Shown here one piece after another: positions 1 through 64,000 of a stretch of 64,000 nucleotides of DNA. The stretch is taken from IMG/VR virus record IMGVR_UViG_3300013121_000049, positions 80,253-144,252 of that record; one strand, written 5' to 3'. The stretch is from a virus (lineage: Duplodnaviria > Heunggongvirae > Uroviricota > Caudoviricetes). Under the pieces are notes generated by a model. It was given only the letters and a program-made list of their open reading frames with translations, did no database searches and had not been told where the DNA came from. The stretch's first letter is position 1. The number at the start of each line of letters is the position of its first letter. Made by a program: the position numbers and the translations under genes.

Positions 1-938
1 TCGGCCAGCGCATTCAGGATGGCGCTGAAATCACCCAGGGTTCGCAACTTGGCCACGCATTCCGGGCCCAGGGGCTTGATGGACTTCAGGATAGGGTTCA
101 GGATTTTGCCGCCCTGCAGGATGGTGCCGCCGGGGATTTTCTTGATGAGGTCGGACATCTTGCGCAAGGCGGCTTCCTTGGTCACCACGCGGTGGCTGGC
201 GATCTTGGTATGATCGCCCATTCCAGCCTCTTCCGCCAGGATGGCCCCGGGGACGGCGCCCACCGCATGCGCCACCTTGCGCAGGGCGGACGACGTGACA
301 TCCGCCGGACGCAGCACGAAGGACATGTCGAAGAACTTGAGCGGACCCAGGTTGAGCGCCATGACGCGCTGACCGTTCGGGTAGATGCGGTTCATCTCGG
401 TCTTCAAGTGCTGACAGTACGCCGCCGTGCTGTGCGCCTTGTTGTTGCAGATCGAGCAGACGTCCCAGGGGGTCTTGCAAGCCATGGATGTAGATGGGTA
501 GTCACCTCGCGCAATACGCTCCAGGATGTCCTTGCCCTTTTCCCGATCCACTTCCTCCACGACCTCGATACGGTGCATGTCGCGGTTGTAGACGGCGAAC
601 AGGACTTTGCCAATGCTCTTGGCCGGGTCGTCGTTGATGTGGTGGCGGAAGACGTGCCCGTGCTCTTCGAACGTCTTGCAGTACTGGATCAGCTGGTCTT
701 CCGGGAAGTAGTCGCCGTTCTTGTTCGAACCGTAGTACTCCCCTGCCCCCATGGCGTTGATGTGCAGGTAGAACTTGGAAGGGTTGGGCCGCAGGACATG
801 CGTGATGAAGTGATCTATCTCGGCATGCGCAGCCCGCTTCGTCAACCCGGAGAGGGACTGCCCCGGGGTAACCAGGTGCATCCGAGGCTCATCGTCCTGG
901 TAGAACGAATCGAGGTCAACGATCTTGGTCAGCGACAT
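1..938 (-). CDS. hypothetical protein, partial: the N-terminal 312 aa continue beyond the window start (MSLTKIVDLDSFYQDDEPRMHLVTPG...; His-rich EHGHVFRHH and CSICNNKAHSTAAYC motifs)
   Basis: Translated by hand from the minus strand. ATG is the reverse complement of 936-938, with a GAGGA ribosome-binding site 7 nt upstream. The frame stays open to position 1 with a protein-like composition. It is not in the ORF track because no stop codon lies inside the window. Confidence 0.55.
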   Translation of the reverse strand, partial: MSLTKIVDLDSFYQDDEPRMHLVTPGQSLSGLTKRAAHAEIDHFITHVLRPNPSKFYLHINAMGAGEYYGSNKNGDYFPEDQLIQYCKTFEEHGHVFRHHINDDPAKSIGKVLFAVYNRDMHRIEVVEEVDREKGKDILERIARGDYPSTSMACKTPWDVCSICNNKAHSTAAYCQHLKTEMNRIYPNGQRVMALNLGPLKFFDMSFVLRPADVTSSALRKVAHAVGAVPGAILAEEAGMGDHTKIASHRVVTKEAALRKMSDLIKKIPGGTILQGGKILNPILKSIKPLGPECVAKLRTLGDFSAILNALA

Positions 939-945
939 ACTGTCC

Positions 946-1518
946 TCACTTCACAACGTAATTCTTGATGGGCATTTGCTGGTTCCCGGAGTACCGGGTC
1001 TCCAGGTTAGTCAGCATGTCGATGGTCTTGACATCCAGTCCGCCGCTTTCGATCGCCGGCACCAGGATGCTGGCCAGGATGTTGGCGTCGGCCGCCGCGT
1101 TCGGCGCATACCGGAAAATGGTGGCCGCCATGGCGTTGATGACCGTGCGGTCCGCCATGCGCAGACGAGGCTCCTTCATGATCGCCTGTTCCAGCGCCTC
1201 GCGAAACTTCGACGCCTGAATCGGGTTGTTCACCACGGCCTTGCTCAGGCGGGCCAGCCCAAGGATGGCTCCCCCGGCCAGCGTGGCCCCGAGGACGCCA
1301 AGGCCGATGCCGGAAATCTTGCCGGCCAGACCGGACGCGGCAGCGCCCGCCAGCGCCGGGCCGCCCGCGGCGAAGGACGCTTTCTTGTCCATGGGCAAAG
1401 CGTCGAAGGAAGCCAGAACTTCCTGCGCCAAGTCATTACATGCCGTCGAGTGGAATCCCATCTTGCGGAATTCGGCGACACACGCCCGCTTCAGGTAATG
1501 GGGAAACAGATCGCTCAT
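946..1518 (-). CDS. hypothetical protein with a Gly/Ala-rich hydrophobic (membrane-like) segment
   Basis: ORF 946..1566, trimmed to the internal Met (MSDLFPHY) that follows a GGAG motif. It has a long AAGGPALAGAAASGLAGKISGIGLGVLGATLAGGAILGLA segment. It lies in the same operon as the flanking genes. Confidence 0.5.
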   Translation of the reverse strand: MSDLFPHYLKRACVAEFRKMGFHSTACNDLAQEVLASFDALPMDKKASFAAGGPALAGAAASGLAGKISGIGLGVLGATLAGGAILGLARLSKAVVNNPIQASKFREALEQAIMKEPRLRMADRTVINAMAATIFRYAPNAAADANILASILVPAIESGGLDVKTIDMLTNLETRYSGNQQMPIKNYVVK

Positions 1519-1522
1519 GAAA

Positions 1523-2707
1523 TCAATCTCCGTGCAGGGAGGAGTAGACGTGTTCGGATGGAGCAATCTGCTCCCGGAAGAAGAGGGGCTCCGCCTTGTC
1601 CATGGCCCCTTGGATAGACGGATTCTTGGCCAAGCGCCCCACAGGGGATGCCTTGAATCGACGCGCTCGATCAGACCAGCGCTGGGCAGCCGTCATGGTT
1701 GCCTTGGCCGTACCTTCCGGAGGGATCTCTGCTTGCTTGCGGAAGGCTGCACTGGGCTGCGCGCGGCCGGGGGACGCCTTCCTTACGCTACCGCGCAAAG
1801 TCGGACCGTCTCCCGGAGCCGTACTGCGGCCATTCCAGATGCCGGGACCGATGGCTCCTTGCGGCTGCGCCATGTGCGTCGGCGCCGGATGGGAAATCGC
1901 CGTGCGGTACCCCGGGGACAACGGAGAGCGCAGGTCTGCCTTCACCAGGGAGGCGATGCCGTTGGCGCTGACCAGACCGGCCATCTTATCCAGGCACTCC
2001 GCCACCAGGTTGCTGCGCTCGACCAGCTCTGCGGCCTTGACCAGCAGAAGGCCGAGTTGGGCCAGCGGCTTGAACTCGTTCACCCGGAAAGGGACGCGGC
2101 CGGCGGACTTGCTGTGGCCCTCTTCCGCCAGAAGCCCTACCAGGTAGTCCTTGCCGAGGCCGGTGTACGACGCCAGCTTGTCCTGTAGCCAGGGATCCCG
2201 ACGAATTTCCGCCGCCGACTTCTCGATGGTCTCCCGCATGGCCAGCATTTCATGAGTCAGCACGTCCCGGTCCCGGCGCAGTTTCTCACTCCAGTCCATG
2301 GCAATCTTGATCTGGACATGGCGAGGCCATTGGTCGATGGATCCGAAGTCGAATCCTTCCGCAACCGGAGCGGCCGAAGCGGCCTTCTGCATGCCGGGGC
2401 CCGCGAGGATGGACAGGGTCTCGTCGTAAACCGACGCCGACTTTTCGTGGTCTTCGGGGATCAGGAGAGATGCGCGAATGACATCGCGTTCCGCCAGGGG
2501 AAACTGGAAGGTACGGTCAGCCGACTTCTCCAGCAACTTGAGGTACGTCACCTGATTGGCGCTCTCGATCAGGCGGTCGGTCTGCGCCAGGTTGAGGCTG
2601 TTCTCCCGAGCGGCCTTCACAATACCGTCGTTGAGCGAGACGCCCTGATTGATGAACTGGGTGACCACGCTGGCCGTCATGGTCTTGAGCAAATCGGTGC
2701 TGAACAT
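1523..2707 (-). CDS. hypothetical protein (394 aa), mostly helical, possibly virion or scaffold-related
   Basis: Complete ORF. A GAGGAG ribosome-binding site sits upstream of the ATG at 2707. It packs tightly with its neighbours. Confidence 0.6.
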   Translation of the reverse strand: MFSTDLLKTMTASVVTQFINQGVSLNDGIVKAARENSLNLAQTDRLIESANQVTYLKLLEKSADRTFQFPLAERDVIRASLLIPEDHEKSASVYDETLSILAGPGMQKAASAAPVAEGFDFGSIDQWPRHVQIKIAMDWSEKLRRDRDVLTHEMLAMRETIEKSAAEIRRDPWLQDKLASYTGLGKDYLVGLLAEEGHSKSAGRVPFRVNEFKPLAQLGLLLVKAAELVERSNLVAECLDKMAGLVSANGIASLVKADLRSPLSPGYRTAISHPAPTHMAQPQGAIGPGIWNGRSTAPGDGPTLRGSVRKASPGRAQPSAAFRKQAEIPPEGTAKATMTAAQRWSDRARRFKASPVGRLAKNPSIQGAMDKAEPLFFREQIAPSEHVYSSLHGD

Positions 2708-2743
2708 GCGGGAGGCTCCTCTGCATGGATCTAGTTTACACCA

Positions 2744-3478
2744 TCATCCGGAGTTGAGGCCCCAATCGATGGATGGGCCTTTCTTCGGGTACATGGCGTC
2801 GACGGCCGGGTGTTTGCCCACCACTTGCGGCGACCCGGCCAATTTCTCGATTTCCTTCATGGCGGCATCCAGGTCGGCAGCGCCCGCGCTGTTGTTGACG
2901 TCCGGCAGAACCTGCGGGTCGTCGCCAACGTCGTCGAGAGACGGGATGGGCAATTCTTCCGGATTCGCCCCGGAGACTGCCAGCTCCAGGTCGTCCAGCA
3001 ACCCCTTCTTGTCGGTCACCCACAGCTTCAGGCTGCGGCCTACCGCCAAAGCCACCATGGCCCACTTTCGAGCCTCGGCGTCGTTGTCGCTGGTGGCCGC
3101 CGCAAAGAACGCCTCCTTGGCCTTGAACACGCAATCCGGGAAAAGGCGCTGCATCCCCTCTACCGCGGACACCTCGACGGGCATCCCCAGCCGCCATTGG
3201 ACAAACTCGATGCCCTGGGTGATCGCCCACATCTTCAGGTTCTTCTCTTCGGTATCCTGAATGGAGTGGACGTGCTCCAGCTTGGCCAGCTTCGACGCCA
3301 GGCGTACCCGGTAATGTCGGCTGACATACTCTTCGATAACGACAAGGGGGAGTCCGAACATGTCGGCGATGAGGTTATTGTCGGGCGTAGCAAGAAGAGC
3401 CGCTTCCAGATAAAGGCGCTGGAAGCGGCTGTGTTTTATTTCCGAGAAGTACGTGAACAGGTCAACGTCATCGGTCAT
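2744..3478 (-). CDS. hypothetical protein (244 aa)
   Basis: Complete ORF. Its start overlaps the upstream stop as ATGA at 3475-3478. Confidence 0.6.
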   Translation of the reverse strand: MTDDVDLFTYFSEIKHSRFQRLYLEAALLATPDNNLIADMFGLPLVVIEEYVSRHYRVRLASKLAKLEHVHSIQDTEEKNLKMWAITQGIEFVQWRLGMPVEVSAVEGMQRLFPDCVFKAKEAFFAAATSDNDAEARKWAMVALAVGRSLKLWVTDKKGLLDDLELAVSGANPEELPIPSLDDVGDDPQVLPDVNNSAGAADLDAAMKEIEKLAGSPQVVGKHPAVDAMYPKKGPSIDWGLNSG

Positions 3479-5440
3479 ATTCTGCTGCGCGAAGTGTCGG
3501 CGTCCCGACTGATAGCCGCATTGAGCGCGTTCTTCAGCTTCAATGCACTGTCCCCCAGCGAACGATACGTCCCACGCAAGGCGGATATCAGGGTCGGCAG
3601 GTTATCGGGTGCGCTCTCGTCGGCCCCCAGCCGGAGGAACAGGAGAGTGCGGCCAATCCGGTCAAGGCAACGATCGATGGCCGGCAAGTAGGTAGAGATA
3701 GTGCTATACATCGACGGGTCGAGCAAGATCTGCGAAATGATGGTCGACTCCACAATATCAGGGTAACCCGTGTCGATCGCTCCCTGAACAGCGTTGGTAT
3801 CGAACAGCGTCGGCTCTTCCTGGGGCGGCATCTGGCCATACTCGGGGATTTCCCCGACCGGCGTGGCGCCCATGTCGCTGGCCTTCTTCGCCATGAAAAC
3901 CGTGATGCTGCCTTTTTCCTGGGCCGACTTGATGAAGGTCAGGCACGCCTGCTTGCCAATGCCCTCCCCGATGATCAGCTTCTTGACGAGGTCGATTTCC
4001 GAGATCGGGCTTCCATTGAACGAGAACATGCCGTGACCATGGCTGCGGATCTCCACGGGGTCCTGGAGCATGCCGATGGTTCGCAACTCCAGCTTGCGCT
4101 GGGCGGAGTTGATGTTGCGCTCGACCGAGTCCGCGATGCAGTTGGGCAGAACCACGACGCTGCGGACGGGATTGGTGATGATCTCGCCGCTGTCGACGAA
4201 GTAGTCCCCTTTGAAGCCGGTGGACGCCGTCAGCTTGAGTCGGCCGCAGCGGTCCGCCATCCCCCGGTAGAATCCGTAATCCCAGGGCTCCTCCAGGTCC
4301 ATGACTACGGCGAAGTCCGTGTGGGTGACGGTGCACGCCGTGAACGGGCCCAACGCGCCCTTGCCGGTGAGGATGACGAAGGTGTCGCCGGTGACCACGG
4401 AGTTCAGGTCTCGGACGCGGCCTTGGGTGTAGAGCTCCTGAGCCACGTCAGAGAGCAGGACAGGCGTGTTGACCAGGACGGTCATGCCGTCGTCTGTCCA
4501 GCCGCCATACTCGGAGATGAACAGGTTGCCGCGCGCCTCCTTCCCGGCAACGCCCTCCGTGGTGAAGAAGCCGGCGTGCGGGCGCAGCTTGTGGTCAGGC
4601 ATGTCGATGCCTTCGCGACGCGGGGCGCGCTTCAACACCATGCCGTTGACGTGACTGCCATCGGCAAGCACCGCCTTGTAAGCCATGCCCTGGATGGCGC
4701 CCTGCAGCTGCAGGTAGCCCTCGGCGCCAGTCACTTGCTCCACGGCTTGGCGCGGCTCGATGACGTCGCCGCGAATGTGGTAACCGCAGTCCACGATGTC
4801 CTTGATGACCAGCGGATCCAGGTTGCTCAAGCCGGTGGTGCCGGTGATGACTTCGACCGAGGGCTTCGATACCGTGGTCGTCAGGGGCTTGGATTGCGGA
4901 GACGACGGGATGACCCGGGACTCCGCGATGGACTGCAGGTCGACATACCGGGAGATCTGCTTGGCCATGTCCTTGTTGTCGAGCATGGTGTTGTACAGGC
5001 GATCCCACAGATGAGGCGGTAACGTGGCCAGGAATTCCTCCAGCTGACCGCTGGCGTAGCTGTACTTGCCGGTGCGCGGCGGCACGATCAGGTTGTAGAC
5101 GGACGGGTTGATGTTGACGTACGACGGGATGCGCGTCGGCTTACCCATCCGCGTGCCTTGGCTACGGATGAGCTGCGTCACCGTGTCCGTGGTCAACGGG
5201 AGGAACATGTCCGTCGACATGTCGTAGAGGGAATCCAGCGGATAGACGATCTCGCCACGAGCAATCACCGGCACCAGGTAGAACCCCGGGGGGAGCTGGA
5301 GCAGGATGACGCCCATGGACACATTGGAGTCCTCTGGGAGCTTTGACGACAGATCCTGGAAGCGGATGATGTAGTTGGCCAGCTCGGGGGAGGCCTGGCT
5401 CAGGGACTGGATCGCTTCATTCGGGAAATCTTGCATCATG
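3475..5440 (-). CDS. hypothetical protein (about 654 aa) immediately downstream of the RNA polymerase beta-prime C-terminal gene
   Basis: ORF 3475..5472. Start assigned to the Met at 5440 (rc of 5438-5440), 4 nt after the stop of the upstream gene. The alternative start at 5472 would overlap by 29 nt. Confidence 0.6.
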
Positions 5441-5443
5441 ATG

Positions 5444-7267
5444 TCAGTACCTGCCGTGTTCGCCTTCACCAAAGGTTTTGCCGAAGATATACGGAGCTAT
5501 GGGATCCGTGGAATGCAGCGGCGATTCCTGAGATTGGGATGCCGCCTCAATGATACTTGATTTTAGGTTAGAAGACGCCAACCGTGAGATCCAGTTGGGG
5601 TCCAGCAGTTTTGACTGCTTGACGCCGGTAGCCATCGGCTCCACGGACAAGCCCGTCGTGGATATCGGCACCTCGTGAATGCCGCGCTGATTGAGTTCGC
5701 GCACATGCTGGTGGTCGAGCAGGGTGCCCGGCATCAGGCTGGATACCCGCCGGGCCAGGACCTTGCCGGCGGCCCGTTCGATCGGTACAACCTGACTGCC
5801 CTTGTCGAACTCGTGCGCCACCTTGCCGACTTCCACGATGTCTCCCGGCAAGAAGTCCGTGTCCCCGGGATTCTTGATCTTGACATACTTGGCGACGTTG
5901 CGGGCGATGACGTCGAAGTGCCGGGGGTCCAGGTCGTTGCCGTAGACTTCTCGCAACTTCTTGGAGAAGTACTCGCGTCCCGCCCCCAGTCCGCGCAGCT
6001 CGACCAACTCCTTGGGATTCGGAGTCCCTTCGGAAAGCTCCTGGCCCGCGTAAACGTGGTCACCTTCCTTCACTTTCAGGCCTTGGTCTTGGGGAACGAA
6101 GTGAGGGATGCCGTTGACGTGGACCTGGAAGTCACCCAGAGCGGTCTTCTCAATCTTGTTAACCTTGCCGGCCGCCGTCGCCAGCGTCGCCGCATCCTGA
6201 AAGTTCTCAGGGATGGTCAGCAGGTTCTTGGATGCCTCGAACATGTTCTGCGTGGCCTTGATCTTGGACCCTGCCGTGCCGCCCTGGTGCTTGGATGAGA
6301 GCACCGCCTGGATCATGCCCTCCGAGATCGACTCTGCCGCCACGACCCCGACATTCTCGCCGATCTCCGGGTAATTGCCCCGGGAGTCCCGGCCGTAACA
6401 CATCTGGCAGATACCTTCGTGGGCCTCGCAGGTCGTCGGCGTGCGGATCGTGATGGTCTTGGTCCCTGAGGAGAGCTTTTCCTTGTAATAGGCGTCGTCC
6501 ACCATGTGATCCGTGCCGGCTTCTACGTGGCCGACGACGCGCCGTCGGTCGTGGACGTCGTAAGGCGTACCGTTCTTGGTCCCGCAATTATGAATAGTGA
6601 CGACCTCGTGGAACACCGAGGGGACCAGCTTCTTGAAAAGAGCGCCGGGCTCGGACGCCGCCATCTGGGCCTTGATCGTCGCCGCTCGGCCGCCGTAGGC
6701 CATGGCCAGGTGTTCGGCCGGCGTCAGACCCTCTGCAAAGGAGTGGCGAATTGGCAGCGGGATAGGCTTGCCCTCGATGTCTACGGACATCATCGGGGAG
6801 AACGTGCCCTGCCCCAGTTGCATGGGGTTGCCGCGCGCGCCGGTCAGCGCCATGAGGCCCGCCGTGGACCCCTTGCTTACCATGTACTTCAAGTTGAGGT
6901 CTTGCGACTTCTTGACGTATTGCCCGGCCACCTCGTTCAACGCCTGAGTTTTCTGGGCGCGCGTCAACTTGGAGTTGTCGTTGATGGCGTTGATCTTGTT
7001 CACGTACTCATCCAGGAAGACGTTGCGCTCCTGGCTGTCGTTCTCGTAGTCGGTGAGCGGCGTGGAAAACCCGTTGACGGTTGCCGTGTGAAAAAACAGG
7101 TTGGAGAGATTCTGGATGGTCTCATGGGCCTGGCTGCCGCCGTGCTTGATGACCAGCGACATGAGGTTCGTCACCCCATTCTTGTCGAGGACCATGTTGG
7201 GGTCATAGTGCTTCTGCACCTCGGGGGGCAGCATGCTCTTGATCAGTAGGGAGCCCGCGGTCGCCAT
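5444..7267 (-). CDS. DNA-directed RNA polymerase beta-prime subunit, C-terminal portion (region F with the bridge helix, and region G with the trigger loop), encoded as a separate polypeptide
   Basis: TGARGNPMQLGQG corresponds to E. coli SGARGSAAQIRQLAGMRG. CEAHEGICQMCYGRDSRGNYPEIGENVGVVAAESISEGMIQAVLSSKHQGG corresponds to the beta-prime block TCxxHGVCxxCYGRDLARG...[24 protein letters not shown]. Confidence 0.9.
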   Translation of the reverse strand: MATAGSLLIKSMLPPEVQKHYDPNMVLDKNGVTNLMSLVIKHGGSQAHETIQNLSNLFFHTATVNGFSTPLTDYENDSQERNVFLDEYVNKINAINDNSKLTRAQKTQALNEVAGQYVKKSQDLNLKYMVSKGSTAGLMALTGARGNPMQLGQGTFSPMMSVDIEGKPIPLPIRHSFAEGLTPAEHLAMAYGGRAATIKAQMAASEPGALFKKLVPSVFHEVVTIHNCGTKNGTPYDVHDRRRVVGHVEAGTDHMVDDAYYKEKLSSGTKTITIRTPTTCEAHEGICQMCYGRDSRGNYPEIGENVGVVAAESISEGMIQAVLSSKHQGGTAGSKIKATQNMFEASKNLLTIPENFQDAATLATAAGKVNKIEKTALGDFQVHVNGIPHFVPQDQGLKVKEGDHVYAGQELSEGTPNPKELVELRGLGAGREYFSKKLREVYGNDLDPRHFDVIARNVAKYVKIKNPGDTDFLPGDIVEVGKVAHEFDKGSQVVPIERAAGKVLARRVSSLMPGTLLDHQHVRELNQRGIHEVPISTTGLSVEPMATGVKQSKLLDPNWISRLASSNLKSSIIEAASQSQESPLHSTDPIAPYIFGKTFGEGEHGRY

Positions 7268-7331
7268 AGTGAAATCTCTCGGGAATGCGTAAATCTTAGC
7301 ACAGCCGTTCGTTCAATTTATCCGCAGGGTT

Positions 7332-7340
7332 TGGCATAAG
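7332..7340 (+). promoter_or_regulatory. promoter-like motif TGGCATAAG, a variant of the recurring TGGTATAAG element
   Basis: Lies 31 nt upstream of the ATG at 7371, at the divergent junction. Confidence 0.35.
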
Positions 7341-7370
7341 GACTATGACCTCAACACAGCGGAGTAAAGC

Positions 7371-7688
7371 ATGCACTTGTTAACTTGGTCTCAGACTTTT
7401 TTCCTGGGCCGTGAACTCGGTCCGGTTTTTCCCATCACCATCCCGGCGGATACCGCCGTGGAAAAAACGCGCGGTATGACGTCTGTCCGCAAGGCAGACT
7501 TCGTCCTGACGGCGCGCGTTGACGGCGCAAAAAACACCTTCAAGGTCTGGATCGATCCTATGAAAGGACTGGTCCTCGTCCTGTCCGGGAAAGCCGGCTA
7601 TGAGCAGGCCGGTCTGTTCTGGACGGCAGACCCGGACAAGGTGGCATCCGTCCTCCGCATCAAAGGGTATTCACCATGCGCCGCCTGA
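7371..7688 (+). CDS. hypothetical protein (105 aa)
   Basis: ORF with a GGAG motif 9 nt upstream. It is the first gene of a small plus-strand island. Confidence 0.5.
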   Translation: MHLLTWSQTFFLGRELGPVFPITIPADTAVEKTRGMTSVRKADFVLTARVDGAKNTFKVWIDPMKGLVLVLSGKAGYEQAGLFWTADPDKVASVLRIKGYSPCAA

Positions 7689-7951
7689 TCTTTTCGTTGT
7701 CCATGCCCAGGGTAAACTCCTGGAACGGCAAGTGGTCCAAGGAAGGCTGCTCCCTGTGGCTTGCCCGTGATGTCCCGGAAGGGCGCGCGGAACAGCTCCT
7801 CAACGAAGGCCCGTTCGATTACGACTTCGGCGACGGCTGGACCGCCCGCATCATTGTTTCCAGCACAGAACCGAAAGAACCATCCACAGGCTTCTGTGGC
7901 TACGACTGGATGGTCGACAGCCTGCTGGCCTGCGGGAGTATCTGCTCCTAG
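7676..7951 (+). CDS. hypothetical protein (91 aa)
   Basis: ORF that overlaps the previous gene by 13 nt. Confidence 0.45.
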   Translation: MRRLIFSLSMPRVNSWNGKWSKEGCSLWLARDVPEGRAEQLLNEGPFDYDFGDGWTARIIVSSTEPKEPSTGFCGYDWMVDSLLACGSICS

Positions 7952-7971
7952 TCATTTTTGACGGAGTAGGT

Positions 7972-7980
7972 TGGTATAAG
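7972..7980 (+). promoter_or_regulatory. promoter-like motif TGGTATAAG (extended -10-like)
   Basis: Exact copy of the recurring motif, 32 nt upstream of the ATG at 8012. Confidence 0.5.
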
Positions 7981-8011
7981 ATAGTACTCAACAAACAAAG
8001 AGGTGGTTAGC

Positions 8012-8224
8012 ATGAACCCTTACCTGAAAGAGATGGAGAAAGTCGCTGGTGTCCTGCAGAACGCGGGCGCTGCAATCAAGAAGCAGCTTACGACTCCCCT
8101 CAAGGTACAAGGGGGCCGCATCGTCAAGCAGATGCACCCCGACGACGAAAAGGCGTTGGCAAAAGCCATCAAGGATAAGATGGCAAATGGTGAAGTAAAG
8201 CACGTCACCGGAATTTTTGATTAA
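8012..8224 (+). CDS. small hypothetical protein (70 aa, Lys-rich)
   Basis: ATG at 8012 preceded by an AAAGAGGTGG ribosome-binding site. It sits between a promoter motif and a terminator. Confidence 0.55.
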   Translation: MNPYLKEMEKVAGVLQNAGAAIKKQLTTPLKVQGGRIVKQMHPDDEKALAKAIKDKMANGEVKHVTGIFD

Positions 8225-8253
8225 AAAGAAAAGGGCCTCGCGCCCTTTTCTTT
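8222..8253. terminator. bidirectional intrinsic terminator (A-tract, AGGGC-ctcgc-GCCCT stem-loop, T-tract)
   Basis: Hairpin at 8232-8246 flanked by AAAAAGAAAA and TTTTCTTT. It lies at the convergent junction with the minus-strand gene 8262..9314. The downstream flank CTTTTCTTTAGCCGRRATTACC is shared with the terminator at 26096-26127. Confidence 0.7.
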
Positions 8254-8261
8254 AGCCGAAA

Positions 8262-9314
8262 TTACCTCCGAAACCCTTTGCTCCCCAGCAACTGGAGCAC
8301 GGACGAAGACAGGTTTGTCCCGATCTTGCTGGCCAGGGAAGGTTTGCTCAGCTCAACGACTTGTCGGGCAACATCCGGGGCCATTCGGCGTGCTTTGCTC
8401 AGTAGGTTGGAGAAGTTTTTCGGGCGGGACTCCGCCCACGGAATACCTAGCCCTTTTGTAACAAAATTGGCCTCCCCTGCCGATTGGCGCCAAGAATTGG
8501 TCAAAGACAAGGGGTGTGTCCCGCTATTCTCCATGGAGTATCGGTCTGCGTCATAAAATATGCCCAGATCTCCTTTTTGCGTGGATTTCACCACTTGTCT
8601 GGCGGACACGGCAGGCGGCACGATGTGGTCATAGGGGTCATGCCCCCTGTCCAGGCTCTCTCTTGCCAGTACTGCAGGGCTGACGTGAGAGTATACCCTG
8701 GGCACCTTATCCAACCCGACGTTAGGACCGTGTTTTTGGAGCAACCGCCTGCTCTCGTCATACTCGTAGAACTCATGACGATGGGCCTTGACATCCTGAA
8801 GCCGGCGAAGGTCCTCTGCCACATTACCGGAGGGACCCAGTAGCGGGGGGACTCGAATGTCTGCGTGCATTACCCCCGTTCCGGGGTGATATGACGTTAC
8901 TTTTGTCTCGTATTGAGCCTTGGGGTGATAGGACTCGTTGATGTTTGTCTTCGGGATAACATTGATAGGGCGAGCTTCATAGGTACGAAGATCCGGGGTA
9001 ACTCCGCCTCTCCGCAGGATTGCATCCGCCATTGCTCGCGTACCTTTGGTTTGCCCCTCAAGGTATTGCGCGGGAGACCGGAGAACCCCTCTGTCTTGCA
9101 ATTCTTGCAGCCGTGACATCGGATATTTTTCCCGGTTATCCGCGATGTGACGGGACAACCTGTTGGCCTCCTTGACCAATGCCTGCCCCTCCTTTGCCCG
9201 CCGGGCCACGCTGAGCGCAATAGCCACTGCCTGCTTCTGCGGCTTACCCGCCGCCATTTCTGTGCGAATATTCTGGGAGATGGCTTCTCGGGAATCGGAG
9301 GGGATCAGCGGCAT
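8262..9314 (-). CDS. hypothetical virion-associated protein (350 aa)
   Basis: Last gene of the long minus-strand structural operon. It ends KGFRR, with its stop next to the terminator. Confidence 0.6.
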   Translation of the reverse strand: MPLIPSDSREAISQNIRTEMAAGKPQKQAVAIALSVARRAKEGQALVKEANRLSRHIADNREKYPMSRLQELQDRGVLRSPAQYLEGQTKGTRAMADAILRRGGVTPDLRTYEARPINVIPKTNINESYHPKAQYETKVTSYHPGTGVMHADIRVPPLLGPSGNVAEDLRRLQDVKAHRHEFYEYDESRRLLQKHGPNVGLDKVPRVYSHVSPAVLARESLDRGHDPYDHIVPPAVSARQVVKSTQKGDLGIFYDADRYSMENSGTHPLSLTNSWRQSAGEANFVTKGLGIPWAESRPKNFSNLLSKARRMAPDVARQVVELSKPSLASKIGTNLSSSVLQLLGSKGFRR

Positions 9315-9477
9315 GACAGCGGTCCTCGTTTACTTGGCGGTTGGCTCTGCTATCGCCTGCTGGGCAGCTCCCATCGTCGAGGAGCCCGGCTGGCGGCGCA
9401 TTGCAGCATTTCTGTTCTTCGTCCTGACCGGGCCTTCCCTGGCGCTGGTCTTGCTATGGGTGGTCCTGCGGTCCTGA
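9313..9477 (+). CDS. possible small membrane protein (54 aa, two predicted transmembrane helices: MTAVLVYLAVGSAIACWAAPIVEEPGWRRIAAFLFFVLTGPSLALVLLWVVLRS)
   Basis: It fills, to the nucleotide, the only large (163 nt) gap in the minus-strand operon. A GGAGGGG motif lies 7-13 nt upstream. Its ATG at 9313-9315 shares a CATG with the minus-strand ATG at 9312-9314. Confidence 0.35.
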   Translation: MTAVLVYLAVGSAIACWAAPIVEEPGWRRIAAFLFFVLTGPSLALVLLWVVLRS

Positions 9478-10746
9478 TCAGACGTGATGCCACTTACGGG
9501 CGTTCAGCGCAAACTGGGCCATGTGACGGAGGTGAGCGTTTTCCGTAGTAGCCAAGACGTGACGCAGGGATTCCTCGGAAATGCGCTCGCCTTGCGGGAC
9601 GCCCATGGCGGCATGGAGGTCGCCCCTGTGCGCGGGGTTAACGGGTTGGAAGTCGGCGGAAGCCTGCTTGCTGATCAGCGGCATACGGTCAAACCGCGCC
9701 TGCGCCCGCGGCGTTCCCGACGCGCCCAGTACAGCGCCCAGCGCGGCTGCTGCGGGGACAGCGTATTTCAACCGAACCCCGGGAATCATGCTCAGGCCTA
9801 CCCCCGTAATACCTCCGGCAAGGGCTCCTGTTGTCGACCGACCCAGCATGGTGGGGCGGTGTACTTCGCTAGGTTGCAGCCACCCTTCCCGGATACCCTG
9901 GTCGATCCGGTGATCCCGGTATACCTGCAGCCCTACGCCCGCAGCCGCTCCACCGAGAGACCCCGCTGCCGCCCATGCAGGGCTGGCGCCGCCTCCCAGC
10001 CAACTGCCCAGCATGCCGCCCCAGATCGCTCCGGAAACTTTGTCAGTATCCCCGGGGTAGACATACTTGACCTGAGGGCGAGAGTCCTCCGCCGACTTGG
10101 TTAGAAATTGCCGAGCCAGCGACAGGGAAGATTGCTTAAAAATACCTGTGTACATGGGATTAAGGCTCCCCGTAGATGGATGGAACGGGAGACTATCTGC
10201 CGCGAGTATTTCTCCCAGGTCTGCCGAAGATGATTTGGCAGTGGCCAAGAGATACTGATCATACTTATGGCGAAGGCTATTCGGAACAGAGTCTTTGTGA
10301 TGAAAAGCCTCCTGGAACTTATCATGGATGCTTCCCTCTCTAAGCCTGGAGGTAAGGTCGCTCTCCAGCTCCGGATACCTCGAATATGCCCCCGCTTGAA
10401 GCGCTGCTTTTCTGGAAGAAATATCGGAAAAATGAGCCTGCATGGCCCGCCAGTCCTCTGGGGTTGGCGAAGCTGCGTGCGTAATCACCGGAGTAGGGCC
10501 GTTCATAAAATTTTTTAAGGGCTCCCGAATAGAGGGAGGGACTTCCCCTATGTCCTTGCGCAAGGCGTCAATCGTACCTGTCGCGTGAGCCAACCCGCCC
10601 CGCAAAGCTCTCCTTCGAAGACTGACCGCAAGCGCCCCTCCCCCCAGCAACGCTCCGCCGGCCAACGCCAAGCCGGGCAGGTTTACAGGCTGGCCATGCT
10701 TGCGCGTGGCTTCCGGCGGAGTATTACGAGAGGACAGGACGCTCAT
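9478..10746 (-). CDS. hypothetical Gly-rich protein (422 aa), possibly an internal virion protein
   Basis: Complete ORF with Gly/Ala-rich hydrophobic stretches. Its start is 2 nt from the upstream stop. Confidence 0.6.
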   Translation of the reverse strand: MSVLSSRNTPPEATRKHGQPVNLPGLALAGGALLGGGALAVSLRRRALRGGLAHATGTIDALRKDIGEVPPSIREPLKNFMNGPTPVITHAASPTPEDWRAMQAHFSDISSRKAALQAGAYSRYPELESDLTSRLREGSIHDKFQEAFHHKDSVPNSLRHKYDQYLLATAKSSSADLGEILAADSLPFHPSTGSLNPMYTGIFKQSSLSLARQFLTKSAEDSRPQVKYVYPGDTDKVSGAIWGGMLGSWLGGGASPAWAAAGSLGGAAAGVGLQVYRDHRIDQGIREGWLQPSEVHRPTMLGRSTTGALAGGITGVGLSMIPGVRLKYAVPAAAALGAVLGASGTPRAQARFDRMPLISKQASADFQPVNPAHRGDLHAAMGVPQGERISEESLRHVLATTENAHLRHMAQFALNARKWHHV

Positions 10747-10747
10747 G

Positions 10748-11263
10748 TCAGGCCGCCTTCACGATGTAATCGGTGTCGTTGAACTGGAAGCTGTTGGCGG
10801 TGAGCGCCATGCCCAGAACCTGGTGAATGGATCCGGTGCCTTGAGCACTGATCGGGGTAGCCGTCGCACCGCCCGGCGTGGTCGCCGACAGGTAGTAACG
10901 GGTGTCCGGGGTCAGGCCGGTCAGCGCGGTGTTCACGCCGTCAAAATATACCATGACGCCGGTCGCATTGGCGGCAGCCGATTGCAGGACGAAGCCTTCG
11001 GCGTAGTGGCCGCCGGCGGAAGCCACTGCGTTGGCAATCTTGCCATCACTGCGGATGTAGACGAAAGCGCCAGCCGCCAAGTTTTCGAAAGCCGTGCCCG
11101 TATAGGTGTCCGGGCCGATGCCGACCGGCATGAAGGACAGATCGAGACGACCGTTGGCGTCAAGGGCGGGGATGGCGCCGGCGCTGGAGATACCGGCGCT
11201 GGCAGTGATCGCCACGACTTCGGAGGTCTTGCCGTTGACGAGGGCGAGATAGGTAGTAGCCAT
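10748..11263 (-). CDS. hypothetical structural protein (171 aa), Ala/Gly/Thr-rich
   Basis: ORF in the structural operon. Confidence 0.55.
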   Translation of the reverse strand: MATTYLALVNGKTSEVVAITASAGISSAGAIPALDANGRLDLSFMPVGIGPDTYTGTAFENLAAGAFVYIRSDGKIANAVASAGGHYAEGFVLQSAAANATGVMVYFDGVNTALTGLTPDTRYYLSATTPGGATATPISAQGTGSIHQVLGMALTANSFQFNDTDYIVKAA

Positions 11264-11267
11264 GATG

Positions 11268-11909
11268 TTACCTCGGAGCGTTGAAGATGATCGGGGGGGA
11301 GATGTCGACCTTTATTTTAGTCGGTTCCATCGCTACCCCAACCTGCTGCTGAAACAAAGCACCCGGCTGGTTAGGATCTTGGGTCAACCCCCCGTTCCAG
11401 CCGAGAAAAACAGGCTGCCCGGGAGTCCAGGCCCAGTTCTGATTAACCAGTTCGCCTTCCTGAATGACCTTGATCATGGTCCCCATCAAAGCCGAGTTAT
11501 TGGCCACGCCCAGGATGGCGTCCGCGCTGGCCATATCCCGGTTGCTGCCATGCACTGCCGCCCCCACGGAATTCGCCACCACGACGTAGCCGGCGATAAC
11601 CGATCCGCCGGCCGGCCGGTCAATGCTGACCTGGGAACGATCGATCACGGCGACCGTATGCCCAAGGTCCAGCGGCGTTTTCTCTGTGACGATCACGCCG
11701 TTGGTTGCCTGGTAGTACCGGGCGCCCTGAGTGAAGACGTAGAAGGTCAGCACGCCCGCAGGGTCTGTTGTCGTGGGGTTGGCAATCTGCTGGCCGTGGA
11801 TGTCAAACAAGTCGGACAGCGTGACGCCATCCGCCTCAAAGATGGTCGTGGGCGCCGATCGCAACACGGCGCCGTTCTTGTAGCGGATCGTCTGCTGGAT
11901 GCGATACAT
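11268..11909 (-). CDS. tail-fibre or adhesin-like protein (213 aa)
   Basis: Composition and position match a fibre or collar-type protein. It is tightly coupled to its neighbours. Confidence 0.55.
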   Translation of the reverse strand: MYRIQQTIRYKNGAVLRSAPTTIFEADGVTLSDLFDIHGQQIANPTTTDPAGVLTFYVFTQGARYYQATNGVIVTEKTPLDLGHTVAVIDRSQVSIDRPAGGSVIAGYVVVANSVGAAVHGSNRDMASADAILGVANNSALMGTMIKVIQEGELVNQNWAWTPGQPVFLGWNGGLTQDPNQPGALFQQQVGVAMEPTKIKVDISPPIIFNAPR

Positions 11910-11912
11910 GGG

Positions 11913-12368
11913 TCACCAAGAGTCGACGACGGGCAGGTCGAGCATGTACAGGTGCTGGGGCGTGATCCTACTCATGGCCTCCGCCCGGAAATACCGGTTA
12001 CCGGCTTTGTGAATGGCGTAGTACACGGCTTCCGAGCACCAGAACGCATCGGATTCTTGCCAGTTGCGGTGCATGCCTAGCCCCAGTGCCCCCAGCGTAT
12101 CGTAGGGAAGACCGAGAAGGGACACGGCGTTGGCGATGACGTCCTTGGCGCTCTTGACCGGGCACTCCAGGATGACTCCTTTTCGGGAACGATCTTTCAG
12201 GGACTGCAGGGACGATACGTGTACACCCCCCTGGAAAGTGGCTTCCATAATGCGGCCGTCGTCGATGACCAACGCGGCATGCGCCCATTCGGACCACGTA
12301 TTCCACTTGATGATCCGGGCGAAGGGGCCCTTGGTGTCCGCCAGGACAATTTGCACGGAATCGGTCAT
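11913..12368 (-). CDS. hypothetical protein (151 aa)
   Basis: ORF 11913..12518, trimmed to the Met at 12368 (MTDSVQIV), which forms an ATGA overlap with the stop of the upstream gene. Confidence 0.5.
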   Translation of the reverse strand: MTDSVQIVLADTKGPFARIIKWNTWSEWAHAALVIDDGRIMEATFQGGVHVSSLQSLKDRSRKGVILECPVKSAKDVIANAVSLLGLPYDTLGALGLGMHRNWQESDAFWCSEAVYYAIHKAGNRYFRAEAMSRITPQHLYMLDLPVVDSW

Positions 12369-12787
12369 ACAAGCACCTTGTGGAGTTTCCAGTTGATGGC
12401 CAGGTTGACATCGAGGCTGCCGGTGTTGGTGTACGACAGGCGAATAGCCAGGCCCGCCGGTATCTTGGCTGGATACGGCATGTCCATGTTGATGTTGACG
12501 TTGCCCACGAGGAGCCACTCCTCGATGAAGGTCTTCACCACGCCGCCCGGAGTGCCTGTGATGGCGCCGGAGGGGTCGACAACCTGGAATGACGCCGTGT
12601 CGCCGAAATTGCTGTACAGGCTGATTACCCAGGCCCCGGTAATCAGCGTGTCGTCTGTCAGGACCAAGTCAAGATCGGTTGTAAGCCCGGGCGGACAAAG
12701 CTTGCTTACCCCTTTAGCCGCATAGTTCAGCTTGGACTTCTGAAAGTCTGCTACGCTCTGCGGATCATACGTCGTATTGGACGGCAT
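12365..12787 (-). CDS. hypothetical structural protein (140 aa)
   Basis: ORF whose start is directly adjacent to the stop of the upstream 595 aa gene. Confidence 0.55.
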   Translation of the reverse strand: MPSNTTYDPQSVADFQKSKLNYAAKGVSKLCPPGLTTDLDLVLTDDTLITGAWVISLYSNFGDTASFQVVDPSGAITGTPGGVVKTFIEEWLLVGNVNINMDMPYPAKIPAGLAIRLSYTNTGSLDVNLAINWKLHKVLV

Positions 12788-14575
12788 TTACGTGTCCTCG
12801 CTCCAATTGATGGCAACAAGCTGATTGGATGAACCGCCCGATATGGGCGTAACCGAGATCGTCAAGGTTTCTCCGGGCTGGAGTTGGATATCGAAGTCAG
12901 TCAGGTCGCAGAAGGTCGTCCCCTTGGGGTCGGCGATCGTGTTGAACACCGTGATGCCGCCAGTGACCGTAGTCCCCGCCGTATCCACCGCCGCCAGGGA
13001 GTTGTTGGCGTCGATGTTGGCGTAGGACGGTACGCCGCCCAAGGTCGCGTTTTTAACGGCCTTGACGATGGCCGGTACATTAGAAAGCGTCCCCACGGAT
13101 ACCGATCGTATCCGAATCGTCGAGTTATTGCTGACGCCGTTGATCGTTGTGTTGCAGCGCACGGAGAGAACGCTGGTATCCGTCCCTGACGCAATGCTCT
13201 TCGTATGGTTTGCCGCATAGATGGCGTCTCCCGCCCGGCTACGCTCCCCCTCCAGAAATACCCCGAAGCTGCCGGACTTGACCACGATATTCGAGGTGTT
13301 CGACGTATTTGCTGCCTGTATCTGGAACCAGAGCGTTGGATTGATGAACTGAGGCTGCGTTGCCGAGTTGGCGAAGGATGTACGGTGGAAGTCCACCCAT
13401 TCGCCATTCGCCGGATTGATCACCGAGAACAGGCAGCCAAACACTCCGAGGTAGCCGATCTGCAGTTTGAAGATGTTGATCTTCGTGGGATCGATCGTCA
13501 TCCCGGACTTACCCGTGCCGTCCAGAGGGTCGAGGTTGAAGGCCGCCTGAGCCGTCCAGGTATTTACGCTATTCCTTCGCCAGAGAACCCCGAAAGACGT
13601 TCCGTTATAGCCGACCCCGAAGCCGTCCTGAGCGTTGAACATGCCGGCGGTCTGAGAGGAGTTCGCCACCCCCGCGGTAAACACCGCCGTGAATCGCGCA
13701 AGGACACCCTGTCCCGCCCGGTGCTTTGCAACCCGCACCGAACGAATCGTAGCGCTGGAGGACGCCGCTGCCGTCGTGGACACCACCGCCATCTGATTCG
13801 CCGAAGTCGCCGTCCCCGAACCCGTCGTACTGCTGGAAACGATGTTCGAGTTCAACCCATAGGCAAAGTCCCCTTGTGTAAACGGAGACGGGATTGCGAC
13901 CAACTGTTCTCCGAACACGGAGCCAATCCCCGCGGCGGCCGTCGATAGCTTGCCTCCTCGGGTTGCTACGGGAGTCGCGATGTTTCCGCCAGAGGAGAGC
14001 CCGTAGAGCAGGATGGGGGATAGGTTCTGAACCATGGCCGGGGTTTTTGCGTCGATGCTGGCCGATGCGGCGTCCGTTACCCGCAGTGCTCCCGCCGTCG
14101 TCAGCGACAGCGGATTGCTCTGCCCGGTGGTGTACGCAGGGGCCGCCGTAGTGACTGCGCCAAATATCAGGTTACCCGTCTGCCCTGTCGTCGTGGATCC
14201 GGCCGCCGCATTGGTCGGCTGGTTGGCTGCGGTAGACGCACCCGTGGGAAGGGGGAGCGTTCCGTCGGAGGCGTAGACGAACGACTGGCTCTGAGCTGCT
14301 GTTTTCTGACCAAGGTCCCGGGGGGACAACGTGATATTGGCCATGACGGGAGGGGATGCCAGCACCAGCCCTGTATTCAGGTTGACCCACTTCATGGAAA
14401 ACGTGAAGGGAGACCCCTGGGTGATCAAGGGGATGGCCATCAGCGTATCGCCGACGCTGTACCCCGTCCCGGCCGTGACAACCTTGTAGGTGGCGCTGGG
14501 CGCACCACTGGTCAAATCAAGGATGTTCTCGGTCCAGACCCCGCCGGATAGCTGAAGGTACGTCGTCGTGGCCAT
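12788..14575 (-). CDS. tail fibre or receptor-binding-like protein (595 aa), Ser/Thr/Gly/Ala-rich
   Basis: Large ORF with a low-complexity composition typical of fibres. Confidence 0.65.
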   Translation of the reverse strand: MATTTYLQLSGGVWTENILDLTSGAPSATYKVVTAGTGYSVGDTLMAIPLITQGSPFTFSMKWVNLNTGLVLASPPVMANITLSPRDLGQKTAAQSQSFVYASDGTLPLPTGASTAANQPTNAAAGSTTTGQTGNLIFGAVTTAAPAYTTGQSNPLSLTTAGALRVTDAASASIDAKTPAMVQNLSPILLYGLSSGGNIATPVATRGGKLSTAAAGIGSVFGEQLVAIPSPFTQGDFAYGLNSNIVSSSTTGSGTATSANQMAVVSTTAAASSSATIRSVRVAKHRAGQGVLARFTAVFTAGVANSSQTAGMFNAQDGFGVGYNGTSFGVLWRRNSVNTWTAQAAFNLDPLDGTGKSGMTIDPTKINIFKLQIGYLGVFGCLFSVINPANGEWVDFHRTSFANSATQPQFINPTLWFQIQAANTSNTSNIVVKSGSFGVFLEGERSRAGDAIYAANHTKSIASGTDTSVLSVRCNTTINGVSNNSTIRIRSVSVGTLSNVPAIVKAVKNATLGGVPSYANIDANNSLAAVDTAGTTVTGGITVFNTIADPKGTTFCDLTDFDIQLQPGETLTISVTPISGGSSNQLVAINWSEDT

Positions 14576-14635
14576 GGGCGGAAATACCTGTAAAAAAGAG
14601 GGGGAGCTCCTCCATTTTAGACGAAGCTCCTCGGT

Positions 14636-14908
14636 TTAGGCATCCTGAGCGCCGGCAAACTGCGGCTGCTGCTTCAGCAACAGGTAGGCGTAGTTCAACG
14701 GGTTGGCCGCCTGGATATCCGGAGGATTCTGGATACCCAGTGTCTGACGGTCAAGCGGATCGTTTTCCTGGCGATCCTGCGAGTTCTCCCACACCTCCAG
14801 CAGCAGACTGCATTGCCGAGAAGTGTGACCGGTAACTTCTACTTTGATGTACGCGCTGCTGAGCACGCGGCCCTGCGAAGTGCGTACATTTTGCACGATG
14901 ATAGCCAT
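14636..14908 (-). CDS. small hypothetical protein (90 aa)
   Basis: ORF 14636..14965, trimmed to Met20 (rc of 14906-14908). That Met lies 1 nt after the upstream stop and has a GGGGG ribosome-binding site. Confidence 0.4.
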   Translation of the reverse strand: MAIIVQNVRTSQGRVLSSAYIKVEVTGHTSRQCSLLLEVWENSQDRQENDPLDRQTLGIQNPPDIQAANPLNYAYLLLKQQPQFAGAQDA

Positions 14909-14909
14909 A

Positions 14910-16814
14910 TTAACCCCCGTTATGATGAGCTTCGTAGGTGCACTGCCAGTAGCAAGTATCGCCACCTGCAGCAGTTGTGTTTGCCATGCTGATGTCCAAC
15001 AAGCCGCTGGACACAGCAGGAGTAAAAGTAATCGTCTGCGTGTCAGGATTCCAGTCAGTACCTACAGTCTGCGTATCCAATGTCGCTGTCGTGCCATCCC
15101 AACGCACACAAACGCGGCGTTTTCCATACCACACCGCACCTGCGCTGGTTGTCATTGTCAGCAAGCATTCAAAAATACTAACCGCGTGATGTCCTGTGGG
15201 TTTCGTCAGATACGCAGGAAGTTTGGTATTGCTCGAAGTGACAAGCGAAGACGCAGCAGTACCAGTGGACGACCCTTTGAGCGAGCCGACGTAGCCTGTA
15301 ACCTTCGACGCGCTGTACGAAACACTGCTATTTCCAAACAGTGCAGCATCTTCCGGGCATAGCCCAGAAGAATTTATGAGTTTTCCAGACAATACAGCCT
15401 GATTACTTTTGTTCGCCTTATTTGATGTACCAGCCAGAATTGAAGATGTTGTGCCACCGGGATTTACATTCCCATTCGCCGTATTTATGGAGGGCAGTGA
15501 CTTATACGACACAAGATCTATGTTGTAGTCCGGCAGAGAAAGAGTCCTGTTAGCAGTGGCGTAGTTTGTGATTGCTGTGTACGCTCCTGGAACTCCAAGA
15601 TAAGGATTTGCCAGCACCCTGGCGAACGGAATTAAATACTGCGTATTTGGCGTCAGGTTAACCAAGTTCCATAGATTACCCGATGGGACATACGTATACA
15701 GGTATGTAAACCTTTCGCAACCGGGCACATTGCTACCAGTTATCTGCACAGTGGGTGCGACACTGTACAAGTCCGGCCCCATCACATTTTTAGTGCCTCC
15801 GTTCAGTGTTATGATCCCAACTCCGCTGCCGATACGAGAGTCTTTGTTTAGTGGAGTATCCTTAATAATCACCCAGTCGCCATCTGCTGGAGAGGCTGGC
15901 AAGTTGATAGTATACGAGGAAGTATCAGCGCTGCATTGATATACGCGCCCCGCCACAAGATTCAGCCCTGATGACGTAACAATACCTGCGGGGTCATACA
16001 ACGGCACATTAACTGTGCTGCCTCCGTAACCAAGAATTGCAAGATTGCCGCCGGACACTGTATACGTTAGCGGAATACTGCCAAGATTCACATCTTGGTT
16101 AGGCATAGTGATAGTACGTGCCGTTGCAGTGGAGATATTACCAAGACTCCACGCAATTTTCTTTGTGTTATCCGTACCATCAACTACCCGCCACACGTTT
16201 GATTTCGGCAAATCGCTGTACGCTTTAATTGCCTTCTGGCTGGGAACGCGTGTGTCACTGTTTGATGAAAGCGTCGTATCCGTATCGACGTTCGCCGCGT
16301 TGAACGGCGTGTAGCCGAGGTTCCCCTCGATCTGCGCCCAGTTGGCGGCCGTCTGTCCCGGCGCATCAGTCAGGGCCCGGATGGTGTCGCCGACATTCAC
16401 CGCGACGCCTCCCAACGTACCGGCGACGCTGATGTACCAGAGGTCGCCCTTCATGATGGCGCCGGCCGCGCCGCTGCCTCCGGAGGTCGGGTAGGTGTTC
16501 CCGCTGGCATTGTAGTTACCGCGATCCTTGACGACGCCGGAGATGGCCAGGCCAACCGTGGTTTGGACAAACGCCGTCGTGGATATCCGCGTCGAGTTGT
16601 CTCCCGTGGTCGGTGTCGGCGCCGTTGGGCTTCCTGTCAACGCCAGGTTATCCACGGACGCCACGTCAGAGAATTCAGAACCGCTTGGCGTTGACCCTTT
16701 GGGGATGCGCGTGGTCACCCGCTTCATCACGCCGCCATAGAGAACCAGCTCGTTGACCTCGTAGCCTTCCCCGGGCTGGTAAACCGTGATGAACCCGATC
16801 TTGGTCGTCTTCAT
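14910..16814 (-). CDS. tail-fibre-like protein (634 aa)
   Basis: Gly/Thr/Ser/Asn-rich ORF with a GAGGA ribosome-binding site. Confidence 0.65.
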   Translation of the reverse strand: MKTTKIGFITVYQPGEGYEVNELVLYGGVMKRVTTRIPKGSTPSGSEFSDVASVDNLALTGSPTAPTPTTGDNSTRISTTAFVQTTVGLAISGVVKDRGNYNASGNTYPTSGGSGAAGAIMKGDLWYISVAGTLGGVAVNVGDTIRALTDAPGQTAANWAQIEGNLGYTPFNAANVDTDTTLSSNSDTRVPSQKAIKAYSDLPKSNVWRVVDGTDNTKKIAWSLGNISTATARTITMPNQDVNLGSIPLTYTVSGGNLAILGYGGSTVNVPLYDPAGIVTSSGLNLVAGRVYQCSADTSSYTINLPASPADGDWVIIKDTPLNKDSRIGSGVGIITLNGGTKNVMGPDLYSVAPTVQITGSNVPGCERFTYLYTYVPSGNLWNLVNLTPNTQYLIPFARVLANPYLGVPGAYTAITNYATANRTLSLPDYNIDLVSYKSLPSINTANGNVNPGGTTSSILAGTSNKANKSNQAVLSGKLINSSGLCPEDAALFGNSSVSYSASKVTGYVGSLKGSSTGTAASSLVTSSNTKLPAYLTKPTGHHAVSIFECLLTMTTSAGAVWYGKRRVCVRWDGTTATLDTQTVGTDWNPDTQTITFTPAVSSGLLDISMANTTAAGGDTCYWQCTYEAHHNGG

Positions 16815-16823
16815 TGTCTGTCC

Positions 16824-19800
16824 TCAATTCGCGTTGGTGCGGGTGGTGATGAACGCCTTCCACGACATATCGCCGAGAACGCCGGTGCTGCCGACCGTGA
16901 TACGCAGGAGACCGTCGCTCTGGGACGCATCGATGGCGACCGATGTAGTCGCTCCGACAGGCATGCCATCCCACTCTTCAGCAATCAGGGTCTCCCCTAC
17001 CGCCATGAAGGTGGGTCCATAGCAGCGGGTCCGCAGGATGGATTCCCGGTAGTAAAACACGCCGGAAGCACAACCTTCGATGACGATGTGGTGAGACGCT
17101 TGAGTACTGTTCCTCGGGGAACCAACCGGAGTCGGACTAGTAGCGATCGTATTGTATTGACCGATCACCCCGGTGCCGTCCAGCGTCAGCGCCTTCGTGC
17201 TGTTCAGGGTGGTGTTGGCCGTCAATACGACTTCCTGGTGCAACGCACTGTTGGACCTCGACAGCAAATACCACGTAGTCCCCTTGAGTCCAATCTCGCA
17301 GAGATCCCCCGGCAGCAGCTGAAGGGAAGCGCATGCGCTGTCCACGGAGTTCCCCAGCTGAGCGGAAAACGTCGCCCATATAGGCGCTACCGCCCGGAAT
17401 ACGATGCGCTTTCCTTCGCGCGCAAAAGGCAGCACGTAGGTCTGCGACATCCCGGAGAGCGTCGACGTGGTCAGGTTGACCAGATCCGCCCCAGCAGGGA
17501 CGGTCAACGTGCCCGATAGCGCCGTAGCCGTCAGGGTCACCGTACTGGAATTAGGCCGAATCTCCTTGACGCCGGTATATACCCGGATGACGCCGGAAGC
17601 ATCCAGGTTGTAGGCTTGGGCGTCTACCGCCCAGTCAACTCTCCACGAAGCGCCTGCGGGAATCCTCCCCAGAGGCAGGCTCTGTGCAATGCCGGGGCCA
17701 TAGGTATCCCCGGTATCTTCGTTGACCAGGACAACGTGGTAGTTCGGCCCATTGAATATGCTGAATGCAAAACTGACATCGACGGCGGACTGGTTTTCCA
17801 CCATCACCACGCCAGCTGCTGTAGAGACATTATCAAAGACCAGGGACGTCCCGATAACGCTCCCCGTAAACGCGGGGTCCAGAACAACCGTGATTGCTCG
17901 CGTACGATCCGCATAGATCGGAGCAGACACGTTTCCGGGGTTGCCGGTAAACACCCAACGAGGAGATCCGGTATCGGATTCTCCCTCCAGCTTGGTGCAG
18001 ACCCACCCAGGAGGGACGTTACTGGTTTCAAGGCCGGTTCTGAGCCGACTGAACTCGTTCCCTGTGCCGACCCAGCGCAACCCTCCGCCGTACGCAGCAT
18101 ACGCCTGCGTCCCTGCGCTTTGCGTCGTAATCACCATGTTGTCGAACGGCACCACCTGCGTCCAGGCAAGGCCGTCTTGCAGCACGAGGTTCCCCGGGGT
18201 ATACCCCGCGAAAGCGCCGGTCGGTGAATTACCCACAAGAAAGCCATCGGCTCCGCCCAGGCCGGTAAACGGCACGTCGTTCACAATATGTACGTACAAA
18301 ACCCCGGGGCTGCGGCCAGTCTGTGTCAGCGCGCGCAGAGCCCTCTGCAGCAAATCCGGGATGCCGATCAGCGCGACATCGGTCTCCAGCGTAGTGATCC
18401 GGGTCTCATGGTCACCTGTCGTCGTCTGCAGCCCCGATACTTGGCCGTCCAGCGTCGTCAGGTGCGTATCCGTGGCCGAGATGTAGTTGGCCAAGTCGGT
18501 TTGCAGGGCGCCGATATCCGCCTGATACTGCGTCAACCTGACCAGAGAGCTTGCCTTGGGATAGACGAAGATCGTGGTCGCATCCATGAACTCGACAATG
18601 TCACCGGTCTCTGCCGCCACTCCGTTGTAGGATCCGCCGGGGAGAGCGTAGTACCGGTTTCCGACTTCCGCGCCAACAGGGGGGTACGGGTCGTGAGTCG
18701 TAACGGTGAGCCACGGAACAAAGTTTCCGGGGATGCCCTCCGTGATCGCCAGGGGATCGATCGAGTGCCGCAACGAAACCGTTGCGCCTATCTGAGGGTC
18801 TCCCGCTTGAATCGAGGAGTAGGTCCCTTCCACGAAGGCGCAGATCGTGGTGATATCCGCCGGGAGGACAAACGGAGTAAGACCGCCGATCCACCCCTGG
18901 TCAACGCCATTAACGAGGAACCCTACCTTCCCGGTAGCGCCCTCGAAGTAGACAACTACCCGGCAGTCCACCGGGAAAGTCAGCGGAATTGCCTGGGATA
19001 CCAGGGTGTCTGTCCCCCCGGGATGCTCGTACTGGCTGGATACGGAGCCGATAATGCCGGACGGACTATTGGCTACCTGGATGAATACGGAGAATCCCTT
19101 GGTCATCGCGGCATTCCGGGCAAATATGCCGGAGAACGCTATAACCTGTCCGGACCCGAGCAGCGCGGCTGTCATATCGGAAGACACGTCCAGCAAGATC
19201 GCAGTGACATTAGGGCCCGTAGGCAAGGGGAGGTCGCCCACGCTGCCCGTATTAGTAAGCACCTGGAATCCGTTTGCCGTCGCCGCCGCATAGGCAAAGA
19301 AGGGGGGGTTCCCTTCAAAAAGGCTGAAGGAGTGAACGCTGTCGTCTCCGGATACCGTGGGGAACGGAGCAGCGCCAATGAACTCCGCCACCCCATCCAT
19401 GACGGGGTACTGGAGAATGTCTTGTTGCTGGGTGACCGGCGACATATCCCAGCCGCCTTTGATCGGCAGGTCGAGGTTGGCCCTGGCCGCCAGCGGCTGC
19501 ACTGCAATCCACTGCCCTCCCGAGTAGATCAGCATATCCTTCTCAGCGCCGGTAATGGCGCCGATATCGACCAGACTTTGCGGAACGTCCAGGACTCCGG
19601 ACCAATGAACCTGGGCGGCGAGGCCTGCCCGGTACTCTTGATAGCCGGAGGCGTCGCCGAGATGCGTATCGTCGATCACCCGGTACATGATCTGGATGTC
19701 GTCTTGCATCACGGTGTCGCCGTTTTGCACTTGCGCCGTGGTCAGAGCAAACCGGGCAGCCTCGTCGGCCACATGCACCAGACGCTCCAGCGCCGCTGCC

Positions 19801-20114
19801 GGGATAACCGACAACGGCAGCATGCCCGTGGTGATGTTCGATGCGTTGGTCGTGTCGACATTCTGGACGTTACCCAAGCCGACGTCCGCGTTGGTCAGGA
19901 CAACGATGCCGACTTTGCCGTTAACGCTCAGCACGCTGCTCGGCGGAAAGTAGCCCAGAGTAGTCCCATAACCTACTCCGGTAGCTACCACCGGGCGACC
20001 CGCTCCTCCCTGCCACGTCGAAAATGCGTCCGTGGAGAACAGCTTGGTGCCGATGTTGCCGTTGACGAAGTTGATGAACGGCTGGATGTCTTCCAAGTAA
20101 ATGGGCGTCGGCAT
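16824..20114 (-). CDS. large tail protein (1096 aa), likely a fibre, tailspike or baseplate component
   Basis: Gly/Thr-rich ORF with a coiled-coil-like segment (TTLDGQVSGLQTTTGDHETRITTLETDVAL). It shares a TAATG stop/start overlap with the upstream gene. Confidence 0.7.
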   Translation of the reverse strand: MPTPIYLEDIQPFINFVNGNIGTKLFSTDAFSTWQGGAGRPVVATGVGYGTTLGYFPPSSVLSVNGKVGIVVLTNADVGLGNVQNVDTTNASNITTGMLPLSVIPAAALERLVHVADEAARFALTTAQVQNGDTVMQDDIQIMYRVIDDTHLGDASGYQEYRAGLAAQVHWSGVLDVPQSLVDIGAITGAEKDMLIYSGGQWIAVQPLAARANLDLPIKGGWDMSPVTQQQDILQYPVMDGVAEFIGAAPFPTVSGDDSVHSFSLFEGNPPFFAYAAATANGFQVLTNTGSVGDLPLPTGPNVTAILLDVSSDMTAALLGSGQVIAFSGIFARNAAMTKGFSVFIQVANSPSGIIGSVSSQYEHPGGTDTLVSQAIPLTFPVDCRVVVYFEGATGKVGFLVNGVDQGWIGGLTPFVLPADITTICAFVEGTYSSIQAGDPQIGATVSLRHSIDPLAITEGIPGNFVPWLTVTTHDPYPPVGAEVGNRYYALPGGSYNGVAAETGDIVEFMDATTIFVYPKASSLVRLTQYQADIGALQTDLANYISATDTHLTTLDGQVSGLQTTTGDHETRITTLETDVALIGIPDLLQRALRALTQTGRSPGVLYVHIVNDVPFTGLGGADGFLVGNSPTGAFAGYTPGNLVLQDGLAWTQVVPFDNMVITTQSAGTQAYAAYGGGLRWVGTGNEFSRLRTGLETSNVPPGWVCTKLEGESDTGSPRWVFTGNPGNVSAPIYADRTRAITVVLDPAFTGSVIGTSLVFDNVSTAAGVVMVENQSAVDVSFAFSIFNGPNYHVVLVNEDTGDTYGPGIAQSLPLGRIPAGASWRVDWAVDAQAYNLDASGVIRVYTGVKEIRPNSSTVTLTATALSGTLTVPAGADLVNLTTSTLSGMSQTYVLPFAREGKRIVFRAVAPIWATFSAQLGNSVDSACASLQLLPGDLCEIGLKGTTWYLLSRSNSALHQEVVLTANTTLNSTKALTLDGTGVIGQYNTIATSPTPVGSPRNSTQASHHIVIEGCASGVFYYRESILRTRCYGPTFMAVGETLIAEEWDGMPVGATTSVAIDASQSDGLLRITVGSTGVLGDMSWKAFITTRTNAN

Positions 20115-22975
20115 TACGGGGTCTCCTCGATCTCAAAGGTCACCAGATGCGCGGGGTCGTTGTTCCCCAGCACGTTGGCCTGATCGTTGTTGTAGACCAG
20201 GTTGCCCGTCGGGTTAGCAACGCCGGACGGCCCGGTAATCGTATAGGTGAACGGACCCGACAGCGGGTCATTCCCAGTGGCCCCGGTGTACGTCACGTTG
20301 AACGTGCCCGCGGCTCCCTTCGACAAATTGGTTGCCTTCAGCTTAGCCGTATTGACGACCGGCGTACCGATGATGGCTTCTCTGGATTGCACGGGGAACG
20401 ACACCGGGCGCCGCACGAAACCGCCAACCGTGTAGTTGGCCCCGCCGGAAATCGTCGTCACCACGATACCCGCCGGGTTACGCACCGACAGGTTGCTGAA
20501 TGCCGTGACGCCCTTCGGATCGGTGTCGAATACCTTGAGGACCCGTGATGGCGTAAACCCGGTCGTCCATGCACCCTGCCAGGAGCCGATCCCCGCATCG
20601 AGAGAGTCTACGGTCAGCAGTTGCGGAGTCGGATTGACGTCATGCAGGGAGACCGTATAGCCCGGGGCGCCGCTGTATCCCGTCGCCGGCGACAGCGGGC
20701 CGGACTGCAGCCGGGCCGGACTGCCGGAGATGCTGACCGCCACGACCGGCGTGATGCTGGCGACAAAGACGGTAGTCGTAAACACGCCGGACGTCGCATT
20801 GGTCGCCTTCGTCAGGGTCACCCGGATGTTGTTGTTCGGCGTCGTCAAGTTGTATTCCTGGACACCTGCGCCAACCGTTACGTCCACTTGGCTGGATGTA
20901 GCATTGGCCAGCACCAGATCTCCGGTCGGGTTGGCTATCGCTACTGCCGTGTAATTGGCCGGCGTAAACGCCACGGTTACCGCAGGGTCTCCTTCCTTGA
21001 TGGCGGTCTGACCGATCGGATAAACAATGGCGGCAAACGCATTCGTCGGACGAACGTCATCCAGGGAGACGATGTTGGCCGTAGTGAACCACGCAGACCA
21101 AGCCCCCGCCGGGGACTTCACTCGAACCTTGATGTACTTGCTGACCGGCAATCCCCCCGGCTGACTGCGCGCCGCCGCCGTCAGGGTTTGCACAAAGCCA
21201 ATGGTTGCCGGGAAGTTGTTGGACGCCGCCAGGTGCGCACTGCCGGCTTCATCGGCAAACTCGATGGCCGTAAAAGGGGAGTCCGCCGTAACGGTGACGC
21301 CGAATGTCTGCCCCGCCGCGTAATCGACCTGCCCCAGCTGCAGGTTCGGACTACTGACTACAGCAGACAGGACAACCGGAGGCGTTTCGTACTGAAGGCT
21401 GACGGAATGCCGGGGGCCTTCTCCGTGGGTAACCGAAAGAGTTGTCGCCCCCAGGGTATCGACGTCCACATACCCCGTCCACGTATCGGTGCTGCCTACC
21501 CGGGTCAAAGGAACCGGCGTGCTCAGGCCGAGAGTCACCGTCGGCTTAAAGTGCAGCATTCCGGTTGTCGCCAGCACAGTCACCCGGACCAGATGTGTCG
21601 AAGAAAGTCCGCTGACGAACACATTGCCGTCATCCGACGTCACCTTGTTGCCGACGTTATCTGACGGGTTCGTTGCCGAGATATCGGAGATCGCCACGAA
21701 GCCATGGGAGATGTTGGTGGTCAACGTCGTGTTGTCTCCCAGGGTCGCCGTCAGATTGGAATCGGTCGGGCTGTACTGCAGGGAGGTAATTGCAGGCGGG
21801 ACAGTGATCTGTGTCGACAGAACATCGCCGCTGGACAAAGTCAGCGTCAGGGTCTGCGTCTGGCCATCGTAATCCAGGCCAGATACTCCAGGGGGAAGGG
21901 CCACGCTGGCTTGCGTCCCGTCACCCATTTCCACGACGAGCTCGCCGGTCTGATCGCTGTAGCTAAGGCTGGCGATGTTGGTCGGCACATCCGTCTGGAG
22001 AAACGTGCCGTCTCGCATGGAGATCGTCAGGACGTGATCGGTGGGGTTGAACTCCAGGCCGATCACCGGATTCAGGTCGTGGTCGTGCTCCGGCGGCAGA
22101 CGGCTGATCCACAGGTCCTGCAGGTTGTTCTCGAAGCGCACCCGATCCCCCTTCAGGGTGCGATATCCACGGTACATACCCGGATGGGTGACCAGGTACT
22201 GCTTGCCGTCGGCGGCATCCACAGGAGGCGTAGCATCCCCGGACGTCTGCATGGGGCTGTGGCCGCCGATAGTGGCGGCCGCCGTGAAGGCCAGGGATCC
22301 CGCTTGGAAAGCGACGTGCGACGTGGCGAAGGTCATGTAGCAAAGGCCATACAGGGTCGCCGGCTGCGGAAGGCCCAGGAGGCCCATCGGCCCAGCCTGC
22401 AAAATGGGCTCGGACCCCTTCTGCACGACCAGGTTCATGTTCTGGAAGTCGATGCCGATGAAGATGTGGTCGCCGGCCACCGCGGGGGACTGCCAGTTCC
22501 CAGAAACAGGCGCCTGCACCACGCCGGCGATCACGGGAAACGCTTGAAAACCTGACGCCGAAACCTGCAGCCAATTGCCGAAAATGGGGTCCGGAGAGGC
22601 GCTCTCGATCATCAGGGCTTCGAACATCTCCGGCGTCGTATTCTCATCGAGGAACGCCGCGCCATAGCTGACTACATTGTCCCCGGGCTGAATTGCGGGG
22701 ACCACCAGCGGACCCATCCACCGGGTACCCGAGAATGCCGTGGCGGGGATGCCGTTTCCAGTGAACGCGGCGGACATGTTGCCGGAGTCCGGAATAACCG
22801 CGTCAGGGACCAGGGCCGACCCGTTCCATGTTCCGTGAAGGGCCCCGACGATAGCGGCGTTCGCCAGGGCGGACGTCATGTTCCAGGTGCCGGCCAGCGG
22901 CCAGACCGTTGGCGGGTGCTCCAGCGCCGGGTTCTGGAAGAGGAGGTGCGGAAAATCTACGCTGAGGCGACCCAT
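20114..22975 (-). CDS. tail protein (953 aa) with three tandem repeats of about 29 aa
   Basis: Repeat units are IASLSYSDQTGELVVEMGDGTQASVALP, VSGLDYDGQTQTLTLTLSSGDVLSTQITVP and ITSLQYSPTDSNLTATLGDNTTLTTNISHG. A GAGGA ribosome-binding site precedes the start. Confidence 0.7.
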   Translation of the reverse strand: MGRLSVDFPHLLFQNPALEHPPTVWPLAGTWNMTSALANAAIVGALHGTWNGSALVPDAVIPDSGNMSAAFTGNGIPATAFSGTRWMGPLVVPAIQPGDNVVSYGAAFLDENTTPEMFEALMIESASPDPIFGNWLQVSASGFQAFPVIAGVVQAPVSGNWQSPAVAGDHIFIGIDFQNMNLVVQKGSEPILQAGPMGLLGLPQPATLYGLCYMTFATSHVAFQAGSLAFTAAATIGGHSPMQTSGDATPPVDAADGKQYLVTHPGMYRGYRTLKGDRVRFENNLQDLWISRLPPEHDHDLNPVIGLEFNPTDHVLTISMRDGTFLQTDVPTNIASLSYSDQTGELVVEMGDGTQASVALPPGVSGLDYDGQTQTLTLTLSSGDVLSTQITVPPAITSLQYSPTDSNLTATLGDNTTLTTNISHGFVAISDISATNPSDNVGNKVTSDDGNVFVSGLSSTHLVRVTVLATTGMLHFKPTVTLGLSTPVPLTRVGSTDTWTGYVDVDTLGATTLSVTHGEGPRHSVSLQYETPPVVLSAVVSSPNLQLGQVDYAAGQTFGVTVTADSPFTAIEFADEAGSAHLAASNNFPATIGFVQTLTAAARSQPGGLPVSKYIKVRVKSPAGAWSAWFTTANIVSLDDVRPTNAFAAIVYPIGQTAIKEGDPAVTVAFTPANYTAVAIANPTGDLVLANATSSQVDVTVGAGVQEYNLTTPNNNIRVTLTKATNATSGVFTTTVFVASITPVVAVSISGSPARLQSGPLSPATGYSGAPGYTVSLHDVNPTPQLLTVDSLDAGIGSWQGAWTTGFTPSRVLKVFDTDPKGVTAFSNLSVRNPAGIVVTTISGGANYTVGGFVRRPVSFPVQSREAIIGTPVVNTAKLKATNLSKGAAGTFNVTYTGATGNDPLSGPFTYTITGPSGVANPTGNLVYNNDQANVLGNNDPAHLVTFEIEETP

Positions 22976-22992
22976 GGTTAGTCCTCTATCAA

Positions 22993-23001
22993 TGGTATAA
23001 G
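22993..23001 (+). promoter_or_regulatory. plus-strand copy of TGGTATAAG in a 28 nt gap between two minus-strand genes
   Basis: Exact motif, but it points into the antisense of gene 23004..23510. It may be coincidental or an antisense promoter. Confidence 0.2.
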
Positions 23002-23003
23002 GA

Positions 23004-23510
23004 TCAGGTCAGCGGAACCACGCGCCAACCGGTCTGACCCCCAACGAAGGTCACCAGGCAGGGGACGCTGATGTCCAGGTAGTAGGGCGCTGCGTCGCCC
23101 TGAATCGGCGCACTCGCCATCAGCTGGACGTTGTTGGTCTCCCAAGTGCCGATCAGGTTACCCGCCTGTCCCCGCGAAAACATCGCCGGGGTGATCAGGT
23201 GGGACGACCCGGACTTGTCGATTGCGTTGGGAAACAGCGTCACCACGATGCCGACCTGCGAGGTATCCGCCGAGATGTTCTCGCCTTCGGCCAGCACCGT
23301 ATCGGAGTTCTTGACCGGGAAGTCGCCGCGAATATCCACCATGGCGTTAGGGGAGATCGGCACGATCTTGCCTTGCCCCTGCGCCGTCTGTACGCTGGGA
23401 TCCTGATACTGCGCGTCGGTCAACGTGACCTTCTGGAGGTAGTTCAGGAACATCGCTCCGCCGAAGAGGCGGATGCCCTCCGTAACGACGCACTGGATGG
23501 ATTGGCTCAT
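23004..23510 (-). CDS. hypothetical structural protein (168 aa); first gene of the minus-strand structural operon
   Basis: ORF with a GGAGG ribosome-binding site. Confidence 0.6.
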   Translation of the reverse strand: MSQSIQCVVTEGIRLFGGAMFLNYLQKVTLTDAQYQDPSVQTAQGQGKIVPISPNAMVDIRGDFPVKNSDTVLAEGENISADTSQVGIVVTLFPNAIDKSGSSHLITPAMFSRGQAGNLIGTWETNNVQLMASAPIQGDAAPYYLDISVPCLVTFVGGQTGWRVVPLT

Positions 23511-23560
23511 GGGTACCTCCGGGCTACCTTTCCATTTTACAGCAGCGAAGAGGGGAATCC

Positions 23561-23818
23561 ATGTTCACCGACGCTGATATGCAGTTCATCCGCCGCCTGA
23601 AGGCCGGACAAATCGCCTGGGACGACCTCCCCGTCATCCTACAAGACACGTTGTTCGAATTCTTTCAGCCAAACATGCCCTACACTATTCAGAAAGCCAG
23701 GGACGACGATCCCGTCAACTGGATGACCAGACGCCTGCACTGGATTACGCACGATGGCCCGTCTCATGTCCTCCCGCCAGTTCAAGCACTGGCTGAATAC
23801 CTCCGTCCCTCACCGTAG
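23561..23818 (+). CDS. hypothetical protein (85 aa)
   Basis: ORF with a GAGGGG ribosome-binding site. It is the first gene of the plus-strand island. Confidence 0.5.
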   Translation: MFTDADMQFIRRLKAGQIAWDDLPVILQDTLFEFFQPNMPYTIQKARDDDPVNWMTRRLHWITHDGPSHVLPPVQALAEYLRPSP

Positions 23819-24062
23819 CGAGGCCGCCAACCAGCTCTTTGCCCGGGCGGTGGACAACGGCCGAACGATGGCCGAACAATTCCAGCACGAGCTGAGCGCG
23901 GATCGCCCGTTGGCGTTCACCGTACCCGGCCATGCCTTTTCCGTCGCCATGACGGCGTCATCCTACCTGATTTCCTACCGGTTCCTCGACGAAAGCGTCT
24001 GGACCGGTCAATCCCCGCTCCGCACGCACCGCAGCCTGGTGCTGGTGGAGCGCCGACCATGA
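23754..24062 (+). CDS. hypothetical protein (102 aa)
   Basis: Protein-like ORF that overlaps the previous gene by 65 nt in another frame. The ribosome-binding site is weak and the start is uncertain. Confidence 0.35.
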   Translation: MARLMSSRQFKHWLNTSVPHRSEAANQLFARAVDNGRTMAEQFQHELSADRPLAFTVPGHAFSVAMTASSYLISYRFLDESVWTGQSPLRTHRSLVLVERRP

Positions 24063-24069
24063 GGACTCC

Positions 24070-24414
24070 ATGAGCCAAGCCGACAAATATTTCTGGTTCC
24101 CGCACATCGACCGCATCACTCCCGACTACCCCGGATATACGGGGACCATCGAGACCAAGCACCTGCCTACCCTCCCGGGATACTGGGTAGTCCACCCGGA
24201 GAAGGGCTACCTGTTCTATCGCCTGTACATGGGCCCCAAGGGCGAAGTCACTGCGATGGTCAACGGCGATGAACGCACGGCCGAACGATTGCTCCTCTGG
24301 CTGAAACGACAGCCGATTCCCGGAATCGAAGACGCCCACCTGGCCTTCGTGCAGACAGGCTACTGCGAAAAAGCCTACCTCCACTTCCCTCACCACAAGG
24401 AAATCCCTTCATGA
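24070..24414 (+). CDS. hypothetical protein (114 aa)
   Basis: ORF with a GAGGA ribosome-binding site. It overlaps the DHH gene start as ATGA. Confidence 0.55.
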   Translation: MSQADKYFWFPHIDRITPDYPGYTGTIETKHLPTLPGYWVVHPEKGYLFYRLYMGPKGEVTAMVNGDERTAERLLLWLKRQPIPGIEDAHLAFVQTGYCEKAYLHFPHHKEIPS

Positions 24415-25319
24415 ATACCTCTCCCAAAACGGTCATCGTCTACCACGACAAATGCTTCGACGGCCTGGGCGCCCTGTGGGCCGTCCTGCGCAACCTGGAC
24501 TTCTCCGAAGACCTGGACGACGAAATCAACGACGGGTTGCTGATCCTACACGCCGCCAACTACGGTCAAGAACCGCCCGACGTCGCCGGCTGCGATGTCA
24601 TCATGGTGGACTTCAGCTATCCCCGCGACGTCATGGAACAGCTGATTGCCGATGCCAACTCCTTCATCTGCCTCGACCACCACAAGACCGCGCAGGAAGC
24701 GTTGGCTGGCCTTCCCGGCTGCCACTTCGACATGGACCAAAGCGGAGCCGGCATGGCCTGGCGGCACTTCGCCAAGCAGAGTGCCATGACTCCTTACTTC
24801 CTTTCCTACATCGAGGACCGCGACATCTGGCGCAAGGCGCTGCCTTGGACGGAGGAGGTCAATGCCTACATCGGCAGCATCGTCGACTTTGGCAGACCGG
24901 TGTTGGAAAACCTCTACGCCTTCGACCGCATCCAGGATATGACACCGCAGGAGATGGCGGGGATCGGCGGCCCGCTGCGTCGCGTCAACCTCAGCCACGT
25001 CGAATCCTGCGCGTCCATGTGGTTCTTCGTCACCCTGAAGAACGGCGTCGAGCTTCCCTGCGTCCTGGGCACGGCCAAGGTGGCCAGCGAAGTCGGCAAC
25101 CTGCTGTGCGCACACACCGACCTGGCCACGGCACTGGTCATCACCAGCGGCGGCGCCGGTCGCTTCGGCATGAGCTTCCGCTCGACGGCAGGAAAAGCAG
25201 CCGAACTGGCAAAACTGTACGGGGGCGGCGGTCACCTGAACGCGGCCGGCGCCAGCCTGGGGCCTGACGAGATCGGCGCCCTGCTGGCCACCCGGCGCGA
25301 GCGTCCGGAAAGTCAATAA
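24411..25319 (+). CDS. DHH-DHHA1 family phosphoesterase (NrnA or RecJ-like nanoRNase, or a cyclic or linear oligonucleotide phosphodiesterase)
   Basis: DHH motif FICLDHHKT. DHHA1 motif LYGGGGHLNAAGAS. Asp-rich N-terminal motifs (VYHDKCFDGLGA, VIMVDFS). Confidence 0.85.
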   Translation: MNTSPKTVIVYHDKCFDGLGALWAVLRNLDFSEDLDDEINDGLLILHAANYGQEPPDVAGCDVIMVDFSYPRDVMEQLIADANSFICLDHHKTAQEALAGLPGCHFDMDQSGAGMAWRHFAKQSAMTPYFLSYIEDRDIWRKALPWTEEVNAYIGSIVDFGRPVLENLYAFDRIQDMTPQEMAGIGGPLRRVNLSHVESCASMWFFVTLKNGVELPCVLGTAKVASEVGNLLCAHTDLATALVITSGGAGRFGMSFRSTAGKAAELAKLYGGGGHLNAAGASLGPDEIGALLATRRERPESQ

Positions 25320-25332
25320 CCGACAGGCCGAT

Positions 25333-25341
25333 TGGTATAAG
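25333..25341 (+). promoter_or_regulatory. promoter-like motif TGGTATAAG
   Basis: Lies 112 nt upstream of the small ORF at 25453. The leader contains the hairpin GGAGCctggtGCTCC. Confidence 0.45.
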
Positions 25342-25452
25342 GAGAATAGAGAGGAGCCTGGTGCTCCGATTACCCACGTCAAGCCTGAGCGTGGGGCCGC
25401 CGTCCGTGCCGATATCGAGCAACGGGTTGTCAGATGCTAAAGGAGCATAATC

Positions 25453-25581
25453 ATGGCCTACTTCACTATCATTACCACGTCCCTGCAAGTGATCACTGTT
25501 GCTGCAGCGTCTTTCCGCGACGCCATAACGGGGGCGGAAGCGCAGGGATACAAGGTCTCAGAATGCCGGGAGGCACGCTAA
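25453..25581 (+). CDS. small hypothetical protein (42 aa)
   Basis: A strong AAAGGAG ribosome-binding site lies 7 nt upstream of the ATG. A terminator follows immediately. Confidence 0.4.
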   Translation: MAYFTIITTSLQVITVAAASFRDAITGAEAQGYKVSECREAR

Positions 25582-25583
25582 GA

Positions 25584-25617
25584 CCGCGCCCCTCTTCGGA
25601 GGGGCGTTCACTTTTTT
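25584..25617 (+). terminator. intrinsic terminator (GCGCCCCTC-ttcg-GAGGGGCG followed by TTCACTTTTTT)
   Basis: A 9 bp GC-rich stem followed by a T-tract. Confidence 0.65.
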
Positions 25618-25645
25618 ACCCGCAACTTTCATTCCGGAGAAAGTC

Positions 25646-26095
25646 ATGAGCATCTCTTTCCTGCAGTTCTGGCTGCTCTGCGGACTGGCTACCCTCGCGG
25701 TGAGCCTGTTTGCATCGGCCTATGTCTTCGCCCGGGCGGTATCCGACCGGGCGGAATCCCTGCGCGGCGTCCGCTTGGGCGTCGTCGCCAACCTGGCTGT
25801 GGTCGTTTCGTCCACGATCATCTGCCTCATCGGCGGGCCGCTGGCGCTGGCGGCCTGCCTCACCCCGGCGACATGGAGATCCTGCCGGATGATTGCCTGC
25901 CACCCTCGCTTCAATGCGAGGGACGTATTGACCACGCTGGTGGTGGTCAAGGTCAAGGACGAGTACGTCATGGCGGATCAGAACCTCAGCCCCAACCCGC
26001 TGGACGGCGAGGTGTATACCTTGCCTGACGCCAGACGGCGCTATAAGCACGAACGCTACCAGTTCGTGCCGTTAGACCGCATCAAGGCGGTCTAA
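25646..26095 (+). CDS. membrane protein (149 aa) with an N-terminal transmembrane domain and a soluble C-terminal domain
   Basis: GGAGA ribosome-binding site. Hydrophobic N-terminus. It is the last gene before the bidirectional terminator. Confidence 0.6.
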   Translation: MSISFLQFWLLCGLATLAVSLFASAYVFARAVSDRAESLRGVRLGVVANLAVVVSSTIICLIGGPLALAACLTPATWRSCRMIACHPRFNARDVLTTLVVVKVKDEYVMADQNLSPNPLDGEVYTLPDARRRYKHERYQFVPLDRIKAV

Positions 26096-26127
26096 CGAAA
26101 AAGGCCCCGCAATGGGGCCTTTTCTTT
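26096..26127. terminator. bidirectional intrinsic terminator (AGGCCCC-gcaat-GGGGCCT with A- and T-tracts)
   Basis: Lies at the convergent junction between the plus-strand island and the 3' end of the RNA polymerase gene. It shares the CCTTTTCTTTAGCCGRRATTACC flank with the terminator at 8222-8253. Confidence 0.75.
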
Positions 26128-26135
26128 AGCCGGGA

Positions 26136-29100
26136 TTACCCGAGAGGTCGGACCCCATTGCTGACATCCGCCGGCGCGCTCATGCCCGCCTGGCTCTGGT
26201 ACTCGAAGGTCGTCTTCGAAAGGAAGTCCTCGACGCCCTGCGGGTAGAACTCGCTGGGCGGCAGGATGTACGGCGCGCTCTTCGGGTCGCCCTCGGCGTG
26301 GTTGTGGCTGACCGACTCGCCCGAAGCCTGCTTGTGGTGACTGCCGATGACGACCTCCTGGTTCTCGTGGACCTTGCCGGCCTTGAGCGCCGCCACGGCT
26401 TCCGCCTCTGTGGCGAAGTGCACGGTCTTCTGCGTCTCGTCCTTGCTGGTCAGATGTACGCTGCCCAGGATGGCCTCGTGGCCGGGCGCAAACATCGAGT
26501 AGCCGTAGCCCTTGCGCACGTCGTTGATGTGGTGCATTGGCAGCAGCTTGGCCTTGGCCTCGGCGATGGCTTCCGGCGTCATCGGCAAGTGCATGGTCAT
26601 GGCGTCGCCGTCGAAGTCCGCGCCGAACGCCGGCAAGTGCAGCGGATTCAGGCCGATCGTGTTTTCCTTGGTCGGCACCGGATAGATGGCCAGCTCGTTA
26701 GTCCGCAGCAGGGTCGGCGCGCGGTTCAGCAGCAGCGGGATGTCCTTGATGCAGCGGTTGAACGCATAGGTCGCCAGGTTGTCGCGCTTGGTGTAGGAAT
26801 CCAACGCCTCGGGCATCGACATGCCCTGCTTCGCCAGGAAACGCAGGATGTGGTACTTGTAGAGCACCCACAGCTGGTCCACCGGGATGCGGGCCTCGTT
26901 GAAGCCGACATCCGGGGCAGCATAGATCGTCGCCCGTCCCGAGAAGTTCTGCTTGCGCGCCAGCAACCGGTCATGAAACACCCCGGTCTTCGGCCCGCCT
27001 TCCCCGGCGATCTGCTTGATGAACCCCTTCAGCGGCTTCTTGGCGCCGATGTTGTCGCCCAAACCCATGATGGCCGCTGCGCCCTGATAGAGGTCCTTGC
27101 GCATGGGCACCAGGGCATCCGGCGTCGAATCCGCGAGGTTCTTCTTCAGGGTCTTGCTGACCAAGATGTGATCGTTGTACAGGTTGTTGACGTCCGCGAA
27201 GTGCAGACTGCCGCCGCCCTGATCCATGAAGGGGCGCATGACCGGGGGCAGCACGGGCATGTGCTTGATGACGTAGGCGTCCGCCGGGTTGGAGAATCCG
27301 CTCTTCTGCAGGCCGCGCAGGTACTTGGCGCGCTTCACCTCGTCATCTCGCGCCGATACCGACTTCAGGTTGACGGCGTTGTGCACGGAGGTCTTCAGCG
27401 CCTCGTCGACATCGATGTTGGCCAGCAACTCCTTGAACGCCTCGCCGCCCACCTTGATCTTGTCGTCGTTGTAGGCTTCGTCGGCGTCCGCCTTCTTGGT
27501 CATGCCGACACCGGTCTTGCCGATGTGAATATCCCGGACCTTGGACTGGTTCAGCGTGTCGTAGAGGCCGTAGTGTCCCGGCGCAATCTTCTGCACGCCG
27601 TAAGAGCCGTCAGTCAGCCGATCGAACTCGTCCGCGCTCAGCTTGAGCACCGACTTCACGGGCATCTCGAAGGTAGGGTTCACGATGGGCTCGGCCAACG
27701 TGTAGTGCGACCACTTGGTGCCCTCCGGGCCGCCGGTAATGATGGGGTCGAACATGCCGCCTTTCTCAGGCTGCAGGGTGCGCGCCAACAGGCGGCCCTC
27801 GTTGACCTCGCCGCCGCTCATCTCCAGGATCTTGTGGTCGGTCAGCGGGGCCAGCGTCACTTTGTCGTTGGCCGTGCGCACATCGATGCCGGCGCCCTTC
27901 AGGTAGCCCAAGAACTTGTCGGTGGCAAAGGTCGTCTTCGGCTTGGGAAGCGGCTCGCCATTCTGGAAGGCCTTCCAGAACTCCTCGTTCTTCTCGGCCT
28001 TGATGGTCGACATCTCCTGCAGGTTCTTGCGGGCGTTGGACCCCAGCAAGGCCAGGAATTCCATGTAGGCCGTCCGCTTGGATCCCTCTTCCCCGCCCTT
28101 GGACGGCTGGCGCCAGGAGTCATAGCCACCCTCGACGTTGCGGGCGCTGTAATTGGAGTCCGTGGTCTTGTAGGTCTTGACCACGTAATGCGGGCCGCCG
28201 AAGACCTTGGGCAACACCTTGCCGGAGACCGGATCCACCAGCACGTCATGCTGCTTGAGCCCGTGCGCCTTCAGCTCGTCCTTGATCTTGCGGACAGAGT
28301 CCCCGGCGTTCTCATAGTTGTGGACCACATACTGCTTGCCCGTCTTCTGGGCAATGCGACCGGCCGCCGTCTCCAGGACCGATCCCAGGTTGATCCGGGA
28401 GGTGACCGAAGCCGGGTTGAAGATGGCGTCGACGGGTTTCCCCGTCTCCTGGTTATAGGGCATCTGCTCGTCCGGGACGATCTTGGAGACCACGCCCTTG
28501 TTGCCATGAAAGCCGGTCAGCTTGTCGCCTACCTCCAGGTGCTTCACCGAGCGCGTCAGGATGCGAACCTCCTTGCCATCGGTGTGGGCCTCGATGACCT
28601 CGCCGGGCTCCTCGTGCGTCCAGTACTCCACGACTGCCAGGTACGGGGAAACCAGCTGCTTGCTGATGCGGTGGTACATCAGGTCGGTCGTGCTCATCGT
28701 GCGCGGCTTGAGCACCGCCCAGATGGGATCGCCGTAGCGCAGGGTCTGGCCTTTCTGGATGAAGCCGCGACTGTCCAGCTTGGCCAGCTGGTCGGACTTC
28801 AGCAGGGACGGGAACGTCTTGCGGAACAGCGCCCGATCGGTCTTCATGTCCGTCGTCAGGGACAGGTCGTACTTGTAGGCGTGGTGGCTGGACAGCTTCT
28901 CGGCCGCGCCTTGGCTGACCACGATGCCGTCTTCATGGTTGAAGCCGTGGTACGGCATGAAAGCCACGTTCAGGTTGCGGCCCAGCGCCAGTTCCCCGCC
29001 GCGCGTGTAGTTGCTGTCGTACAGGGACTGCCCCTTCTCGACGCGATCGCCCACCTTGACCAGCGGGGCCTCATCATCGCGGAACCCCTTCTGGTTGTAT

Positions 29101-30905
29101 GGCAGGTTGACCACGCGGGCGACCTTGGCCGTCTTCCCGTCATCCCCGCGGATCTCCATCCCGGTGTCGGTGATCTTGCTCACCGTGCCGCTCACCGGGC
29201 TGATCGTGGTCATGATCTTCCCATAGACCTTGGTGAACGGGACCTCCCTGCCGTTCCGGTCACGGGTGGCCGTGGTTACCAGCGGCGCCTCGCGGTCCTT
29301 CAGGGAGAGCGCCTGGACGATGGCCTTGCCCGCCATGGTCAGACGACCCGGATGGTCGGCGTTCATGAACGGCACCAGGTTGGTGGTGACCGTGTACATG
29401 TCCGTCGGCTTCTCCACCCAGTACTGGACCTTGGACTCCGGGACGTTCTTCAGGACGCCGTGATCCTGGGCCTGCACCAAGCCGTTCTTCTTGCCGATCG
29501 TGAACCCGATGCAAGCGTTCATGATCTGGGACGCCGACAGGTAGACCGAGCGCCCCTTGGTGTCCTTGAACCGGCCGTAAAGGTTGCCCTTGGCGTCGCG
29601 CGCCGAGTTGATGGCAAAGCGCAAGTCGACGCCCACCGTGTCGGCTTCCGGCGTCCGGCTGGGATCCAGGATGGTCAGGTGGGACGGGTCAATGTTGCGC
29701 GTCCGGACGTTGTTGGCTTTCTGCAGATCGATGCCGCCTTCCCCCTCGCCCAGAACGGTGACCTTGGCCACGTTCTCCAGGGACTCGATGGGGTTGGTTT
29801 CCGACGGCACGATCGACAGCGTGGACTTGGTCAGGAAGTTCTGCATGACCTTGTTGTAGGGCTTGGAGACCACGACCTTGCGGATCTTCGGCGTCTCCTT
29901 GGACAAGACGGCGCGGTCCAGCCCCCACTTGATCTTGCGGCTGGCGTCGCTGACGTTCTCGTGTTCGCGGCCCTGTTCAAACCGCCGGGCAATCAGGTCC
30001 GGGTAGCTCACGACCCGCTTGAACTGCAGGGAGTCGCGGTTGTCTTCCTCGCGCTCGCCCTTGTGGATGGCGATGATGTTGGCGGCGATACGCAGCAGGG
30101 CATCGCCATCCAGATGCCCAAAGGACTTGCCCAGGGTGACCTTGGTGCCGTCTTCATCCAGGGTACGCTTCTCCAGCCCGACCTTGATCCACTTGATCTT
30201 CTCGGCTTGCGCGGGGTCCGGGTTGGCCTTGCGCTGCTCGTACGGAGCCACCTTGCGATACAGGCGGTTGGCGATGCCGTCGCTATCCCCGGACTCCATC
30301 AGATCCTTGTCCCAGATGGCCGTGGGAATGTAGGCGGACGCTTTCTGCCGGTCGATGCCGAAGACGTGGCTGAGCACCCAGACCAGCGGCACGTTGATGT
30401 CGCCGCTGCTCAGGATCAACGTCTGCTTGCGCGGGTCCAGGGACACTTCCAGGGAGCCGCCGCCGGAGTTGATCTGGGCCATGACAGCGCCGTTGCTGCG
30501 CCGACGATGGTAGACGCCCTCCTTGAGCTGCAGGAGGTGGGAGATGACGTAGTTGTTGCCCTTGTAGACGACCGTGTGCTTGTCCGTCAGGTGAAAGCAG
30601 TCGGCCAGGGCGTAGTTCTTCTCTTCGTCGACCGTCTTCCCCGTCTGCTTGTCGATGATGCGCAGGGTGCCGCGCACCGGGAACGTCAGGGACTTCGATT
30701 CCAGGATCGCCTTCTTTTCGTCTTCCTTGTCGAACGTCTTGCGATCGATCGTGATGTCCGAGACCTCGATACGGTAGCGGGCGTTCTCGATGGGGAACTG
30801 CTTGCGCACGCCATCCACGATGGCCTGGCAAACATCGTTCAGCGTGCTGTCCGGAGACGAGATCATGTGCTTCAGCGGCTTGCCGTCGAGACTGGTCAGG
30901 CTCAT
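26136..30905 (-). CDS. DNA-directed RNA polymerase: a complete beta-like subunit fused to the N-terminal half of beta-prime (through the NADFDGD catalytic region), 1589 aa
   Basis: Beta-subunit blocks: [12 protein letters not shown] (compare GYNFEDSILVSE), [25 protein letters not shown] (compare [25 protein letters not shown]), and LGEGEGGID...TPEADTVGV. Beta-prime blocks: [16 protein letters not shown] and [25 protein letters not shown]. The start is at the ATG that forms an ATGA overlap with the upstream stop; a GTG at 30914 is an alternative. Confidence 0.92.
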   Translation of the reverse strand: [1589 protein letters not shown]

Positions 30906-31330
30906 AGTTGCCACCCCTCACCCGGTTCCTCGTCTTTCTTCGGCGTCTCGAAGACCACGCCCTCGTAGGGCGCATCCTTCGGCTCCAGATACGTCAGGAC
31001 GACGATCATCTCGCCCTCCTTGTTGAAGGATTCCTTGCGGTCCACCAGGTAGATCCGCGTGGTCTCCGAGTGGATACAGGCGTCCAGCAGGCTCTCCAGC
31101 ATCAGTTCCTGCTCGGCAAACCCGGACAGCAGGAACCGCTTGACCCGGAGCTTGTAGTCGGCCAGTTTGAACCCGGCCCGGCCGGGAGCCTTGTCCTTTA
31201 CCGCGGCTTCCTCGTCAAGGTTGCGCAGGGTGACCCCCGGCATGGCTGCCGAATAGTCCTGCAGACCGACTCCCGCGTTCTCCGGAAGGTTGGGGGCATT
31301 GACCCCCGGCGTCTTGTCACGCGGCGGCAT
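30902..31330 (-). CDS. hypothetical acidic protein (142 aa), translationally coupled to the RNA polymerase gene
   Basis: ORF 30902..31381, trimmed to the Met after the GGAGGA ribosome-binding site. Its stop overlaps the RNA polymerase start. Confidence 0.5.
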   Translation of the reverse strand: MPPRDKTPGVNAPNLPENAGVGLQDYSAAMPGVTLRNLDEEAAVKDKAPGRAGFKLADYKLRVKRFLLSGFAEQELMLESLLDACIHSETTRIYLVDRKESFNKEGEMIVVLTYLEPKDAPYEGVVFETPKKDEEPGEGWQL

Positions 31331-33071
31331 TGGCCTGTCCTCCATCGGCTTGAGCGTTCGGATCTCCCGGGTTGCCCGCATCCTGCGCCGGAGCCGGCTG
31401 CAGGGCGGAGACGTCCGGGCGTGCTGTCGTCATCAGGGCGTGCAGGAGGGCGGCCACCGGCATGTCCTCGTACTGCAGGCGCATGATGGCGGTCTGCTGA
31501 TCCTGCGGCGCGTAGGACTGCAGCTGGACGAACAGGTCATACGCCTTGCGCTTGGCCTCCTCGTAGCGTTCGTCGCGGTTGCGGGAATCCTTCTCCGCCA
31601 CGGCCGCCTTGTAGACCGCCTTGAGCTGGACGTCCTGGATGCGGATGGCCGTCTCGGCGCGCATCTCCGCCGCCCGGATCTGACGCTCTTGCTCCTCGCG
31701 GAAGTCGAGGCCGATGGATTCCAGCAGGGTGATGTCGGAGACCTGCCCGTTCTGCGCCAGCGTCGGCAGGAACTGCTTGAGCATCTCGTCGTCGGTCAGC
31801 TCGAATGGCGTCATCTTCACCGGCACCCGGGCAATCCCCAGGAAGGCCGAGATCTTGTTGAAGACCCAGTCGATCAGACCGTCGATGCTACGGACGTAGT
31901 TCTCCATGCTGTTCTTGAGCATGCGCAGGCCGATCGTGGAAGACGTCCAGTTCGTCGTACCGGCCATCATTTCCCGGGAAACACCCAGCGACATCAGGAG
32001 CTGCTCTTCGGACAGCTGCAGCTCCTGGGCCACGAGAAGGTTCTTGCCGTCGCCGCCGATCGTACTGATGCCCACCGGGACCGGTGCGATCACCTGATGG
32101 TTGGGGTCATGCTTGAACCGCTTGATATTTTCTTTCATGTTGTCCACGAAGCCTGCCAGCGACATCGACATCACGGGATCGCTGTTCGAGCTCTGCGGCT
32201 GCGGGAAGATCACGCGCAGCGGTGTCATGTGCTCGGATGCAATGGCTTCGTTGGCCCGGCGCATCATGGCCTGGTGGAAGATCAGCTGGTAGACCGCCAT
32301 GATCGGCGGAATGCAAACGCCGTCGTCGAGCTTGCCGATGCTCATGTTCATCAGGTGGTAGATGCTGTTCGGGTCGAACTTGAACGACTTCTTGAGACCA
32401 ATGGCCTCCAGCATGCCCATGGGAAGCGTCGACAGGTACATGGTGTCGCCCATCAGCACCTTGCGCTTGATGAACGGCGGGATCTGGTAGTAGTACTCCG
32501 ACTCGCCGGTGACCGGGTTGTGGTTCACCGTCATGTAGTTCGGGTCCCAGCTGATCAGGTTGATGCGACCCTCGTCCCGGACGTACTTGTCGGTGACTTC
32601 GTAGACCCCGGTATACCCGCAGCCCCGGGCCGGGCAGCCGCCGGTGAACTTGCCGTTGCGGAAGCGGATCTTCGCAATACTGCGGACGTTGTGAACGGTC
32701 TTGCAGGACGGGCATACCGCCGTGCGAACGAAGGGCAGGTAGACGGAGACGAAGGAGTTGCCTCTGGTGTAGTACTCCAGACCGAAGTTGTTCAGCTTAT
32801 GCTTGAGCTGGATGGCCTTGCACAGCCGCTTGTAGCGATCCGCCAGGTCCTGGGAATCCGTATCCGGGATGAAGTCGGTGATCGGGTAGGTTGCGTGCTT
32901 GCGCAGGACCTCCATTGCCGTCGGGGATTGCGTGACGATGAAGTCAGCCCACCGCAGCAACTCCTTGAAGTTGCGTGGCAGGAACTGGTTGCTCAGCGTG
33001 AAGAAAGGGTTGGGCTGGTACCCCCGGTTGAAGTCTCCGTACAAACCGGCGCCACTCATCGGGTCTATCAT
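31317..33071 (-). CDS. Zn-ribbon-containing protein (584 aa), function unknown; candidate RNA polymerase accessory or virion protein
   Basis: Zn-ribbon pattern CPSCKTVHNV...CPARGCGYTG. The C-terminus is a helical, charged region. It sits in an operon with the RNA polymerase and overlaps it. Confidence 0.65.
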   Translation of the reverse strand: MIDPMSGAGLYGDFNRGYQPNPFFTLSNQFLPRNFKELLRWADFIVTQSPTAMEVLRKHATYPITDFIPDTDSQDLADRYKRLCKAIQLKHKLNNFGLEYYTRGNSFVSVYLPFVRTAVCPSCKTVHNVRSIAKIRFRNGKFTGGCPARGCGYTGVYEVTDKYVRDEGRINLISWDPNYMTVNHNPVTGESEYYYQIPPFIKRKVLMGDTMYLSTLPMGMLEAIGLKKSFKFDPNSIYHLMNMSIGKLDDGVCIPPIMAVYQLIFHQAMMRRANEAIASEHMTPLRVIFPQPQSSNSDPVMSMSLAGFVDNMKENIKRFKHDPNHQVIAPVPVGISTIGGDGKNLLVAQELQLSEEQLLMSLGVSREMMAGTTNWTSSTIGLRMLKNSMENYVRSIDGLIDWVFNKISAFLGIARVPVKMTPFELTDDEMLKQFLPTLAQNGQVSDITLLESIGLDFREEQERQIRAAEMRAETAIRIQDVQLKAVYKAAVAEKDSRNRDERYEEAKRKAYDLFVQLQSYAPQDQQTAIMRLQYEDMPVAALLHALMTTARPDVSALQPAPAQDAGNPGDPNAQADGGQANAAA

Positions 33072-33120
33072 TCTGCTTTGCTCCGGGGAATCCAGTCTAT
33101 TTTACGACGAGGAGGTGGCC

Positions 33121-35397
33121 TTACAAGGGGCCTTTCCCGGCCATGATGATCACCAGTCCCGGCCCGCCCGCCGTCGCAAGCAGTGGATCTATTCCCGGGC
33201 CGCCGGAGTAATGGTGACCTATCCCCCCCGCCCCGTACGATCCGGGGAATTGAGCCGTCGTCATGGACAGCAGCGGAGCCGCCCAGCTGGCGATGTGATC
33301 AGGTACAACTACCGCCGCTCCCGCAGATACGTGGTCCCAGTTCGAAATATCATGACCGGGGGAGTTGACTCTGGCAATGAAAACGTACCCGGCTGGGTAG
33401 TAAAACCGGCCGATCCTGCCGGGCACCGATACCGTCCAGTGATCCCCCGCCGCCACCGTTCCGCCAACGCCGCTGCCTACGGTAGGATAGGACGGATTGG
33501 CCTGGGCGTCCCAGTTACCCTGATTGCTGACAAGAGGCCCCGGGCGAGACCCCTGCCAAGCTGCGCCTGGGCCGCCTCGTGTGCTCCCCAAGGGGCCAGC
33601 ATACACAGTGACTTCCGTATCAGCCGCCAACACGTTCTGCCCGTCGTCTACCGCCCCTCTCAGTCGAACAATTCGACTACGAGACGGAAGAAAGACCCCG
33701 GCGGCGTTAATGAAGCCGGCTTGAACCACCTTGTAGTCTCCCTTCGACCCGCTGAACGAATAGCTCGACTCATTTGCTGCCCCTACCAGGTTAACTCCGG
33801 GCCACCATGAGTAATCTCCCTGCGCATAATGAAACTCATGCGTATACCCCTTGCCCAGTAAGTTGAACGCCTCGAACGGAATACCGGCTTTCCCGCCGCA
33901 CCCGCCGATGTTCCCCGCGAAGGCCCCATCCTTGCCAATTCCCCCCGTTTCGCCTGCCGGCAGACAGACTTGATAGACCGGAAGATAATTCGCATCAAGG
34001 ATCGTAACGAAGGTGTCTGCTGCGCCGGATGACAAAAACGGGTCCCCTCCGTAAGTGGAGTTGTCGTGAGAGTAGACCGGGTTAAAGGAGGGCACTGACC
34101 CGTTGTGCCACGCATTGACCCCCACCCAGTTATTATTTGCGGGGGTGTCAGGAGTGCCGAACTCAGAGACCACCTTGAATCCCCCGAGGTCGCCATAAAC
34201 GGTAAATACCGCAGCAGATCCCGGGCCCCCGCCCCCGCCACCCCCGCCTCTGGCCGTGCCATCCTGCCCCCAGGTATTGCCGGCGCCTCCTACCCCTATC
34301 CCCAGCACCGTGAGGCTTCGCGTACCCGCCGGGAGGGTATCGATCGTTGTGTTGCCGACGCCCGTTCGTACATGCACCAGCTGATCAGACAGCCCACCAG
34401 AGCCCGCAGTAATCACCAGCCACGTCGACCACGACGCCCCGTTGTATGTGCGCGACGCAACTGCGCCATCAACTGCGCTATGCGCGTCTTGCGCAATAAC
34501 AACCCCTTTCTGCCGAACCTTGAGTACGCCCGCCGTGAACGGGCGGTTCTTTACCGCATCTTGAGCGGGGTTCAGGCCCTCAAACGAATACTCACCGACC
34601 GTCGTCACCGTGTCCAGATCGGCATCCCCTACCGCATTCCCGGTCAGGGCCAGATCGCGATCGATGCCGTTGGCGTAGGCACGCGACAGCGTCAGGAAGG
34701 GATCGTCGTCCGTACCGCCGCCCTCCTCCCACCAGCCGGTCAACTCCACGTCCTGAGAGGCTATCACCGTCTGGTTGTGACCGAGGACGACCCGCATGAC
34801 CTCAAAAGCCCCGCCTACCGGGGTAGGAAATGTATAGGGAGGGCCGATCAATTGGTCCGACCCGGCGACCGCAGTAAACAGCAGCTTCTTGACCTGATTG
34901 ACGCCGCCCGTGAACAGAGACTTGAACTGGGCCGTGGTGCCGGGATCAGCCGGATCAAAGCCGGGGATCGTGGCATCTTCGGCAACTACCTGAGCCTGAA
35001 TGCTGTATGGCCGACTGTAACCTACCGCGATGCCGGCCGCCGAGAACGTCAAGGTCTGCGCAGCCGTAGCCAAGGCAATCCGGGCGGTATCCACAGGATG
35101 GGCGTTAGTCGTAACCGTCGTGTTGACCGTAGCAATGGCACGGACAAGGGTGAGCGTCAGGTTGCCGTTGTACTGCAGACGGCCTACCGCCGTGTTCTCT
35201 TTGGCATAACCGCGCAGCGCCCATGCAATGGCCCCTGCCAACGGTGTCTGGGACGCAATCAAAGCGTCCGACCCGTCCACCAGCAGCTCGTCGTTCTTAG
35301 CCATGTCCTTGAGCGGACGGTTGTCGACATCCCGGTGGTAGGGGTCGCCGCTCAAATAGTAACGGACCTGGGAAAGCAGGTTGCGGATGAGGCTCAT
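33121..35397 (-). CDS. glycine-rich tail-fibre-like protein (758 aa)
   Basis: ORF 33121..35523, trimmed to the Met (MSLIRNLL) after the GGAGA ribosome-binding site. It contains a poly-Gly tract (GGGGGGGGPG) and a Gly/Ser/Thr-rich composition. Confidence 0.65.
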   Translation of the reverse strand: MSLIRNLLSQVRYYLSGDPYHRDVDNRPLKDMAKNDELLVDGSDALIASQTPLAGAIAWALRGYAKENTAVGRLQYNGNLTLTLVRAIATVNTTVTTNAHPVDTARIALATAAQTLTFSAAGIAVGYSRPYSIQAQVVAEDATIPGFDPADPGTTAQFKSLFTGGVNQVKKLLFTAVAGSDQLIGPPYTFPTPVGGAFEVMRVVLGHNQTVIASQDVELTGWWEEGGGTDDDPFLTLSRAYANGIDRDLALTGNAVGDADLDTVTTVGEYSFEGLNPAQDAVKNRPFTAGVLKVRQKGVVIAQDAHSAVDGAVASRTYNGASWSTWLVITAGSGGLSDQLVHVRTGVGNTTIDTLPAGTRSLTVLGIGVGGAGNTWGQDGTARGGGGGGGGPGSAAVFTVYGDLGGFKVVSEFGTPDTPANNNWVGVNAWHNGSVPSFNPVYSHDNSTYGGDPFLSSGAADTFVTILDANYLPVYQVCLPAGETGGIGKDGAFAGNIGGCGGKAGIPFEAFNLLGKGYTHEFHYAQGDYSWWPGVNLVGAANESSYSFSGSKGDYKVVQAGFINAAGVFLPSRSRIVRLRGAVDDGQNVLAADTEVTVYAGPLGSTRGGPGAAWQGSRPGPLVSNQGNWDAQANPSYPTVGSGVGGTVAAGDHWTVSVPGRIGRFYYPAGYVFIARVNSPGHDISNWDHVSAGAAVVVPDHIASWAAPLLSMTTAQFPGSYGAGGIGHHYSGGPGIDPLLATAGGPGLVIIMAGKGPL

Positions 35398-35441
35398 AGT
35401 CGGATCTCCGGAGGCGTCTTCTGATTTTACGCCTAAAAAGC

Positions 35442-35451
35442 CGGGTATAAG
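35442..35451 (+). promoter_or_regulatory. promoter-like motif CGGGTATAAG
   Basis: Lies in the divergent region, 147 nt upstream of the ATG at 35598. The leader is purine-rich. Confidence 0.4.
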
Positions 35452-35597
35452 CATAGTGGAATCACGAGGGAGACGCGACAGAGAGCGAGATAGAGAACGC
35501 AACCAGAGACCATTCATAGACAACTACGACAGCCCAAGCCAAGCCGACCAGTCCGAGACGGTTGACAGCGGCGAGGGATTTTTACCCGGAGAACAGC

Positions 35598-36062
35598 ATG
35601 AAACTCAATCTTGAAAACCTAGAGCACTTGGCGGATGTCTGCGTCGATAGCGGACAACTGCTGATCGTGGACCCCTGCTACATCGACAGTCAGTGGGAGG
35701 AGAAAGAATTCCAGGACATCCGCCGGTTCCGCCACAAGACCACGGGCGACATACTGGCGTATCGGACGGACTTCCCGCACTTCGAAGCCGTCATCCCCAA
35801 GTACGGCCAGACCATGAACCAGCTCAACCAGACAGGGGAGTGGGAGCCCGTCCCGGTACCGGTCCCCCCGGGCTTGAACTACGACGCCTGTTGCCGAACT
35901 ACACTGGGCGAGAAGGACGGCGGCAGCATCGCCGGCATTGCCGCTGCACTGTCTTCCGGCTATGGAGACGGCACCTACCCGGTATTCGTCGAACGCAACG
36001 CGGAAGGCGTCATCGTGAAGATCATCATCGATCTCGACCCGGAAGAGGAGTGCGACGGATGA
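35598..36062 (+). CDS. hypothetical protein (154 aa)
   Basis: ORF 35562..36062, with the ATG at 35598 after a GGAG ribosome-binding site. Confidence 0.55.
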   Translation: MKLNLENLEHLADVCVDSGQLLIVDPCYIDSQWEEKEFQDIRRFRHKTTGDILAYRTDFPHFEAVIPKYGQTMNQLNQTGEWEPVPVPVPPGLNYDACCRTTLGEKDGGSIAGIAAALSSGYGDGTYPVFVERNAEGVIVKIIIDLDPEEECDG

Positions 36063-36292
36063 CTGCCCTCCTGGCTATGCTGGCTGCCGCCGTCGCGGCG
36101 GCCGGTTACCTGGTATGGCTATTCCTGAAAGCCATCCTTGCCCTGTTTTTCGTGTTCTATCAGGTGCTGTTCACAGGACTGCAGATGGTGTGGATCGCCT
36201 CCGGACAACCCGGATGGCTCGCCATGCTGATCTGCCTGTGGGTCAGCGTATCCATCTTTCTGCTGCTTGCCCGGGGGGTTCGCCGTGGGTGA
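36059..36292 (+). CDS. small membrane protein (77 aa, two or three transmembrane helices); a holin-like candidate
   Basis: ATGA overlap with the upstream stop. Sequence begins MTALLAMLAAAVAAAGYLVWLFLKAILALFFVFYQVLFTGLQMVWIASG... Confidence 0.5.
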   Translation: MTALLAMLAAAVAAAGYLVWLFLKAILALFFVFYQVLFTGLQMVWIASGQPGWLAMLICLWVSVSIFLLLARGVRRG

Positions 36293-36302
36293 AGAAGAGT
36301 TC

Positions 36303-36599
36303 ATGGACAACGTCATCTGCCCCGTTGTCCTGTTTTGCGCACGCCAGCGCTTTCGACAATACGCCCAGCTCCGTGAACTCATCGAGGAACTGCTGCTCGG
36401 CATGGAGTCTTTCGGGTATGTAGACGTCATCGGGCCGGGTGCGATAGATTCGCTGATTGAAGAGGGGATTCGCGGCGTTCTGGACCAAGGGGACTCCTTG
36501 ATGCCGCCGCTGACCGGACCACAAGAAAATGCGCTGCGCGACATGCTGCGGCAAATGAGCCAGCCACCAGAGGATGACGTAGACTATGGCCAATTTTGA
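36303..36599 (+). CDS. hypothetical acidic protein (98 aa) ending EDDVDYGQF
   Basis: ORF 36267..36599. The start is uncertain (ATG at 36303 or GTG at 36285). Confidence 0.45.
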   Translation: MDNVICPVVLFCARQRFRQYAQLRELIEELLLGMESFGYVDVIGPGAIDSLIEEGIRGVLDQGDSLMPPLTGPQENALRDMLRQMSQPPEDDVDYGQF

Positions 36600-36804
36600 C
36601 GATACCGCCACTGAGTACGAAGAGTTCGAACGAGACCTGGCCCTGCGTCGCCAGAAGGAATCCCCGAAATTTCCGCGTTTGACTCCGAAGGGGCGTTGCC
36701 ATAATTGCAACGAGCCCCTGCTCTCCGGGATCCTGTTCTGCGACAAGGACTGCTGTGCGGATTATGAGGCGCTGGAGAGCGCCAAGAAGCGCAACGGGAG
36801 ATAA
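36586..36804 (+). CDS. small Cys-rich (Zn-binding) protein (72 aa)
   Basis: Cys pattern CHNCNEPLL...CDKDCC. It overlaps the previous gene by 14 nt. Confidence 0.5.
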   Translation: MANFDDTATEYEEFERDLALRRQKESPKFPRLTPKGRCHNCNEPLLSGILFCDKDCCADYEALESAKKRNGR

Positions 36805-36806
36805 CC

Positions 36807-37175
36807 GTGCAACGCTATGCCCTGTTCCCCTCCGCAGTGGGGACGCTGTACCCCGTCCTGACTCCGCCGGGCCTCCCGGTGGAGGAGGAGCTCAAGCAGA
36901 TACGCGACGCCCACTTGCTGGTCGATGAAGCCGTCTTCGTCGGTTACGCCTTCGAAGAAGACGCCTTGCCCCTGCTTCTCGCCGGGCTCGAAGGCGATCT
37001 GGTCAACGCCATGACCAATCGCGTCCGCGTCCTCACCAAAAGCAACGTCCTGCCCCGCCTCCCCGTAGACTTCGCCCCGGCGGACTTGCTCCGCCAGATT
37101 ACGGAGACGCTTTTTTTACACCTGTCTGAAGACGGGAAGAACCTGTTCTTCCCCCTGTCGACCCACCGGATCTGA
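36807..37175 (+). CDS. hypothetical protein (122 aa)
   Basis: GTG start with a GGGAG ribosome-binding site 7 nt upstream. Confidence 0.5.
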   Translation: MQRYALFPSAVGTLYPVLTPPGLPVEEELKQIRDAHLLVDEAVFVGYAFEEDALPLLLAGLEGDLVNAMTNRVRVLTKSNVLPRLPVDFAPADLLRQITETLFLHLSEDGKNLFFPLSTHRI

Positions 37176-37178
37176 CCC

Positions 37179-39101
37179 ATGCAAGTCCGCGCCCTCCCTG
37201 GGGGGCGCTACGCGGAGATTGTCGCGGAGTCCCCCCATACCGATTTACCCCTGCTGGACAGCTTTCTCGGCGGGCACAAACACCGTAGCCGGCCGTCCCG
37301 CCTGGTGAGCCGCGACAACCCGCTGGTCCTGAAGTCCGTCCTGCGCCGCCTGAAGCGGCACGTCAAGAACAAAGTCCGGATCCACCTGGACGCCGAAATC
37401 GCTCAGGACTACCTGGGAGAGCCCAAGCTCAAGCCGCTGCCCGCCGGGTTCCGCTACCACACGGCCCCGCTGGAGCACCAGGATATCGCCCTGCGTTACC
37501 TGTGGACGTATCCGCGATTCGGTCTGGGCCTGGACCCCGGTCTGGGAAAGACCAAGGTTGTCCTCGACTGGTTCGCCCTGCTGCAGGTCAAGAAGGCGCT
37601 GGTCATTTGCCCCAAGCCGCTGTTCTACGAATGGCTTCGCCAGGCCCCCCTGCACCGCCCCGACCTGAAGGTCCACGTCCTGTCTTCGGTCTCCTACCGG
37701 GATCTCATTGCAACCCGACAGGAGAAGCTGCAGAGCCCCGACCTGGACCGCGACACCCGTCGAAGGCTGGAGGCTGAACTGCGTACGCTGGAGCGTGAGC
37801 GCCAAGAGGAGAACGATCGGGTGCGGGACGCCCAGGTCATCGTGGCCAACTACGCCAAGCTCCTGCAGAACGAGACGTTCTTCACCAAGATGCCCTGGGA
37901 CGCCGTGGCCATCGACGAAGCCCTGGTCAAGAACCCCGACAGCGAACAGAGCCGCGTCATCCAGGCCATCTCCGACAAGGGCATGCCGATCACGCTGATG
38001 TCGGGCACCCTGATCAACAACGACGCCGGTGACTGCTTCTCGCCGATCCGCATCCTCGACCGATCTATCCTGGGTTCCAGCTTCTACGCCTTCAAGCAGC
38101 GGTACGCCGTCTATCGCCAGTTCGAAGACCCCGAGGGAAAGACCCGAAACCTGCTTGTCGGGTACAAGGATGTGGAGGAGATTCAGGACGCCCTGAATTC
38201 CGTCTTCCTGTTCATGCGCAAGGAGCAATGGCTCAAGGATTTGCCGCCCAAGATCTTCAAGGAGATCGAGGTCGAGCTGTCCGAGGACCAGAAGCGCGTC
38301 TACAAGCTGCTGAAGGAAAACTACGCCGCCCGGCTGCTCAACGACGAATGGGTGGAAGCGGATAACCCCATGGTGCTGGCCGGCAAGCTGGCCCAGATAT
38401 CGTCGGGGTTCATCTACTACGGCTCCCCGGAAGACGAGCTTCGCGACCTGGGGCTGGTCAGCCTGGCTACCTTGCTGCAAGGGAAAAAGGGCAAGGACGG
38501 CGCCAAATCCAAACGGGTCAAGAAGCCGCGCTTCACCTTCAAGTTTGCCGAGAATCCGAAAATCGATGCCGCCATGGCGTTACTAACCGGTGAACTGGCA
38601 AAGAAGAAGGTCGTGCTCTGGTACAACTTCGGCGCCGAGGAAGAAATGCTGGCGGCGGCCCTGCGGCAGCGCGGCATCACCTACCGCACGATCAACGGCG
38701 AGACCAAGGACTCCGGCAAGCTGATCGCCGAGTTCAACACCACGGAGAACGTGCAGGTCCTGATGTGCCAGGCCAAGGCGGTCAACTACGGCATCACGCT
38801 GCTCGGCCGCAACATCGACGACTGCGAGTACGAACCCGAGCTGAGTCCGGAAGTGTACACCCACGTTTTCTACAGCCTGAATTACAGCCTGGAAGTCTTC
38901 CTGCAGCAGCAGGACCGAAGCCACCGCATCGGTATGACTCACAGCCCTACCTATTACATCCTCAGAGGAAAGACCATGATCGAGCGTGCGATCTACCGCC
39001 GCCTGCTGGCCCGCATGGAGGTCCGCGAGGCCTTCGTCCGCGACACCCTGCGCCCGCCCCCTTCCAAGGAGCCGGTCATCGCCGGTCTGGGAGACGACTG
39101 A
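37179..39101 (+). CDS. SNF2-family (DEAD/DEAH-like) helicase
   Basis: Motif I LGLDPGLGKTKVVL. A DExx-type motif II (AIDEALVKN). A C-terminal helicase domain (VLWYNFGAEEEMLAAAL...QQQDRSHRIGM). Confidence 0.85.
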   Translation: MQVRALPGGRYAEIVAESPHTDLPLLDSFLGGHKHRSRPSRLVSRDNPLVLKSVLRRLKRHVKNKVRIHLDAEIAQDYLGEPKLKPLPAGFRYHTAPLEHQDIALRYLWTYPRFGLGLDPGLGKTKVVLDWFALLQVKKALVICPKPLFYEWLRQAPLHRPDLKVHVLSSVSYRDLIATRQEKLQSPDLDRDTRRRLEAELRTLERERQEENDRVRDAQVIVANYAKLLQNETFFTKMPWDAVAIDEALVKNPDSEQSRVIQAISDKGMPITLMSGTLINNDAGDCFSPIRILDRSILGSSFYAFKQRYAVYRQFEDPEGKTRNLLVGYKDVEEIQDALNSVFLFMRKEQWLKDLPPKIFKEIEVELSEDQKRVYKLLKENYAARLLNDEWVEADNPMVLAGKLAQISSGFIYYGSPEDELRDLGLVSLATLLQGKKGKDGAKSKRVKKPRFTFKFAENPKIDAAMALLTGELAKKKVVLWYNFGAEEEMLAAALRQRGITYRTINGETKDSGKLIAEFNTTENVQVLMCQAKAVNYGITLLGRNIDDCEYEPELSPEVYTHVFYSLNYSLEVFLQQQDRSHRIGMTHSPTYYILRGKTMIERAIYRRLLARMEVREAFVRDTLRPPPSKEPVIAGLGDD

Positions 39102-39103
39102 CC

Positions 39104-40675
39104 ATGTGGACCCGTCAGCAAATCACCGAGAACTTCCCGCTGGAAGGCCGGGCGCCGCGCTTCTCACAGGTCGTCACCGTGGAGGCCATCCTCGACAGCT
39201 TCATGAACCGGGGTAAGCGTTTCGTCATCCTGCAGTCCCCCGTGGGTTCCGGGAAATCGGCCATCGCCATGTCGCTGGCCAAGTACTTCGGCAGCAGCCA
39301 CGTCCTTACGCCGCGCAAGCCCCTGCAGGACCAGTACTTCAGCGACTTCCAGCACATGGCGGTCACCATGAAGGGCCGGTCCTCCTACCCTTGCGTCTAC
39401 CTGGACAACAGCGAGTACGAGCTGATCCGCAAGTTCATCTTGCGCGGGGAGTCGCCACCGGCGTTCATCACCGAGCGCAACTGCGCCCAGGGTCGCTGCA
39501 GCAACGGCAACAAGGAAGTCTACGAGGCCTGCTCCCGGCGCCAGCAATGCCCTTACTCCCTGGCCATGGGCGTTGCCCAGCAGAGCAACCACATCCTCCA
39601 CAACTTTCACTCGTTCATCTTTCAGGCCTATATGGGCGACAAGTTCGACAAGCGCCCCCTGATGGTCATTGACGAAGCCCACCGCCTGCGAAACACGCTG
39701 CCGGACTTCCTTAGCCGCCAGGTTTTCGCCCGCGGCATCCGGGGAGACTCCAAGACGCCGGCGGACGGCGCTCCGATTGACGAATGGTGCGACTGGTTCA
39801 GCCAGGAGGAATTCGTCCACAAGTACAGCACCAAGGTCGACCGGGAAGACTACCTGGACCGTATCGCCTCGCTGCGCATGGGCATGCGCGGCCGGGAATA
39901 CGTCATCGAGCGCAAGGTGCTGGACGCAGGCACGCGATTCACTTTCCGCCCGCTGTACCTGGGGCAGATTGCCGAGGAGTTTCTCTTCCAGTTCGCCGAC
40001 AAGATCCTGCTGATGTCCGGCACGATCTACAGCAAGGACGCCTTCTGCGACCGGCTGGGCATTGACCCAGAGGAAGCCGACTTCCTCGACGTCGACTCCT
40101 CCTTCCCGGTGAAGATCCGCCCGGTCATCGTCAAGCCCGACTACCTGGTGCCGACGTCCCACAAGGACAAAGACATGCGGAGGATCCGCGATGTCGTGAA
40201 GACGATCCTCGACCGGGCTCCGGACAAGAAGGGCCTGATTCACGTCCCCAGCTACGAGTTCGGCCGCGAGCTGATCTCGGCCATGCCCGACGAGCCGCGC
40301 CTGCTTGGCCACGCCTCGGACAACACGCAGGAAACGCTCGACAAGTTCTTCCAGAGCGATCAGGCGCTGGTGCTGGTTTCCCCGGTTTGCACGGAAGGCG
40401 TGGACTTCAAGGACGACCGCGCGCGCTTCCAGATCGTCTGCCGGGTGCCCTATCCGAATGTCGGCGATCCCTGGGTGAAGGCGCACATGGAGCGTAGCCG
40501 CAACTGGTTCAACCTGGAGGCACTGACCGTGTTCGGCCAGATGCTGGGCCGCGTCAATCGCCATGACGACGACTACGGGGTTACCGTGCTCATCGACGAA
40601 CGCTTCCCCGACTTCATCCGGCGCAACAAGCACTTGATCCCGGAATGGCAATACAAGGCGTTCATTTTCCGCTGA
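39104..40675 (+). CDS. XPD/Rad3/DinG-family Fe-S helicase
   Basis: Walker A SPVGSGKS. DEAH box VIDEAHRL. A four-Cys Fe-S cluster (C...C..C...C between CVYLD and QQCPY). The start is trimmed to the ATG at 39104. Confidence 0.85.
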   Translation: MWTRQQITENFPLEGRAPRFSQVVTVEAILDSFMNRGKRFVILQSPVGSGKSAIAMSLAKYFGSSHVLTPRKPLQDQYFSDFQHMAVTMKGRSSYPCVYLDNSEYELIRKFILRGESPPAFITERNCAQGRCSNGNKEVYEACSRRQQCPYSLAMGVAQQSNHILHNFHSFIFQAYMGDKFDKRPLMVIDEAHRLRNTLPDFLSRQVFARGIRGDSKTPADGAPIDEWCDWFSQEEFVHKYSTKVDREDYLDRIASLRMGMRGREYVIERKVLDAGTRFTFRPLYLGQIAEEFLFQFADKILLMSGTIYSKDAFCDRLGIDPEEADFLDVDSSFPVKIRPVIVKPDYLVPTSHKDKDMRRIRDVVKTILDRAPDKKGLIHVPSYEFGRELISAMPDEPRLLGHASDNTQETLDKFFQSDQALVLVSPVCTEGVDFKDDRARFQIVCRVPYPNVGDPWVKAHMERSRNWFNLEALTVFGQMLGRVNRHDDDYGVTVLIDERFPDFIRRNKHLIPEWQYKAFIFR

Positions 40676-40681
40676 CCGAAT

Positions 40682-40690
40682 TGGTATAAG
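40682..40690 (+). promoter_or_regulatory. promoter-like motif TGGTATAAG
   Basis: Lies 43 nt upstream of the ATG at 40733. A short GGGGAC-acttc-GTCCC hairpin follows. Confidence 0.45.
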
Positions 40691-40732
40691 GACAGTACCG
40701 GGGACACTTCGTCCCTTTCAAAGGAGAGTGCC

Positions 40733-41182
40733 ATGAGCATTACTGTTACCGCAAGCTTTGTGGAGACCCCGATCCTCCACGGCCTGCAGACCCTGCTAGC
40801 AGTGAATCACAGCCGCCGTCAGGCTTCTGTAGAGATCGGAGAATTCTTGACCGCAGCCTTCCCGGCAATCGCCGGGGCGGCTGCAAAAGAGTTCGACGTG
40901 GAAGAGTGCCAGCTCTTCCACGACGCAGCCCGAGCCGTCGGCCCGGACGTGGCGCAAGCCATGTGCGTCAAGCTGGACGCCATGCCCCCGAGCATGGTGA
41001 TACCGCATGCGGTTGCTTTCCTCCAGCGCGAGCTGGCGGCAAGCGACTGTGATGAGACCCTGCTCCTGAAAGGGGCGAGCCTCATTGATCGGGGCCTCCG
41101 TGCCAAGGCAGGGATCCTGCCCTGCGCGGAAGGCGCGGTGCACGGCATCCGCGCCGTGCGCCGCCTGCTGGAGGCCGCATGA
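40733..41182 (+). CDS. hypothetical protein (149 aa)
   Basis: ORF with an AAAGGAGAG ribosome-binding site. Confidence 0.55.
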   Translation: MSITVTASFVETPILHGLQTLLAVNHSRRQASVEIGEFLTAAFPAIAGAAAKEFDVEECQLFHDAARAVGPDVAQAMCVKLDAMPPSMVIPHAVAFLQRELAASDCDETLLLKGASLIDRGLRAKAGILPCAEGAVHGIRAVRRLLEAA

Positions 41183-41235
41183 ATTGGCCGGATGAAGACG
41201 ACGACGAGGCCCTAGACCTCGATGTCGTCTTCTGA
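41179..41235 (+). CDS. small acidic peptide (18 aa) MNWPDEDDDEALDLDVVF
   Basis: ATGA overlap with the upstream gene. A terminator follows. A paralogue lies at 43070..43147; it differs by synonymous changes (AAT/AAC, CCG/CCC, CTA/TTA), which indicates selection at the protein level. Confidence 0.35.
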   Translation: MNWPDEDDDEALDLDVVF

Positions 41236-41247
41236 CTCCCTCAATTC

Positions 41248-41271
41248 AGCCCGCCATGTGCGGGCTTTTTT
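41248..41271 (+). terminator. intrinsic terminator (AGCCCGC-catgt-GCGGGCT followed by TTTTT)
   Basis: A 7 bp GC stem followed by a T-tract. Confidence 0.7.
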
Positions 41272-41282
41272 AGCCCGAACAC

Positions 41283-41291
41283 GGGTATAAG
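41283..41291 (+). promoter_or_regulatory. promoter-like motif GGGTATAAG
   Basis: Lies directly after the terminator. It heads a 545 nt non-coding stretch before the ATG at 41834. Confidence 0.45.
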
Positions 41292-41812
41292 AAGCTAGAC
41301 ACCGAACTTTACCCCAGGCGGGGTACGGCGTGTCATGGCAAGGCCGGGCTCGGCACGGTCCGGCGGGGCTTGCAGAGGTTTGGCGAGGTGCGGCGTGGCA
41401 AGGACTTCTCACTGGGCTCGGCGAGTTCAGTGAGAAGTCCTTGAGGAAGGGTTTGGCTTGATCTGGTCAGGTTGGGCTGGGCGGGGTGTTGCTTGGAAAG
41501 GCAAGCCTGGGCTCGGCGAGGCAAGGCTAGGAGAGGCAAGGCGAGCCGGGGAATGGCAAAGCTTGGCAAGGCGTGGCAAGGCCCGGCATGGCGGGGCTCG
41601 GATAGGCACGGCATGGCTGGGTTAGGTACGGATTGGCATGGCGAGGGTTTCTCGCTGGGCTCGACGAGTTCAGCGAGAAACCCTTGGTGACTAGCACTAA
41701 TGATTATCTTCAATGGCGAGGTTCGGTCAGGTTTGGACAGGACGGGCTGGGTAAGGTAAGGCATGGCAAGGGCTTCGCCCGGAGCGGGAAACCACTCCGG
41801 GTTTTTCTTTTT
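41292..41812 (+). ncRNA. candidate structured non-coding RNA or long leader: GGCAAGGC/GGGCTCGGC-type short repeats, two covarying hairpins, and a 3' intrinsic terminator
   Basis: Hairpin 1, 41403-41439: GACTTCTCACTG-ggctcggcgagtt-CAGTGAGAAGTC. Hairpin 2, 41645-41683: GGGTTTCTCGCTG-ggctcgacgagtt-CAGCGAGAAACCC. The loops are near-identical and the stems differ but stay complementary. The terminator CCCGGAG...CTCCGGG plus TTTTTCTTTTT lies at 41778-41812. Confidence 0.4.
41778..41812 (+). terminator. intrinsic terminator or attenuator immediately upstream of the ribosome-binding site for gene 41834
   Basis: A 7 bp stem (CCCGGAG / CTCCGGG) followed by a T-tract. Confidence 0.6.
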
Positions 41813-41833
41813 CACACACAAAAGGAGGTCAGC

Positions 41834-42454
41834 ATGGCTGGCAAGAAGAAAGACGTGGTGGGCGATCCCACCAATGGCGGTGAAGAAAGCATTCTGGCTT
41901 CTGCGCCCTACACAGTTCGAGTTCAAATTACTGGAAGTGCGAAGTTTCTGTTTCACAGATGGAACTGCGAAAGCATTGAAGCCAAAGCAGCTGCGGCCAA
42001 GAACAGCGCCGCTAAGAGGACTGACGATACCGCGTCTTACGTTTACCGTGACGACGACGGCAATCTGTGCATCCCCGGCGAGTATCTGCGGCAGGCGATC
42101 ATTGCCGCCGCCAAGTACCGTCAGGATCCGCGCAGTCCGCGCAAGTCCATGATGGACATCACGAAGGCCGGCATCGTCAGCCTGACCGACTTGGCCAGCT
42201 TGGGTGTTCAGGATTGGGACTTCCTGGACAAGCGCCGGGTGGTCGTGCAACGCGCGGGCATCAACAGGACTCGGCCCGCCATGAACGCCGGGTGGTCAGC
42301 CGAGTTCGACTTGATGGTCGGACTTCCCGAATATTTCACTCCTGCACTGGTCAATGATCTGCTGGTAGACGCTGGCCGCCTGATCGGCATCGGCGACTTC
42401 CGGCCGACGTTTGGCCGATTCAACGTAACCCATTTTGAGGTGCTGACGAAATGA
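41834..42454 (+). CDS. hypothetical protein (206 aa)
   Basis: ORF 41633..42454, trimmed to the ATG at 41834 after an AAAGGAGG ribosome-binding site. The upstream part of the listed ORF is the repeat region. Confidence 0.6.
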   Translation: MAGKKKDVVGDPTNGGEESILASAPYTVRVQITGSAKFLFHRWNCESIEAKAAAAKNSAAKRTDDTASYVYRDDDGNLCIPGEYLRQAIIAAAKYRQDPRSPRKSMMDITKAGIVSLTDLASLGVQDWDFLDKRRVVVQRAGINRTRPAMNAGWSAEFDLMVGLPEYFTPALVNDLLVDAGRLIGIGDFRPTFGRFNVTHFEVLTK

Positions 42455-43086
42455 CCGCTCCCGCTTACTTCGCCCACACTTTGGGCGAATACAAGCTGCC
42501 CGCAGACGCGGCAGCCAAGCTCCACTCCGCCCCACGAGACCTGGGGAAGTTCATGCCGGTAGTCCTGGACTTGTGCGGGGAAGCCGCTGAATGGGCTACC
42601 ACCGCCCTGCTACACGTTCTCTCCGAGCTGCCGGATAAACTGGCAAAAGAGGTCGGCGTGACGGTTTCCATGGACGACCTCAAGACGTTCAACGCCGGCT
42701 TCCTGCTGTCCACCATCGAGCAGGAAATCCCCCGCGTGCAGGACTTCGGAGGAAAGGATGCCCGGGAAATCTCCTTGGACGACCTGGCCAGCGTCCTGCG
42801 GTTCACGGCGCTGCAGTCCAAGACAATGCTCCTGCACGAGGAACTCCTCGGCAAGACCATGCTGGACGACAGCGTCCACCCCGTGAAACGCTTGGCGGCG
42901 ATGACGCAGTTCAAGGAAGTTGGGGAAATGGCGGTCAAAGAATTCCTGAAGACGGTGCGGTGGTGCGACGTTCTGGCAGACCGCGCCAATCGCTCCGGAT
43001 TCGTCCGGGATACTCTGGAAGCTTTGCTGATCGAGAGCCTGGTAATGCCGCCCGGCGAGGAGGACAACCATGCAAGCGCACATTAA
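42451..43086 (+). CDS. hypothetical protein (211 aa)
   Basis: ORF with an ATGA overlap with the previous gene. Confidence 0.6.
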   Translation: MTAPAYFAHTLGEYKLPADAAAKLHSAPRDLGKFMPVVLDLCGEAAEWATTALLHVLSELPDKLAKEVGVTVSMDDLKTFNAGFLLSTIEQEIPRVQDFGGKDAREISLDDLASVLRFTALQSKTMLLHEELLGKTMLDDSVHPVKRLAAMTQFKEVGEMAVKEFLKTVRWCDVLADRANRSGFVRDTLEALLIESLVMPPGEEDNHASAH

Positions 43087-43147
43087 CTGGCCCCCGGAGC
43101 CCGAGGATAACGAGGATGACTCGTTAGACCTCGATGTCGTGGGCTGA
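43070..43147 (+). CDS. small acidic peptide (25 aa) MQAHINWPPEPEDNEDDSLDLDVVG
   Basis: Paralogue of the 41179 peptide. It overlaps the end of gene 42451..43086 in another frame. It is also antisense to the last 24 nt of the sigma factor gene. A terminator follows. Confidence 0.3.
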   Translation: MQAHINWPPEPEDNEDDSLDLDVVG

Positions 43148-44032
43148 CTCAACGACGGCCTCCTCCGGGAGGCCTTTTTTTACATAGAATTGCCGGATCT
43201 TGCGCATGGCCGCAGTCTGCAGACGACGGACCTCGGACACCGTGCACCCCATATCCTGAGACAGCTGACTGATACTCTGCTTGGCCGCGCCGGCCAGCTC
43301 GAACATCGCCGAAATGACGCGCCACTCCCGAGAGGAAAGCATGGCCTGCAGGCGCCCGCACAAGAGGTCGTCATCCATGCTCTGGATGAGGTCATCTGAG
43401 AAGTCGGCCACCGTGAGGGGGGCCAGGGTAATGTCTGATCGCGCAACGGCGTCATCAATGTCGGCAGAGGAGTGGCGAGAGGAGTGTGAAGACAGGATGC
43501 CGCGGAGGATGTCATCGATGTAGACGGTGACGTACAGGGTCTTTCGCAAGTTGGCGATGATCTCCGTACTGGTGGATGGCGCGCACCGCTGCTGAAGCTC
43601 GACATCCGTGATCCTGGGTTCCTTGGCCAGGATGTCGCGTATCTTCACGGCAAGCTGCTGCTGCCACACGGGGAGCTTGACCAGCCTGAGCTTCTGCTGC
43701 GTCCGCCACTGGCACTGGTTTACCCACCACCCGGCGTAGGTCAGGAACTTGTGCCCGCGCTTGTAGTCGAACCGCGACAGGGCGATACACAGACCTTCGT
43801 TCCCCGCCGCCACCAGTTCTTCGAACTCATAGGCACCCAGTTTACGAGCACGCAGCTTGGCCTGCTTGGCGACAAACATGATGCACGACCGGACGATCTT
43901 GTCGCGGGCCGCATCCTTTTTCCAGCGCGGCGCTTCCGGATCCTCCAGTGTGGCGAACAGAGACTGCTCCTCCTCCCGGCTCAAGGGCTTTTGTTTTGAA
44001 ACCAGGGTGAAATAGGAGGATATTGGATCCAC
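43124..44032 (-). CDS. sigma-70 family RNA polymerase sigma factor (302 aa)
   Basis: Region 2: IMFVAKQAKLRARKLGAYEFEELVAAGNEGLCIALSRFDYKRGHKFLTYAGWWVNQCQWRT, which has the FSTYATWWIRQAI-type pattern. Region 4: SSREWRVISAMFELAGAAKQSISQLSQDMGCTVSEVRRLQTAAMRKIR. The start is a GTG with a weak ribosome-binding site, so it is uncertain. Confidence 0.85.
   Translation of the reverse strand: MDPISSYFTLVSKQKPLSREEEQSLFATLEDPEAPRWKKDAARDKIVRSCIMFVAKQAKLRARKLGAYEFEELVAAGNEGLCIALSRFDYKRGHKFLTYAGWWVNQCQWRTQQKLRLVKLPVWQQQLAVKIRDILAKEPRITDVELQQRCAPSTSTEIIANLRKTLYVTVYIDDILRGILSSHSSRHSSADIDDAVARSDITLAPLTVADFSDDLIQSMDDDLLCGRLQAMLSSREWRVISAMFELAGAAKQSISQLSQDMGCTVSEVRRLQTAAMRKIRQFYVKKGLPEEAVVESAHDIEV
43157..43181 (+). 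terminator. intrinsic terminator (GGCCTCC-tccg-GGAGGCC followed by TTTTTTT), located inside the 3' coding region of the convergent sigma gene
   Basis: A 7 bp stem followed by a T7 tract. On the opposite strand the same bases encode ...KKGLPEEAVV of the sigma factor. Confidence 0.65.
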
Positions 44033-44096
44033 GTTTCTAATTGCCGTGTTCGCCGATCCGATCTAGCATATAGAGGCGATAACCTGGAGTAAATCC

Positions 44097-44312
44097 ATGC
44101 GCCTCAAGATAGAAAAACACCCGACCGAAAATAAGGGTCGAATCACCGTTGTTGCCGACAGCGACGACGAAAAAGTCAAACTGGACCTGCTGTTCCAGGC
44201 CCTGATGACCACCGCCCGCAAACAGGGCGAAATGACCTCCACCAATTCGTTCTCCGTACTGTTCGAGACCTCTCCCGAATGGAAGAACCCGGAAGGCGGG
44301 AGGCGGCCATGA
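44097..44312 (+). CDS. hypothetical protein (71 aa)
   Basis: ORF with a GGAG ribosome-binding site. Confidence 0.45.
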   Translation: MRLKIEKHPTENKGRITVVADSDDEKVKLDLLFQALMTTARKQGEMTSTNSFSVLFETSPEWKNPEGGRRP

Positions 44313-44725
44313 CAAACCTGCTTGCCCTCCTGGGGTTGCTGAGCGACGACATGCCGCCTGAGGCCAAGATCGCCATCGTGGCGCATGAAGTCAACCGCCT
44401 CTACTGCAAGGCGCAGCACATGGCCATACCCCCTGCCTGGATGGATCTTTCCGACAACCTGAAGAACAGCGCCATCATGGGCGTCCGCCTTCGCTTGGAG
44501 GACGGCGGCAAAGCCGATGCCGAGTTCTTTCACGGCGAGTGGATGAAAGCCAGGTTGGCGGACGGCTGGACCCTGGGGGACACCGTGGACCACCAAGCCA
44601 AGACGCACCCCTGCCTGCGTCCTTACAGCGAACTGCCGGAAGCCCAGCGTCGCAAGGATCTCATTTTTGACGCCGCCGTTCGCCTCGGCGCCCTGATTTT
44701 TCAGCCGGCGCAATCGCCGGTATAA
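44309..44725 (+). CDS. RyR (ryanodine-receptor) domain protein (138 aa)
   Basis: The sequence HEVNRLYCKAQ...FFHGEWMKARLADGWTLGDTVDHQAKTHPCLRPYSELPEAQRRKDL matches the phage RyR domain signature. The start is trimmed to the ATG that forms an ATGA overlap. Confidence 0.6.
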   Translation: MTNLLALLGLLSDDMPPEAKIAIVAHEVNRLYCKAQHMAIPPAWMDLSDNLKNSAIMGVRLRLEDGGKADAEFFHGEWMKARLADGWTLGDTVDHQAKTHPCLRPYSELPEAQRRKDLIFDAAVRLGALIFQPAQSPV

Positions 44726-44726
44726 G
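44717..44726 (+). promoter_or_regulatory. promoter-like motif CCGGTATAAG, overlapping the stop codon of the upstream gene
   Basis: Lies 17 nt upstream of the ATG at 44743. Confidence 0.35.
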
Positions 44727-44742
44727 CCTCTCGGAGACCACC

Positions 44743-45135
44743 ATGACCATTACCCGTGAAGACTTGGCCGCTATCATCGCCGAGCGCGTTGACACCCATG
44801 TATCTCAAACCGTGGGGGAAGCCCACCACTACCCCACCCTCGACCAGACCGGCCGCATTATCCCCACCAACGGAGTGGACTCCCTGAAGAATCTGATTGC
44901 ACAAGGTCTTCAGCAAAGCGTACAGCCGATCTTCAATATCACCTCAGAGCAAGGCACCTGGGCGCCTGCCTCCGACCTGATCTCCGAGGATCCTCCTGCC
45001 GTGGTCGGCTTACCCTGCACCAAGATTACCGGCAAAATCATCCTTTTCACTACCCAGGAAGAGTTGGACGCCTTCAAGGCCGGGCTTCTGGAAGACCTGT
45101 ACAACGCCCTGCAGGAGCCACAACCTGCTGGCTAA
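44743..45135 (+). CDS. hypothetical protein (130 aa)
   Basis: ORF with a GGAGAC ribosome-binding site. Confidence 0.55.
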   Translation: MTITREDLAAIIAERVDTHVSQTVGEAHHYPTLDQTGRIIPTNGVDSLKNLIAQGLQQSVQPIFNITSEQGTWAPASDLISEDPPAVVGLPCTKITGKIILFTTQEELDAFKAGLLEDLYNALQEPQPAG

Positions 45136-45151
45136 CCCCACCCTCTCTTAC

Positions 45152-45175
45152 AAGCGCCTTCGGGCGCTTTTTTTT
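45152..45175 (+). terminator. intrinsic terminator (AAGCGCC-ttcg-GGCGCTT followed by TTTTTTT)
   Basis: Stem-loop plus a T8 tract, immediately followed by the GGAGA ribosome-binding site of the next gene. Confidence 0.7.
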
Positions 45176-45185
45176 GGAGAAACAC

Positions 45186-45407
45186 ATGGCAACAGATATC
45201 AAGACAACGGCGCGATCCGTCGAGGTTACCCCCAGCGGTTTCCGCGAAGTGGAGGCTACCCTGTCAGGGGTAGACGCCGGCAGCGTGCTCGACCACTTTT
45301 CCGCAAGCGAGGTCATAAAGCACTTTGGCACAGAAGCCATCCTGAATGAGATCGGGATGAGTGAGTGCGTTGATCACTTCAACCTCACCCTTGCCGACGA
45401 CGACTGA
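45186..45407 (+). CDS. hypothetical acidic protein (73 aa)
   Basis: ORF 45174..45407, trimmed to the ATG at 45186. Confidence 0.5.
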   Translation: MATDIKTTARSVEVTPSGFREVEATLSGVDAGSVLDHFSASEVIKHFGTEAILNEIGMSECVDHFNLTLADDD

Positions 45408-46081
45408 TGCCCGCCGTCACCCTGCAATGGTCGCCTGCCTGGAAAAACGACATCGGCCATTCCGGCTGGATCATCCCGGCCTACCGGGACTGGATGTACC
45501 CGATTCGCGAAGGCGACCTGCTGGCCCACGATGTCCTGCAGCACATCTCTCCGGAGCAAGACGGCTCCGTCGCCAAGGAGATCTCCGCGCTGGGCGCCGC
45601 CGCTTTTACCCACTTTCTGTCCGGCGGCCTGCACCATCCCATGTATACGCCCGAAGAAGATATGGGGACCTCCCTCTCCAGCCTGGTCATCGAGCAGTTC
45701 GAAGTCAACAACGGGCGTCCGCTGGACCCACCGCCGCGCAATCGCCTGGTCCCGGACTTTGACTCGGAGTTCGGCTACATCTTCAGCCACTGCGAGGCAA
45801 GCTGCAGCGGACCGGCCAGAAGCTGGTTCCGCCGCCACGAACGCTCCGTTCGCCTATGGTTTGCCGACGGTTTTGCCCGCGCCCGCCGACGCTACGGCGA
45901 CCCGGGGTACGCGCTTATGCTGTTCCAAGCGGTTTCCCGCGCAGCTGATGGCCTGATCAAGCGCAGTATCGGCTTCGATGACTACCTGTCGGCCTCCGAT
46001 GAAGTCACCCTGCGCTATTGCATCGCCCGTCGTTCGGCAGAACTGATTGTCCCGCCTCACCTGGAGGAACTGCTCTTGTGA
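45407..46081 (+). CDS. hypothetical protein (224 aa)
   Basis: ORF with a TGATG overlap with the upstream gene. Confidence 0.55.
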   Translation: MPAVTLQWSPAWKNDIGHSGWIIPAYRDWMYPIREGDLLAHDVLQHISPEQDGSVAKEISALGAAAFTHFLSGGLHHPMYTPEEDMGTSLSSLVIEQFEVNNGRPLDPPPRNRLVPDFDSEFGYIFSHCEASCSGPARSWFRRHERSVRLWFADGFARARRRYGDPGYALMLFQAVSRAADGLIKRSIGFDDYLSASDEVTLRYCIARRSAELIVPPHLEELLL

Positions 46082-46380
46082 CCCTTCCCCCTGAACTGCG
46101 CGACGCGATACGCGCCCTGATCGACGAGCACCGGCTCACCCTCGTAGAGAAGGTCAGCGTGGACTCCGATGCCTTCGATACGAACGCCGAGTACCGCAAG
46201 GCCATCGCCGAAGCCAAGAAAAAGATCGGAGCGCGCCTGACCGACCGGCTCGCCCAAGTCGTTTCGAATCCGAAATCCCTTGGCTACGAGAACTACGCGG
46301 TATCCGTCGCCGTGCTCAAGAACCCCGACGCCCTTGTCAGCCGACTGCTGGCACTGTTGGATACCCGGGAAAAGCGGTAA
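46078..46380 (+). CDS. hypothetical protein (100 aa)
   Basis: ORF 46018..46380, trimmed to the GTG at 46078 that forms a GTGA overlap with the upstream stop. Confidence 0.45.
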   Translation: MTLPPELRDAIRALIDEHRLTLVEKVSVDSDAFDTNAEYRKAIAEAKKKIGARLTDRLAQVVSNPKSLGYENYAVSVAVLKNPDALVSRLLALLDTREKR

Positions 46381-46390
46381 CCTGAACCTT

Positions 46391-46399
46391 TGGTATAAG
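46391..46399 (+). promoter_or_regulatory. promoter-like motif TGGTATAAG
   Basis: Lies 19 nt upstream of the ATG at 46418. Confidence 0.45.
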
Positions 46400-46417
46400 C
46401 ATTTTGGAGACACCGCC

Positions 46418-46600
46418 ATGCTCGAAAAAAACGGTATGCTCAACCTGACTCAGGAGGAAATCCTGGCCATTCAACGCGGGCAAGTTCCGCAGCGTCTGGC
46501 CGAGGAGTTCGGGCAATCCCCTGCCCGTCTAAAGGAACTGGTGAAATCCGGGGAATACCGCAAAGACAACGCTAACCACAACGAGACAAACCATGACTGA
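46418..46600 (+). CDS. small putative DNA-binding (HTH-like) protein (60 aa)
   Basis: ORF 46280..46600, trimmed to the ATG at 46418 after a GGAGAC ribosome-binding site. It contains the helix-rich segment LTQEEILAIQRGQVPQRLAEEFGQSPARLKELV. Confidence 0.45.
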   Translation: MLEKNGMLNLTQEEILAIQRGQVPQRLAEEFGQSPARLKELVKSGEYRKDNANHNETNHD

Positions 46601-47462
46601 AGCAACTGAAATCTCCCTGCCCTCCATCCAAGGCATTCGCGAAGCGGCTGCCAAGCTTCCCAAGGACCTCAAAGCCAATGCGCTGGCCCTCTGCGATGAC
46701 ATGGAGCAAGTCATCGAAGGCTTGGGCGACAGCGACAAGATCTGGTACCCGACGCGCTTGCGCATCGTTCAAGGCACCACCAAGACCAAGGAGCTGACCA
46801 ACCCCGATGAAGCCGCCCGCGGCAGGCTGATCATCGGCAACACGGTGGTCGGCAAGGAAATGAACGTGTACGCTATCCGCCTGTGGAACAGCCGTACGCT
46901 GATGAACCCGGATGTCGACAAGACGAACGTCATGTGCACCTCTCCGGACGGCAAGTTCGGCACGCGCTACGGCCGCTGCGGCAGCGAGCACTGCCTGTAT
47001 GCCAAGTTCGACGAAGCGTCGAAGAAAGCCGTTCCCTGCCGGTCGAACCAGGATGCCATTCTGCTGACGGACGATTTCCGCCACATCCTGCACTTCCAGT
47101 TCTACCGCACGTCTTCGGACCTGGGCAAGAACTTCAAGGCCATGCTGTCCAAGGTCGGCCCGGAATACATGTTGCGAAAGCTGGCCTTCAAGACCGAGGA
47201 CTCGGAGAAGAAGGACACCGTCAGCGCACCGGCGATCAGCCGTACCGACGTGACGGCCGGCGGCGCCGAACGCGAGTTCATCCTGGCCGTCACCAAGTAC
47301 TACGCCGACCGCCGTCACTATGAGCTGGCTCGCCACGAAGCCTATCTGGCCGAGAAGCGCGCCCGCGGCCAAGAGGCTGAACCAGTCAGCCACGAGGATG
47401 TGCGCCGCATCGCCGTGGCGCAGGAGCAGGCCGGTGTGGAGACCGGCGGCATCGACCTCTAA
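46593..47462 (+). CDS. hypothetical protein (289 aa), possibly a recombination partner of the downstream nuclease
   Basis: ORF that overlaps the upstream gene by 8 nt. It has a Cys cluster CTSPDGKFGTRYGRCGSEHC. Confidence 0.55.
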   Translation: MTEATEISLPSIQGIREAAAKLPKDLKANALALCDDMEQVIEGLGDSDKIWYPTRLRIVQGTTKTKELTNPDEAARGRLIIGNTVVGKEMNVYAIRLWNSRTLMNPDVDKTNVMCTSPDGKFGTRYGRCGSEHCLYAKFDEASKKAVPCRSNQDAILLTDDFRHILHFQFYRTSSDLGKNFKAMLSKVGPEYMLRKLAFKTEDSEKKDTVSAPAISRTDVTAGGAEREFILAVTKYYADRRHYELARHEAYLAEKRARGQEAEPVSHEDVRRIAVAQEQAGVETGGIDL

Positions 47463-47474
47463 CCCCTACGAAGA

Positions 47475-47502
47475 AAGCCCGGGTACGCCCGGGCTTTTTT
47501 TT
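47475..47502 (+). terminator. intrinsic terminator (AAGCCCGGG-tac-GCCCGGGCTT followed by TTTTTT)
   Basis: A 9-10 bp GC stem followed by a T8 tract. Confidence 0.7.
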
Positions 47503-47522
47503 GCCCCAACTGAGGCCATTCC

Positions 47523-48425
47523 GTGGAAGACCTGAAAAAAGAGATCGTGCGGCGCGTCTCGGAGCCGCGAATACTGGTCATGGACGCCCCGCGAACCGGC
47601 CCGTGGTCAAACTCCAGCCTGAAAATGCTGGAAAAGTGCCCGATGTTCTGGTTCCTGGAAAAGGTCCTGAAGATACAGGCGCCCCGGGACCCGTCCTCAC
47701 AGACGTCCTACCTGAATGCACTGGGAAAGGCCGCGCACTACCTGCTGGAGCTTCGCCTGTCGGGGAGCAGCAAGCCCCGGGCGCTTCGTTTGGTGGAAGA
47801 GCAGTACCGCCTCTTGCTGCCGGACACCTGGTGGATAGCGTTCCATGACTTGATCCCCAACGTGGAATCCCTGCTCCTGAGGATCCACGACTTCATGCGC
47901 AAGGTCGTCGTCACCGACATCCTTGTCGAAACGAAGCTGGCATTCACCCATGACAAAAAAGCGGTGGAATTTGACGATCCCAGGGCTTTCTTCCGAGGCA
48001 TCATTGACCTTACCATCATGGTGGCTGACGGCCGAAGCATCATCATCGAACACAAGACCGGGGTTCCGGCGAGGTCATCCCTCGTCCCCTTCAACCGCCA
48101 GCTGGAAGGATGCTCTTCCCTGCTCCTGCTCGGCATGAATCCCGAGATCAAGGGAGTGCAGCCGTACTTGCATCACATCAAGGACGGCGTCGTCAGGAAG
48201 GGGCGGTATCTGCCGCGGCGCACCTTGACCGACAGAATCATTCCAGAGCTATATCACGACGTCAGCGACGCGCTGGCTCGTGTCCGCACGGAAGCGGTAT
48301 TTGATACCCGACGGGCCGGCAACACCCTGTGCCAGTACTGTCCTTACAACAACATTTGCAAAGGCCGAAACTCCTTCCTCAAGAGAGAGATCGTGCCGCT
48401 GACAGGAGCTTTCCTCCATGAGTAA
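47523..48425 (+). CDS. Cas4/RecB-like PD-(D/E)xK nuclease with a 4Fe-4S cluster
   Basis: Motif II GIIDLTI. Motif III IIEHKTG. A QPY motif. An N-terminal Cys (EKCPMFWF) plus C-terminal CQYCPYNNIC. GTG start after a GAGG motif. Confidence 0.75.
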   Translation: MEDLKKEIVRRVSEPRILVMDAPRTGPWSNSSLKMLEKCPMFWFLEKVLKIQAPRDPSSQTSYLNALGKAAHYLLELRLSGSSKPRALRLVEEQYRLLLPDTWWIAFHDLIPNVESLLLRIHDFMRKVVVTDILVETKLAFTHDKKAVEFDDPRAFFRGIIDLTIMVADGRSIIIEHKTGVPARSSLVPFNRQLEGCSSLLLLGMNPEIKGVQPYLHHIKDGVVRKGRYLPRRTLTDRIIPELYHDVSDALARVRTEAVFDTRRAGNTLCQYCPYNNICKGRNSFLKREIVPLTGAFLHE

Positions 48426-49308
48426 TCCGCCCCTCCGCACGCATGCCGCCCTTCTGGCCGGTCACGTCCCCAACCCTGAACTGGGCAACCTGCCCTCCCT
48501 CTCCCAGGATTACCTGGAAGAAGAACGCCGCAAGATCGAAGACTACGAGAAAATGGTCAAGCGCATGGGCGGCAAAGACCTCTCGCTGTCTTGCCTGCAC
48601 ATCGCCGCAATGGCCGGCTGGCGCCAGCGCTTCCAGACCGTGGTCGCCGGGGAGGATTGGGCCGGGAAAGGGCTTTGGCTGAACTTTGCCGCCGACACGG
48701 AATACGCGGAACTCCTGCAAGAACTGGGCATGGTGTGGTGTCACTGGAAGCGCTGCAACGAGCCGCACAATCCCCGGGTGATGATCGAGCTGGTGGACCT
48801 GGCCAGCGTCTTCTTCGACAAAATCCTTCAGGACCTCGGCGTTGAGGAATTTCAACCCAACATGCACCCGGACAGCCTGTCGACCAAGTTGGCTGACCTG
48901 GTCAACGCCACCTGGAGCCGCCACTTTGACTTCCTCGCGGAAGAAGGCATCCACGCCTCTGAAGAAACCACAGTCCTTTGCGCTTACCTGACTGAACTCA
49001 GGGAGTGCGTGGCGTCGATGAACCCGATCGAAGGCCTGGGCGTCATCGGTGCAATCCTCGCCATCCTCGGGCTGAACCCCCTGGACCTGTACGGATGGTT
49101 TCTGGGGAAGCAAATCCTCAACCTGTTCCGCCAGGAGCACGGTTACATGGAGGGTACCTACGTCAAGACCTGGGAAAACCGGGAAGACAACGAGCACCTC
49201 GCCACCCTTCTGCAACTCGCCCGGCAAGACGATTACAAGCAATTGCCGGCCAACGATGGCGCGGCGCTGCGTGACAATCTGAGCCGGATCTACCCCAACG
49301 CGGAGTGA
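48418..49308 (+). CDS. hypothetical protein (296 aa)
   Basis: ORF with a GGAG ribosome-binding site. It overlaps the upstream gene by 8 nt. Confidence 0.55.
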   Translation: MSNPPLRTHAALLAGHVPNPELGNLPSLSQDYLEEERRKIEDYEKMVKRMGGKDLSLSCLHIAAMAGWRQRFQTVVAGEDWAGKGLWLNFAADTEYAELLQELGMVWCHWKRCNEPHNPRVMIELVDLASVFFDKILQDLGVEEFQPNMHPDSLSTKLADLVNATWSRHFDFLAEEGIHASEETTVLCAYLTELRECVASMNPIEGLGVIGAILAILGLNPLDLYGWFLGKQILNLFRQEHGYMEGTYVKTWENREDNEHLATLLQLARQDDYKQLPANDGAALRDNLSRIYPNAE

Positions 49309-49314
49309 TCCCCC

Positions 49315-52236
49315 ATGAGCATGTTCCAGATCCTCAAGCGCGAAGTCCCCTTGCGCCAGGGGATCGAGCATTACACCGGGGCCAAGCTGACTTCCTGTGG
49401 AAGTCGTAACAGTCAACTCGAAGACACCTCCTGCCCGTTCTGCGGGCACAACGACTGCTTCAAGTGCCTCAGCGACGAGGATCAGGATATCCTCGTCCAC
49501 TTCCGATGCTATTCCTGCGGCCGGCAGGGCTCGGATACCGTGGCCTTCTACATGGAGCTGCACAACGCGAAGCCGGAGAACCGGGCAAAGAGCATCGAAG
49601 CCATCTATGCCGCCAAGCAGGTAGCCAAAGACTTCGATGTCCCCTGGCAAGACTTCGCCGCCGTGCAGCAAGAGATTCTCGACGTCACCGCCCGGTTCTA
49701 TCACTACTGCCTGACCGGGAACAGCGACCGGATCATCGTGGACGGCTACGACAACCTCAACCCGCTGAAGTACCAGACGGAGTACCGGAAGCACTCCTTG
49801 GAAGCGCTGGATGAGTTCGAGGTCGGGTGGGCGACCAAGTCCAATAGCCTGCAGGACTACCTGGAGGGGCTGGGCTACTCGGTAGAGGATTGCATCTCCG
49901 CCGGCGTCCTGGTTGAGCACAAGGACGAGAAGACCAAGAAGACGAAGGTAAACCCGCTGTTCTGGCCGGGGGTGTTCATCTATCCGCACTTCGTCGACGG
50001 AAAGGTCAGCCATTTCACCCAGAAAAGCCCGGACCCCCTGAAGCCATCCAAGCACCAGATGAAGGCCGAGCATTCCCGCAACGGCTACATGGTGTATGGT
50101 CAGGATGACGTCAAGCATGCCCGTCAGGTGTTCGTCGTTGAAGGGGAGAACGACCGGATATCCCTGTGGGAGCACCTGAAGGGGAAGGCCGCGGTCATCG
50201 CCCTGATCGGTCAACCCTCGAAGAAGCAATGCGACTGGATCGCCGCCAACCTCCGGGACAAGGACGTCTACACCATCTTCGACAATGACGACGCCGGGGA
50301 CAAATACCGGACGGTGTTCCAGGGGCTCAGCCTGGCTCGCCTGAAGCAGTTCAAGGTTCCGGGAAAATGGAAAGACATCGATGAGTACCTGAAGAAGGAT
50401 CCCGCTGCGGAACTGGAGCGTCTTGTCCCTGCCGTCATCAAGCTGGATACCGAAAACGCCCGTACCCCGGAAGACGGCAAGGACGGCACCGGCAGCTTGC
50501 GCGGCGTGTTCGAGGAGGGCAACTGCTACTACCGCCTCAGCATCGACCGGAAGGGAAACGCCGAGCCCGTCAAGGTCAGCAACTTCACCATGCGCCTGCA
50601 ACGGGTCTACGTCTACGAAAAGGACGACACCCGTGAACGCGAGGTCATCATCGTCAAGGAAGATGGCACGGAGGCCCCGGTCCCCTTGCTGGTCGATTCC
50701 CTGGTGAAGACCCGGCTGCAGGACTTCCGCAAAGCCATCGCAGACGTCGCCGACGTCGCGTTCTACGGAGGCGATCAGGACCTGCATGCGGTGTGGGACG
50801 CCGTGTACAACAAGCAGGAGGGGAAAGTCATCCGGGTGCCCATGGAGATAGGCCACCAGTACAACGGCGGATGGGTGTTCCGCGACTGCTACATCGACCC
50901 CAAGGGAGAGGTTTTCCCGGCAACCCGCGACGGGCTGATCCCGGTCCATGACGAATACCTGTTCCCCATGGGTGTCACCATCCAGACCAACGCCCGACGC
51001 AAGCACAGGCAACGTCACGGTATCCCCTCCCTGATCATCCCCTACGACAAGACGGAGGCCGAGCACGAAGCCTTCTTCCAGGAGTTCTGCCACCACTTCA
51101 TCCGGAACATCGGCGACGTTGGCATGGCTGTCTGCATGCTGGCCTGGGCCAAGGCCTGCGCCTTCAGCCACCAGGTCTTTGAGCACTATCGGTTCTTCCC
51201 GTTCCTCTACCTGTGGGGCCGGTTCGGCAAAGGCAAATCCACGGTGTCCTACTGGCTGCTCAACCTGTACGGAATGCGCGGCATCAGCGAAAACAGCCTG
51301 TCCCGCCTGGAGAGCGGCGTCGGCTTCAATCGCATGATGGCGACCTACAGTTCCCTGCCCGTCCTGCTGGAGGAGATGCGGGCAAACAAGGAAGCGTCCG
51401 ACCTACACGGCACCATCCGCTCCTGGTACAACCGGGTGCCCCGCCCCATGGGCGACCGCCGCGACGCCTCCGTGATCGTCAGCCAGCCCGTCCGCGCCTG
51501 CCTGATGTTCAACGGGGAGGACGTGCTGACCGACCCGGCGGCGCGATCACGGTGCATCGAGTTCCAGTTCCCCCCGGAGGAGAAGCGGGACCTGGATGTC
51601 TCCTACACCTGGATTGAAGGCCACGCGGAAGAACTGCCGTCCATCGGTCTCCGCTGGATCCGGGAGAGCCTCACCACGGACTACGAGGCGCTGTTTGCCG
51701 ACATGAAGCGGGTGGAACGCATGCTGCTGGCCGGGGCGACCAAGGACCGCCGCGTCGCCCAGCAGTGGAGCCTGATCGGCGTATTCGCAGACCATCTGTT
51801 CTCCGACCTGGGCCTGGACCCCGTCCAGTACAGTCTGGAGGCTTTCCTGATCGCCGCCTGCAAGGGGAGGTCGGAGGACATCCGCGAGGAGAACATCGTC
51901 ACCCAGTTCTTCCAGATGGTGGAGGGTATCCAGGTACAGAAAAACTCGCCGATCATGGTTGGCGAGCACTTGCGTGTCGCCGGGGACCAGATATTCCTGT
52001 GGGTGCCCGAGCTCTGGCAGATTTGCCAGCGCGAACGCGAAGCCCTCCGGAACAGCGCCACCACGTTCTCCTCGAAGGCCCTGCTCAATAGCCTGAGGGG
52101 GGAGCCCTACTACCAGGACACGGCGGCTCGCAAGATGGGGATGTCCGGCACCAACCGGAAAGTCGTCATTCTGCGCCTGGAAGAGGGTATTCCTGACAGT
52201 TTGAAGGCCATCGCGGCCCTCGCCGAAGCCGAGTAG
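49315..52236 (+). CDS. DNA primase fused to a helicase: Zn-binding domain, TOPRIM domain, and a C-terminal P-loop NTPase
   Basis: CHC2-type Zn finger (SCPFCGHNDCFKC...CYSCGRQG). TOPRIM acidic motifs (VFVVEGENDRISL, TIFDNDDAGDKY). Walker A GRFGKGKST. Confidence 0.88.
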   Translation: MSMFQILKREVPLRQGIEHYTGAKLTSCGSRNSQLEDTSCPFCGHNDCFKCLSDEDQDILVHFRCYSCGRQGSDTVAFYMELHNAKPENRAKSIEAIYAAKQVAKDFDVPWQDFAAVQQEILDVTARFYHYCLTGNSDRIIVDGYDNLNPLKYQTEYRKHSLEALDEFEVGWATKSNSLQDYLEGLGYSVEDCISAGVLVEHKDEKTKKTKVNPLFWPGVFIYPHFVDGKVSHFTQKSPDPLKPSKHQMKAEHSRNGYMVYGQDDVKHARQVFVVEGENDRISLWEHLKGKAAVIALIGQPSKKQCDWIAANLRDKDVYTIFDNDDAGDKYRTVFQGLSLARLKQFKVPGKWKDIDEYLKKDPAAELERLVPAVIKLDTENARTPEDGKDGTGSLRGVFEEGNCYYRLSIDRKGNAEPVKVSNFTMRLQRVYVYEKDDTREREVIIVKEDGTEAPVPLLVDSLVKTRLQDFRKAIADVADVAFYGGDQDLHAVWDAVYNKQEGKVIRVPMEIGHQYNGGWVFRDCYIDPKGEVFPATRDGLIPVHDEYLFPMGVTIQTNARRKHRQRHGIPSLIIPYDKTEAEHEAFFQEFCHHFIRNIGDVGMAVCMLAWAKACAFSHQVFEHYRFFPFLYLWGRFGKGKSTVSYWLLNLYGMRGISENSLSRLESGVGFNRMMATYSSLPVLLEEMRANKEASDLHGTIRSWYNRVPRPMGDRRDASVIVSQPVRACLMFNGEDVLTDPAARSRCIEFQFPPEEKRDLDVSYTWIEGHAEELPSIGLRWIRESLTTDYEALFADMKRVERMLLAGATKDRRVAQQWSLIGVFADHLFSDLGLDPVQYSLEAFLIAACKGRSEDIREENIVTQFFQMVEGIQVQKNSPIMVGEHLRVAGDQIFLWVPELWQICQREREALRNSATTFSSKALLNSLRGEPYYQDTAARKMGMSGTNRKVVILRLEEGIPDSLKAIAALAEAE

Positions 52237-52620
52237 CCGTTTCGGCTACCTCCGGCTACCTAACTGCTACTTCGCGTTTATCTTCAAGTAGCCGGGCAAA
52301 CCGTTGCGCCCCAACGGTTTCAGCTCTCCGGCTACCTCGGCTACCTCGGCTACCAAAAAAGTATGACGTCATATATACGTACATGTGCGCGTACGGTATT
52401 GACCGCCTAGTCACAGAAAAGTGTTGACATTCTCGTTTTCACTTGATCTAGGATTGTAGGACAATATATATCTCTTATATATATATAGTCTTTTTCAGAA
52501 AGTAGGTAGTAGAGGTAGCCCAAACGCTGAATCCCTTGCGCCCCAAAGATTTGCTCGGCTACCAAAAGGTAAAAACGAAGTAGCAATTAGGTAGCCGAGG
52601 TAGCCCGGCCTCGGGTATAA
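52237..52620. repeat. putative replication origin: GGCTACC iterons (direct and inverted, at least ten copies) flanking an AT-rich core at 52462-52486, plus palindromes TGACGTCA and TAGCCGtttCGGCTA
   Basis: CGGCTACCTCCGGCTACC at 52246. CCGGCTACCTCGGCTACCTCGGCTACC at 52327. GGTAGTAGAGGTAGCC at 52503. GGTAGCCGAGGTAGCC at 52589. Core AATATATATCTCTTATATATATATAG. A duplicated TTGCGCCCCAA. Lies immediately downstream of the primase-helicase gene. Confidence 0.55.
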
Positions 52621-52621
52621 G
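52613..52621 (+). promoter_or_regulatory. promoter-like motif GGGTATAAG
   Basis: Lies 20 nt upstream of the ATG at 52641, which has an AGGAGG ribosome-binding site. Confidence 0.45.
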
Positions 52622-52640
52622 AACGACAGGAGGCATCCTT

Positions 52641-53549
52641 ATGACTGAAACCGTTTACACCACCCCCTCCGGCCGCTTCCGGGTCGACGCTGAGCTGGAT
52701 GACGACGCCGAGAACCCCTGGAAAGACTGCGATACCGGCTTCGAATACCACTTCGAGGCCGGTCGATACATCAGCGACATCAGCAAAGACTTCCCCATGG
52801 ACTGCCACCCAGGCGGCCCGCGCTTCAAGGCCGGCCATCCGGACTACTGGTGGTACCCCGTGTACGCGTACATCCACAGCGGCATCACGGTCTCCCTGTC
52901 TCCGTTCTCCTGCCGCTGGGACTCCGGCGTCCTGGGGTGGGTGGCCGTCAAAAGGCCAAGCCGTGGCGGCGAGTGGCGCCGTCAAAAGGACTTCCTCAAG
53001 TACCTTCAGGGAATGATCGATGTTTACGACGACTACCTCACCGGCAACGTCTACGGATACCTTGTGGTCGATACGAAGACCGGGGACGAACTGGACTCCT
53101 GCTGGGGGTACTACGGAAACGACCACGAAAAGTCCGGGCTGCTGGAAGCAGGAAAAGCCCAGGCTGACTACTACGAATCCCAACTGGAGATCTGCATGAA
53201 CACTCGCCCCGTCCACGACAAGGACACCCTTTACCCCTTCTTCTGGGTCACCGCTGTCGTCCAGATAGAAGAGCCCGACTCGCCCGGCAAGTTCTACTAC
53301 CGCGACGCCGAGACCGATGATGACGCCACGCATTTCGGCGTCTACCGCTACAACCCGCCGGGCGCCGACGGCATCAGCGTTTGCGACCACATCTGTGACT
53401 GCCCTACCCGGCCGGTCGCCGAGCGGATCCGGGACACACTGGACCTGCTGCGCAACAGCATCAACGGTATCCTGCCCTGGCTCCCCGAAGAGACCGAGGC
53501 CAAGCGCAAGAATGCGCTGTCTCTTTACCAGACCGGGGATAAGTCATGA
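52641..53549 (+). CDS. hypothetical protein (302 aa), Trp/Tyr/Asp-rich
   Basis: ORF with a strong ribosome-binding site. It is the first gene after the origin-like region. Confidence 0.6.
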   Translation: MTETVYTTPSGRFRVDAELDDDAENPWKDCDTGFEYHFEAGRYISDISKDFPMDCHPGGPRFKAGHPDYWWYPVYAYIHSGITVSLSPFSCRWDSGVLGWVAVKRPSRGGEWRRQKDFLKYLQGMIDVYDDYLTGNVYGYLVVDTKTGDELDSCWGYYGNDHEKSGLLEAGKAQADYYESQLEICMNTRPVHDKDTLYPFFWVTAVVQIEEPDSPGKFYYRDAETDDDATHFGVYRYNPPGADGISVCDHICDCPTRPVAERIRDTLDLLRNSINGILPWLPEETEAKRKNALSLYQTGDKS

Positions 53550-53920
53550 GCGAGAAAAGTCACGTCTCCATGGAGCAGCACGCCTGCCTGGTCTGCACCA
53601 AGCTCTTTGACACCGGCGCCATCTTGCTGGATAAGCGTCTTCAAGCCAGCATGGACAACACTACGGTAACCGGGTGGGGTCTCTGCCCGGAACATCAGGC
53701 CAAGTGGGACGAAGGGTACATCGCCCTTGTCGAAGCCACGCCTGGGAACCCCCCTGGGCGCACCGGTCGCCTTGCCCATATCCGCCGGGAAGCTTGGGGG
53801 AAACTTTTCGACGTTCCTCCCCCCAGTCACCACGGCAAGCCCCTGCCCTTGGCCTTCATCGAGCCCGAGGCTTTCGAAAAGCTTGCCGCCCTTGCCACCC
53901 ACACGGACAATCCGGAATGA
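53546..53920 (+). CDS. Zn-finger protein (124 aa)
   Basis: Cys pattern CLVC...CPEH. ATGA overlap with the upstream gene. Confidence 0.55.
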   Translation: MSEKSHVSMEQHACLVCTKLFDTGAILLDKRLQASMDNTTVTGWGLCPEHQAKWDEGYIALVEATPGNPPGRTGRLAHIRREAWGKLFDVPPPSHHGKPLPLAFIEPEAFEKLAALATHTDNPE

Positions 53921-54909
53921 AATACGAACACACCATCGACTTCACTACCGGCGACGGCCTGGGCATCCTCACCTTGAAGCCCGTGAACGGGGTGGCCGAC
54001 GAAAAAACCCGCGACCTGATTCGCAAGCTGATCGCGCGGTGCCCTGATGGCTGCAAGACTCTGCATGTGTTCTTGCAGCCGCTCGGGAAAAACTCCTGGG
54101 CTTTTCGTATCATGCAGAAAGTGGGTGTCACATGGTCGACTCTGGTCTTCGAGGAGTTCACCGATGCCGGCTTCGGCAACATCCTCTTCATGGCCAAAGC
54201 GCTGGCCTGGGCGGAGGCCGGGACAGTGATCGTGGAGACCCGTATCCCTGCCTACAGTCGCCGTGAAGACCTCATTCCGTGGGTCATCTCCATGTCCCGG
54301 CAGTGCCTGATGTTCCACCCGGACGACGACCCGGCAGACGTCATCCGCAGTTTGACAGGCGAACCCTTGTTCACCTCGGAGGAGTGCGTCGTCCTGCGCC
54401 AGCAGATCGAGAAGATGCGTGCAGACTGGGAGGATGACCTGTACGTCGTGCTCAATGCCTTTGCCGCCGGTTTCGGCCGAGACGGCTTCGGAGTGGGATA
54501 CCTTGATGCGAGGAAGGCGGTGCTCTACTCGGAAGACGAGGAGAAACGGATCCACGACTACTTCACCGAGCAGGTCAAGCAAGCCGCTACCCTGCTGGCG
54601 TCCATCAAGGATACTGTGAATGCGGAAGGCCCGGGATACCCGACCGTGTCTCAGGCACATCTGTTGACTATCCTGGCCGACCGCACAGCGACCCGCGACG
54701 TCCTTTCGCATCTGGAGCCTGTCCTGGAAGACCCGCCTCCGCGGAAGACCCGCATCACCGACCGGCTACACGGCATCATCAACGATATGATCCGCAGCAA
54801 CGTTGGTACGTTCTCTTCCGCGTACCATGCCTCCGTGCACAAATCCGCCAGCCATTACTTGCGTGTCCTGGAGAATCCCAGTGGCATCTCGTCCAAGATC
54901 CCCGATTGA
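53917..54909 (+). CDS. hypothetical protein (330 aa)
   Basis: ORF 53674..54909, trimmed to the ATG at 53917 that forms an ATGA overlap. Confidence 0.55.
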   Translation: MKYEHTIDFTTGDGLGILTLKPVNGVADEKTRDLIRKLIARCPDGCKTLHVFLQPLGKNSWAFRIMQKVGVTWSTLVFEEFTDAGFGNILFMAKALAWAEAGTVIVETRIPAYSRREDLIPWVISMSRQCLMFHPDDDPADVIRSLTGEPLFTSEECVVLRQQIEKMRADWEDDLYVVLNAFAAGFGRDGFGVGYLDARKAVLYSEDEEKRIHDYFTEQVKQAATLLASIKDTVNAEGPGYPTVSQAHLLTILADRTATRDVLSHLEPVLEDPPPRKTRITDRLHGIINDMIRSNVGTFSSAYHASVHKSASHYLRVLENPSGISSKIPD

Positions 54910-54976
54910 GACGCACTTGCTGATCCTGACCCTGTTCAGGACGCATGTCTGGCTTACCGCGCCGCTGGTCCACCGC

Positions 54977-55228
54977 ATGCTGACACGTCATGGCTTTGAA
55001 TATTCGCTGCGGTCCACGCAGCGATTCATTGCCGACATGACAAGGACCGGCATGCTGGTTGTCCACCCGGAGGACCCGCAGCCATCGGAACACATGCGGC
55101 GCGGCCTCAACCCCGACCATCCGGTTGTCCGGGCGTGGGTGACCGGCGAACCGGTGCCCTACCCGACGTTCAAACAATCCGTTTCCCTGAGCCGCGGCCC
55201 GCGGCTCCCTCTTCAGGTGAATCCATGA
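54977..55228 (+). CDS. small hypothetical protein (about 83 aa; possible HTH); start uncertain (a TTG at 54917 is an alternative)
   Basis: ORF 54803..55228. Its upstream part overlaps the previous gene. Its stop forms an ATGA overlap with the GHKL gene. Confidence 0.3.
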   Translation: MLTRHGFEYSLRSTQRFIADMTRTGMLVVHPEDPQPSEHMRRGLNPDHPVVRAWVTGEPVPYPTFKQSVSLSRGPRLPLQVNP

Positions 55229-57117
55229 GCAACATCTCCATGCAGGTCTCCACGTCCAAGCTGATGCAGAGCCTGACCTATGCCTTCAACTCCCCGCGGT
55301 CTGTGCTCGGCGAGCTCCTGCAAAACTCCCGCCGGGCAAAAGCGAAAAACATCGTGCTGACCGTCGAGATGACCTTCTTGCGGCCGGATGGCGAACCTCT
55401 GGTAGTCACGCTGGGCCGCGATGAATGGGACGCTGTTTCCAGCGACTTCATGAACGCCGCGTACACCAGCCATGTTCGTCGAGATCTGAAGAACACCACC
55501 CTGACCTCATTGAGCTTCGAGGTCTGCGACGACGGCTGCGGCATCGACGACTTCCAGAAGCTCTTCTGCCTGGCCGACTCCGGCTGGTCGGACGACGTGA
55601 TGGAGGCGGAAGGCCCCTACGGCCTGGGGTTCTTCTCGGCTATCGTCAGCGCACCGCGTATCCTGTTGTCCAGCCGGGGCATTCGCCTGGACGTCAACTC
55701 CGCCGCGCTCATCTCCGGCAATGGCGTCGCCATTACGGAGACGCACACAGAGGACACGGGGAAGACGGTTGTCCGCCTTGAGGGAATTGATGCCTCCCGG
55801 ATGATCTCCGGTAACCTCACGGTGGACTCCTACGCCTACTCCAAGATGTGCTACGCCAATCTGGTCGAATACATCCAGAAGCTGGTCCAGGCGTTCCCTG
55901 TCCCGGTCCGCCTCCCCGACGGCTACCGCATCCAGTCTCCCTTTGCGGATATCCCCGGACGCCACGGTGTCGCCCTGCCCTGCGGCAGTCGAGCTATTTT
56001 CGGCCGCCCGGTAACAGGTCTCACTGCGTTCCGCAAGCCCGAGCAGGAAGCTGAGTTCTGGAAGCGGTACGTTCGCTATGCCGGCTCAATGTCCACCAGC
56101 GTGATGTACAGCCTGCAGAGCTTGCCTATTGAGGTATCCACCACCGGCATGCTGCCATCGCACGGCAGCCGGTCCCGTCGGTACTACCACGCCATGGTGC
56201 ATCTCAACTCTCGCAGCTACCGGGGCCGCCTGCCGGACCGCAGCCACATTTACGGCGAAGACGAACGCAGTGCGGACCTCACGGCTATTCGGGAGGACCT
56301 TTACGGCATGGTGGCGAAGCGGCGGATTGACCGCGAAGCCCCGCAGTTTGGCGACAACGTCTGGGCAGACGCCGCCATCCGCTGGTTGATGCCCATCTTT
56401 TCGGGCAGGTCCGTAGTGCACGGAATGGTGCCCATGATCGAGATGGTTCCGTCGTCTATCTGCATGGGACCGCGCTTGGGGTCACCCCATCGTTTTCAAG
56501 GCAGCGATACCCTGGCCAAGACAATGGATCTGGCCAGACTGCTCGGGGCAAGCCGCCAAATCCTCTGCCGGGACATGCTGTCGTCCGACGGAAGCTGCCC
56601 CTTGACCACCCCGGAAACCATGGTGCTGGTCGCGTCGTTTTCTTACGTAGTGGACACTGTATTCACCGAGGTTTACCCGGAAGTCCCTGTGACCACGGTA
56701 TCCTCTGTGGTAGAAGAGACAAGGGCTATCGTCAACCGAATTCAAGACCGCAAAGACGAGGCTCCGATTGTCATTCGCGCAGGTCTCCCGGAGTTCGTTT
56801 TTCACGAAGACCCGGTCCCCGCCATGTTCATCATCGGTAACCGCGCGTATCTTCCGAAACGACCGGGGATCACCCAGGAAGTTGCCGGCAAGCGATTGGC
56901 GCATATCCACCGGACGTCCTCTTACCCGAGCGCTCACCTCAAGGAGTTTGTGGCGGCGGCCTTGAAAGGCATGGGCCTGGACGAGGGGTTCCTGCTCAAG
57001 GAGTTCCGTGACAACCTCAACGATGACAGCGAGTTTCGCCAGCTGATTTCCGGCGGGGCTTTTACCCTCACCTTTGATGACAAGGGAGAACTGACGTATG
57101 TCGCAAGAGTACGGTAG
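55225..57117 (+). CDS. MutL-like GHKL-family ATPase (630 aa)
   Basis: N-box ELLQNSRRAKAK (compare MutL ELVENSLDAGAT; the Asp is replaced by Arg). G1 box VCDDGCGID (compare DNGCGI). G2 box PYGLGFFSAIVSA (compare GFRGEALASIS). Its size matches MutL. Confidence 0.7.
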   Translation: MSNISMQVSTSKLMQSLTYAFNSPRSVLGELLQNSRRAKAKNIVLTVEMTFLRPDGEPLVVTLGRDEWDAVSSDFMNAAYTSHVRRDLKNTTLTSLSFEVCDDGCGIDDFQKLFCLADSGWSDDVMEAEGPYGLGFFSAIVSAPRILLSSRGIRLDVNSAALISGNGVAITETHTEDTGKTVVRLEGIDASRMISGNLTVDSYAYSKMCYANLVEYIQKLVQAFPVPVRLPDGYRIQSPFADIPGRHGVALPCGSRAIFGRPVTGLTAFRKPEQEAEFWKRYVRYAGSMSTSVMYSLQSLPIEVSTTGMLPSHGSRSRRYYHAMVHLNSRSYRGRLPDRSHIYGEDERSADLTAIREDLYGMVAKRRIDREAPQFGDNVWADAAIRWLMPIFSGRSVVHGMVPMIEMVPSSICMGPRLGSPHRFQGSDTLAKTMDLARLLGASRQILCRDMLSSDGSCPLTTPETMVLVASFSYVVDTVFTEVYPEVPVTTVSSVVEETRAIVNRIQDRKDEAPIVIRAGLPEFVFHEDPVPAMFIIGNRAYLPKRPGITQEVAGKRLAHIHRTSSYPSAHLKEFVAAALKGMGLDEGFLLKEFRDNLNDDSEFRQLISGGAFTLTFDDKGELTYVARVR

Positions 57118-58630
57118 CCGTGCGCCTCGCCGCCGGTCCAGCCTGTCTGTGCTTCAGGAGCCCGGCGACCAGGTCACCGTCACCGTAGGCCAGGACACCG
57201 TAAAGGTGTCCGCGTCAGCCGACGATCCGCCGTGGGACAGAGAGCCTGTCCCCGTCTTTGACCTCCCGGACGAACCCGTGGTTCCTTCCCGACTGGCGGC
57301 GGAAAAGCCGGCTGAGAAGAAGCCCAAGAAAATCCTGATCCGCGACATGACGGCGGATCAGGTCTACGCGGCCGTGGAAGAACGCGGCAAGGTCACGCCG
57401 TCCCTGCAGGCCAGATTGAAGGAGATCGAGGACTTTTCCCAACTGTCCCCCCGCTGGTGCGAAAAGATTTGCCAGGCGCCTTGCGGAAAGAACCCCAACA
57501 CCACGGTTCGCGGCGACGCGGACATTGTCATCCTCACGTCGGTCAAATCCAGCGGCTCCCGCTTCAAGACCGGCGACGAGGAGGACAAGAAGCGTATCGA
57601 GGTCTGGTCTTTCATTGCCAACCGCGTGGCGCCGGACCTGCGCATCAAGGTCGTCTACGGCATGATCTGCCGCCCGGAGTTCCCCGACGGAACGCCGGAA
57701 AAAGACCGCAAGGTCAGCATGAGCAAGATCAAGCCGTGCTTTGCCTACCAGGAGCATTACCTGCGGACGCACCGGCCCAAGGTCATCATCGCCACCAGCG
57801 CGGCCGACCTTGGCCTGCTGGGCATCAAGGTGTCGATGAACAAGGGCTTGTCCAGCATCCAGGAATGGAACGGCATCCCCGTGGTGGTGACGCTGAACGT
57901 CGCACAAACCATGATGATCCGCCAGAACCAGCAGGGCGGTCGATGGGGCGTCGACATGTTCTTCCTCATCCAGAAGGACCTGGAGAAGGCCGCACGGATT
58001 GCCCGCGGCGAGTTCAACCCGGTAGGGCGATCCCCGGTGGACGTGATGAACTGGATGCGGTCCACAGGGCAACTGAAGGTTCTGGACACCCTGCAGAAAG
58101 TCCGAGAGTTCTGCATGCACGCGGCGTCCCTGCCGGCCAACAAGATGCTGACCTTCGACATCGAGTCGACGGGGCTGGATCCCTGGGCGGAAGACGCGCG
58201 CATCCTGACCATCCAGTTCGGCCTGACGGTCAACGGCAGGTCGGACGGGTTTGTCGTCCCCCTCTGGCACCGGGACAACCGGTTCTACAACCCCGACGAC
58301 GCATGGACGCTGGTTGCCATGGTCCTGACGGCTGACGTCAGCAAGGCCGGCCACGACGGGCGATTCGACATCCGCTACATCCAGGTCACGACGGGCGTCC
58401 GTGTCCGTAACTATCGGCTGGACACGTTGCTGCTCTTGCACTCGCGATCCAGCGGGCTGCAGAAATGCTACGGTCTGAAGAAAGCCGTCTGGGACGAAAT
58501 ACCGGAAAGCGGTCTTGGCGGGTACGACGACGTGATCGTCGAGAAGACCCCTGAAGAAGCGCTTGAGGATGACCCCGAAGACCTGGCCGACAACCCATTG
58601 GAGGAGCCTATTGAAGCCGCTCAATCTTGA
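57098..58630 (+). CDS. DNA polymerase I-family protein, N-terminal part: a domain of unknown identity (possibly UDG-like) plus 3'-5' exonuclease motifs Exo I and Exo II
   Basis: Exo I motif MLTFDIESTGLDPW. It overlaps the GHKL gene by 20 nt. The Exo III motif is absent here and is found at the N-terminus of the 59474 gene. Confidence 0.75.
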   Translation: MSQEYGSRAPRRRSSLSVLQEPGDQVTVTVGQDTVKVSASADDPPWDREPVPVFDLPDEPVVPSRLAAEKPAEKKPKKILIRDMTADQVYAAVEERGKVTPSLQARLKEIEDFSQLSPRWCEKICQAPCGKNPNTTVRGDADIVILTSVKSSGSRFKTGDEEDKKRIEVWSFIANRVAPDLRIKVVYGMICRPEFPDGTPEKDRKVSMSKIKPCFAYQEHYLRTHRPKVIIATSAADLGLLGIKVSMNKGLSSIQEWNGIPVVVTLNVAQTMMIRQNQQGGRWGVDMFFLIQKDLEKAARIARGEFNPVGRSPVDVMNWMRSTGQLKVLDTLQKVREFCMHAASLPANKMLTFDIESTGLDPWAEDARILTIQFGLTVNGRSDGFVVPLWHRDNRFYNPDDAWTLVAMVLTADVSKAGHDGRFDIRYIQVTTGVRVRNYRLDTLLLLHSRSSGLQKCYGLKKAVWDEIPESGLGGYDDVIVEKTPEEALEDDPEDLADNPLEEPIEAAQS

Positions 58631-58634
58631 TGGC

Positions 58635-59090
58635 ATGCTAGGGGGACTGTCCGACTGGACCCTCCCCATGCCCGCCATCGACACGAACCAGCCAGCCCTT
58701 ATCGGTGGGCAAACCGCAGTATTCATCCGCCAGGACCAGATCGGCCCTAACGTGGTCCTGTACTTTTGCAAACAGTCGTCGATCGAGGTGTCCCCTTTCA
58801 AGATCGACGGCACGCCGTACAGCGCCGGAGACATCGCCTTGATGGGGTTGTCCGGTGTAGCCAGCGATTCCCCGGTAGCCAATGGCAGCGCCAATACCGA
58901 CACGATCTACATCGTGATGCGGCGCGGCTCCTACAAGGTGGTCCATGATTTGAAGGAGGTGCTCGCCGAGAGCACCTTGCTCGGTGTTCGTCCGGAGGGG
59001 CTTCTTGAACTGCAGGTGGGACTGCTCAACGAAGCCCCGACGGCGATTCTCAGCGCGGAAGTGCTCAACGTCGATTCCGTCTTGCACTAG
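58635..59090 (+). CDS. hypothetical protein (151 aa), encoded between the two DNA polymerase fragments
   Basis: ORF 58563..59090, trimmed to the ATG at 58635. The ribosome-binding site is weak. Confidence 0.4.
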   Translation: MLGGLSDWTLPMPAIDTNQPALIGGQTAVFIRQDQIGPNVVLYFCKQSSIEVSPFKIDGTPYSAGDIALMGLSGVASDSPVANGSANTDTIYIVMRRGSYKVVHDLKEVLAESTLLGVRPEGLLELQVGLLNEAPTAILSAEVLNVDSVLH

Positions 59091-59415
59091 GCGGTTGGCC
59101 GTCGTCCTGGTAAGCCTCAATGAGCAGGCTCAGGACTTCCTCCAGCCGCTTTTCCGCCGCCAAGAGGCGATCGTCTACGGCCTTGTGGCGTAATGCCTCC
59201 ATTTCCTTGTAATGCTCGATGTGGGTGCGAAGCTCCTCTACGGTAGCTTCCACCCGGCTTTTCCACGTCTCCTCTTCGATCAGATCCTTCTTTTTTTGCC
59301 GGAAGTAATTCACGCCATTCCATAGGATGGTGACGACTCCCGAGATGAAGCCCACGATGGCGAGAACATACCCCATCAGGTCTTTTGTGGTATCAGGATT
59401 AGGAGGAGCAGCCAT
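59065..59415 (-). CDS. single-pass membrane protein with a cytoplasmic coiled coil (116 aa); the only minus-strand gene in the plus-strand replication cluster
   Basis: Transmembrane helix LMGYVLAIVGFISGVVTILW followed by charged heptad-like EEETWKSRVEATVEELRTHIEHYKEMEALRH. Confidence 0.5.
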   Translation of the reverse strand: MAAPPNPDTTKDLMGYVLAIVGFISGVVTILWNGVNYFRQKKKDLIEEETWKSRVEATVEELRTHIEHYKEMEALRHKAVDDRLLAAEKRLEEVLSLLIEAYQDDGQPPSARRNRR

Positions 59416-59473
59416 TTTTGCTAGCCTTTCTTGCGGGAGGTTTTGATGATTTTACCCCATAGGAGATGTCCGT

Positions 59474-61132
59474 ATGGCTAAGGCGAAAAACATTGCCTTT
59501 GAAAACGTGGACTTCCACGACCTGTGCAATTACGCGGGGACGGATGGCATCGTGACCCTGGAGATCATGAAGCGGATCTGGCCGGACGTAACCCGCAAAC
59601 CGATCTACCGGTATTTCTTCCAGAACGGCGAGGTCAAGGACATCGTCCTGCCGTCCATTGTCGAGGAGATGGATACCGTCAAGATGCCTGCCCACGAATT
59701 CCTCACGGACATGGAGGTTGAGGGCATGCCCTACGACAAGGAGCGCGCCGAGATCATGGGCACGGCGATGCGCCGGGAGATCGAGAGCCTGGAGCGTCGC
59801 ATCCACGACTTCATCGACCCCGGCTACAACCTGGATTCGGACAAGGATTTGACGGCCCTGCTCTATACGCCGCAGGGATTCAACCTCAAGTCGCCGTTCA
59901 AGACGAAGAAGGGCGGCGAAGCCACCAGCTACGAAGCTCTGGAAGTCCTGATTGGCAACTACCCGGAGCACGAAGCCTGGCTGAAGCCGCTGGCTCGCCG
60001 CCGCAAGGTCGCCGGCATCTACCGGGGCTTCATCGAGACCTACCGGGAAAAATACGTGCGCCGCGACGGCAAGGTGCACGCCAGCTACAACTTGTTCGGG
60101 ACGAGTTCACACCGCATTTCGTCGAACGATCCGAACATGCTCAACCTGCCGGCTTGGCGGTCCAGCAAACCATACGACCTGCGCAGCCTGTATACCGTGC
60201 CGCGCAAGATGTCGCCGGACGGCCTGAACGTCATCAACGAAATCTTCGCCTTCATCACGATGGACTTCTCTTCTTGCGAAGTGAAGATCTTGGCGGCGCT
60301 CTGCGAAGACGAGGGGCTGATCCAGGCCTGCCGGGAGGGCAAGGATTTCCATACGTACACCTTCAGTACGATTTCCGGCATCCCGTACGACGACATTCGC
60401 AAGGTACTGAAGGCCAGCGAAGCCGCCCTGAAAGCAGACCCGACTCTGGCCAAACTCCATGAGGAGTATAGTGATCAGAGGCAAGCCTATAAGGCAACGA
60501 CCTTTGGACTTATCTATGGGTCCTCTAATGAAGCGATTGCTACTGGTATCGGCAGGCCCATTGATGAGGTCAACAAGATCATCGAGGCGTACTTCACGAC
60601 GTTCCCGAAGATCAAGACGTTCATCGAAAACGCGCACCGCATGGCGATCCACAATCACTACCTGGTGACGCCGTTCGGTCAGCGCAAGCAAGCCGCCGGC
60701 ACCCTGCCGTGCTTCCGCAAGACGGCGGTCTACAACGCCAGCCTGCGTAACGCCCAGAACTTCCTGGTGCAGAGCACCGCATCGACGTTGGGTCTGCTGG
60801 TCTTCACCGAGATCAACAAGAAACTGCGCGAGATGGGCGGCGCCGTGATCTGCACGGTGTACGACTCCTGGGAAGGCTACGTCCCGATTTCCCGACTGGC
60901 GGAAGCTGTCGAGATGGGCTTTTACTACATGAACGATTGGCCGCAACAGCAATGGAGCTGGCTGACGTTCCCGATTGGCGCCGACGCGGAAGTCGGCATC
61001 AACTGGGGCAAGTCGCTGCAAGAAGTGAAGCGCGGCGTGACCCAGGAACAGTGCCTGAAGGCCGTGGAGGAGTCCCGGCATCTTCAGGAAAAATACGACC
61101 AACAAATGTGGGACGCCGCCTACGCGGCCTAA
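59474..61132 (+). CDS. DNA polymerase I-family polymerase domain (552 aa), with Exo III at its N-terminus
   Basis: Exo III YxxxD (CNYAGTDGIVTLEI). Motif A ITMDFSSCEVKILA. Motif B RQAYKATTFGLIYGSS. Motif C ICTVYDSWEG. GGAG ribosome-binding site. Confidence 0.88.
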   Translation: MAKAKNIAFENVDFHDLCNYAGTDGIVTLEIMKRIWPDVTRKPIYRYFFQNGEVKDIVLPSIVEEMDTVKMPAHEFLTDMEVEGMPYDKERAEIMGTAMRREIESLERRIHDFIDPGYNLDSDKDLTALLYTPQGFNLKSPFKTKKGGEATSYEALEVLIGNYPEHEAWLKPLARRRKVAGIYRGFIETYREKYVRRDGKVHASYNLFGTSSHRISSNDPNMLNLPAWRSSKPYDLRSLYTVPRKMSPDGLNVINEIFAFITMDFSSCEVKILAALCEDEGLIQACREGKDFHTYTFSTISGIPYDDIRKVLKASEAALKADPTLAKLHEEYSDQRQAYKATTFGLIYGSSNEAIATGIGRPIDEVNKIIEAYFTTFPKIKTFIENAHRMAIHNHYLVTPFGQRKQAAGTLPCFRKTAVYNASLRNAQNFLVQSTASTLGLLVFTEINKKLREMGGAVICTVYDSWEGYVPISRLAEAVEMGFYYMNDWPQQQWSWLTFPIGADAEVGINWGKSLQEVKRGVTQEQCLKAVEESRHLQEKYDQQMWDAAYAA

Positions 61133-61147
61133 CCACGGAGATCCTCA

Positions 61148-62050
61148 ATGACTGGTTTTCTGATGTTCTTCTCGATTGTGTTCGCTGTCTGGGCTATCTG
61201 CTGCAAGGTGTTCAAATCCGACCAGCACGCCCCGGGCATCCTCAAGCTGCCGGTTGCGTTGCCTGCAGCTCTCTCCGCAGTCATGCTGCTGGCCTCGCTG
61301 GCCAGCCTGTTCAACCCTTTCGTGACCATTGGCCAAACCCAGGTGGGCGTTCTGAAGCAGTGGGGGCGCATCGCTTCGGACGACGGCCTGTCGCCCGGCC
61401 TGCACACCGTCATCCCCGTCATGCAGACCGTGGACATCTGGGACGTATCCTTCACCAAGACTGCCGGGAAATCCGATGCTTCCAGCCGCGACGTGCAGCG
61501 CACGACGACGGAGTGGGCGCTGACCTGGCACCTTGATCCGAAAGCTGTGGTTCCCTTGGCCAAGCGTTCCGGGAAGGACTTCGAGACGACGCTGATCCAG
61601 CCCGCCGTGCAGGAATCCCTGAAGTCGGTGACCGCCAAGTTCACCGCGGAAAACCTGATCGCCCAGCGGGAGGACGTGCGCAGCCAGGTCGACGCCCTGC
61701 TCAACGAAAAGCTCAGCAAGTACGGCATCCGCATCGACCAGTTCGCCATCATGAACTTCGACTTCAGCCGCCAGTTTGACAGCGCGGTCGAGGCCAAGCA
61801 GCAGGCCGAGCAAATGGCGCTGAAGGCCAAGAATGACCTGGACCGCGTGAAGATCGAAGCCGAGCAGAAGGTCGCCCAGGCCCAGGCGGAGGCCGACGCC
61901 TTGCGGGCCCAGCGCGAGCAGATCACCCCCGAGCTTCTGGAGCTTCGCCGCGTGCAAGTCGCCCAGGAAGCCGTTGCCAAGTGGGATGGCCGCCTGCCGA
62001 CAACCAACGCCGGCGGCGCGCTGCCCTTCCTTGACCTCGTCAAGAAGTAA
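61148..62050 (+). CDS. SPFH/Band-7 (prohibitin/HflKC-like) membrane protein
   Basis: N-terminal transmembrane helix (FLMFFSIVFAVWAICC). SPFH core. C-terminal prohibitin-like coiled coil (AVEAKQQAEQMALKAKNDLDRVKIEAEQKVAQAQAEADALRA). Confidence 0.8.
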   Translation: MTGFLMFFSIVFAVWAICCKVFKSDQHAPGILKLPVALPAALSAVMLLASLASLFNPFVTIGQTQVGVLKQWGRIASDDGLSPGLHTVIPVMQTVDIWDVSFTKTAGKSDASSRDVQRTTTEWALTWHLDPKAVVPLAKRSGKDFETTLIQPAVQESLKSVTAKFTAENLIAQREDVRSQVDALLNEKLSKYGIRIDQFAIMNFDFSRQFDSAVEAKQQAEQMALKAKNDLDRVKIEAEQKVAQAQAEADALRAQREQITPELLELRRVQVAQEAVAKWDGRLPTTNAGGALPFLDLVKK

Positions 62051-62053
62051 CCC

Positions 62054-62485
62054 ATGCGCCCCGGGTCTCCCCGGGGCACGGAGTCTGCCGTGAGAACCCG
62101 TACTTTCCACGAAGACCTGTTCTTCGAGCACATGAAGCCCTACCGCCCGGAAGGCGTCGAGAAGAACGCGCTGAATATCTGCCTGGACTCCAACCCCATG
62201 CTGGAGACCTACGGCGCAGACTATGAGTTTGTCCTGAAGGCCGATCCGAACTACCTGTGGACACTGCTGGAGGCAGACGGCGCTCTGTACATCACGTCCG
62301 GTCGGCACTTCGTCAACCGGATCGGCTACTACATCACCGAACTGCCTCACCATGGTCTACACTTGGAATTCCGCATGGGTCGCGACGAGCCCGCTCTGAC
62401 GGCGGTAGGGTTGAACGCCCGGAAAAAGACGTTGGACCGGATGATCGAGACCTACCGCAAGAACCACGCCGGAGAGATGTCATGA
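62054..62485 (+). CDS. hypothetical protein (143 aa)
   Basis: ORF located 3 nt after the upstream stop. Confidence 0.5.
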   Translation: MRPGSPRGTESAVRTRTFHEDLFFEHMKPYRPEGVEKNALNICLDSNPMLETYGADYEFVLKADPNYLWTLLEADGALYITSGRHFVNRIGYYITELPHHGLHLEFRMGRDEPALTAVGLNARKKTLDRMIETYRKNHAGEMS

Positions 62486-63093
62486 GCATGAGCGACAATA
62501 AAGCATCACCCTTCGCTGTCTTGACCACTGGGCCGAATACCCCGCTGACTTCCATCGTGGAACGGGCGATGGTTGATTGCGTGAAACCACCGTCTCCGTT
62601 CTACGTTAACGCCCGTACAGGAGAACCGTGGGAGGATGACGAGATTCATGCGTCCCTGATGCAGCAAGACGCCTCTCTTCAAGCTATGGCTGATCGGATC
62701 GGTGTACTCAAAGACCTCTTGCGCACCCCGCTGACCGCCGGCCGCACTTTCATGGACCAATTGCCTGCCACAAACGAGGTGCGGATAAAGACACCAATGT
62801 TAGGCAAACGGATCGACTCCACTCCTTGCCCGGTAATCTCAATGGACGGTCTGACCCTTGCCAAGGTCCGGGCAATCGTGGCGGCGGCCGCCGGCCTGCT
62901 CACGGACGCCGACGACACCCCGGTGGAAGCCGACTCCCCGACGCTGCGCAACATCCTCCGCATGCAGCGCGAACTGGAGGACCTCCGTACGCCGAAACAG
63001 GCGGTCGCCGTTCAGGCTGCAGGCCCGGGCAAAGCGCTCTCCACTGATTACTTCCTGGCCTGTCGTCAGGACGGTAGGCATCCGCTGGCGTAA
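62482..63093 (+). CDS. hypothetical protein (203 aa)
   Basis: ORF 62257..63093, trimmed to the ATG at 62482 that forms an ATGA overlap. Confidence 0.5.
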   Translation: MSMSDNKASPFAVLTTGPNTPLTSIVERAMVDCVKPPSPFYVNARTGEPWEDDEIHASLMQQDASLQAMADRIGVLKDLLRTPLTAGRTFMDQLPATNEVRIKTPMLGKRIDSTPCPVISMDGLTLAKVRAIVAAAAGLLTDADDTPVEADSPTLRNILRMQRELEDLRTPKQAVAVQAAGPGKALSTDYFLACRQDGRHPLA

Positions 63094-63124
63094 ACTCCAT
63101 GGACAATGTCTTTGGGAGACGGCC

Positions 63125-63394
63125 ATGACCCCGCGCGAGCAGGTAGACCAGTACGCCATTCTCAATGCAGTCTTTGAGCTGGAGACTTACGCCAAGCACT
63201 TGGACTGCTCCACGGAGCACGACTGGCTGAGGTTACCTACCCAGGCTCCCTTCGTCCTGCGGGAGCGTCTGTCCACCGCCAAGGATGTGCTGGTCTTTTT
63301 CGGCATGTTGCATGAAGCCGGAGACCAGTTCTACATCGACAAGGAACACCCGCTCTACGATCACCGGAAGCTCTACGCGCCTTCCCCCGTCTAG
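63125..63394 (+). CDS. hypothetical protein (89 aa)
   Basis: ORF 62858..63394, trimmed to the ATG at 63125 after a GGGAGACGGCC ribosome-binding site. Confidence 0.5.
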   Translation: MTPREQVDQYAILNAVFELETYAKHLDCSTEHDWLRLPTQAPFVLRERLSTAKDVLVFFGMLHEAGDQFYIDKEHPLYDHRKLYAPSPV

Positions 63395-63417
63395 GTTTTA
63401 CGGAAAACCGCAGGCAT

Positions 63418-63426
63418 GGTATAAAT
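63418..63426 (+). promoter_or_regulatory. promoter-like motif TGGTATAAA
   Basis: Lies 31 nt upstream of the ATG at 63457. It is preceded by the GGTTTTacggAAAACC hairpin. Confidence 0.4.
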
Positions 63427-63456
63427 CGCCTACGATTTACTCACCCGAGACCGATC

Positions 63457-63897
63457 ATGTCTGACGTCGAAGAGAAGCCCGTAGAGGCCGCTGCGGAGGT
63501 CGTTACCGAGGTTCCCGCAGAAAAGCCCGCCAAGAAGGCGGCCAAGGCCGCCGCCCCCAAGGACCCTGTTGCTTCTGCTCCGGTTACCGTGCCCCTTGCG
63601 GCAGCCGAAGCGCTGGAGGCTATCGTGGACTCTCCGCTGTATCGCCAGATCCGGCTGACCACGCTGTCCTCCTTGATGCTGTACGAGCCGAACTGGTCTT
63701 TCCTGGCGCCCAAGATGTCCAGCCTGTGCGTGGCTATGCGCGATCTTTGCGAGGGGGATACCTCTCTGTCCTCCGAACGAACTCGTCTGGCGGTCGCCGC
63801 GCTGCCTGCGCTGATTACCGCATCCACTGACCAAGAAGACCGGTGGAACCGCATTGCCCACCGGGCATTTGCCGTCGCCGACCTGTGCCTCCGCTGA
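63457..63897 (+). CDS. hypothetical protein (146 aa) with an Ala/Lys/Pro-rich, histone-H1-like N-terminal tail
   Basis: ORF with the N-terminal low-complexity segment AEKPAKKAAKAAAPK. Confidence 0.55.
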   Translation: MSDVEEKPVEAAAEVVTEVPAEKPAKKAAKAAAPKDPVASAPVTVPLAAAEALEAIVDSPLYRQIRLTTLSSLMLYEPNWSFLAPKMSSLCVAMRDLCEGDTSLSSERTRLAVAALPALITASTDQEDRWNRIAHRAFAVADLCLR

Positions 63898-64000
63898 GGC
63901 CAGGTCACCCAAGGGCCAGCAGAAGGTGCCCGAGTCTCATGCCTCATAACATCTGCAGCTATAGCGCCTCCCTACTCCAAATGTCCTCGACGACAGGAAC

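Follow-up and report, generated by a model that had tools for sequence, protein, structure and literature searches.

Does the non-coding gap that follows the primase-helicase gene of this phage act as its replication origin? To our knowledge, very few large phages have experimentally known replication origins. An earlier note on the stretch of phage DNA analysed here (64,000 nt, about 60% GC; hereafter the window) had seen in iterons and an unwinding element beside a primase-helicase gene the layout of an origin. Our findings support that reading on three counts: the homology in fold of the neighbouring protein to the Rep and Cch initiators, a layout conserved in relatives at 29-51% protein identity, and a stability minimum in the core of the gap. 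On these comparative and structural grounds, we propose that the gap is probably the replication origin of the phage, or one of its origins, and of the SaPI type (probability about 0.75).

Opposed iterons around the least stable DNA of the window

The gap, previously put at about 400 nt, is real: it extends over 404 nt (52237-52640), from the stop codon of one + strand ORF (49315-52236) to the ATG of the next (52641-53549, also +), and its sequence is single-copy within the window. The heptamer GGCTACC occurs 25 times in exact form in the window, with 9 copies in the gap and 16 in the remaining 63.6 kb. At the background rate only 0.10 copies would be expected in the gap (Poisson, P ~3e-15), and when the gap was shuffled 1000 times with dinucleotides preserved none of the 7-mers rose above 5 copies. 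The earlier count of at least ten copies holds when near-copies are admitted, since AGTAGCC at 52232 and 52287 raises the number to 11 at <=1 mismatch, but not for exact copies; their occurrence in direct and inverted orientation is confirmed, with six exact copies on the + strand and three on the - strand. The first near-copy (52232-52238) overlaps the TAG stop codon (52234-52236) of the upstream gene. The shorter core CTAC/GTAG is found at 17 sites in the gap, eight to the left of the AT-rich core, eight to the right, and one, a GTAG, inside the centre (52456).

From left to right, the gap presents outer repeats, an E palindrome, the inner CGGCTACCT array, a 147-nt centre, inner - strand units, the second E, outer repeats, GGTATAAG, a ribosome binding site (RBS) and the next gene (table 1). 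The inner arrays, with three units per side, face inward; the left one is a perfect 9-bp tandem (52329-52354, CGGCTACCT x2.9, 100% match in TRF), and the right one is degenerate, its iterons (I6) being 88% complementary to the left inner array. Complementarity extends to the outer repeats, where the pair at 52590/52599 (I4, 17 nt) is 100% complementary to 52330-52346.

Table 1. Features in and around the non-coding gap, in window coordinates.
Feature	Position	Strand	Remarks
pri-rep gene, 973 aa	49315..52236	+	primase ~1-375; predicted Rep/Cch-like MCM-type AAA+ initiator-helicase ~395-973
GGCTACC, exact copies (n=6)	52244, 52254, 52330, 52339, 52348, 52557	+	
GGCTACC, exact copies (n=3)	52514, 52590, 52599	-	
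Left outer iterons	52232..52293	mixed	AGTAGCC 52232 (-), GGCTACC 52244 (+), GGCTACC 52254 (+), degenerate TGCTACT 52265 (+), AGTAGCC 52287 (-)
Palindrome TAGCCGtttCGGCTA	52234-52248		inside left outer iteron stretch
Left E element AAACCGTTGCGCCCCAACGGTTT, 23 nt	52298..52320	+	CCnTTG-N5-CAAnGG; perfect 9-bp arms in this copy
Left inner iterons	52329..52354	+	three head-to-tail CGGCTACCT, 9-bp spacing, centre-facing
Centre between inner iteron sets	52355..52501		TGACGTCA 52364-52371; TTGACA 52424; AT-rich candidate unwinding element ~52461-52500
Right inner iterons GTAGGTAGTAGAGGTAGCC	52502..52520	-	one exact GGTAGCC and two to three degenerate units, centre-facing
Right E element AATCCCTTGCGCCCCAAAGATTT	52530..52552	+	1 mismatch to CCnTTG-N5-CAAnGG; spacer orientation as in left E
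Right outer iterons	52557..52605	mixed	GGCTACC 52557 (+), degenerate AGTAGCA 52579 (-), GGTAGCC 52590 (-), GGTAGCC 52599 (-); last two tandem, 9-bp spacing
Promoter-like GGTATAAG	52614-52621	+	next transcription unit; not necessarily part of the origin
RBS AGGAGG of downstream gene	52628-52633	+	

Taken as a whole, the region is a long imperfect palindrome around the least stable DNA of the window. Its arms (52253-52346 and 52504-52597, 94 nt each, 78% complementary) lie 157 nt apart, and its single-stranded fold reaches -83.1 kcal/mol against -41.2 +/- 3.8 for shuffles (z = -11). The symmetry of the repeats that had been described is therefore real, but the A/T element about which they were said to be arranged is off-centre: about 15 nt separate it from the inner repeats on the right, and about 110 nt from those on the left. 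Nor is this element, as had been claimed, 25 nt of pure A/T: it is AT-rich (88% A/T over 52463-52488), and a CTC interrupts it between two pure A/T runs of 9 and 13 nt. In the core GC drops to 27%, and the 40-mer of lowest GC is found at 52461 (17.5% GC). With respect to stability, the 40-mer at 52464 (-39.2 kcal/mol; mean -61.3, sd 3.7) and the 100-mer at 52417 (-114.4 kcal/mol; mean -153.3, sd 6.4) are each the least stable of their length in the 64-kb window, both about 6 sd off.

The smaller elements previously listed are also in place: the duplicated TTGCGCCCCAA occurs at 52304 and 52536 and nowhere else in the window, and the palindromes TGACGTCA and TAGCCGTTTCGGCTA are present at 52364 and 52234, respectively. 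The left E element is the sole zero-mismatch match to CCnTTG-N5-CAAnGG in the window. Searches for familiar signals and relatives of the sequence itself were negative. Megablast with 3 kb around the gap gave no match; Rfam gave none in the gap at E up to 1 and, with gathering thresholds, none in the entire window; the search for tRNA and tmRNA was likewise empty; and neither the DnaA box (TTATCCACA, at <=1 mismatch) nor the IHF consensus was found in the gap.

The primase-helicase gene and the layout in related phages

The gene that ends at the gap, here called pri-rep, encodes a protein whose N-terminal 375 residues are a DnaG-type primase with zinc ribbon and Toprim (Pfam Toprim_2; family profile versus PDB 2au3, E 3e-17). 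The C-terminal ~600 residues, which match nothing in Pfam at E up to 10, include a Walker A motif (GKGKT) and end in a winged helix, the C-terminal domain being placed at about residues 885-973. Residues 371-973 were modelled with AlphaFold2 from 47 homologues (mean pLDDT 88), and Foldseek aligned the model with SaPIbov1 Rep (PDB 8tch; E 8e-13, TM 0.55/0.66). As judged from this predicted structure, the C-terminal 600 aa are a fold-level homologue of the self-loading initiator-helicases SaPIbov1 Rep and SCCmec Cch. The Pfam profile DUF927 (PF06048) leaves the window protein unmatched at E up to 10 and reaches one of the 47 family members at E 1.3e-3; thus, the relation to Rep and Cch is visible by structure only. 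The whole family comprises 212 proteins at E <=1e-30, which the source databases name 'DNA primase' or 'RNase M5'.

This homology in fold strengthens the origin reading, given that the cognate origin of SaPI Rep corresponds to the gap in layout and position. In SaPI origins, 6-12 iterons, each 5-6 nt long, directly follow the rep reading frame; half of them lie to either side of a roughly central AT-rich region, and at least two per side are oppositely oriented (PMC9371898; PMC7581432). SaPI Rep is a self-loading initiator-helicase that recognises the iterons through a winged helix in its C-terminal domain; two hexamers are thought to load, one per side, and binding and melting proceed without ATP, while the primase gene precedes rep, or is fused to it in SaPI5 (PMC9371898; PMC7581432). 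At the level of sequence, every feature of this description of the origin is found in the gap. It lies immediately downstream of the putative initiator gene in the window (0.6-2.8 kb downstream in L009, L016 and D69, three of the relatives considered below); its short iterons, 9 exact and 11 at <=1 mismatch, fall between six and twelve, with a unit of 7-9 nt versus 5-6 nt; its AT-rich stretch has iterons on both sides, being off-centre and nearer the right set; and at least two iterons of each side are opposed (52329-52354 on the + strand versus 52502-52520 on the - strand). The adjacent gene, in turn, is predicted from the model to encode a self-loading initiator-helicase with a C-terminal winged helix.

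The same layout is seen in relatives with repeats of another sequence. The region directly follows pri-rep in L001 (51% protein identity, ~440-nt gap, core CTAC at 9-bp spacing), L006 (49%, ~480-nt gap, TAACGTCA) and L003 (29%, GTGTCTTA); it lies 2.8 kb downstream, with four genes between, in L009 (41%, TGACAAAAC), 2.1-2.5 kb downstream in L016 and L028 (31-34%, TTGGACA) and 0.65 kb downstream in the cultured Vibrio phage D69 (29%, TGCTACAT, GTTACA and TTGCAAC). Opposed repeat sets around an AT-rich stretch are found in all of them. Inverted arms and the spacers between them measure 94/157 nt in the window, 67/151 in L009, 87/146 in L016, 30/86 in L001 and 62/208 in D69, so that the arms stand ~150 nt apart in three of the five genomes compared. 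Relatives differ in the gene that lies to the right of the region, and one to four genes separate pri-rep from the region in L009, L016 and D69; the region is thus conserved independently of its right-hand neighbour. An origin that co-evolves with its initiator would be expected to keep its layout while its repeats change in sequence; a mobile element would show the reverse. CGTACGC, considered as a core motif, was rejected: the window, L009 and L102 contain it, but seven other origin-like regions do not.

In the window, L001 and L009 each side has one E palindrome, placed between its outer and inner repeats, and L006 has a single copy; the right E of the window aligns with the right E of L001, L006 and L009. 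Within ~1.05 Mb of fetched DNA, zero-mismatch matches to E are confined to the origin-like regions of the window, L001 and L009, and in more distant relatives a different GC-rich palindrome occupies the position of E (e.g. AAACCCAGGCGGGGCCTGGGTTT in Vibrio phage D69). No clean co-variation is seen in the arms of E. Since E is kept in sequence while the iterons change, a conserved factor or a structural role is likely. As to the iterons, sliding identity along the primase-Rep protein reveals no hypervariable DNA-binding domain, the variable stretches being linkers only. Relatives with different iterons also differ in the recognition-helix region, which is similar in three TTGGACA users; D69 and the window, on the other hand, have a common GCTAC core but different recognition helices, and no clear helix-to-iteron rule was derived.

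The complete genome of Vibrio phage D69 (OZ195729.1, 186,708 bp) allowed the region to be ranked genome-wide. Beside pri-rep, at ~125,060-125,400, lies the top site of the genome for close inverted 12-mers, and the second least stable 100-mer of the genome falls in the same place. At ~67,350-67,690, 58 kb from the first, there is a paralogous copy, inverted and with all three repeat types, in which the fifth least stable 100-mer is located. Salmonella phage Arash (OQ632216.1) has a weaker candidate at ~100,130-100,370, where GTTACA repeats surround an AT-rich stretch. No inflection of the cumulative GC skew marks the gap in the window or the predicted origin in D69; in D69 the skew follows gene orientation, has its minimum at the 141-kb strand switch and is uninformative as to the origin.

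When viral contigs were scanned for GGCTACCTCGGCTACC, a match came from a small, unrelated phage contig (L098/L102) that includes a terminase gene. There, CGGCTACCT is present in three sets of three units, inverted in their arrangement. No Rep homologue was seen near these arrays, and the 107-aa protein beside those of L098 has no similarity to the window protein and no Pfam match. Thus, the repeat may not be specific to the pri-rep protein, and the short iterons of this contig may reflect convergence or a repeat read by something other than the Rep domain.

Alternative readings of the gap

The main rival to the origin reading is an operator array. The gap would then be a transcriptional control region, in which the repeats act as operators for a phage regulator and flank promoters in the core and at the right edge, in the manner of a parC/ParR array or of operator clusters timing downstream genes; we regard this as unlikely. 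The right edge does carry a genuine member of a phage promoter family. GGTATAAG is present in nine exact copies in the window, plus one GGTATAAA, all on the + strand, where 0.33 would be expected, and in the printed contexts an ATG follows within ~60 nt of most of these ten members; the motif also precedes genes in Salmonella phage Arash and in L016. Given the ten-member family and its recurrence in Arash and L016, the right-edge copy is an ordinary member of this family, and it serves the downstream gene. The earlier proposal that it might activate the origin was correct in recognising a promoter, but nothing ties GGTATAAG to origin activation.

Promoter-like motifs in the core speak for the same rival: the candidate unwinding element has TATAAG on its - strand (CTCTTATA at 52473), the AT-rich cores of L001, L005, L028, Arash and L040 share TATAAG-like motifs with that of the window, and the centre of L009 contains a canonical TGGTATAAG. 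All ten bona fide promoters have an invariant GG, however, which is missing from the core motif of the window, and a leftward promoter would have no gene to express. Scans of 51800-53000, the gap included, for sigma-70 promoters and intrinsic terminators gave zero sites; thus, the E palindromes are unsupported as standard terminators despite their A-run/hairpin/T-run shape. In addition, the region is conserved without its downstream gene, and the layout is that of a proven origin type beside a fold-level homologue of its initiator. An operator array would account for the promoter motifs but leaves these last two points unexplained.

Less probable still is a packaging (pac) site or genome terminus, at which the small terminase would bind repeats on both sides of a cleavage region as in phage P1, whose pac resembles the gap in that its repeats flank a central region. 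Two Logan contigs from the L009 phage stop within the homologous region, but their ends coincide with a perfect inverted repeat of L009 (~36 nt by eye; computed arms 67 nt, 85% complementary). An inverted repeat of ~36 nt exceeds a typical k-mer (assumed to be ~31), so an assembly break is the simpler reading of the ends, and seven assemblies read through the region (the window, L001, L006, L009, L016, the complete D69 and the complete Arash). The CGGCTACCT arrays of the unrelated contig L098 lie ~1 kb from its terminase gene; in D69, however, the terminase gene is located at position 1, ~60 kb or more from either copy of the region, and none of the large window ORFs tested was identified as a terminase.

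Comparably improbable is a plasmid-like partition site, or centromere, for a ParB- or ParR-type protein. Centromere-like sites typically contain clustered short repeats in both orientations, as does the gap. Yet no partition gene is seen among the annotated neighbours, and the phage encodes virion genes, multisubunit RNA-polymerase genes, a sigma factor and its own replication genes, of which the virion, polymerase and replication genes suggest a lytic life style; an extreme AT-rich core between opposed repeats, after an initiator-helicase gene, also fits an origin better. Least probable of all is a decayed miniature transposable element, whose terminal inverted repeats would be the imperfect 94-nt arms around the 157-nt core: the region is present once in the window, blastn with the gap found no match in 50,697 phage records, 72,556 plasmid records or any fetched locus, and the layout stays in the neighbourhood of the replication genes (0 or 0.6-2.8 kb 3' of pri-rep) in relatives with unrelated repeats.

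A candidate mechanism and its known counterparts

We infer that the pri-rep protein binds the repeats, melts the DNA, loads itself, primes, and that replication starts in the gap. The 973-aa protein would combine a DnaG-type primase with a Rep/Cch-like, MCM-related AAA+ helicase ending in a winged helix. Through this winged helix, hexamers would bind the GGCTACC iterons, one assembly per side, the inner arrays of three 9-bp units facing each other, and the AT-rich core (~52461-52500) would melt. The rings may then load themselves on the single strands, with no separate loader, and unwind outwards, while the tethered primase domain would make the first primers for the phage DNA polymerase, which is encoded a few kb downstream of the gap.

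If correct, this model provides the clade with a concrete and testable candidate origin and initiator, and gives a reassigned, predicted function to a 600-aa domain that has no Pfam match in the window protein. It also suggests a rule for finding origins in metagenomic phages, namely opposed short repeats around the least stable DNA, 0-3 kb 3' of a primase-Rep gene. Repeats that change within a constant layout would constitute a natural data set on how winged helices shift in DNA specificity, and an origin together with a single-protein initiator, helicase and primase would make a compact replicon module for engineering.

Several known origins invite comparison. A classical iteron-plasmid or DnaA-dependent origin was considered and set aside: the gap has neither DnaA box nor IHF site, and its repeats are of 7-9 bp and inverted between the sides, versus direct repeats of ~17-22 bp. 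In the origins of SV40/polyomavirus and papillomavirus (large T antigen, E1), inverted short elements flank an AT-rich stretch on which two initiator-helicase hexamers assemble, and in archaeal oriC (ORB elements, Orc1/Cdc6) inverted short elements likewise flank an AT-rich stretch at which the helicase is loaded; both are functional analogies only. In phage P4, the iterons (TGTTCACC) occur in both orientations, and crr is a second cis site carrying the iterons of ori. This pair of P4 sites is reminiscent of the two copies in D69. Phage P4 alpha unites a DnaG-type primase, a hexameric AAA+ helicase and an origin-binding C-terminal winged helix in a single polypeptide (PMC4889955), as pri-rep is predicted to do. 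Staphylococcal cassette chromosomes encode an MCM-like helicase, SCCmec Cch (DUF927, PDB 5dgk), which lacks the primase fusion of pri-rep and for which no iteron origin is described in the papers considered here.

The closest counterpart is the SaPI module. In both, the origin, predicted in our case, lies directly 3' of the initiator gene, with about ten short iterons split around an AT-rich centre and opposed between the sides. SaPIbov1 Rep (PDB 8tch), like pri-rep, is an MCM-related AAA+ helicase with a C-terminal winged helix, and the SaPI module, like the window, includes a primase, with a Rep fusion in SaPI5 as in pri-rep. SaPI, however, is a 15-kb satellite, whereas the phage of the window, whose source contig measures 144,252 bp, has at least 144 kb, with RNA-polymerase subunits and a sigma factor; the primase of pri-rep is DnaG-type versus AEP-type in SaPIbov1 and SaPI5 (PMC7581432), and no sequence similarity is detectable between pri-rep and SaPI Rep. 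The paired E palindromes, the arms ~150 nt apart and the promoter-like core motif of the window are unmentioned for SaPI origins in PMC9371898 and PMC7581432, and, unlike a SaPI origin, the region has two copies in D69 and lies 0.6-2.8 kb from the gene in some relatives.

Uncharacterised DUF927-type helicases fused to primases in phages were already noted by Kazlauskas et al. (PMC4889955), and no described origin for the Arash/D69 clade was found in the literature, the paper on its cultured member Arash mentioning none. It is possible, though we advance it tentatively, that the region is the type example of an unannotated class of origins in a large clade of 140-200 kb phages that includes Salmonella phage Arash and Vibrio phages D69, D148 and D181. 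Such a class would be more elaborate than the SaPI origin, with paired palindromes placed between outer and inner iterons, arms at a fixed distance of ~150 nt and a promoter-like TATAAG within the unwinding element; at least one genome has two copies, inverted and 58 kb from each other. If so, initiation might be transcription-coupled or dual-site, and would be carried out by a self-loading, MCM-like helicase fused to a DnaG-type primase.

Origin-like regions and repeat arrays in other phages

In Vibrio phage D69, a cultured relative, we found two paralogous origin-like regions, separated by 58 kb and sharing the repeats TGCTACAT, GTTACA and TTGCAAC. The region at ~125,060-125,400 overlaps three tiny ORFs annotated as "hypothetical protein" (VPHD69_0230-0232), which are probably spurious. 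In more distant phages, one gene is similar to the primase-helicase query (pri-rep) in its primase part only. Here too, short repeats (TGCTAC, TGCACC, ACCTAC, GGGTTGA, GGGTGCA, GGTGCAA) form dense arrays, 8-13 repeats in each, in low-GC non-coding DNA, a few kb or less from the primase-matching gene. Two of these arrays, in L060 and L073, have a layout in common, yet their repeat sequences differ. Two Logan contigs (L010 and L011), independent short-read assemblies of the phage at locus L009, both end inside its origin-like region; the break point is a perfect inverted repeat, ~36 nt by reading of the sequence. Origins of this type may systematically fragment metagenomic phage assemblies.

Coordinates of the features discussed
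Feature	Location	Strand	Remark
(T/G)GGTATAAG copies	window 7973, 22994, 25334, 35444, 40683, 41284, 44719, 46392, 52614, 63418	+	promoter-like motif
Paralogous origin-like regions, D69	OZ195729.1 ~125,060-125,400 and ~67,350-67,690		mutually inverted
Short-repeat arrays, more distant phages	L060 11830-12140; L073 3700-4040; L056 10470-10760
Short-repeat arrays, further loci	L081; L087; L004/L068/L082; L072/L079/L090
Contig ends inside L009 origin-like region	locus positions 10827 and 10816		L010 and L011
RNA polymerase beta-type subunit and sigma factor matches	window 26136-30914, 5444-7267, 43124-44032	all -	multisubunit polymerase; PHROGs
Terminator hairpin, then GGTATAAG promoter	window, promoter at 41284		5' of periodic stretch
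Hairpin copy 1	window ~41399-41437		follows first block of pentanucleotide units
Hairpin copy 2	window ~41636-41674		end of periodic stretch
Genes 3' of pri-rep	window 52641-53549; L009 7951-8715; Arash gp180-182
MazG/dUTPase_2-like gene	window 48418-49308
GHKL-ATPase-like gene	window 55135-57117
Iteron arrays, unrelated contig	L098 8790-9010; L102 1300-1625		IMG/VR 3300037070_007539 and 3300037071_008574

Transcription signals and a pentanucleotide-periodic stretch

All ten copies of the promoter-like motif in the window lie on the plus strand, and at least one (22994) is flanked by two minus-strand virion genes, with no obvious plus-strand ORF downstream. Given that the motif also occurs 5' of genes in the cultured Salmonella phage Arash and in locus L016, it is conserved across the clade. 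The window also holds RNA polymerase and sigma factor matches, and the phage probably transcribes part of its own genome with its own polymerase. At 41284-41700, ~60 GGNNN/GGCNN units (GGCAA GGCGT GGCAA GGCCC ...) extend over ~330 nt, a stretch that contains two copies of a hairpin with a 13-bp stem (arms GGACTTCTCACTG...CAGTGAGAAGTCC and GGGTTTCTCGCTG...CAGCGAGAAACCC), the differences between copies being compensatory changes. A search of Rfam returned no match for this stretch; it could represent a non-coding RNA or serve as a second cis element.

Gene neighbourhoods

Downstream of pri-rep, relatives encode, among others, an Nmad5-like protein and a thymidylate synthase; together with the window's MazG/dUTPase_2-like and GHKL-ATPase-like genes, these hint that the clade has a pathway for thymidine hypermodification. 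Elsewhere, window positions 15000-16800 have ~49% GC, against 60% for the genome, and overlap a 634-aa minus-strand ORF (14910-16814); several of the window's next least stable DNA segments fall here, and the interval may represent a recently acquired gene.

The window iteron in an unrelated contig

In a small, unrelated phage contig with a terminase gene (L098/L102), CGGCTACCT/GGTAGCCG units occur in groups of three; there are three such groups, in inverted arrangement. Near these arrays no Rep-like gene was seen; the iteron unit itself is identical to that of the window.

What the first reader, a model, noticed from the sequence alone, without database searches (positions are those of the whole stretch)
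55225..57117. MutL-like GHKL ATPase with a substituted N-box, translationally coupled to the DNA polymerase
The Bergerat-fold motifs align best to MutL (ELVENSLDA, DNGCGI and GFRGEALASIS equivalents). The conserved N-box Asp is replaced by Arg (ELLQNSRR), which may alter ATP-Mg binding. The gene ends inside the polymerase gene (20 nt overlap). It closes a five-gene operon (52641-57117) of otherwise unknown proteins that starts at the origin-like region. This could be a phage replication-fidelity or replisome-remodelling module, or an anti-defence ATPase.
Basis: partly seen in the sequence, partly recalled or inferred. Interest (0 to 1): 0.65.

Follow-up and report, generated by a model that had tools for sequence, protein, structure and literature searches.

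The report
Phage GHKL clamp-type ATPase, not MutL
The gene is real and encodes a two-domain GHKL ATPase, but it is not a MutL: it is a divergent phage copy of a large, unnamed and unstudied family from conjugative elements, in which the odd "RR" ATP-site motif is the rule and the gene often overlaps a replication-enzyme gene.

The parts
55225..57117 (+). Gene for a 630-aa GHKL (GHL/MORC-class) ATPase, a divergent phage member of the unnamed 'ELMQNARRAGA' family
   Evidence: ORF; GC3 periodicity; homologues; model; fold matches
55215..55228 (+). RBS AGGTGA (55215-55220), start ATG 55225, and ATGA overlap with the upstream ORF's stop (TGA 55226-55228)
55312..55344 (+). N-box, residues 30-40, ELLQNSRRAKA: E30 (general base), N34 (Mg), and R36/R37 in place of the x-Asp of GHL proteins
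   Evidence: E30, N34 and R37 invariant, R36 98% in A3; 137 of 155 family sequences match the N-box pattern and nearly all of those read RR; D at N+3 in MutL and HtpG, R in EnvZ
55354..55509 (+). Lineage-specific insertion (residues ~44-95) between the N-box and G1 box. It is absent from ICE and plasmid members; a shorter one is present in the related phage L009
   Evidence: alignments; occupancy 0.1 for query residues 61-90
55528..55545 (+). G1 box, DDGCGI (D102, G104, G106)
   Evidence: D102 99%, G104 100%, G106 99%
55579..55638 (+). ATP-lid region: family motif SGW (residues 119-121), E129, and G2 box GPYGLGFFS (residues 130-138), which is Hsp90-like (FGVGFYS)
   Evidence: conservation; aligned to Hsp83 FGVGFYSAYLVADRVTV and to HtpG
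55822..56334 (+). Second, transducer-like alpha/beta domain (residues ~200-370), basic (net +9, pI 9.7). It contains Q298, H326 and the invariant LPDR motif (residues 336-339; nt 56230-56241)
56335..56994 (+). Divergent C-terminal region (residues ~371-590). It is poorly modelled and lacks the family's GHW motif (98-99% conserved)
   Evidence: pLDDT below 50; gap at the HW columns; profile matches only residues 1-478 plus a short second stretch
56995..57114 (+). C-terminal helix plus beta-hairpin (residues ~591-630, ISGGAFTLTFDDKGELTYV), shared with the family
   Evidence: pLDDT 74-91; aligned to the family C-terminus LxGxxFxVxxxxxGxxxV
57083..57117 (+). Junction with the polymerase gene: RBS AGGGAGA 57083-57089, ATG 57098, GHKL stop TAG 57115-57117 (20-nt overlap)
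   Evidence: GC3
57098..58630 (+). Downstream gene: N-terminal fragment of a split family-A DNA polymerase (UDG-like region plus 3'-5' exonuclease motifs I/II)
   Evidence: Pfam DNA_pol_A_exo1, profile positions 4-108 of 173; 34% identity to phage Arash 'uracil DNA glycosylase' gp168c
59474..61132 (+). C-terminal polymerase fragment (YAGTDGIVTL, which reads as the exonuclease III motif, plus the DNA_pol_A domain)
   Evidence: Pfam DNA_pol_A E 1.4e-52; translation; motif reading from own knowledge of Klenow YAAEDADVTL
52641..55228 (+). Four upstream genes of unknown function, chained by 4-nt overlaps (52641-53549, 53546-53920, 53917-54909, and ~54917/54977-55228; the start of the last is uncertain)
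   Evidence: ORFs; PHROG 6186/23974 and 11852, all of unknown function; start options; homologues of two of them sit between primase and GHKL in L009
49315..52236 (+). Primase (Zn-ribbon + Toprim) with a large C-terminal domain, upstream of the module
   Evidence: Pfam Toprim_2, PHROG primase and primase/helicase; 51% identical in L009

Best explanation
The gene encodes a soluble two-domain ATPase of the GHL/MORC class: a Bergerat ATP-binding domain followed by a transducer-like domain. It is a divergent phage member of a large, unnamed family carried mainly by MOBH-type integrative conjugative elements and large plasmids of Proteobacteria.

The likely mechanism, by analogy with every characterised protein of this architecture, has four steps.
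1. ATP binds between the N-box (E30, N34), D102 and the two Gly boxes.
2. The lid closes and two N-domains dimerise.
3. The second domain, probably through the invariant Arg of LPDR (R339), senses the gamma-phosphate.
4. Hydrolysis by an E30-activated water re-opens the clamp.

The family's Arg-Arg at N+2/N+3 replaces the GHL Asp with a basic residue, as in histidine-kinase N-boxes. It is a conserved part of the site, not a defect.

The gene is repeatedly placed next to replication genes and is often translationally coupled to them: a Toprim primase in ICEs, the polymerase exonuclease fragment here. The clamp therefore most likely works on DNA or on replisome proteins when the mobile element starts or carries out its own replication.

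Shown: the gene, the fold class, family membership, motif conservation and the gene contexts. Inferred: ATPase activity, dimeric clamp action, the role of R339, and the replication-linked target.
For: - **Gene and coupling:**
- **Family size:** 3254 cluster representatives at E<1e-3 and 841 at E<1e-30, typically 530-560 aa and full-length. The E[LM][LM]QNARRAGA N-box is nearly universal.
- **Conserved residues:** invariant or near-invariant E30, N34, R36, R37, D102, G104, G106, S119, W121, G133, G135, S150, Q298, H326, P337-D338-R339, all kept in the window protein.
- **Model:** pLDDT above 85 for most of residues 1-370 with the 143-sequence alignment.
- **Sequence profile:** Hsp90 1.8e-10 and MutL 2.4e-5; hhalign HtpG 97.7% and MutL 96.5%.
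- **Plasmid and genome contexts:** 82 plasmids with MobH/TraD/toprim/RNR/DUF932 or ICE-replication modules. 446 loci in one-genome-per-species bacteria. Among the 80 loci kept there is a conserved array: AcaB-like | two unknown genes, GHKL, Toprim primase, DUF932, FlhC-like, TraI_2. In 9 of the 11 ICE loci inspected the primase ATG lies 13 nt before the GHKL stop.
- **Phage contexts:** L002 has RNA ligase, dUTPase, RNR and PolA. L012 has RNase H and SMC_N; L014 has Metallophos, a RecA-like protein and a PolA-exo protein. L009 is syntenic with the window, with the primase 51% identical.
- **Physical properties:** the second domain is basic (+9, pI 9.7) and there is no TM segment.
Against: - There is no biochemical or genetic datum for any member of the family, and the literature searches found nothing.
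- The window protein lacks three residues or motifs strongly conserved in the family: R238 is S, G299 is S, and GHW is absent. Its C-terminal 220 residues are unmodelled, so it may have diverged in function.
- GHKL-pol adjacency could not be checked in a second phage, because the relevant contigs end at the wrong place.
- The ICE neighbours RadC, DUF932 and primase are also typical of establishment or anti-restriction regions, so the context does not separate replication from anti-defence.
- No partner gene is shared between the ICE and phage contexts.
- The family as a whole is acidic (median pI 5.0), which argues against general DNA coating.
Confidence: 0.55

Rival explanations
1. It is an anti-defence or exclusion-protection ATPase of mobile elements, functionally like T4 rIIA (N-terminal GHKL domain plus a variable C-terminal domain). 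It would be expressed early to counter a host abortive-infection or restriction system, rather than to act in replication.
For: In the viral structure library the best matches include RIIA proteins (Delftia phage PhiW-14, Sulfitobacter phage; E ~1e-7). The family has a conserved N-terminal two-domain core and variable C-termini. Its ICE neighbours RadC, DUF932 and a plasmid-type primase are typical of regions that enter the recipient first. From own knowledge, and from the title and abstract of PMC11541004 as listed, such regions are rich in anti-defence genes. Jumbo-phage rIIA is described as a poorly understood counter-defence GHKL protein (PMC7824862).
Against: There is no sequence-level membership in rIIA: hhalign probability is 5.6% against T4 rIIA, and none of 51 family members hits an rIIA PHROG. 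No rIIB-like partner was seen next to the gene. No TM or membrane-association signal is present. The only PADLOC hit is a generic GHKL match (TmtA, E 0.006). Tight overlap with primase or polymerase genes is not explained by this reading.
Confidence: 0.2
2. It is an Hsp90/sacsin-like chaperone that uses its ATP cycle on protein clients, for example to assemble the split polymerase or other replisome parts, rather than on DNA.
For: The best sequence-profile matches are Hsp90-family N-domains (Hsp83, TRAP1, HtpG, Grp94). The hhalign match to HtpG includes the pre-N-box helix. TRAP1 is the top Foldseek hit, with 469 aligned columns. There are weak sacsin N-terminal hits (Pfam SACS, NF047352). The polymerase here is split into fragments.
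Confidence: 0.15
3. It is a true MutL-type mismatch-repair or fidelity factor working with the phage polymerase.
For: The N-box and its flank resemble MutL (ELVENSLDAGAT against ELLQNSRRAKAK). MutL-NTD is among the top fold matches. The gene is adjacent to the proofreading-exonuclease fragment.
Against: There is no MutL C-terminal dimerisation or endonuclease domain or motif. TIGR00585 scores are far below its cut-off. Hsp90 scores better than MutL. No MutS-like gene turned up among the genes scanned around it. The family's usual home is ICEs, next to a primase.
Confidence: 0.05
4. It is a catalytically dead GHKL-fold scaffold, because the N-box Asp is lost.
For: Asp at N+3 is near-universal in GHL proteins (MutL and HtpG). 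The Pfam score for the window protein is below threshold.
Against: The replacement is invariant across a very large family, together with every other catalytic residue. That pattern indicates selection on an active site. Histidine kinases, which bind ATP-Mg, normally carry a basic residue at N+3 (EnvZ NAAR; general rule from own knowledge).
Confidence: 0.05

Closest known systems
Hsp90 family (HtpG, TRAP1, Grp94) and the sacsin N-terminal ATPase repeat
   Same: It gives the best sequence-profile similarity over the Bergerat domain. This includes the helix before the N-box (xxFxxxxxxLxELxxNA) and the G2 box FGxGFxS. TRAP1 is the top Foldseek hit across two domains. There are weak SACS and NF047352 hits.
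   Different: The N-box reads RR instead of xD. No Hsp90 middle or C-terminal domains are detectable by sequence. All curated Hsp90, HtpG and sacsin models score far below their cut-offs. The genomic setting is mobile-element replication genes, not proteostasis.
MutL / MLH N-terminal ATPase (LN40)
   Different: There is no MutL C-terminal dimerisation or endonuclease domain, no DQHA(X)2E(X)4E motif, and no DNA_mis_repair Pfam hit. The G2 box is not GFRGEAL.
MORC / SMCHD1 and type II topoisomerase ATPase modules (GyrB, ParE, topo VI-B, phage and ASFV topo II)
   Different: There are no Toprim, CW, coiled-coil or hinge domains. There is no sequence-level family membership. The C-terminal region is unique.
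Phage T4 rIIA family
   Same: It is the only well-known phage-specific GHKL protein with a variable C-terminal domain. It is structurally among the best viral matches (PMC7824862).
   Different: hhalign probability is 5.6% and there is no rIIA PHROG hit. No rIIB neighbour was seen next to the gene. The protein is predicted soluble.
Unnamed 'ATP-binding protein' family of ICEs and plasmids (e.g. WP_227893412.1 Burkholderia vietnamiensis, WP_316704315.1 Piscinibacter plasmid, WP_221696623.1 Enterobacter ludwigii plasmid; partly phrog_6203)
   Same: This is the family the window protein belongs to. It shares all core motifs, the two-domain N-terminal 370 residues and the C-terminal hairpin.
   Different: The window copy has a ~45-aa insertion after the N-box and a divergent residue 371-590 region without the GHW motif; R238 is S and G299 is S. 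It lies in a phage next to a polymerase rather than in an ICE next to a primase.

Membership tests
GHKL (Bergerat-fold) ATPase superfamily | Motif I (ExxxN), motif II (DxGxG), motif III (GxxGxG lid) and motif IV (conserved Thr), in this order, on an alpha/beta sandwich | tested here: met
   E30, N34, D102-G104-G106, G133-G135 and T181 are conserved. HATPase_c_3 scores above its cut-off in typical family members but below it in the window protein. Fold matches.
GHL/MORC class (GHKL + transducer, S5-domain-2-like) | A second alpha/beta domain packed on the ATPase domain that supplies a basic residue to the gamma-phosphate | tested here: inconclusive
MutL | C-terminal dimerisation domain (MutL_C) and, in endonuclease-type MutL, DQHA(X)2E(X)4E | tested here: not met
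   No Pfam MutL_C or DNA_mis_repair hit at E<=0.1. A regex search for the motif found nothing.
MutL | Score above the curated equivalog threshold (TIGR00585, 180 bits) | tested here: not met
   No hit for the window protein. Family members score 16-27 bits, covering the N-box only.
Hsp90 / HtpG | Hsp90 middle and C-terminal domains; score above the HtpG/HSP90 family thresholds | tested here: not met
   Only the N-domain aligns. NF003555 and NF010683 score 21-29 bits, against cut-offs of 371 and 455. No Pfam HSP90 hit.
GHL N-box (MutL, Hsp90, GyrB, MORC) | Asp at N+3 of ExxxNxxD | tested here: not met
   R37 in the window protein is invariant in the family. MutL and HtpG have D there.
T4 rIIA family | Sequence-profile similarity beyond the generic GHKL core; rIIB partner | tested here: not met
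   hhalign probability 5.6%. None of 51 members hits an rIIA PHROG. No rIIB-like hit among the neighbouring genes scanned.
Histidine kinase / anti-sigma kinase | Compact CA domain with a DHp/His or partner-binding domain, and no transducer | tested here: not met
Unnamed 'ELMQNARRAGA' MGE family | N-box E-[LM]-x-Q-N-[AS]-R-R, SGW, FGxGF, QG, H...LPDR, and a ~370-aa two-domain core | tested here: met
   All are present in the window protein except G299, which is S. phmmer E is 7.5e-17 to 1.9e-14 against P0002-P0004. tblastn E is 1e-25 to 1e-17 against ICE, plasmid and viral members.
Unnamed 'ELMQNARRAGA' MGE family | C-terminal domain with the GHW motif (98-99% conserved) | tested here: not met
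   The window protein has a gap at the H and W columns. The family profile matches mainly residues 1-478.

The most novel reading that the evidence does not exclude
The 'RR N-box' proteins form a further, so far unrecognised clade of GHL-class molecular clamps, alongside type II topoisomerases, Hsp90, MutL and MORC/SMCHD1. This clade would be specific to mobile elements. It would use a histidine-kinase-like basic N-box within a transducer-bearing architecture. Its job would be to load or hold the element's own primase or polymerase on incoming or replicating DNA. That would explain why its gene is translationally coupled to a primase in ICEs and to a polymerase subunit in this phage.
Probability: 0.25. 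Interest if true: 0.7.

Novelty: new variant of a known kind. Interest (0 to 1): 0.45.

Why it matters
GHL-class ATPases (topo II, Hsp90, MutL, MORC) are central molecular machines, and every known clade has a distinct, important job. This is a large clade: hundreds to thousands of sequence clusters, 446 loci in one-genome-per-species bacteria, and 82 plasmids. It has a distinctive, invariant change in the ATP site and a private C-terminal domain. It is confined to conjugative elements and a few large phages, and it has no name or experimental study that I could find. Its repeated overlap with primase or polymerase genes gives a concrete, testable hypothesis: that it is a replication or establishment factor of mobile elements. 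For this window alone the result is more modest. The gene is a divergent copy of that family, not a phage MutL.

Tried and rejected
- **Direct searches with the window protein found almost nothing.** There was no PHROG, NCBIfam or PDB sequence hit and no tblastn hit in 50,697 phage records. The word-indexed protein search found only 5-6 relatives. Only the exhaustive HMM search revealed the family.
- **The first AF2 run, on 7 sequences, was unusable** (pLDDT 46.7). The second, on 143 sequences, resolved residues 1-370 only.
- **The afdb50 fold library was unavailable**.
- **rIIA membership was rejected**.
- **MutL membership was rejected**.
- **GHKL-polymerase adjacency could not be confirmed in relatives.** The polN pattern scan found nothing. 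The polC scan found one contig that ends just upstream of polN. L009 ends inside the GHKL gene. The metagenome scan gave no closer relative. The window's own contig is not in the gene index.
- **No ICE partner gene was found in the window.** HMMs of the ICE neighbours (unk204, unk119, DUF932, RadC, AcaB-like) found no counterpart there.
- **The family is absent from complete E. coli genomes** at blastn sensitivity.
- **Literature searches for a description of the family found nothing relevant**.
- **Rfam and tRNA scans of the window were empty**, so there is no evidence that the polymerase split is an intron.
Full report
**1. Is the feature there?**

Yes. The ORF is listed as 55135-57117. The real start is ATG 55225:
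- Third-position GC is 0.77 over 55225-57117.
- It is only 0.53 in this frame for 55135-55224, where the upstream gene's frame shows 0.78.
- AGGTGA lies at 55215-55220.
- The upstream ORF ends at TGA 55226-55228, giving an ATGA overlap.

The gene ends at TAG 57115-57117. The first 80 codons of that gene have coding periodicity in their own frame.

That downstream gene carries the first part of a family-A 3'-5' exonuclease domain (Pfam profile positions 4-108 of 173). It is 34% identical to the 'uracil DNA glycosylase' gp168c of Salmonella phage Arash. The polymerase domain lies in a separate gene at 59474-61132.

Upstream, four genes of unknown function are chained by 4-nt overlaps from 52641. 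They are preceded by a 973-aa primase. The gene therefore sits inside, not at the end of, a replication gene chain.

**2. What is the protein?**

Direct searches say little. Pfam gives a sub-threshold HATPase_c_3 hit (E 5e-4). There is no PHROG, NCBIfam or PDB sequence hit and no tblastn hit in phage records. The word-indexed search found only six relatives at 25-28% identity.

Their alignment already showed that the odd N-box is shared: ELLQNSRRAKA, ELMQNARRAKA, ELLQNARRAGA. An exhaustive profile search then revealed a large family:
- 3254 cluster representatives (50% identity) at E<1e-3, and 841 at E<1e-30.
- Most are 530-560 aa and match end to end.
- 137 of 155 retrieved sequences match the N-box pattern, and nearly all of those read RR; ELMQNARRAGA is the commonest form.

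In a 143-sequence alignment the following are invariant or at least 98% conserved: E30, N34, R36, R37, D102, G104, G106, S119, W121, G133, G135, S150, Q298, H326, P337-D338-R339. All are present in the window protein.

The Arg substitution is therefore a clade signature under strong selection, beside an otherwise complete catalytic set. MutL and HtpG have Asp at N+3. The histidine kinase EnvZ has Arg there (NAAR). From general knowledge, a basic residue at that position is the norm in histidine-kinase N-boxes.

**3. Which GHKL clade?**

*By sequence.* The family profile hits Hsp90-family N-domains best (Hsp83 1.8e-10; TRAP1, HtpG and Grp94 around 1e-6). MutL reaches 2.4e-5, and only through the N-box stretch. 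hhalign gives HtpG 97.7% (E 2.3e-12) and MutL 96.5% (E 8.9e-10), in both cases over the N-domain only. The preceding helix and the G2 box (FGxGFxS) are Hsp90/sacsin-like. Typical members also give weak SACS and sacsin-N hits. No curated model comes near its threshold.

*By structure.* With the deep alignment, AlphaFold models residues 1-370 confidently.
- Foldseek ranks TRAP1 (4e-10), then MutL-NTD (1e-8), then MORC2/3/4 (1e-7).

The protein thus has the GHKL-plus-transducer architecture of the GHL/MORC class, but it belongs to none of the named clades. It has no MutL C-terminal domain and no endonuclease motif. Among viral models, rIIA proteins and phage topo II ATPase subunits are the best matches. 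Profile comparison with T4 rIIA fails (probability 5.6%). No family member hits an rIIA PHROG; 28 of 51 hit phrog_6203, which has no known function.

**4. Where does the family live?**

RefSeq calls the members 'ATP-binding protein'.

*Plasmids.* tblastn finds the family on 82 plasmids, mostly large proteobacterial ones. Two were inspected:
- A Piscinibacter plasmid: DUF1845, GHKL, RNR, toprim protein, DUF932, MobH relaxase, TraD.
- An Enterobacter ludwigii plasmid: an MPF_G ICE-type module with STY4534 ICE replication protein, DUF3275, DUF932, DUF6094 and a helicase.

*Bacterial genomes.* A scan of one genome per species found 446 loci, mostly in beta- and gammaproteobacteria and Nitrospirota. 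I clustered the neighbours in the 80 loci kept. A recurrent ICE array emerged: DUF1173, an integrase-like protein, AlpA and an AcaB-like protein on one strand; then two unknown small genes, GHKL, a Zn-ribbon/DUF7146/Toprim primase, DUF932, an FlhC-like activator and a TraI_2 (MOBH) relaxase on the other. In methanotroph loci RadC follows about 270 nt downstream.

In 9 of the 11 ICE loci inspected, the primase ATG lies 13 nt before the GHKL stop, behind a GGAG-type RBS. This is the same kind of coupling that the window shows with its polymerase gene.

*Phages.* The family is rare here. There is none in 50,697 phage records apart from one partial hit, and there are 8 loci in IMG/VR. Those phage copies sit in replication or recombination modules:
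- L002: RNA ligase, dUTPase, RNR, PolA.
- L012: RNase H, SMC_N.
- L014: Metallophos, a RecA-like protein, a PolA-exo protein.

L009 is a true relative of the window phage. Its primase is 51% identical, homologues of two upstream genes are in the same order, and its GHKL is 32-39% identical with a similar post-N-box insertion. Its contig ends inside the gene.

No neighbour gene is shared between ICE and phage contexts. The ATPase therefore moves as a single-gene module.

**5. How does it probably work?**

Every characterised protein with this architecture is an ATP-gated dimeric clamp. With all catalytic residues conserved, the same cycle is the most economical reading:
1. ATP binding and lid closure.
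2. N-domain dimerisation.
3. Gamma-phosphate sensing by the second domain, where the invariant R339 of LPDR is the obvious candidate.
4. Hydrolysis through E30.

Repeated placement beside primase, polymerase and nucleotide-metabolism genes, and overlap with several of them, points to a role with the element's replication machinery. The basic second domain in the window protein (+9, pI 9.7) and the absence of TM segments point the same way.

This functional part is inference. I give the whole package about 0.55. The fold-class and family assignments alone are above 0.9.

The rivals are:
- Anti-defence or rIIA-like (0.2). The ICE neighbours are also typical of early-entry regions.
- Hsp90-like chaperone of replisome proteins (0.15).
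- True MutL-type fidelity factor (0.05).
- Dead scaffold (0.05).

**6. How is the window copy unusual within the family?**

- It has a ~45-residue insertion between the N-box and G1 box.
- S replaces the 92%-conserved R238 and the 98%-conserved G299.
- It lacks the GHW motif. Its residues 371-590 neither align well nor fold confidently.
- Only the last ~40 residues rejoin the family consensus.

It may therefore have a different partner from the ICE members.

**7. Novelty and score**

GHKL ATPases are well known, and this is not a new kind of machine. However, the clade with the RR N-box, its own C-terminal domain, restriction to mobile elements and coupling to replication enzymes appears undescribed in the literature I could search. 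No curated Pfam or NCBIfam model covers it beyond the generic N-domain.

I rate it a new variant of a known kind, with interest 0.45. The MutL-based story that made the finding attractive is not supported. What replaces it is an uncharacterised but sizeable family with a testable hypothesis.

Noticed in passing
window 52237-52640: The intergenic region between the primase and the gene chain carries 7 copies of GGCTACCT: four on the + strand at 52244-52346 and three on the - strand at 52513-52605. Together they form a 94-nt imperfect inverted repeat around an AT-rich core with TATATATATA (52360-52500). The octamer occurs 15 times in the window, against 1.4 expected. The region looks like an origin, or an operator-controlled promoter, with iteron-like binding sites.
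   Followed up: partly
window 57098-61132: The family-A DNA polymerase is split inside the exonuclease domain. Exo motifs I/II, with a UDG-like N-terminus, lie in 57098-58630. What reads as the Exo III motif (YAGTDGIVTL), plus the polymerase domain, lies in 59474-61132. The ~840-bp spacer holds two small ORFs: 58563-59090 (+) and 59065-59415 (-). The (-) ORF has only weak, sub-threshold family hits. No Rfam intron and no intein or HNH signal was found. Relatives are also split: Arash into three pieces, and L100 with a ~2-kb spacer.
   Followed up: partly
L065, L069, L071, L072, L074, L075, L089, L090, L092 (ICE loci), around the GHKL stop codon: The Toprim primase gene (MQDREYAARIEAVKQ...) starts 13 nt before the GHKL stop, behind a GGAG-type RBS. 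This overlap is conserved across ICEs of different beta-proteobacterial species.
   Followed up: yes
L009 (IMGVR_UViG_3300033066_002242, 95.5 kb), 1-8692: This is the only clear relative of the window phage that I found. The primase is 51% identical, and homologues of window genes 48418-49308, 52641-53549 and 53917-54909 are in the same order. The GHKL gene is cut by the contig end.
   Followed up: partly
window 54917-55228: The small ORF immediately upstream of the GHKL gene (LLILTLFRTHVWLTAPLVHRMLTRHGFEYSLRSTQRFIADMTRTGMLV...) reads like a winged-helix DNA-binding protein. Its start is uncertain (TTG 54917 or ATG 54977). It has no database hit.
   Followed up: no
window 48379-51186 (-), 57215-58903 (-), 61145-62353 (-) and similar: There are very long antisense ORFs opposite real genes. 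These are the usual artefact of 60% GC with high GC3 and are not genes.
   Followed up: no
L004 (P0002 context) and L003 (P0006 context): Some family members lie next to AAA/AAA_5 + DUF6685 + HD_4 genes, or next to DUF1173 + AAA genes. The family may therefore also occur in islands that are not obviously conjugative.
   Followed up: no

Follow-up and report, generated by a model that had tools for sequence, protein, structure and literature searches.

Split phage DNA polymerases and UDG-PolAs are both already known. The fused UDG-PolAs, such as SPO1 gp31 and the SP-10 enzyme, are single polypeptides built of (i) a UDG-like domain, (ii) a 3′-5′ exonuclease (exo) domain, and (iii) a polymerase (pol) domain, in that order. 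N4-like UDG-PolAs are missing the UDG catalytic residues (PMC10201439), while SP15-like enzymes have an ordered Insert 1 in the exo domain, an Insert 2 in the thumb, and a C-terminal domain (preprint 10.1101/2025.03.26.645540). Gene-fission PolAs with separate exo and pol genes, the products of which presumably reassemble, occur in S-SBP1-like T7-type cyanophages and LUZ24-like Pseudomonas phages (PMC10201439). The S-SBP1 polymerase is, by description, cut at the exo/pol boundary (PMC10201439). LUZ24 gp25 contains Exo I, II, and III, which places its cut at the same boundary; eight unrelated genes, including one for a membrane protein, fill the LUZ24 gap, and the pol gene has an intron. CCPol is an exo-truncated PolA with a beta-barrel protein, MP, that is predicted by AlphaFold2 to bind the remaining exo helices. 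A further divided enzyme is that of the chimallivirus PhiKZ, where two distant genes, DNAP-N and DNAP-C, yield a 1:1 polymerase that is stable and draws its catalytic residues from both chains (PMC13648687).

The locus described here lies in a 64,000-nucleotide window (the whole stretch of DNA that was analyzed) of a viral metagenomic contig, which in JGI is 144 kb long. It shares the domain order of the fused UDG-PolAs and, as in the N4-like enzymes, appears to lack the UDG catalytic residues, but the break in its chain falls between Exo II and Exo III. What is new is this cut inside the exonuclease domain. LUZ24 and S-SBP1 are divided at the exo/pol boundary, whereas in the window the cut falls inside the exonuclease fold, so that two chains contribute to the exonuclease active site; furthermore, the N-terminal piece bears a UDG-like domain, unlike the S-SBP1/LUZ24 exo subunit. 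The PhiKZ polymerase differs in belonging to family B, in being cut in a palm insertion, and in having a third subunit, Rhc, and it has no homology with the window locus.

Orthologous split polymerases with the same cut site and 34–49% identity are found in Salmonella phage Arash (gp168c / gp154c+gp152c) and Vibrio phage D69 (0209 / 0207+0203), which, like the source of the window, are large phages with a multisubunit RNA polymerase. They differ from the window in gap content and in having a group I intron in the C gene (shown for Arash), which the window C gene does not have. In both phages the pieces are annotated apart, as “uracil DNA glycosylase” and “DNA polymerase nu/theta”, and the Arash paper does not discuss the split (PMC10585845). 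The public annotations of the clade are thus misleading. Split UDG-type PolAs in 90–200-kb phages with a multisubunit RNA polymerase of their own make up a sizeable, essentially undescribed clade, in which a proofreading active site would have persisted long-term divided over two polypeptides (Exo I/II versus Exo III).

The two polymerase genes

The two polymerase genes of the window encode consecutive pieces of one polymerase because they cover successive parts of the phrog_17 and Pfam profiles, with the N fragment spanning phrog_17 positions 544–762 and the C fragment positions 801–1233. This consecutive coverage bears out the initial annotation of a PolA split within its 3′-5′ exonuclease domain. 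The N-subunit gene (57098–58630, plus strand, 510 aa) is identified by Pfam and PHROG matches, 43 homologues, and an AF2 model, and its start, ATG 57098, is backed by the N-terminus of the homologue P0002. The C-subunit gene (59474–61132, plus strand, 552 aa) is uninterrupted, begins 844 nt 3′ of the N-gene stop codon, and has a GGAG 8 nt upstream of its ATG at 59474. Both genes lie in one common reading frame and have a strong codon-position GC signal (GC3 of 0.82–0.83). Between them are, as first annotated, a 151-aa ORF and a minus-strand membrane/coiled-coil gene.

A divergent intergenic region of 58 nt (59416–59473) separates the minus-strand gene from the C-subunit gene. It presumably holds the putative promoter(s) of both, including a separate promoter for the C gene; a sigma-70 promoter/terminator scan found no sigma-70-like site in this region. 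The N and C genes are probably in separate transcription units in the window lineage, so stoichiometric co-expression of N and C is not guaranteed.

The N subunit consists of a leader, a UDG-like domain, the N-terminal part of the exonuclease domain, and an acidic tail. Its AF2 model has a pLDDT of 79.8 overall and below 50 for aa 1–69 and 491–510. The low-complexity leader (57098–57322, plus strand, aa 1–~75) is present in the window protein and P0002 and missing from the other 33 aligned homologues. It is followed by a family-4 UDG-like domain (57350–57997, plus strand, aa ~85–300), which is recognized by (i) the N-family profile, which matches the PDB structures of family-4 UDG and UdgX at E~1e-6, (ii) PF03167, which is matched by 23 of 35 family members, and (iii) Foldseek, which aligns the N-fragment model with 1L9G, 4ZBX, 1UI0, and UdgX at probability 1.0. 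The N-terminal ~330 aa, initially regarded as being of unknown identity, are accordingly a disordered leader and a family-4 UDG-like domain. A family-4 UDG fold placed ahead of the exo domain is the arrangement that characterizes UDG-PolAs, and a tblastn search with the N fragment matches SPO1 gp31, SP-10, and related polymerases across UDG and exo.

Four cysteines of the UDG-like domain (C121, C125, C191, and C214) are conserved with few or no exceptions in the family alignment and are candidate ligands for a [4Fe-4S] cluster of the kind found in active family-4 UDGs. The window protein has LTSVKSS and TLNVAQ at the positions that are taken here to be family-4 UDG catalytic motifs A and B, where most family members have IIQDH and TLHPK. 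The motifs of active family-4 UDGs (a GE[AG]PG-like motif A and the motif-B histidine in HP..) are absent at these aligned positions in the window. The domain therefore looks catalytically degenerate and is presumably inactive as a glycosylase in the window protein; relatives with QDH and TLHP may be active.

The exonuclease part of the N subunit (58070–58537, plus strand, aa ~325–480) is defined by PF01612 and by alignment with Klenow. It carries Exo I, FDIES (58154–58168, with D354/E356 at 58157–58165), Exo II, GHDGRFD (58349–58369, with D424 at 58367–58369), and a conserved GLGGYD (58511–58528), all on the plus strand. D354, E356, F423, D424, G475, and Y476 are invariant in 35 N-fragment sequences. 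The fragment matches only positions 4–108 of the 173 in Pfam DNA_pol_A_exo1 (PF01612; E 9e-7), and the N-family profile aligns with Klenow chain residues 14–128, spanning Exo I and II; phmmer with the single N fragment found no match in the PDB, and the family profile was needed. The subunit closes with an acidic C-terminal tail of 34 aa and net charge −13 (58526–58627, plus strand), which is found in all N-subunit homologues and appears to be a remnant of the loop in which the fission occurred.

The C subunit supplies Exo III and the thumb, palm, and fingers. Its motifs, all on the plus strand, are Exo III, YAGTD (Y20–D24; 59531–59545), motif A, MDFSSCEVKILA (60260–60295), motif B, RQAYKATTFGLIYG (60479–60520), and motif C, TVYDS (60854–60868). 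Motifs A, B, and C fall within the PF00476 domain (E 1.4e-52), as is characteristic of family A polymerases, and motif C reads YDS instead of HDE. From its residue 4 onward, the fragment aligns to Klenow chain 157–426, and alignment with Taq places MDFSSCEV, RQAYKATTFGLIYG, and VYDS at motifs A, B, and C. The profiles and the Klenow/Taq alignments together uphold the initial placement of Exo I and II in the first gene and of Exo III and motifs A, B, and C in the second. Y20, A21, G22, and D24 are invariant in the paired N/C alignment. The DEDDy set is hence complete only in trans, with Exo I and II on the N gene and Exo III on the C gene.

The split across relatives

Phage relatives were found by an alignment-based scan of viral contigs; megablast of the locus against phage records gave no match, and a single-protein scan of viral contigs gave no relatives. 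The 43 database homologues of the N fragment are all 402–512 aa long, none of them full length, and every one of the 35 aligned ends past GLGGY[DE] with the acidic tail. A same-strand C-fragment gene lies downstream of the N gene in 17 related loci with enough flank, and the two genes co-occur in every locus where the flank suffices.

The gap between the halves varies widely. In seven contigs (L008, L009, L010, L012, L013, L014, and L016) it contains no gene, and the halves abut in different frames. The C gene of these adjacent-type relatives starts with an ATG or GTG of its own at a fixed overlap, which is conserved as (A/G)TGnnGATTAA in L009, L012, L013, and L014. Elsewhere, the gap holds one gene (D69), two (the window and L007), five (L003 and L040), seven (L005/L006), or 13 (L011 and Arash, where it extends over 8 kb), with unrelated genes filling it in the relatives. 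At ~24–28% identity, L017, L018, L021, L025, L030, and L019 encode fused UDG-exo-pol enzymes as single ~1000-aa ORFs, and most of these have an insertion of ~130 aa, acidic and then basic, exactly after the GYED motif. In a quick neighbor-joining tree calculated without support values, the split forms cluster as a single clade that excludes the fused forms. With the fused relative L017 as query, the YerA41 and phiLo structures were not retrieved.

The universal cut, the insert-free loci, the varied gaps, and the fused outgroups indicate that the split is an old gene fission, the junction of which later became an insertion hotspot. The locus is thus likely to encode a two-subunit, UDG-type replicative PolA that arose by ancient gene fission, with the cut in the surface loop that separates Exo II from Exo III and the junction filled later. 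The ancestral gene would have been cut in this loop, leaving subunit N with the leader, the UDG-like domain, the exonuclease beta-sheet core bearing D354, E356, and D424, and the acidic tail, and subunit C with the Exo III helix (Y20, D24) and the entire polymerase domain. In the ancestral state the two genes would have been adjacent, overlapping in some lineages, and so probably translationally coupled. The junction would then have become a permissive intergenic site, filled with 0 to 13 genes depending on the lineage, and the filler in the sub-lineage of the window would be an old conserved two-gene cassette. The clade offers a natural series for studying the passage from fission to insertion hotspot (fused with a long loop, adjacent and overlapping, and separated by 1 to 13 inserted genes) as well as natural break points for split-polymerase engineering.

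The intervening genes

The middle gene (58635–59090, plus strand, 151 aa) probably starts at M12 (58668), in agreement with the JGI gene call and as the N-termini of homologues suggest, which would give a protein of 140 aa that is predicted to be all-beta. The minus-strand gene (59065–59415, 116 aa), which is the same ORF in the JGI gene call (P0045), encodes an N-terminal transmembrane helix (aa 13–31 by hydropathy) and a conserved coiled coil. Residues W51, L62, R63, I66, H68, and E71 are invariant in its syntenic homologues in L003, L033, L036, L037, and L039. Both ORFs look coding and have homologues elsewhere, with a GC3 of 0.79 for the middle gene and a GC2 of 0.37 and GC3 of 0.63, versus ~0.8 in its neighbors, for the minus-strand gene. 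The 3′ ends of the two genes are convergent and overlap by 26 nt. In L003, a hairpin with flanking A/T runs lies between the cassette genes and is read as a bidirectional terminator.

Word-index searches with either cassette protein returned self-matches only, and an exhaustive HMMER search recovered a small family of the middle protein. P0046, P0051, and P0054 were discarded from this family as spurious multi-repeat matches. Fold searches with the middle protein gave weak small-barrel matches with Z no more than 5.2, and nothing at E≤0.001 in BFVD. Neither the cassette families nor the intervening ORFs of the relatives gave a match above threshold in Pfam and PHROG scans; below it were a weak HNH_3 match (L037) and, for the membrane protein, weak matches to phrog_1863 and an Rz-like spanin. 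A 308-aa ORF in the L003 polymerase gene was considered as a Vsr/DUF559-like endonuclease and dropped, since it had no Pfam support.

It is doubtful, albeit conceivable, that the cassette is part of the replication machine and not a passenger, in which case the PolA holoenzyme of this sub-clade would have three or four components. The all-beta (SH3/Tudor/KOW-like) protein might then serve as an accessory subunit, docking onto DNA or onto the split exonuclease domain, and the MP protein of CCPol provides an analogue for this. The membrane/coiled-coil gene would either tether the complex or time the expression of the C subunit via antisense/convergent transcription. The toxin or superinfection-exclusion role initially suggested for the membrane protein is speculative.

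Reassembly and alternative explanations

Under the two-subunit reading, the separately translated N and C proteins would associate non-covalently, rebuilding the proofreading site and a stable polymerase. Since the family keeps the catalytic residues of N and C unchanged and a splicing signal is absent, the halves, still encoded by separate genes, would have to reassemble physically, as initially presumed. Both sites would be active. In favor of this reading, the Arash orthologue of the N fragment, gp168, was detected by mass spectrometry (PMC10585845). Precedents for non-covalent reassembly are the model of the S-SBP1 split PolA (PMC10201439) and the cryo-EM structure of the PhiKZ split PolB (PMC13648687). 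In adjacent-type relatives the acidic tail of N is accompanied by a basic N-terminal head on the C subunit; in the window, this basic head is almost absent. A zipper of acidic tail and basic head was rejected as a general assembly mechanism, given that the head of the window C subunit has a net charge of −1.

It is unlikely that the halves no longer cooperate, with C acting as an exonuclease-deficient polymerase and N as an independent DNA-binding or UDG-like factor. The probable separate transcription units of the window would fit such a divorce, as would the distance of up to 8 kb between the Arash genes and the Arash proteome table, which contains gp168 but neither gp152 nor gp154 (PMC10585845). 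However, the invariance of Exo I/II in N and of the Exo III tyrosine and aspartate in C would be difficult to account for if the two did not share an active site, the two genes co-occur in every locus with enough flank, and the exo domain is reported to be required for the stability of PolAs (PMC10201439).

Recent insertion of a moron or selfish element, composed of the minus-strand membrane gene and its neighbor, into an intact polymerase gene was the explanation offered in the initial annotation; it is largely refuted and now very improbable. Its appeal lies in the low GC3 of the minus-strand gene, in the local GC, which falls to 0.51–0.56, and in the use of the gap by mobile elements (a TnpB gene sits inside it in L039). 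The minus-strand gene is also isolated in orientation, though over about 20 kb (44.1–64 kb) and not the 28 kb first claimed, as a sigma-factor-like gene occupies the minus strand at 43124–44032. Against an insertion, the identical split exists without any insert in the seven zero-gap loci, and the N gene closes with the family-wide acidic tail and not as a truncated exon. The minus-strand and middle genes are conserved as a syntenic pair, at an identity of only 25–40%, in a sub-clade that comprises at least six lineages, and they are therefore old residents instead of recent arrivals. Direct or inverted repeats flanking the cassette were not found beyond short chance repeats, and in neither gene did the Pfam and PHROG scans detect a domain of a transposase, an integrase, or a homing endonuclease. 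The low GC3 of the minus-strand gene is the one feature that deviates.

There is even less reason to think that an intron, an intein (whether cis or split), or programmed frameshifting reunites the halves in one polypeptide. The shared reading frame of the halves would be compatible with rejoining, and introns do occur in such genes: SPO1-like polymerase genes contain introns, as does the LUZ24-like polymerase gene, and the Rfam library used here detects group I introns in the polymerase genes of Arash and L033. The introns of Arash and L033, however, interrupt the gene at a site other than the split, and the same library, for which they serve as positive controls, finds no intron in 56500–61500 of the window even at E≤5. 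The N, middle, and C proteins have no intein, Hint, or LAGLIDADG match in Pfam at E≤0.1, and the junction residues, an acidic low-complexity tail and MAKAK, are unlike intein termini. Moreover, the gap consists of two protein-coding genes, one of them antisense, and of 13 genes in Arash, and the C gene of the adjacent-type relatives has its own start codon.

A sequencing or assembly artefact, the error initially named as a possible refutation, or a decaying pseudogene is almost certainly not the explanation, given that the catalytic residues are invariant, GC3 is uniformly high in both halves, and the same split architecture recurs in more than 40 independent sequences (JGI, Logan, ENA, and NCBI) and in two isolated phages.

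Two chains and the position of the cut

The PolA-type polymerase of the window is encoded by an N gene (57098-58630, + strand, 510 aa) and a C gene (59474-61132, + strand, 552 aa), with a gap between them that holds a middle gene (58635-59090, + strand) and a minus-strand gene of 116 aa (59065-59415). All four ORFs are present as the initial annotation described them, and by codon-position GC the two polymerase genes and the middle ORF of 151 aa are all coding (GC3 0.79-0.83). In the minus-strand ORF, GC2 is 0.37, low as expected, but GC3 is 0.63, which is atypical.

The proposed distribution of motifs is borne out by alignment. Exo I and Exo II lie within Klenow chain residues 14-128, the stretch to which the N-family profile aligns, while the C fragment, from its residue 4 on, aligns to Klenow chain residues 157-426, which places YAGTD on Exo III; motifs A, B, and C were located in the C gene by alignment to Taq. 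A cut inside the exonuclease domain is likewise confirmed. The two fragments match consecutive stretches of the DNA polymerase family phrog_17 (positions 544-762 and 801-1233). The N fragment covers only the first 108 of 173 positions of the PolA 3'-5' exonuclease Pfam model, and the C fragment matches PF00476 (E 1.4e-52). Given the two Klenow intervals, Exo II and Exo III flank the cut, which lies in the surface loop that joins them. From the conserved residues and from precedent, we infer that the N and C chains reassemble into an active enzyme.

[quoted passage not shown] The leader (residues 1 to ~75) is of low complexity, predicted to be disordered, and restricted to the window protein and one database homologue (P0002). 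The UDG-like domain (residues ~85-300) is supported by the family profile, which matches family-4 UDG and UdgX structures with E~1e-6, by PF03167 matches in 23 of 35 family members, and by the AF2 model of the fragment (pLDDT 79.8), which matches 1L9G, 4ZBX, 1UI0, and UdgX with probability 1.0. Family-4 UDGs carry an Fe-S cluster, and four cysteines that are invariant or almost so (C121, C125, C191, and C214) fit such a site. Where motif A and motif B fall in this domain, the window protein has LTSVKSS and TLNVAQ, whereas most relatives have IIQDH and TLHPK; on account of these differences, the domain is predicted to be inactive, with a structural or DNA-binding role. An inactive structural or DNA-binding UDG domain has also been put forward for the N4-like UDG-PolAs (PMC10201439).

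Age of the fission

The split is ancestral and independent of gap content. A search of an index of 5.8 billion proteins with the N fragment returned 43 homologues of 402-512 aa, none of them full-length. In an alignment of 35 N-fragment sequences, all end in a conserved (E)SGLGGY(E/D) followed by an acidic tail, and Exo I D354 and E356 and Exo II F423 and D424 are invariant. About 20 genomic contexts were gathered; wherever the flank is long enough, the C-fragment gene follows the N-fragment gene on the same strand.

The initial annotation had the polymerase split by the two gap genes and suggested that the minus-strand one is an inserted moron or selfish element. Insertion as the cause of the split is not supported, because the same cut occurs in seven loci without any gap gene (L008, L009, L010, L012, L013, L014, and L016), where the N and C genes abut in different frames, and because gap content differs by lineage. 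Four of these loci (L009, L012, L013, and L014) share an 8-nt overlap, (A/G)TGnnGATTAA, which is the mark of translationally coupled genes and not a sequencing frameshift. Elsewhere the gap holds one gene (Vibrio phage D69), two (the window and L007), five (L003 and L040), seven (L005/L006), or 13 (Salmonella phage Arash and L011). The 8-kb gap of Arash (L001, OQ632216) includes NAD-salvage genes at 5755-9242, encoding a nicotinamide phosphoribosyltransferase and an NMN adenylyltransferase/ADP-ribose pyrophosphatase.

Distant relatives (~24-28% identity) carry UDG, exonuclease, and polymerase in a single ORF of ~1000 aa (L017, L018, L019, L021, L025, and L030), most with an insertion of ~130 residues, acidic and then basic, directly behind the same GYED motif. 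In a quick neighbour-joining tree of the N-terminal 330 residues of the C fragment, computed without support values, all split forms group in a single clade that excludes the fused ones. In the simplest history, the long, flexible, charged loop of the exonuclease domain would have gained a stop and a start codon, the resulting genes would have remained neighbours, and the new intergenic junction would have filled with different genes, lineage by lineage.

The gap cassette, introns, and other interruptions

The middle protein belongs to a small family (146-152 aa, 25-41% identity); M12 (140 aa) is its more likely start, on which the JGI call and homologue N-termini agree. Its AF2 model is all-beta (pLDDT 76.6) with weak Tudor/KOW/SH3-like fold matches. 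The minus-strand protein has a predicted N-terminal transmembrane helix and coiled coil, and only sub-threshold PHROG matches. Described as the sole reverse gene in 28 kb, it is so in ~20 kb, since a sigma-70-like gene with regions 2 and 4 (43124-44032; phrog_351, E 5e-24) is also on the minus strand.

The two cassette genes overlap by 26 nt in the window. L003, L033, L037, and L039 carry homologues of both immediately 5' of the C gene, with gene order and orientation conserved; partial sets occur in L036 (middle and minus genes) and L038 (N fragment and middle gene). These genomes and L040 form one sub-clade (quick neighbour-joining tree, no support values), so the cassette was probably acquired once, long ago, and retained in most members. 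Between the convergent cassette genes of L003 lies a hairpin bordered by runs of A and T, read as a putative bidirectional terminator. In L040 (10476-11036, + strand), two ORFs (hmmsearch E 6e-5 and 1e-7) apparently represent a broken middle gene, and its minus partner is absent, which looks like cassette decay. In L039, a TnpB gene (OrfB_IS605/Cas12f-like; 1571-2647, + strand) is inserted between the cassette genes, which shows the gap to be a site that mobile elements use.

The gap of the window has no meaningful flanking repeats, a Pfam search of the polymerase locus found no intein or Hint domain, and Rfam at a permissive threshold found no intron in 56500-61500. The same library detects group I introns (RF00028, gathering score 50) in the C genes of Arash (3257-3528, minus strand, 58.9 bits) and L033 (1976-2201, + strand, 79.1 bits), both at the equivalent of window residue ~344. 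The Arash intron, which contains the annotated ORF gp153c, separates gp154c ("DNA polymerase nu") from gp152c ("DNA polymerase theta"), which are exons of a single gene. With fission universal and introns sporadic among relatives, these are two types of interruption, and the window has only the fission. At other sites, extra ORFs also break the polymerase gene in its C-terminal part, in L003 (5505-6431, + strand, 308 aa) and L037 (2487-2942, + strand, 151 aa, weak HNH_3 match), neither with an Rfam intron at the gathering threshold.

Known split polymerases and genomic setting

Split phage polymerases are already known, including PhiKZ PolB, characterised by structure (PMC13648687), and those of OM43 phages, into which a small ORF is inserted. 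In LUZ24-like phages, eight genes separate the "exonuclease subunit" from "part II"; in LUZ24 itself, Exo I, II, and III all lie in gp25, unlike in the window chains, and the LUZ24 cut is thus at the exonuclease/polymerase domain boundary. UDG-PolAs (N4-like, SPO1/SP-10, and SP15-like) are single-chain enzymes, in contrast to the two chains here. A literature search found no published account of an Exo II/Exo III split or of a split UDG-PolA, and the Arash paper does not discuss the split (PMC10585845).

The source is a large phage with ~60% G+C in the window, and a JGI contig of 144 kb carries the database copy of the N fragment. The closest named phages, at 32-49% protein identity and with no DNA-level similarity to the window, are the "orphan" Arash (181 kb) and Vibrio phages D69, D181, and D148 (187 kb). 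The window also encodes an SNF2 helicase, a Toprim primase, a PD-(D/E)XK nuclease, a MazG/dUTPase_2-like protein, and a sigma-like factor. Upstream, the N gene adjoins a 660-aa ORF (55135-57117, + strand) with a weak N-terminal GHKL/HATPase_c_3 match (E 6e-4) and no match among PHROG profiles; the last 20 nt of this ORF are shared with the start of the N gene. Directly 3' of the C gene lies an SPFH/Band-7 membrane protein (61148-62050, + strand; PF01145, E 6e-29; phrog_200).

Known multisubunit RNA polymerases of phages are usually divided among more genes, not fewer. A 1592-aa ORF of the window (26136-30914, minus strand) is a fused beta/beta' RNA polymerase module, with beta-type Rpb2 domain 6 at residues 615-940 and beta'-type Rpb1 domains 1-2 at residues 1212-1454.
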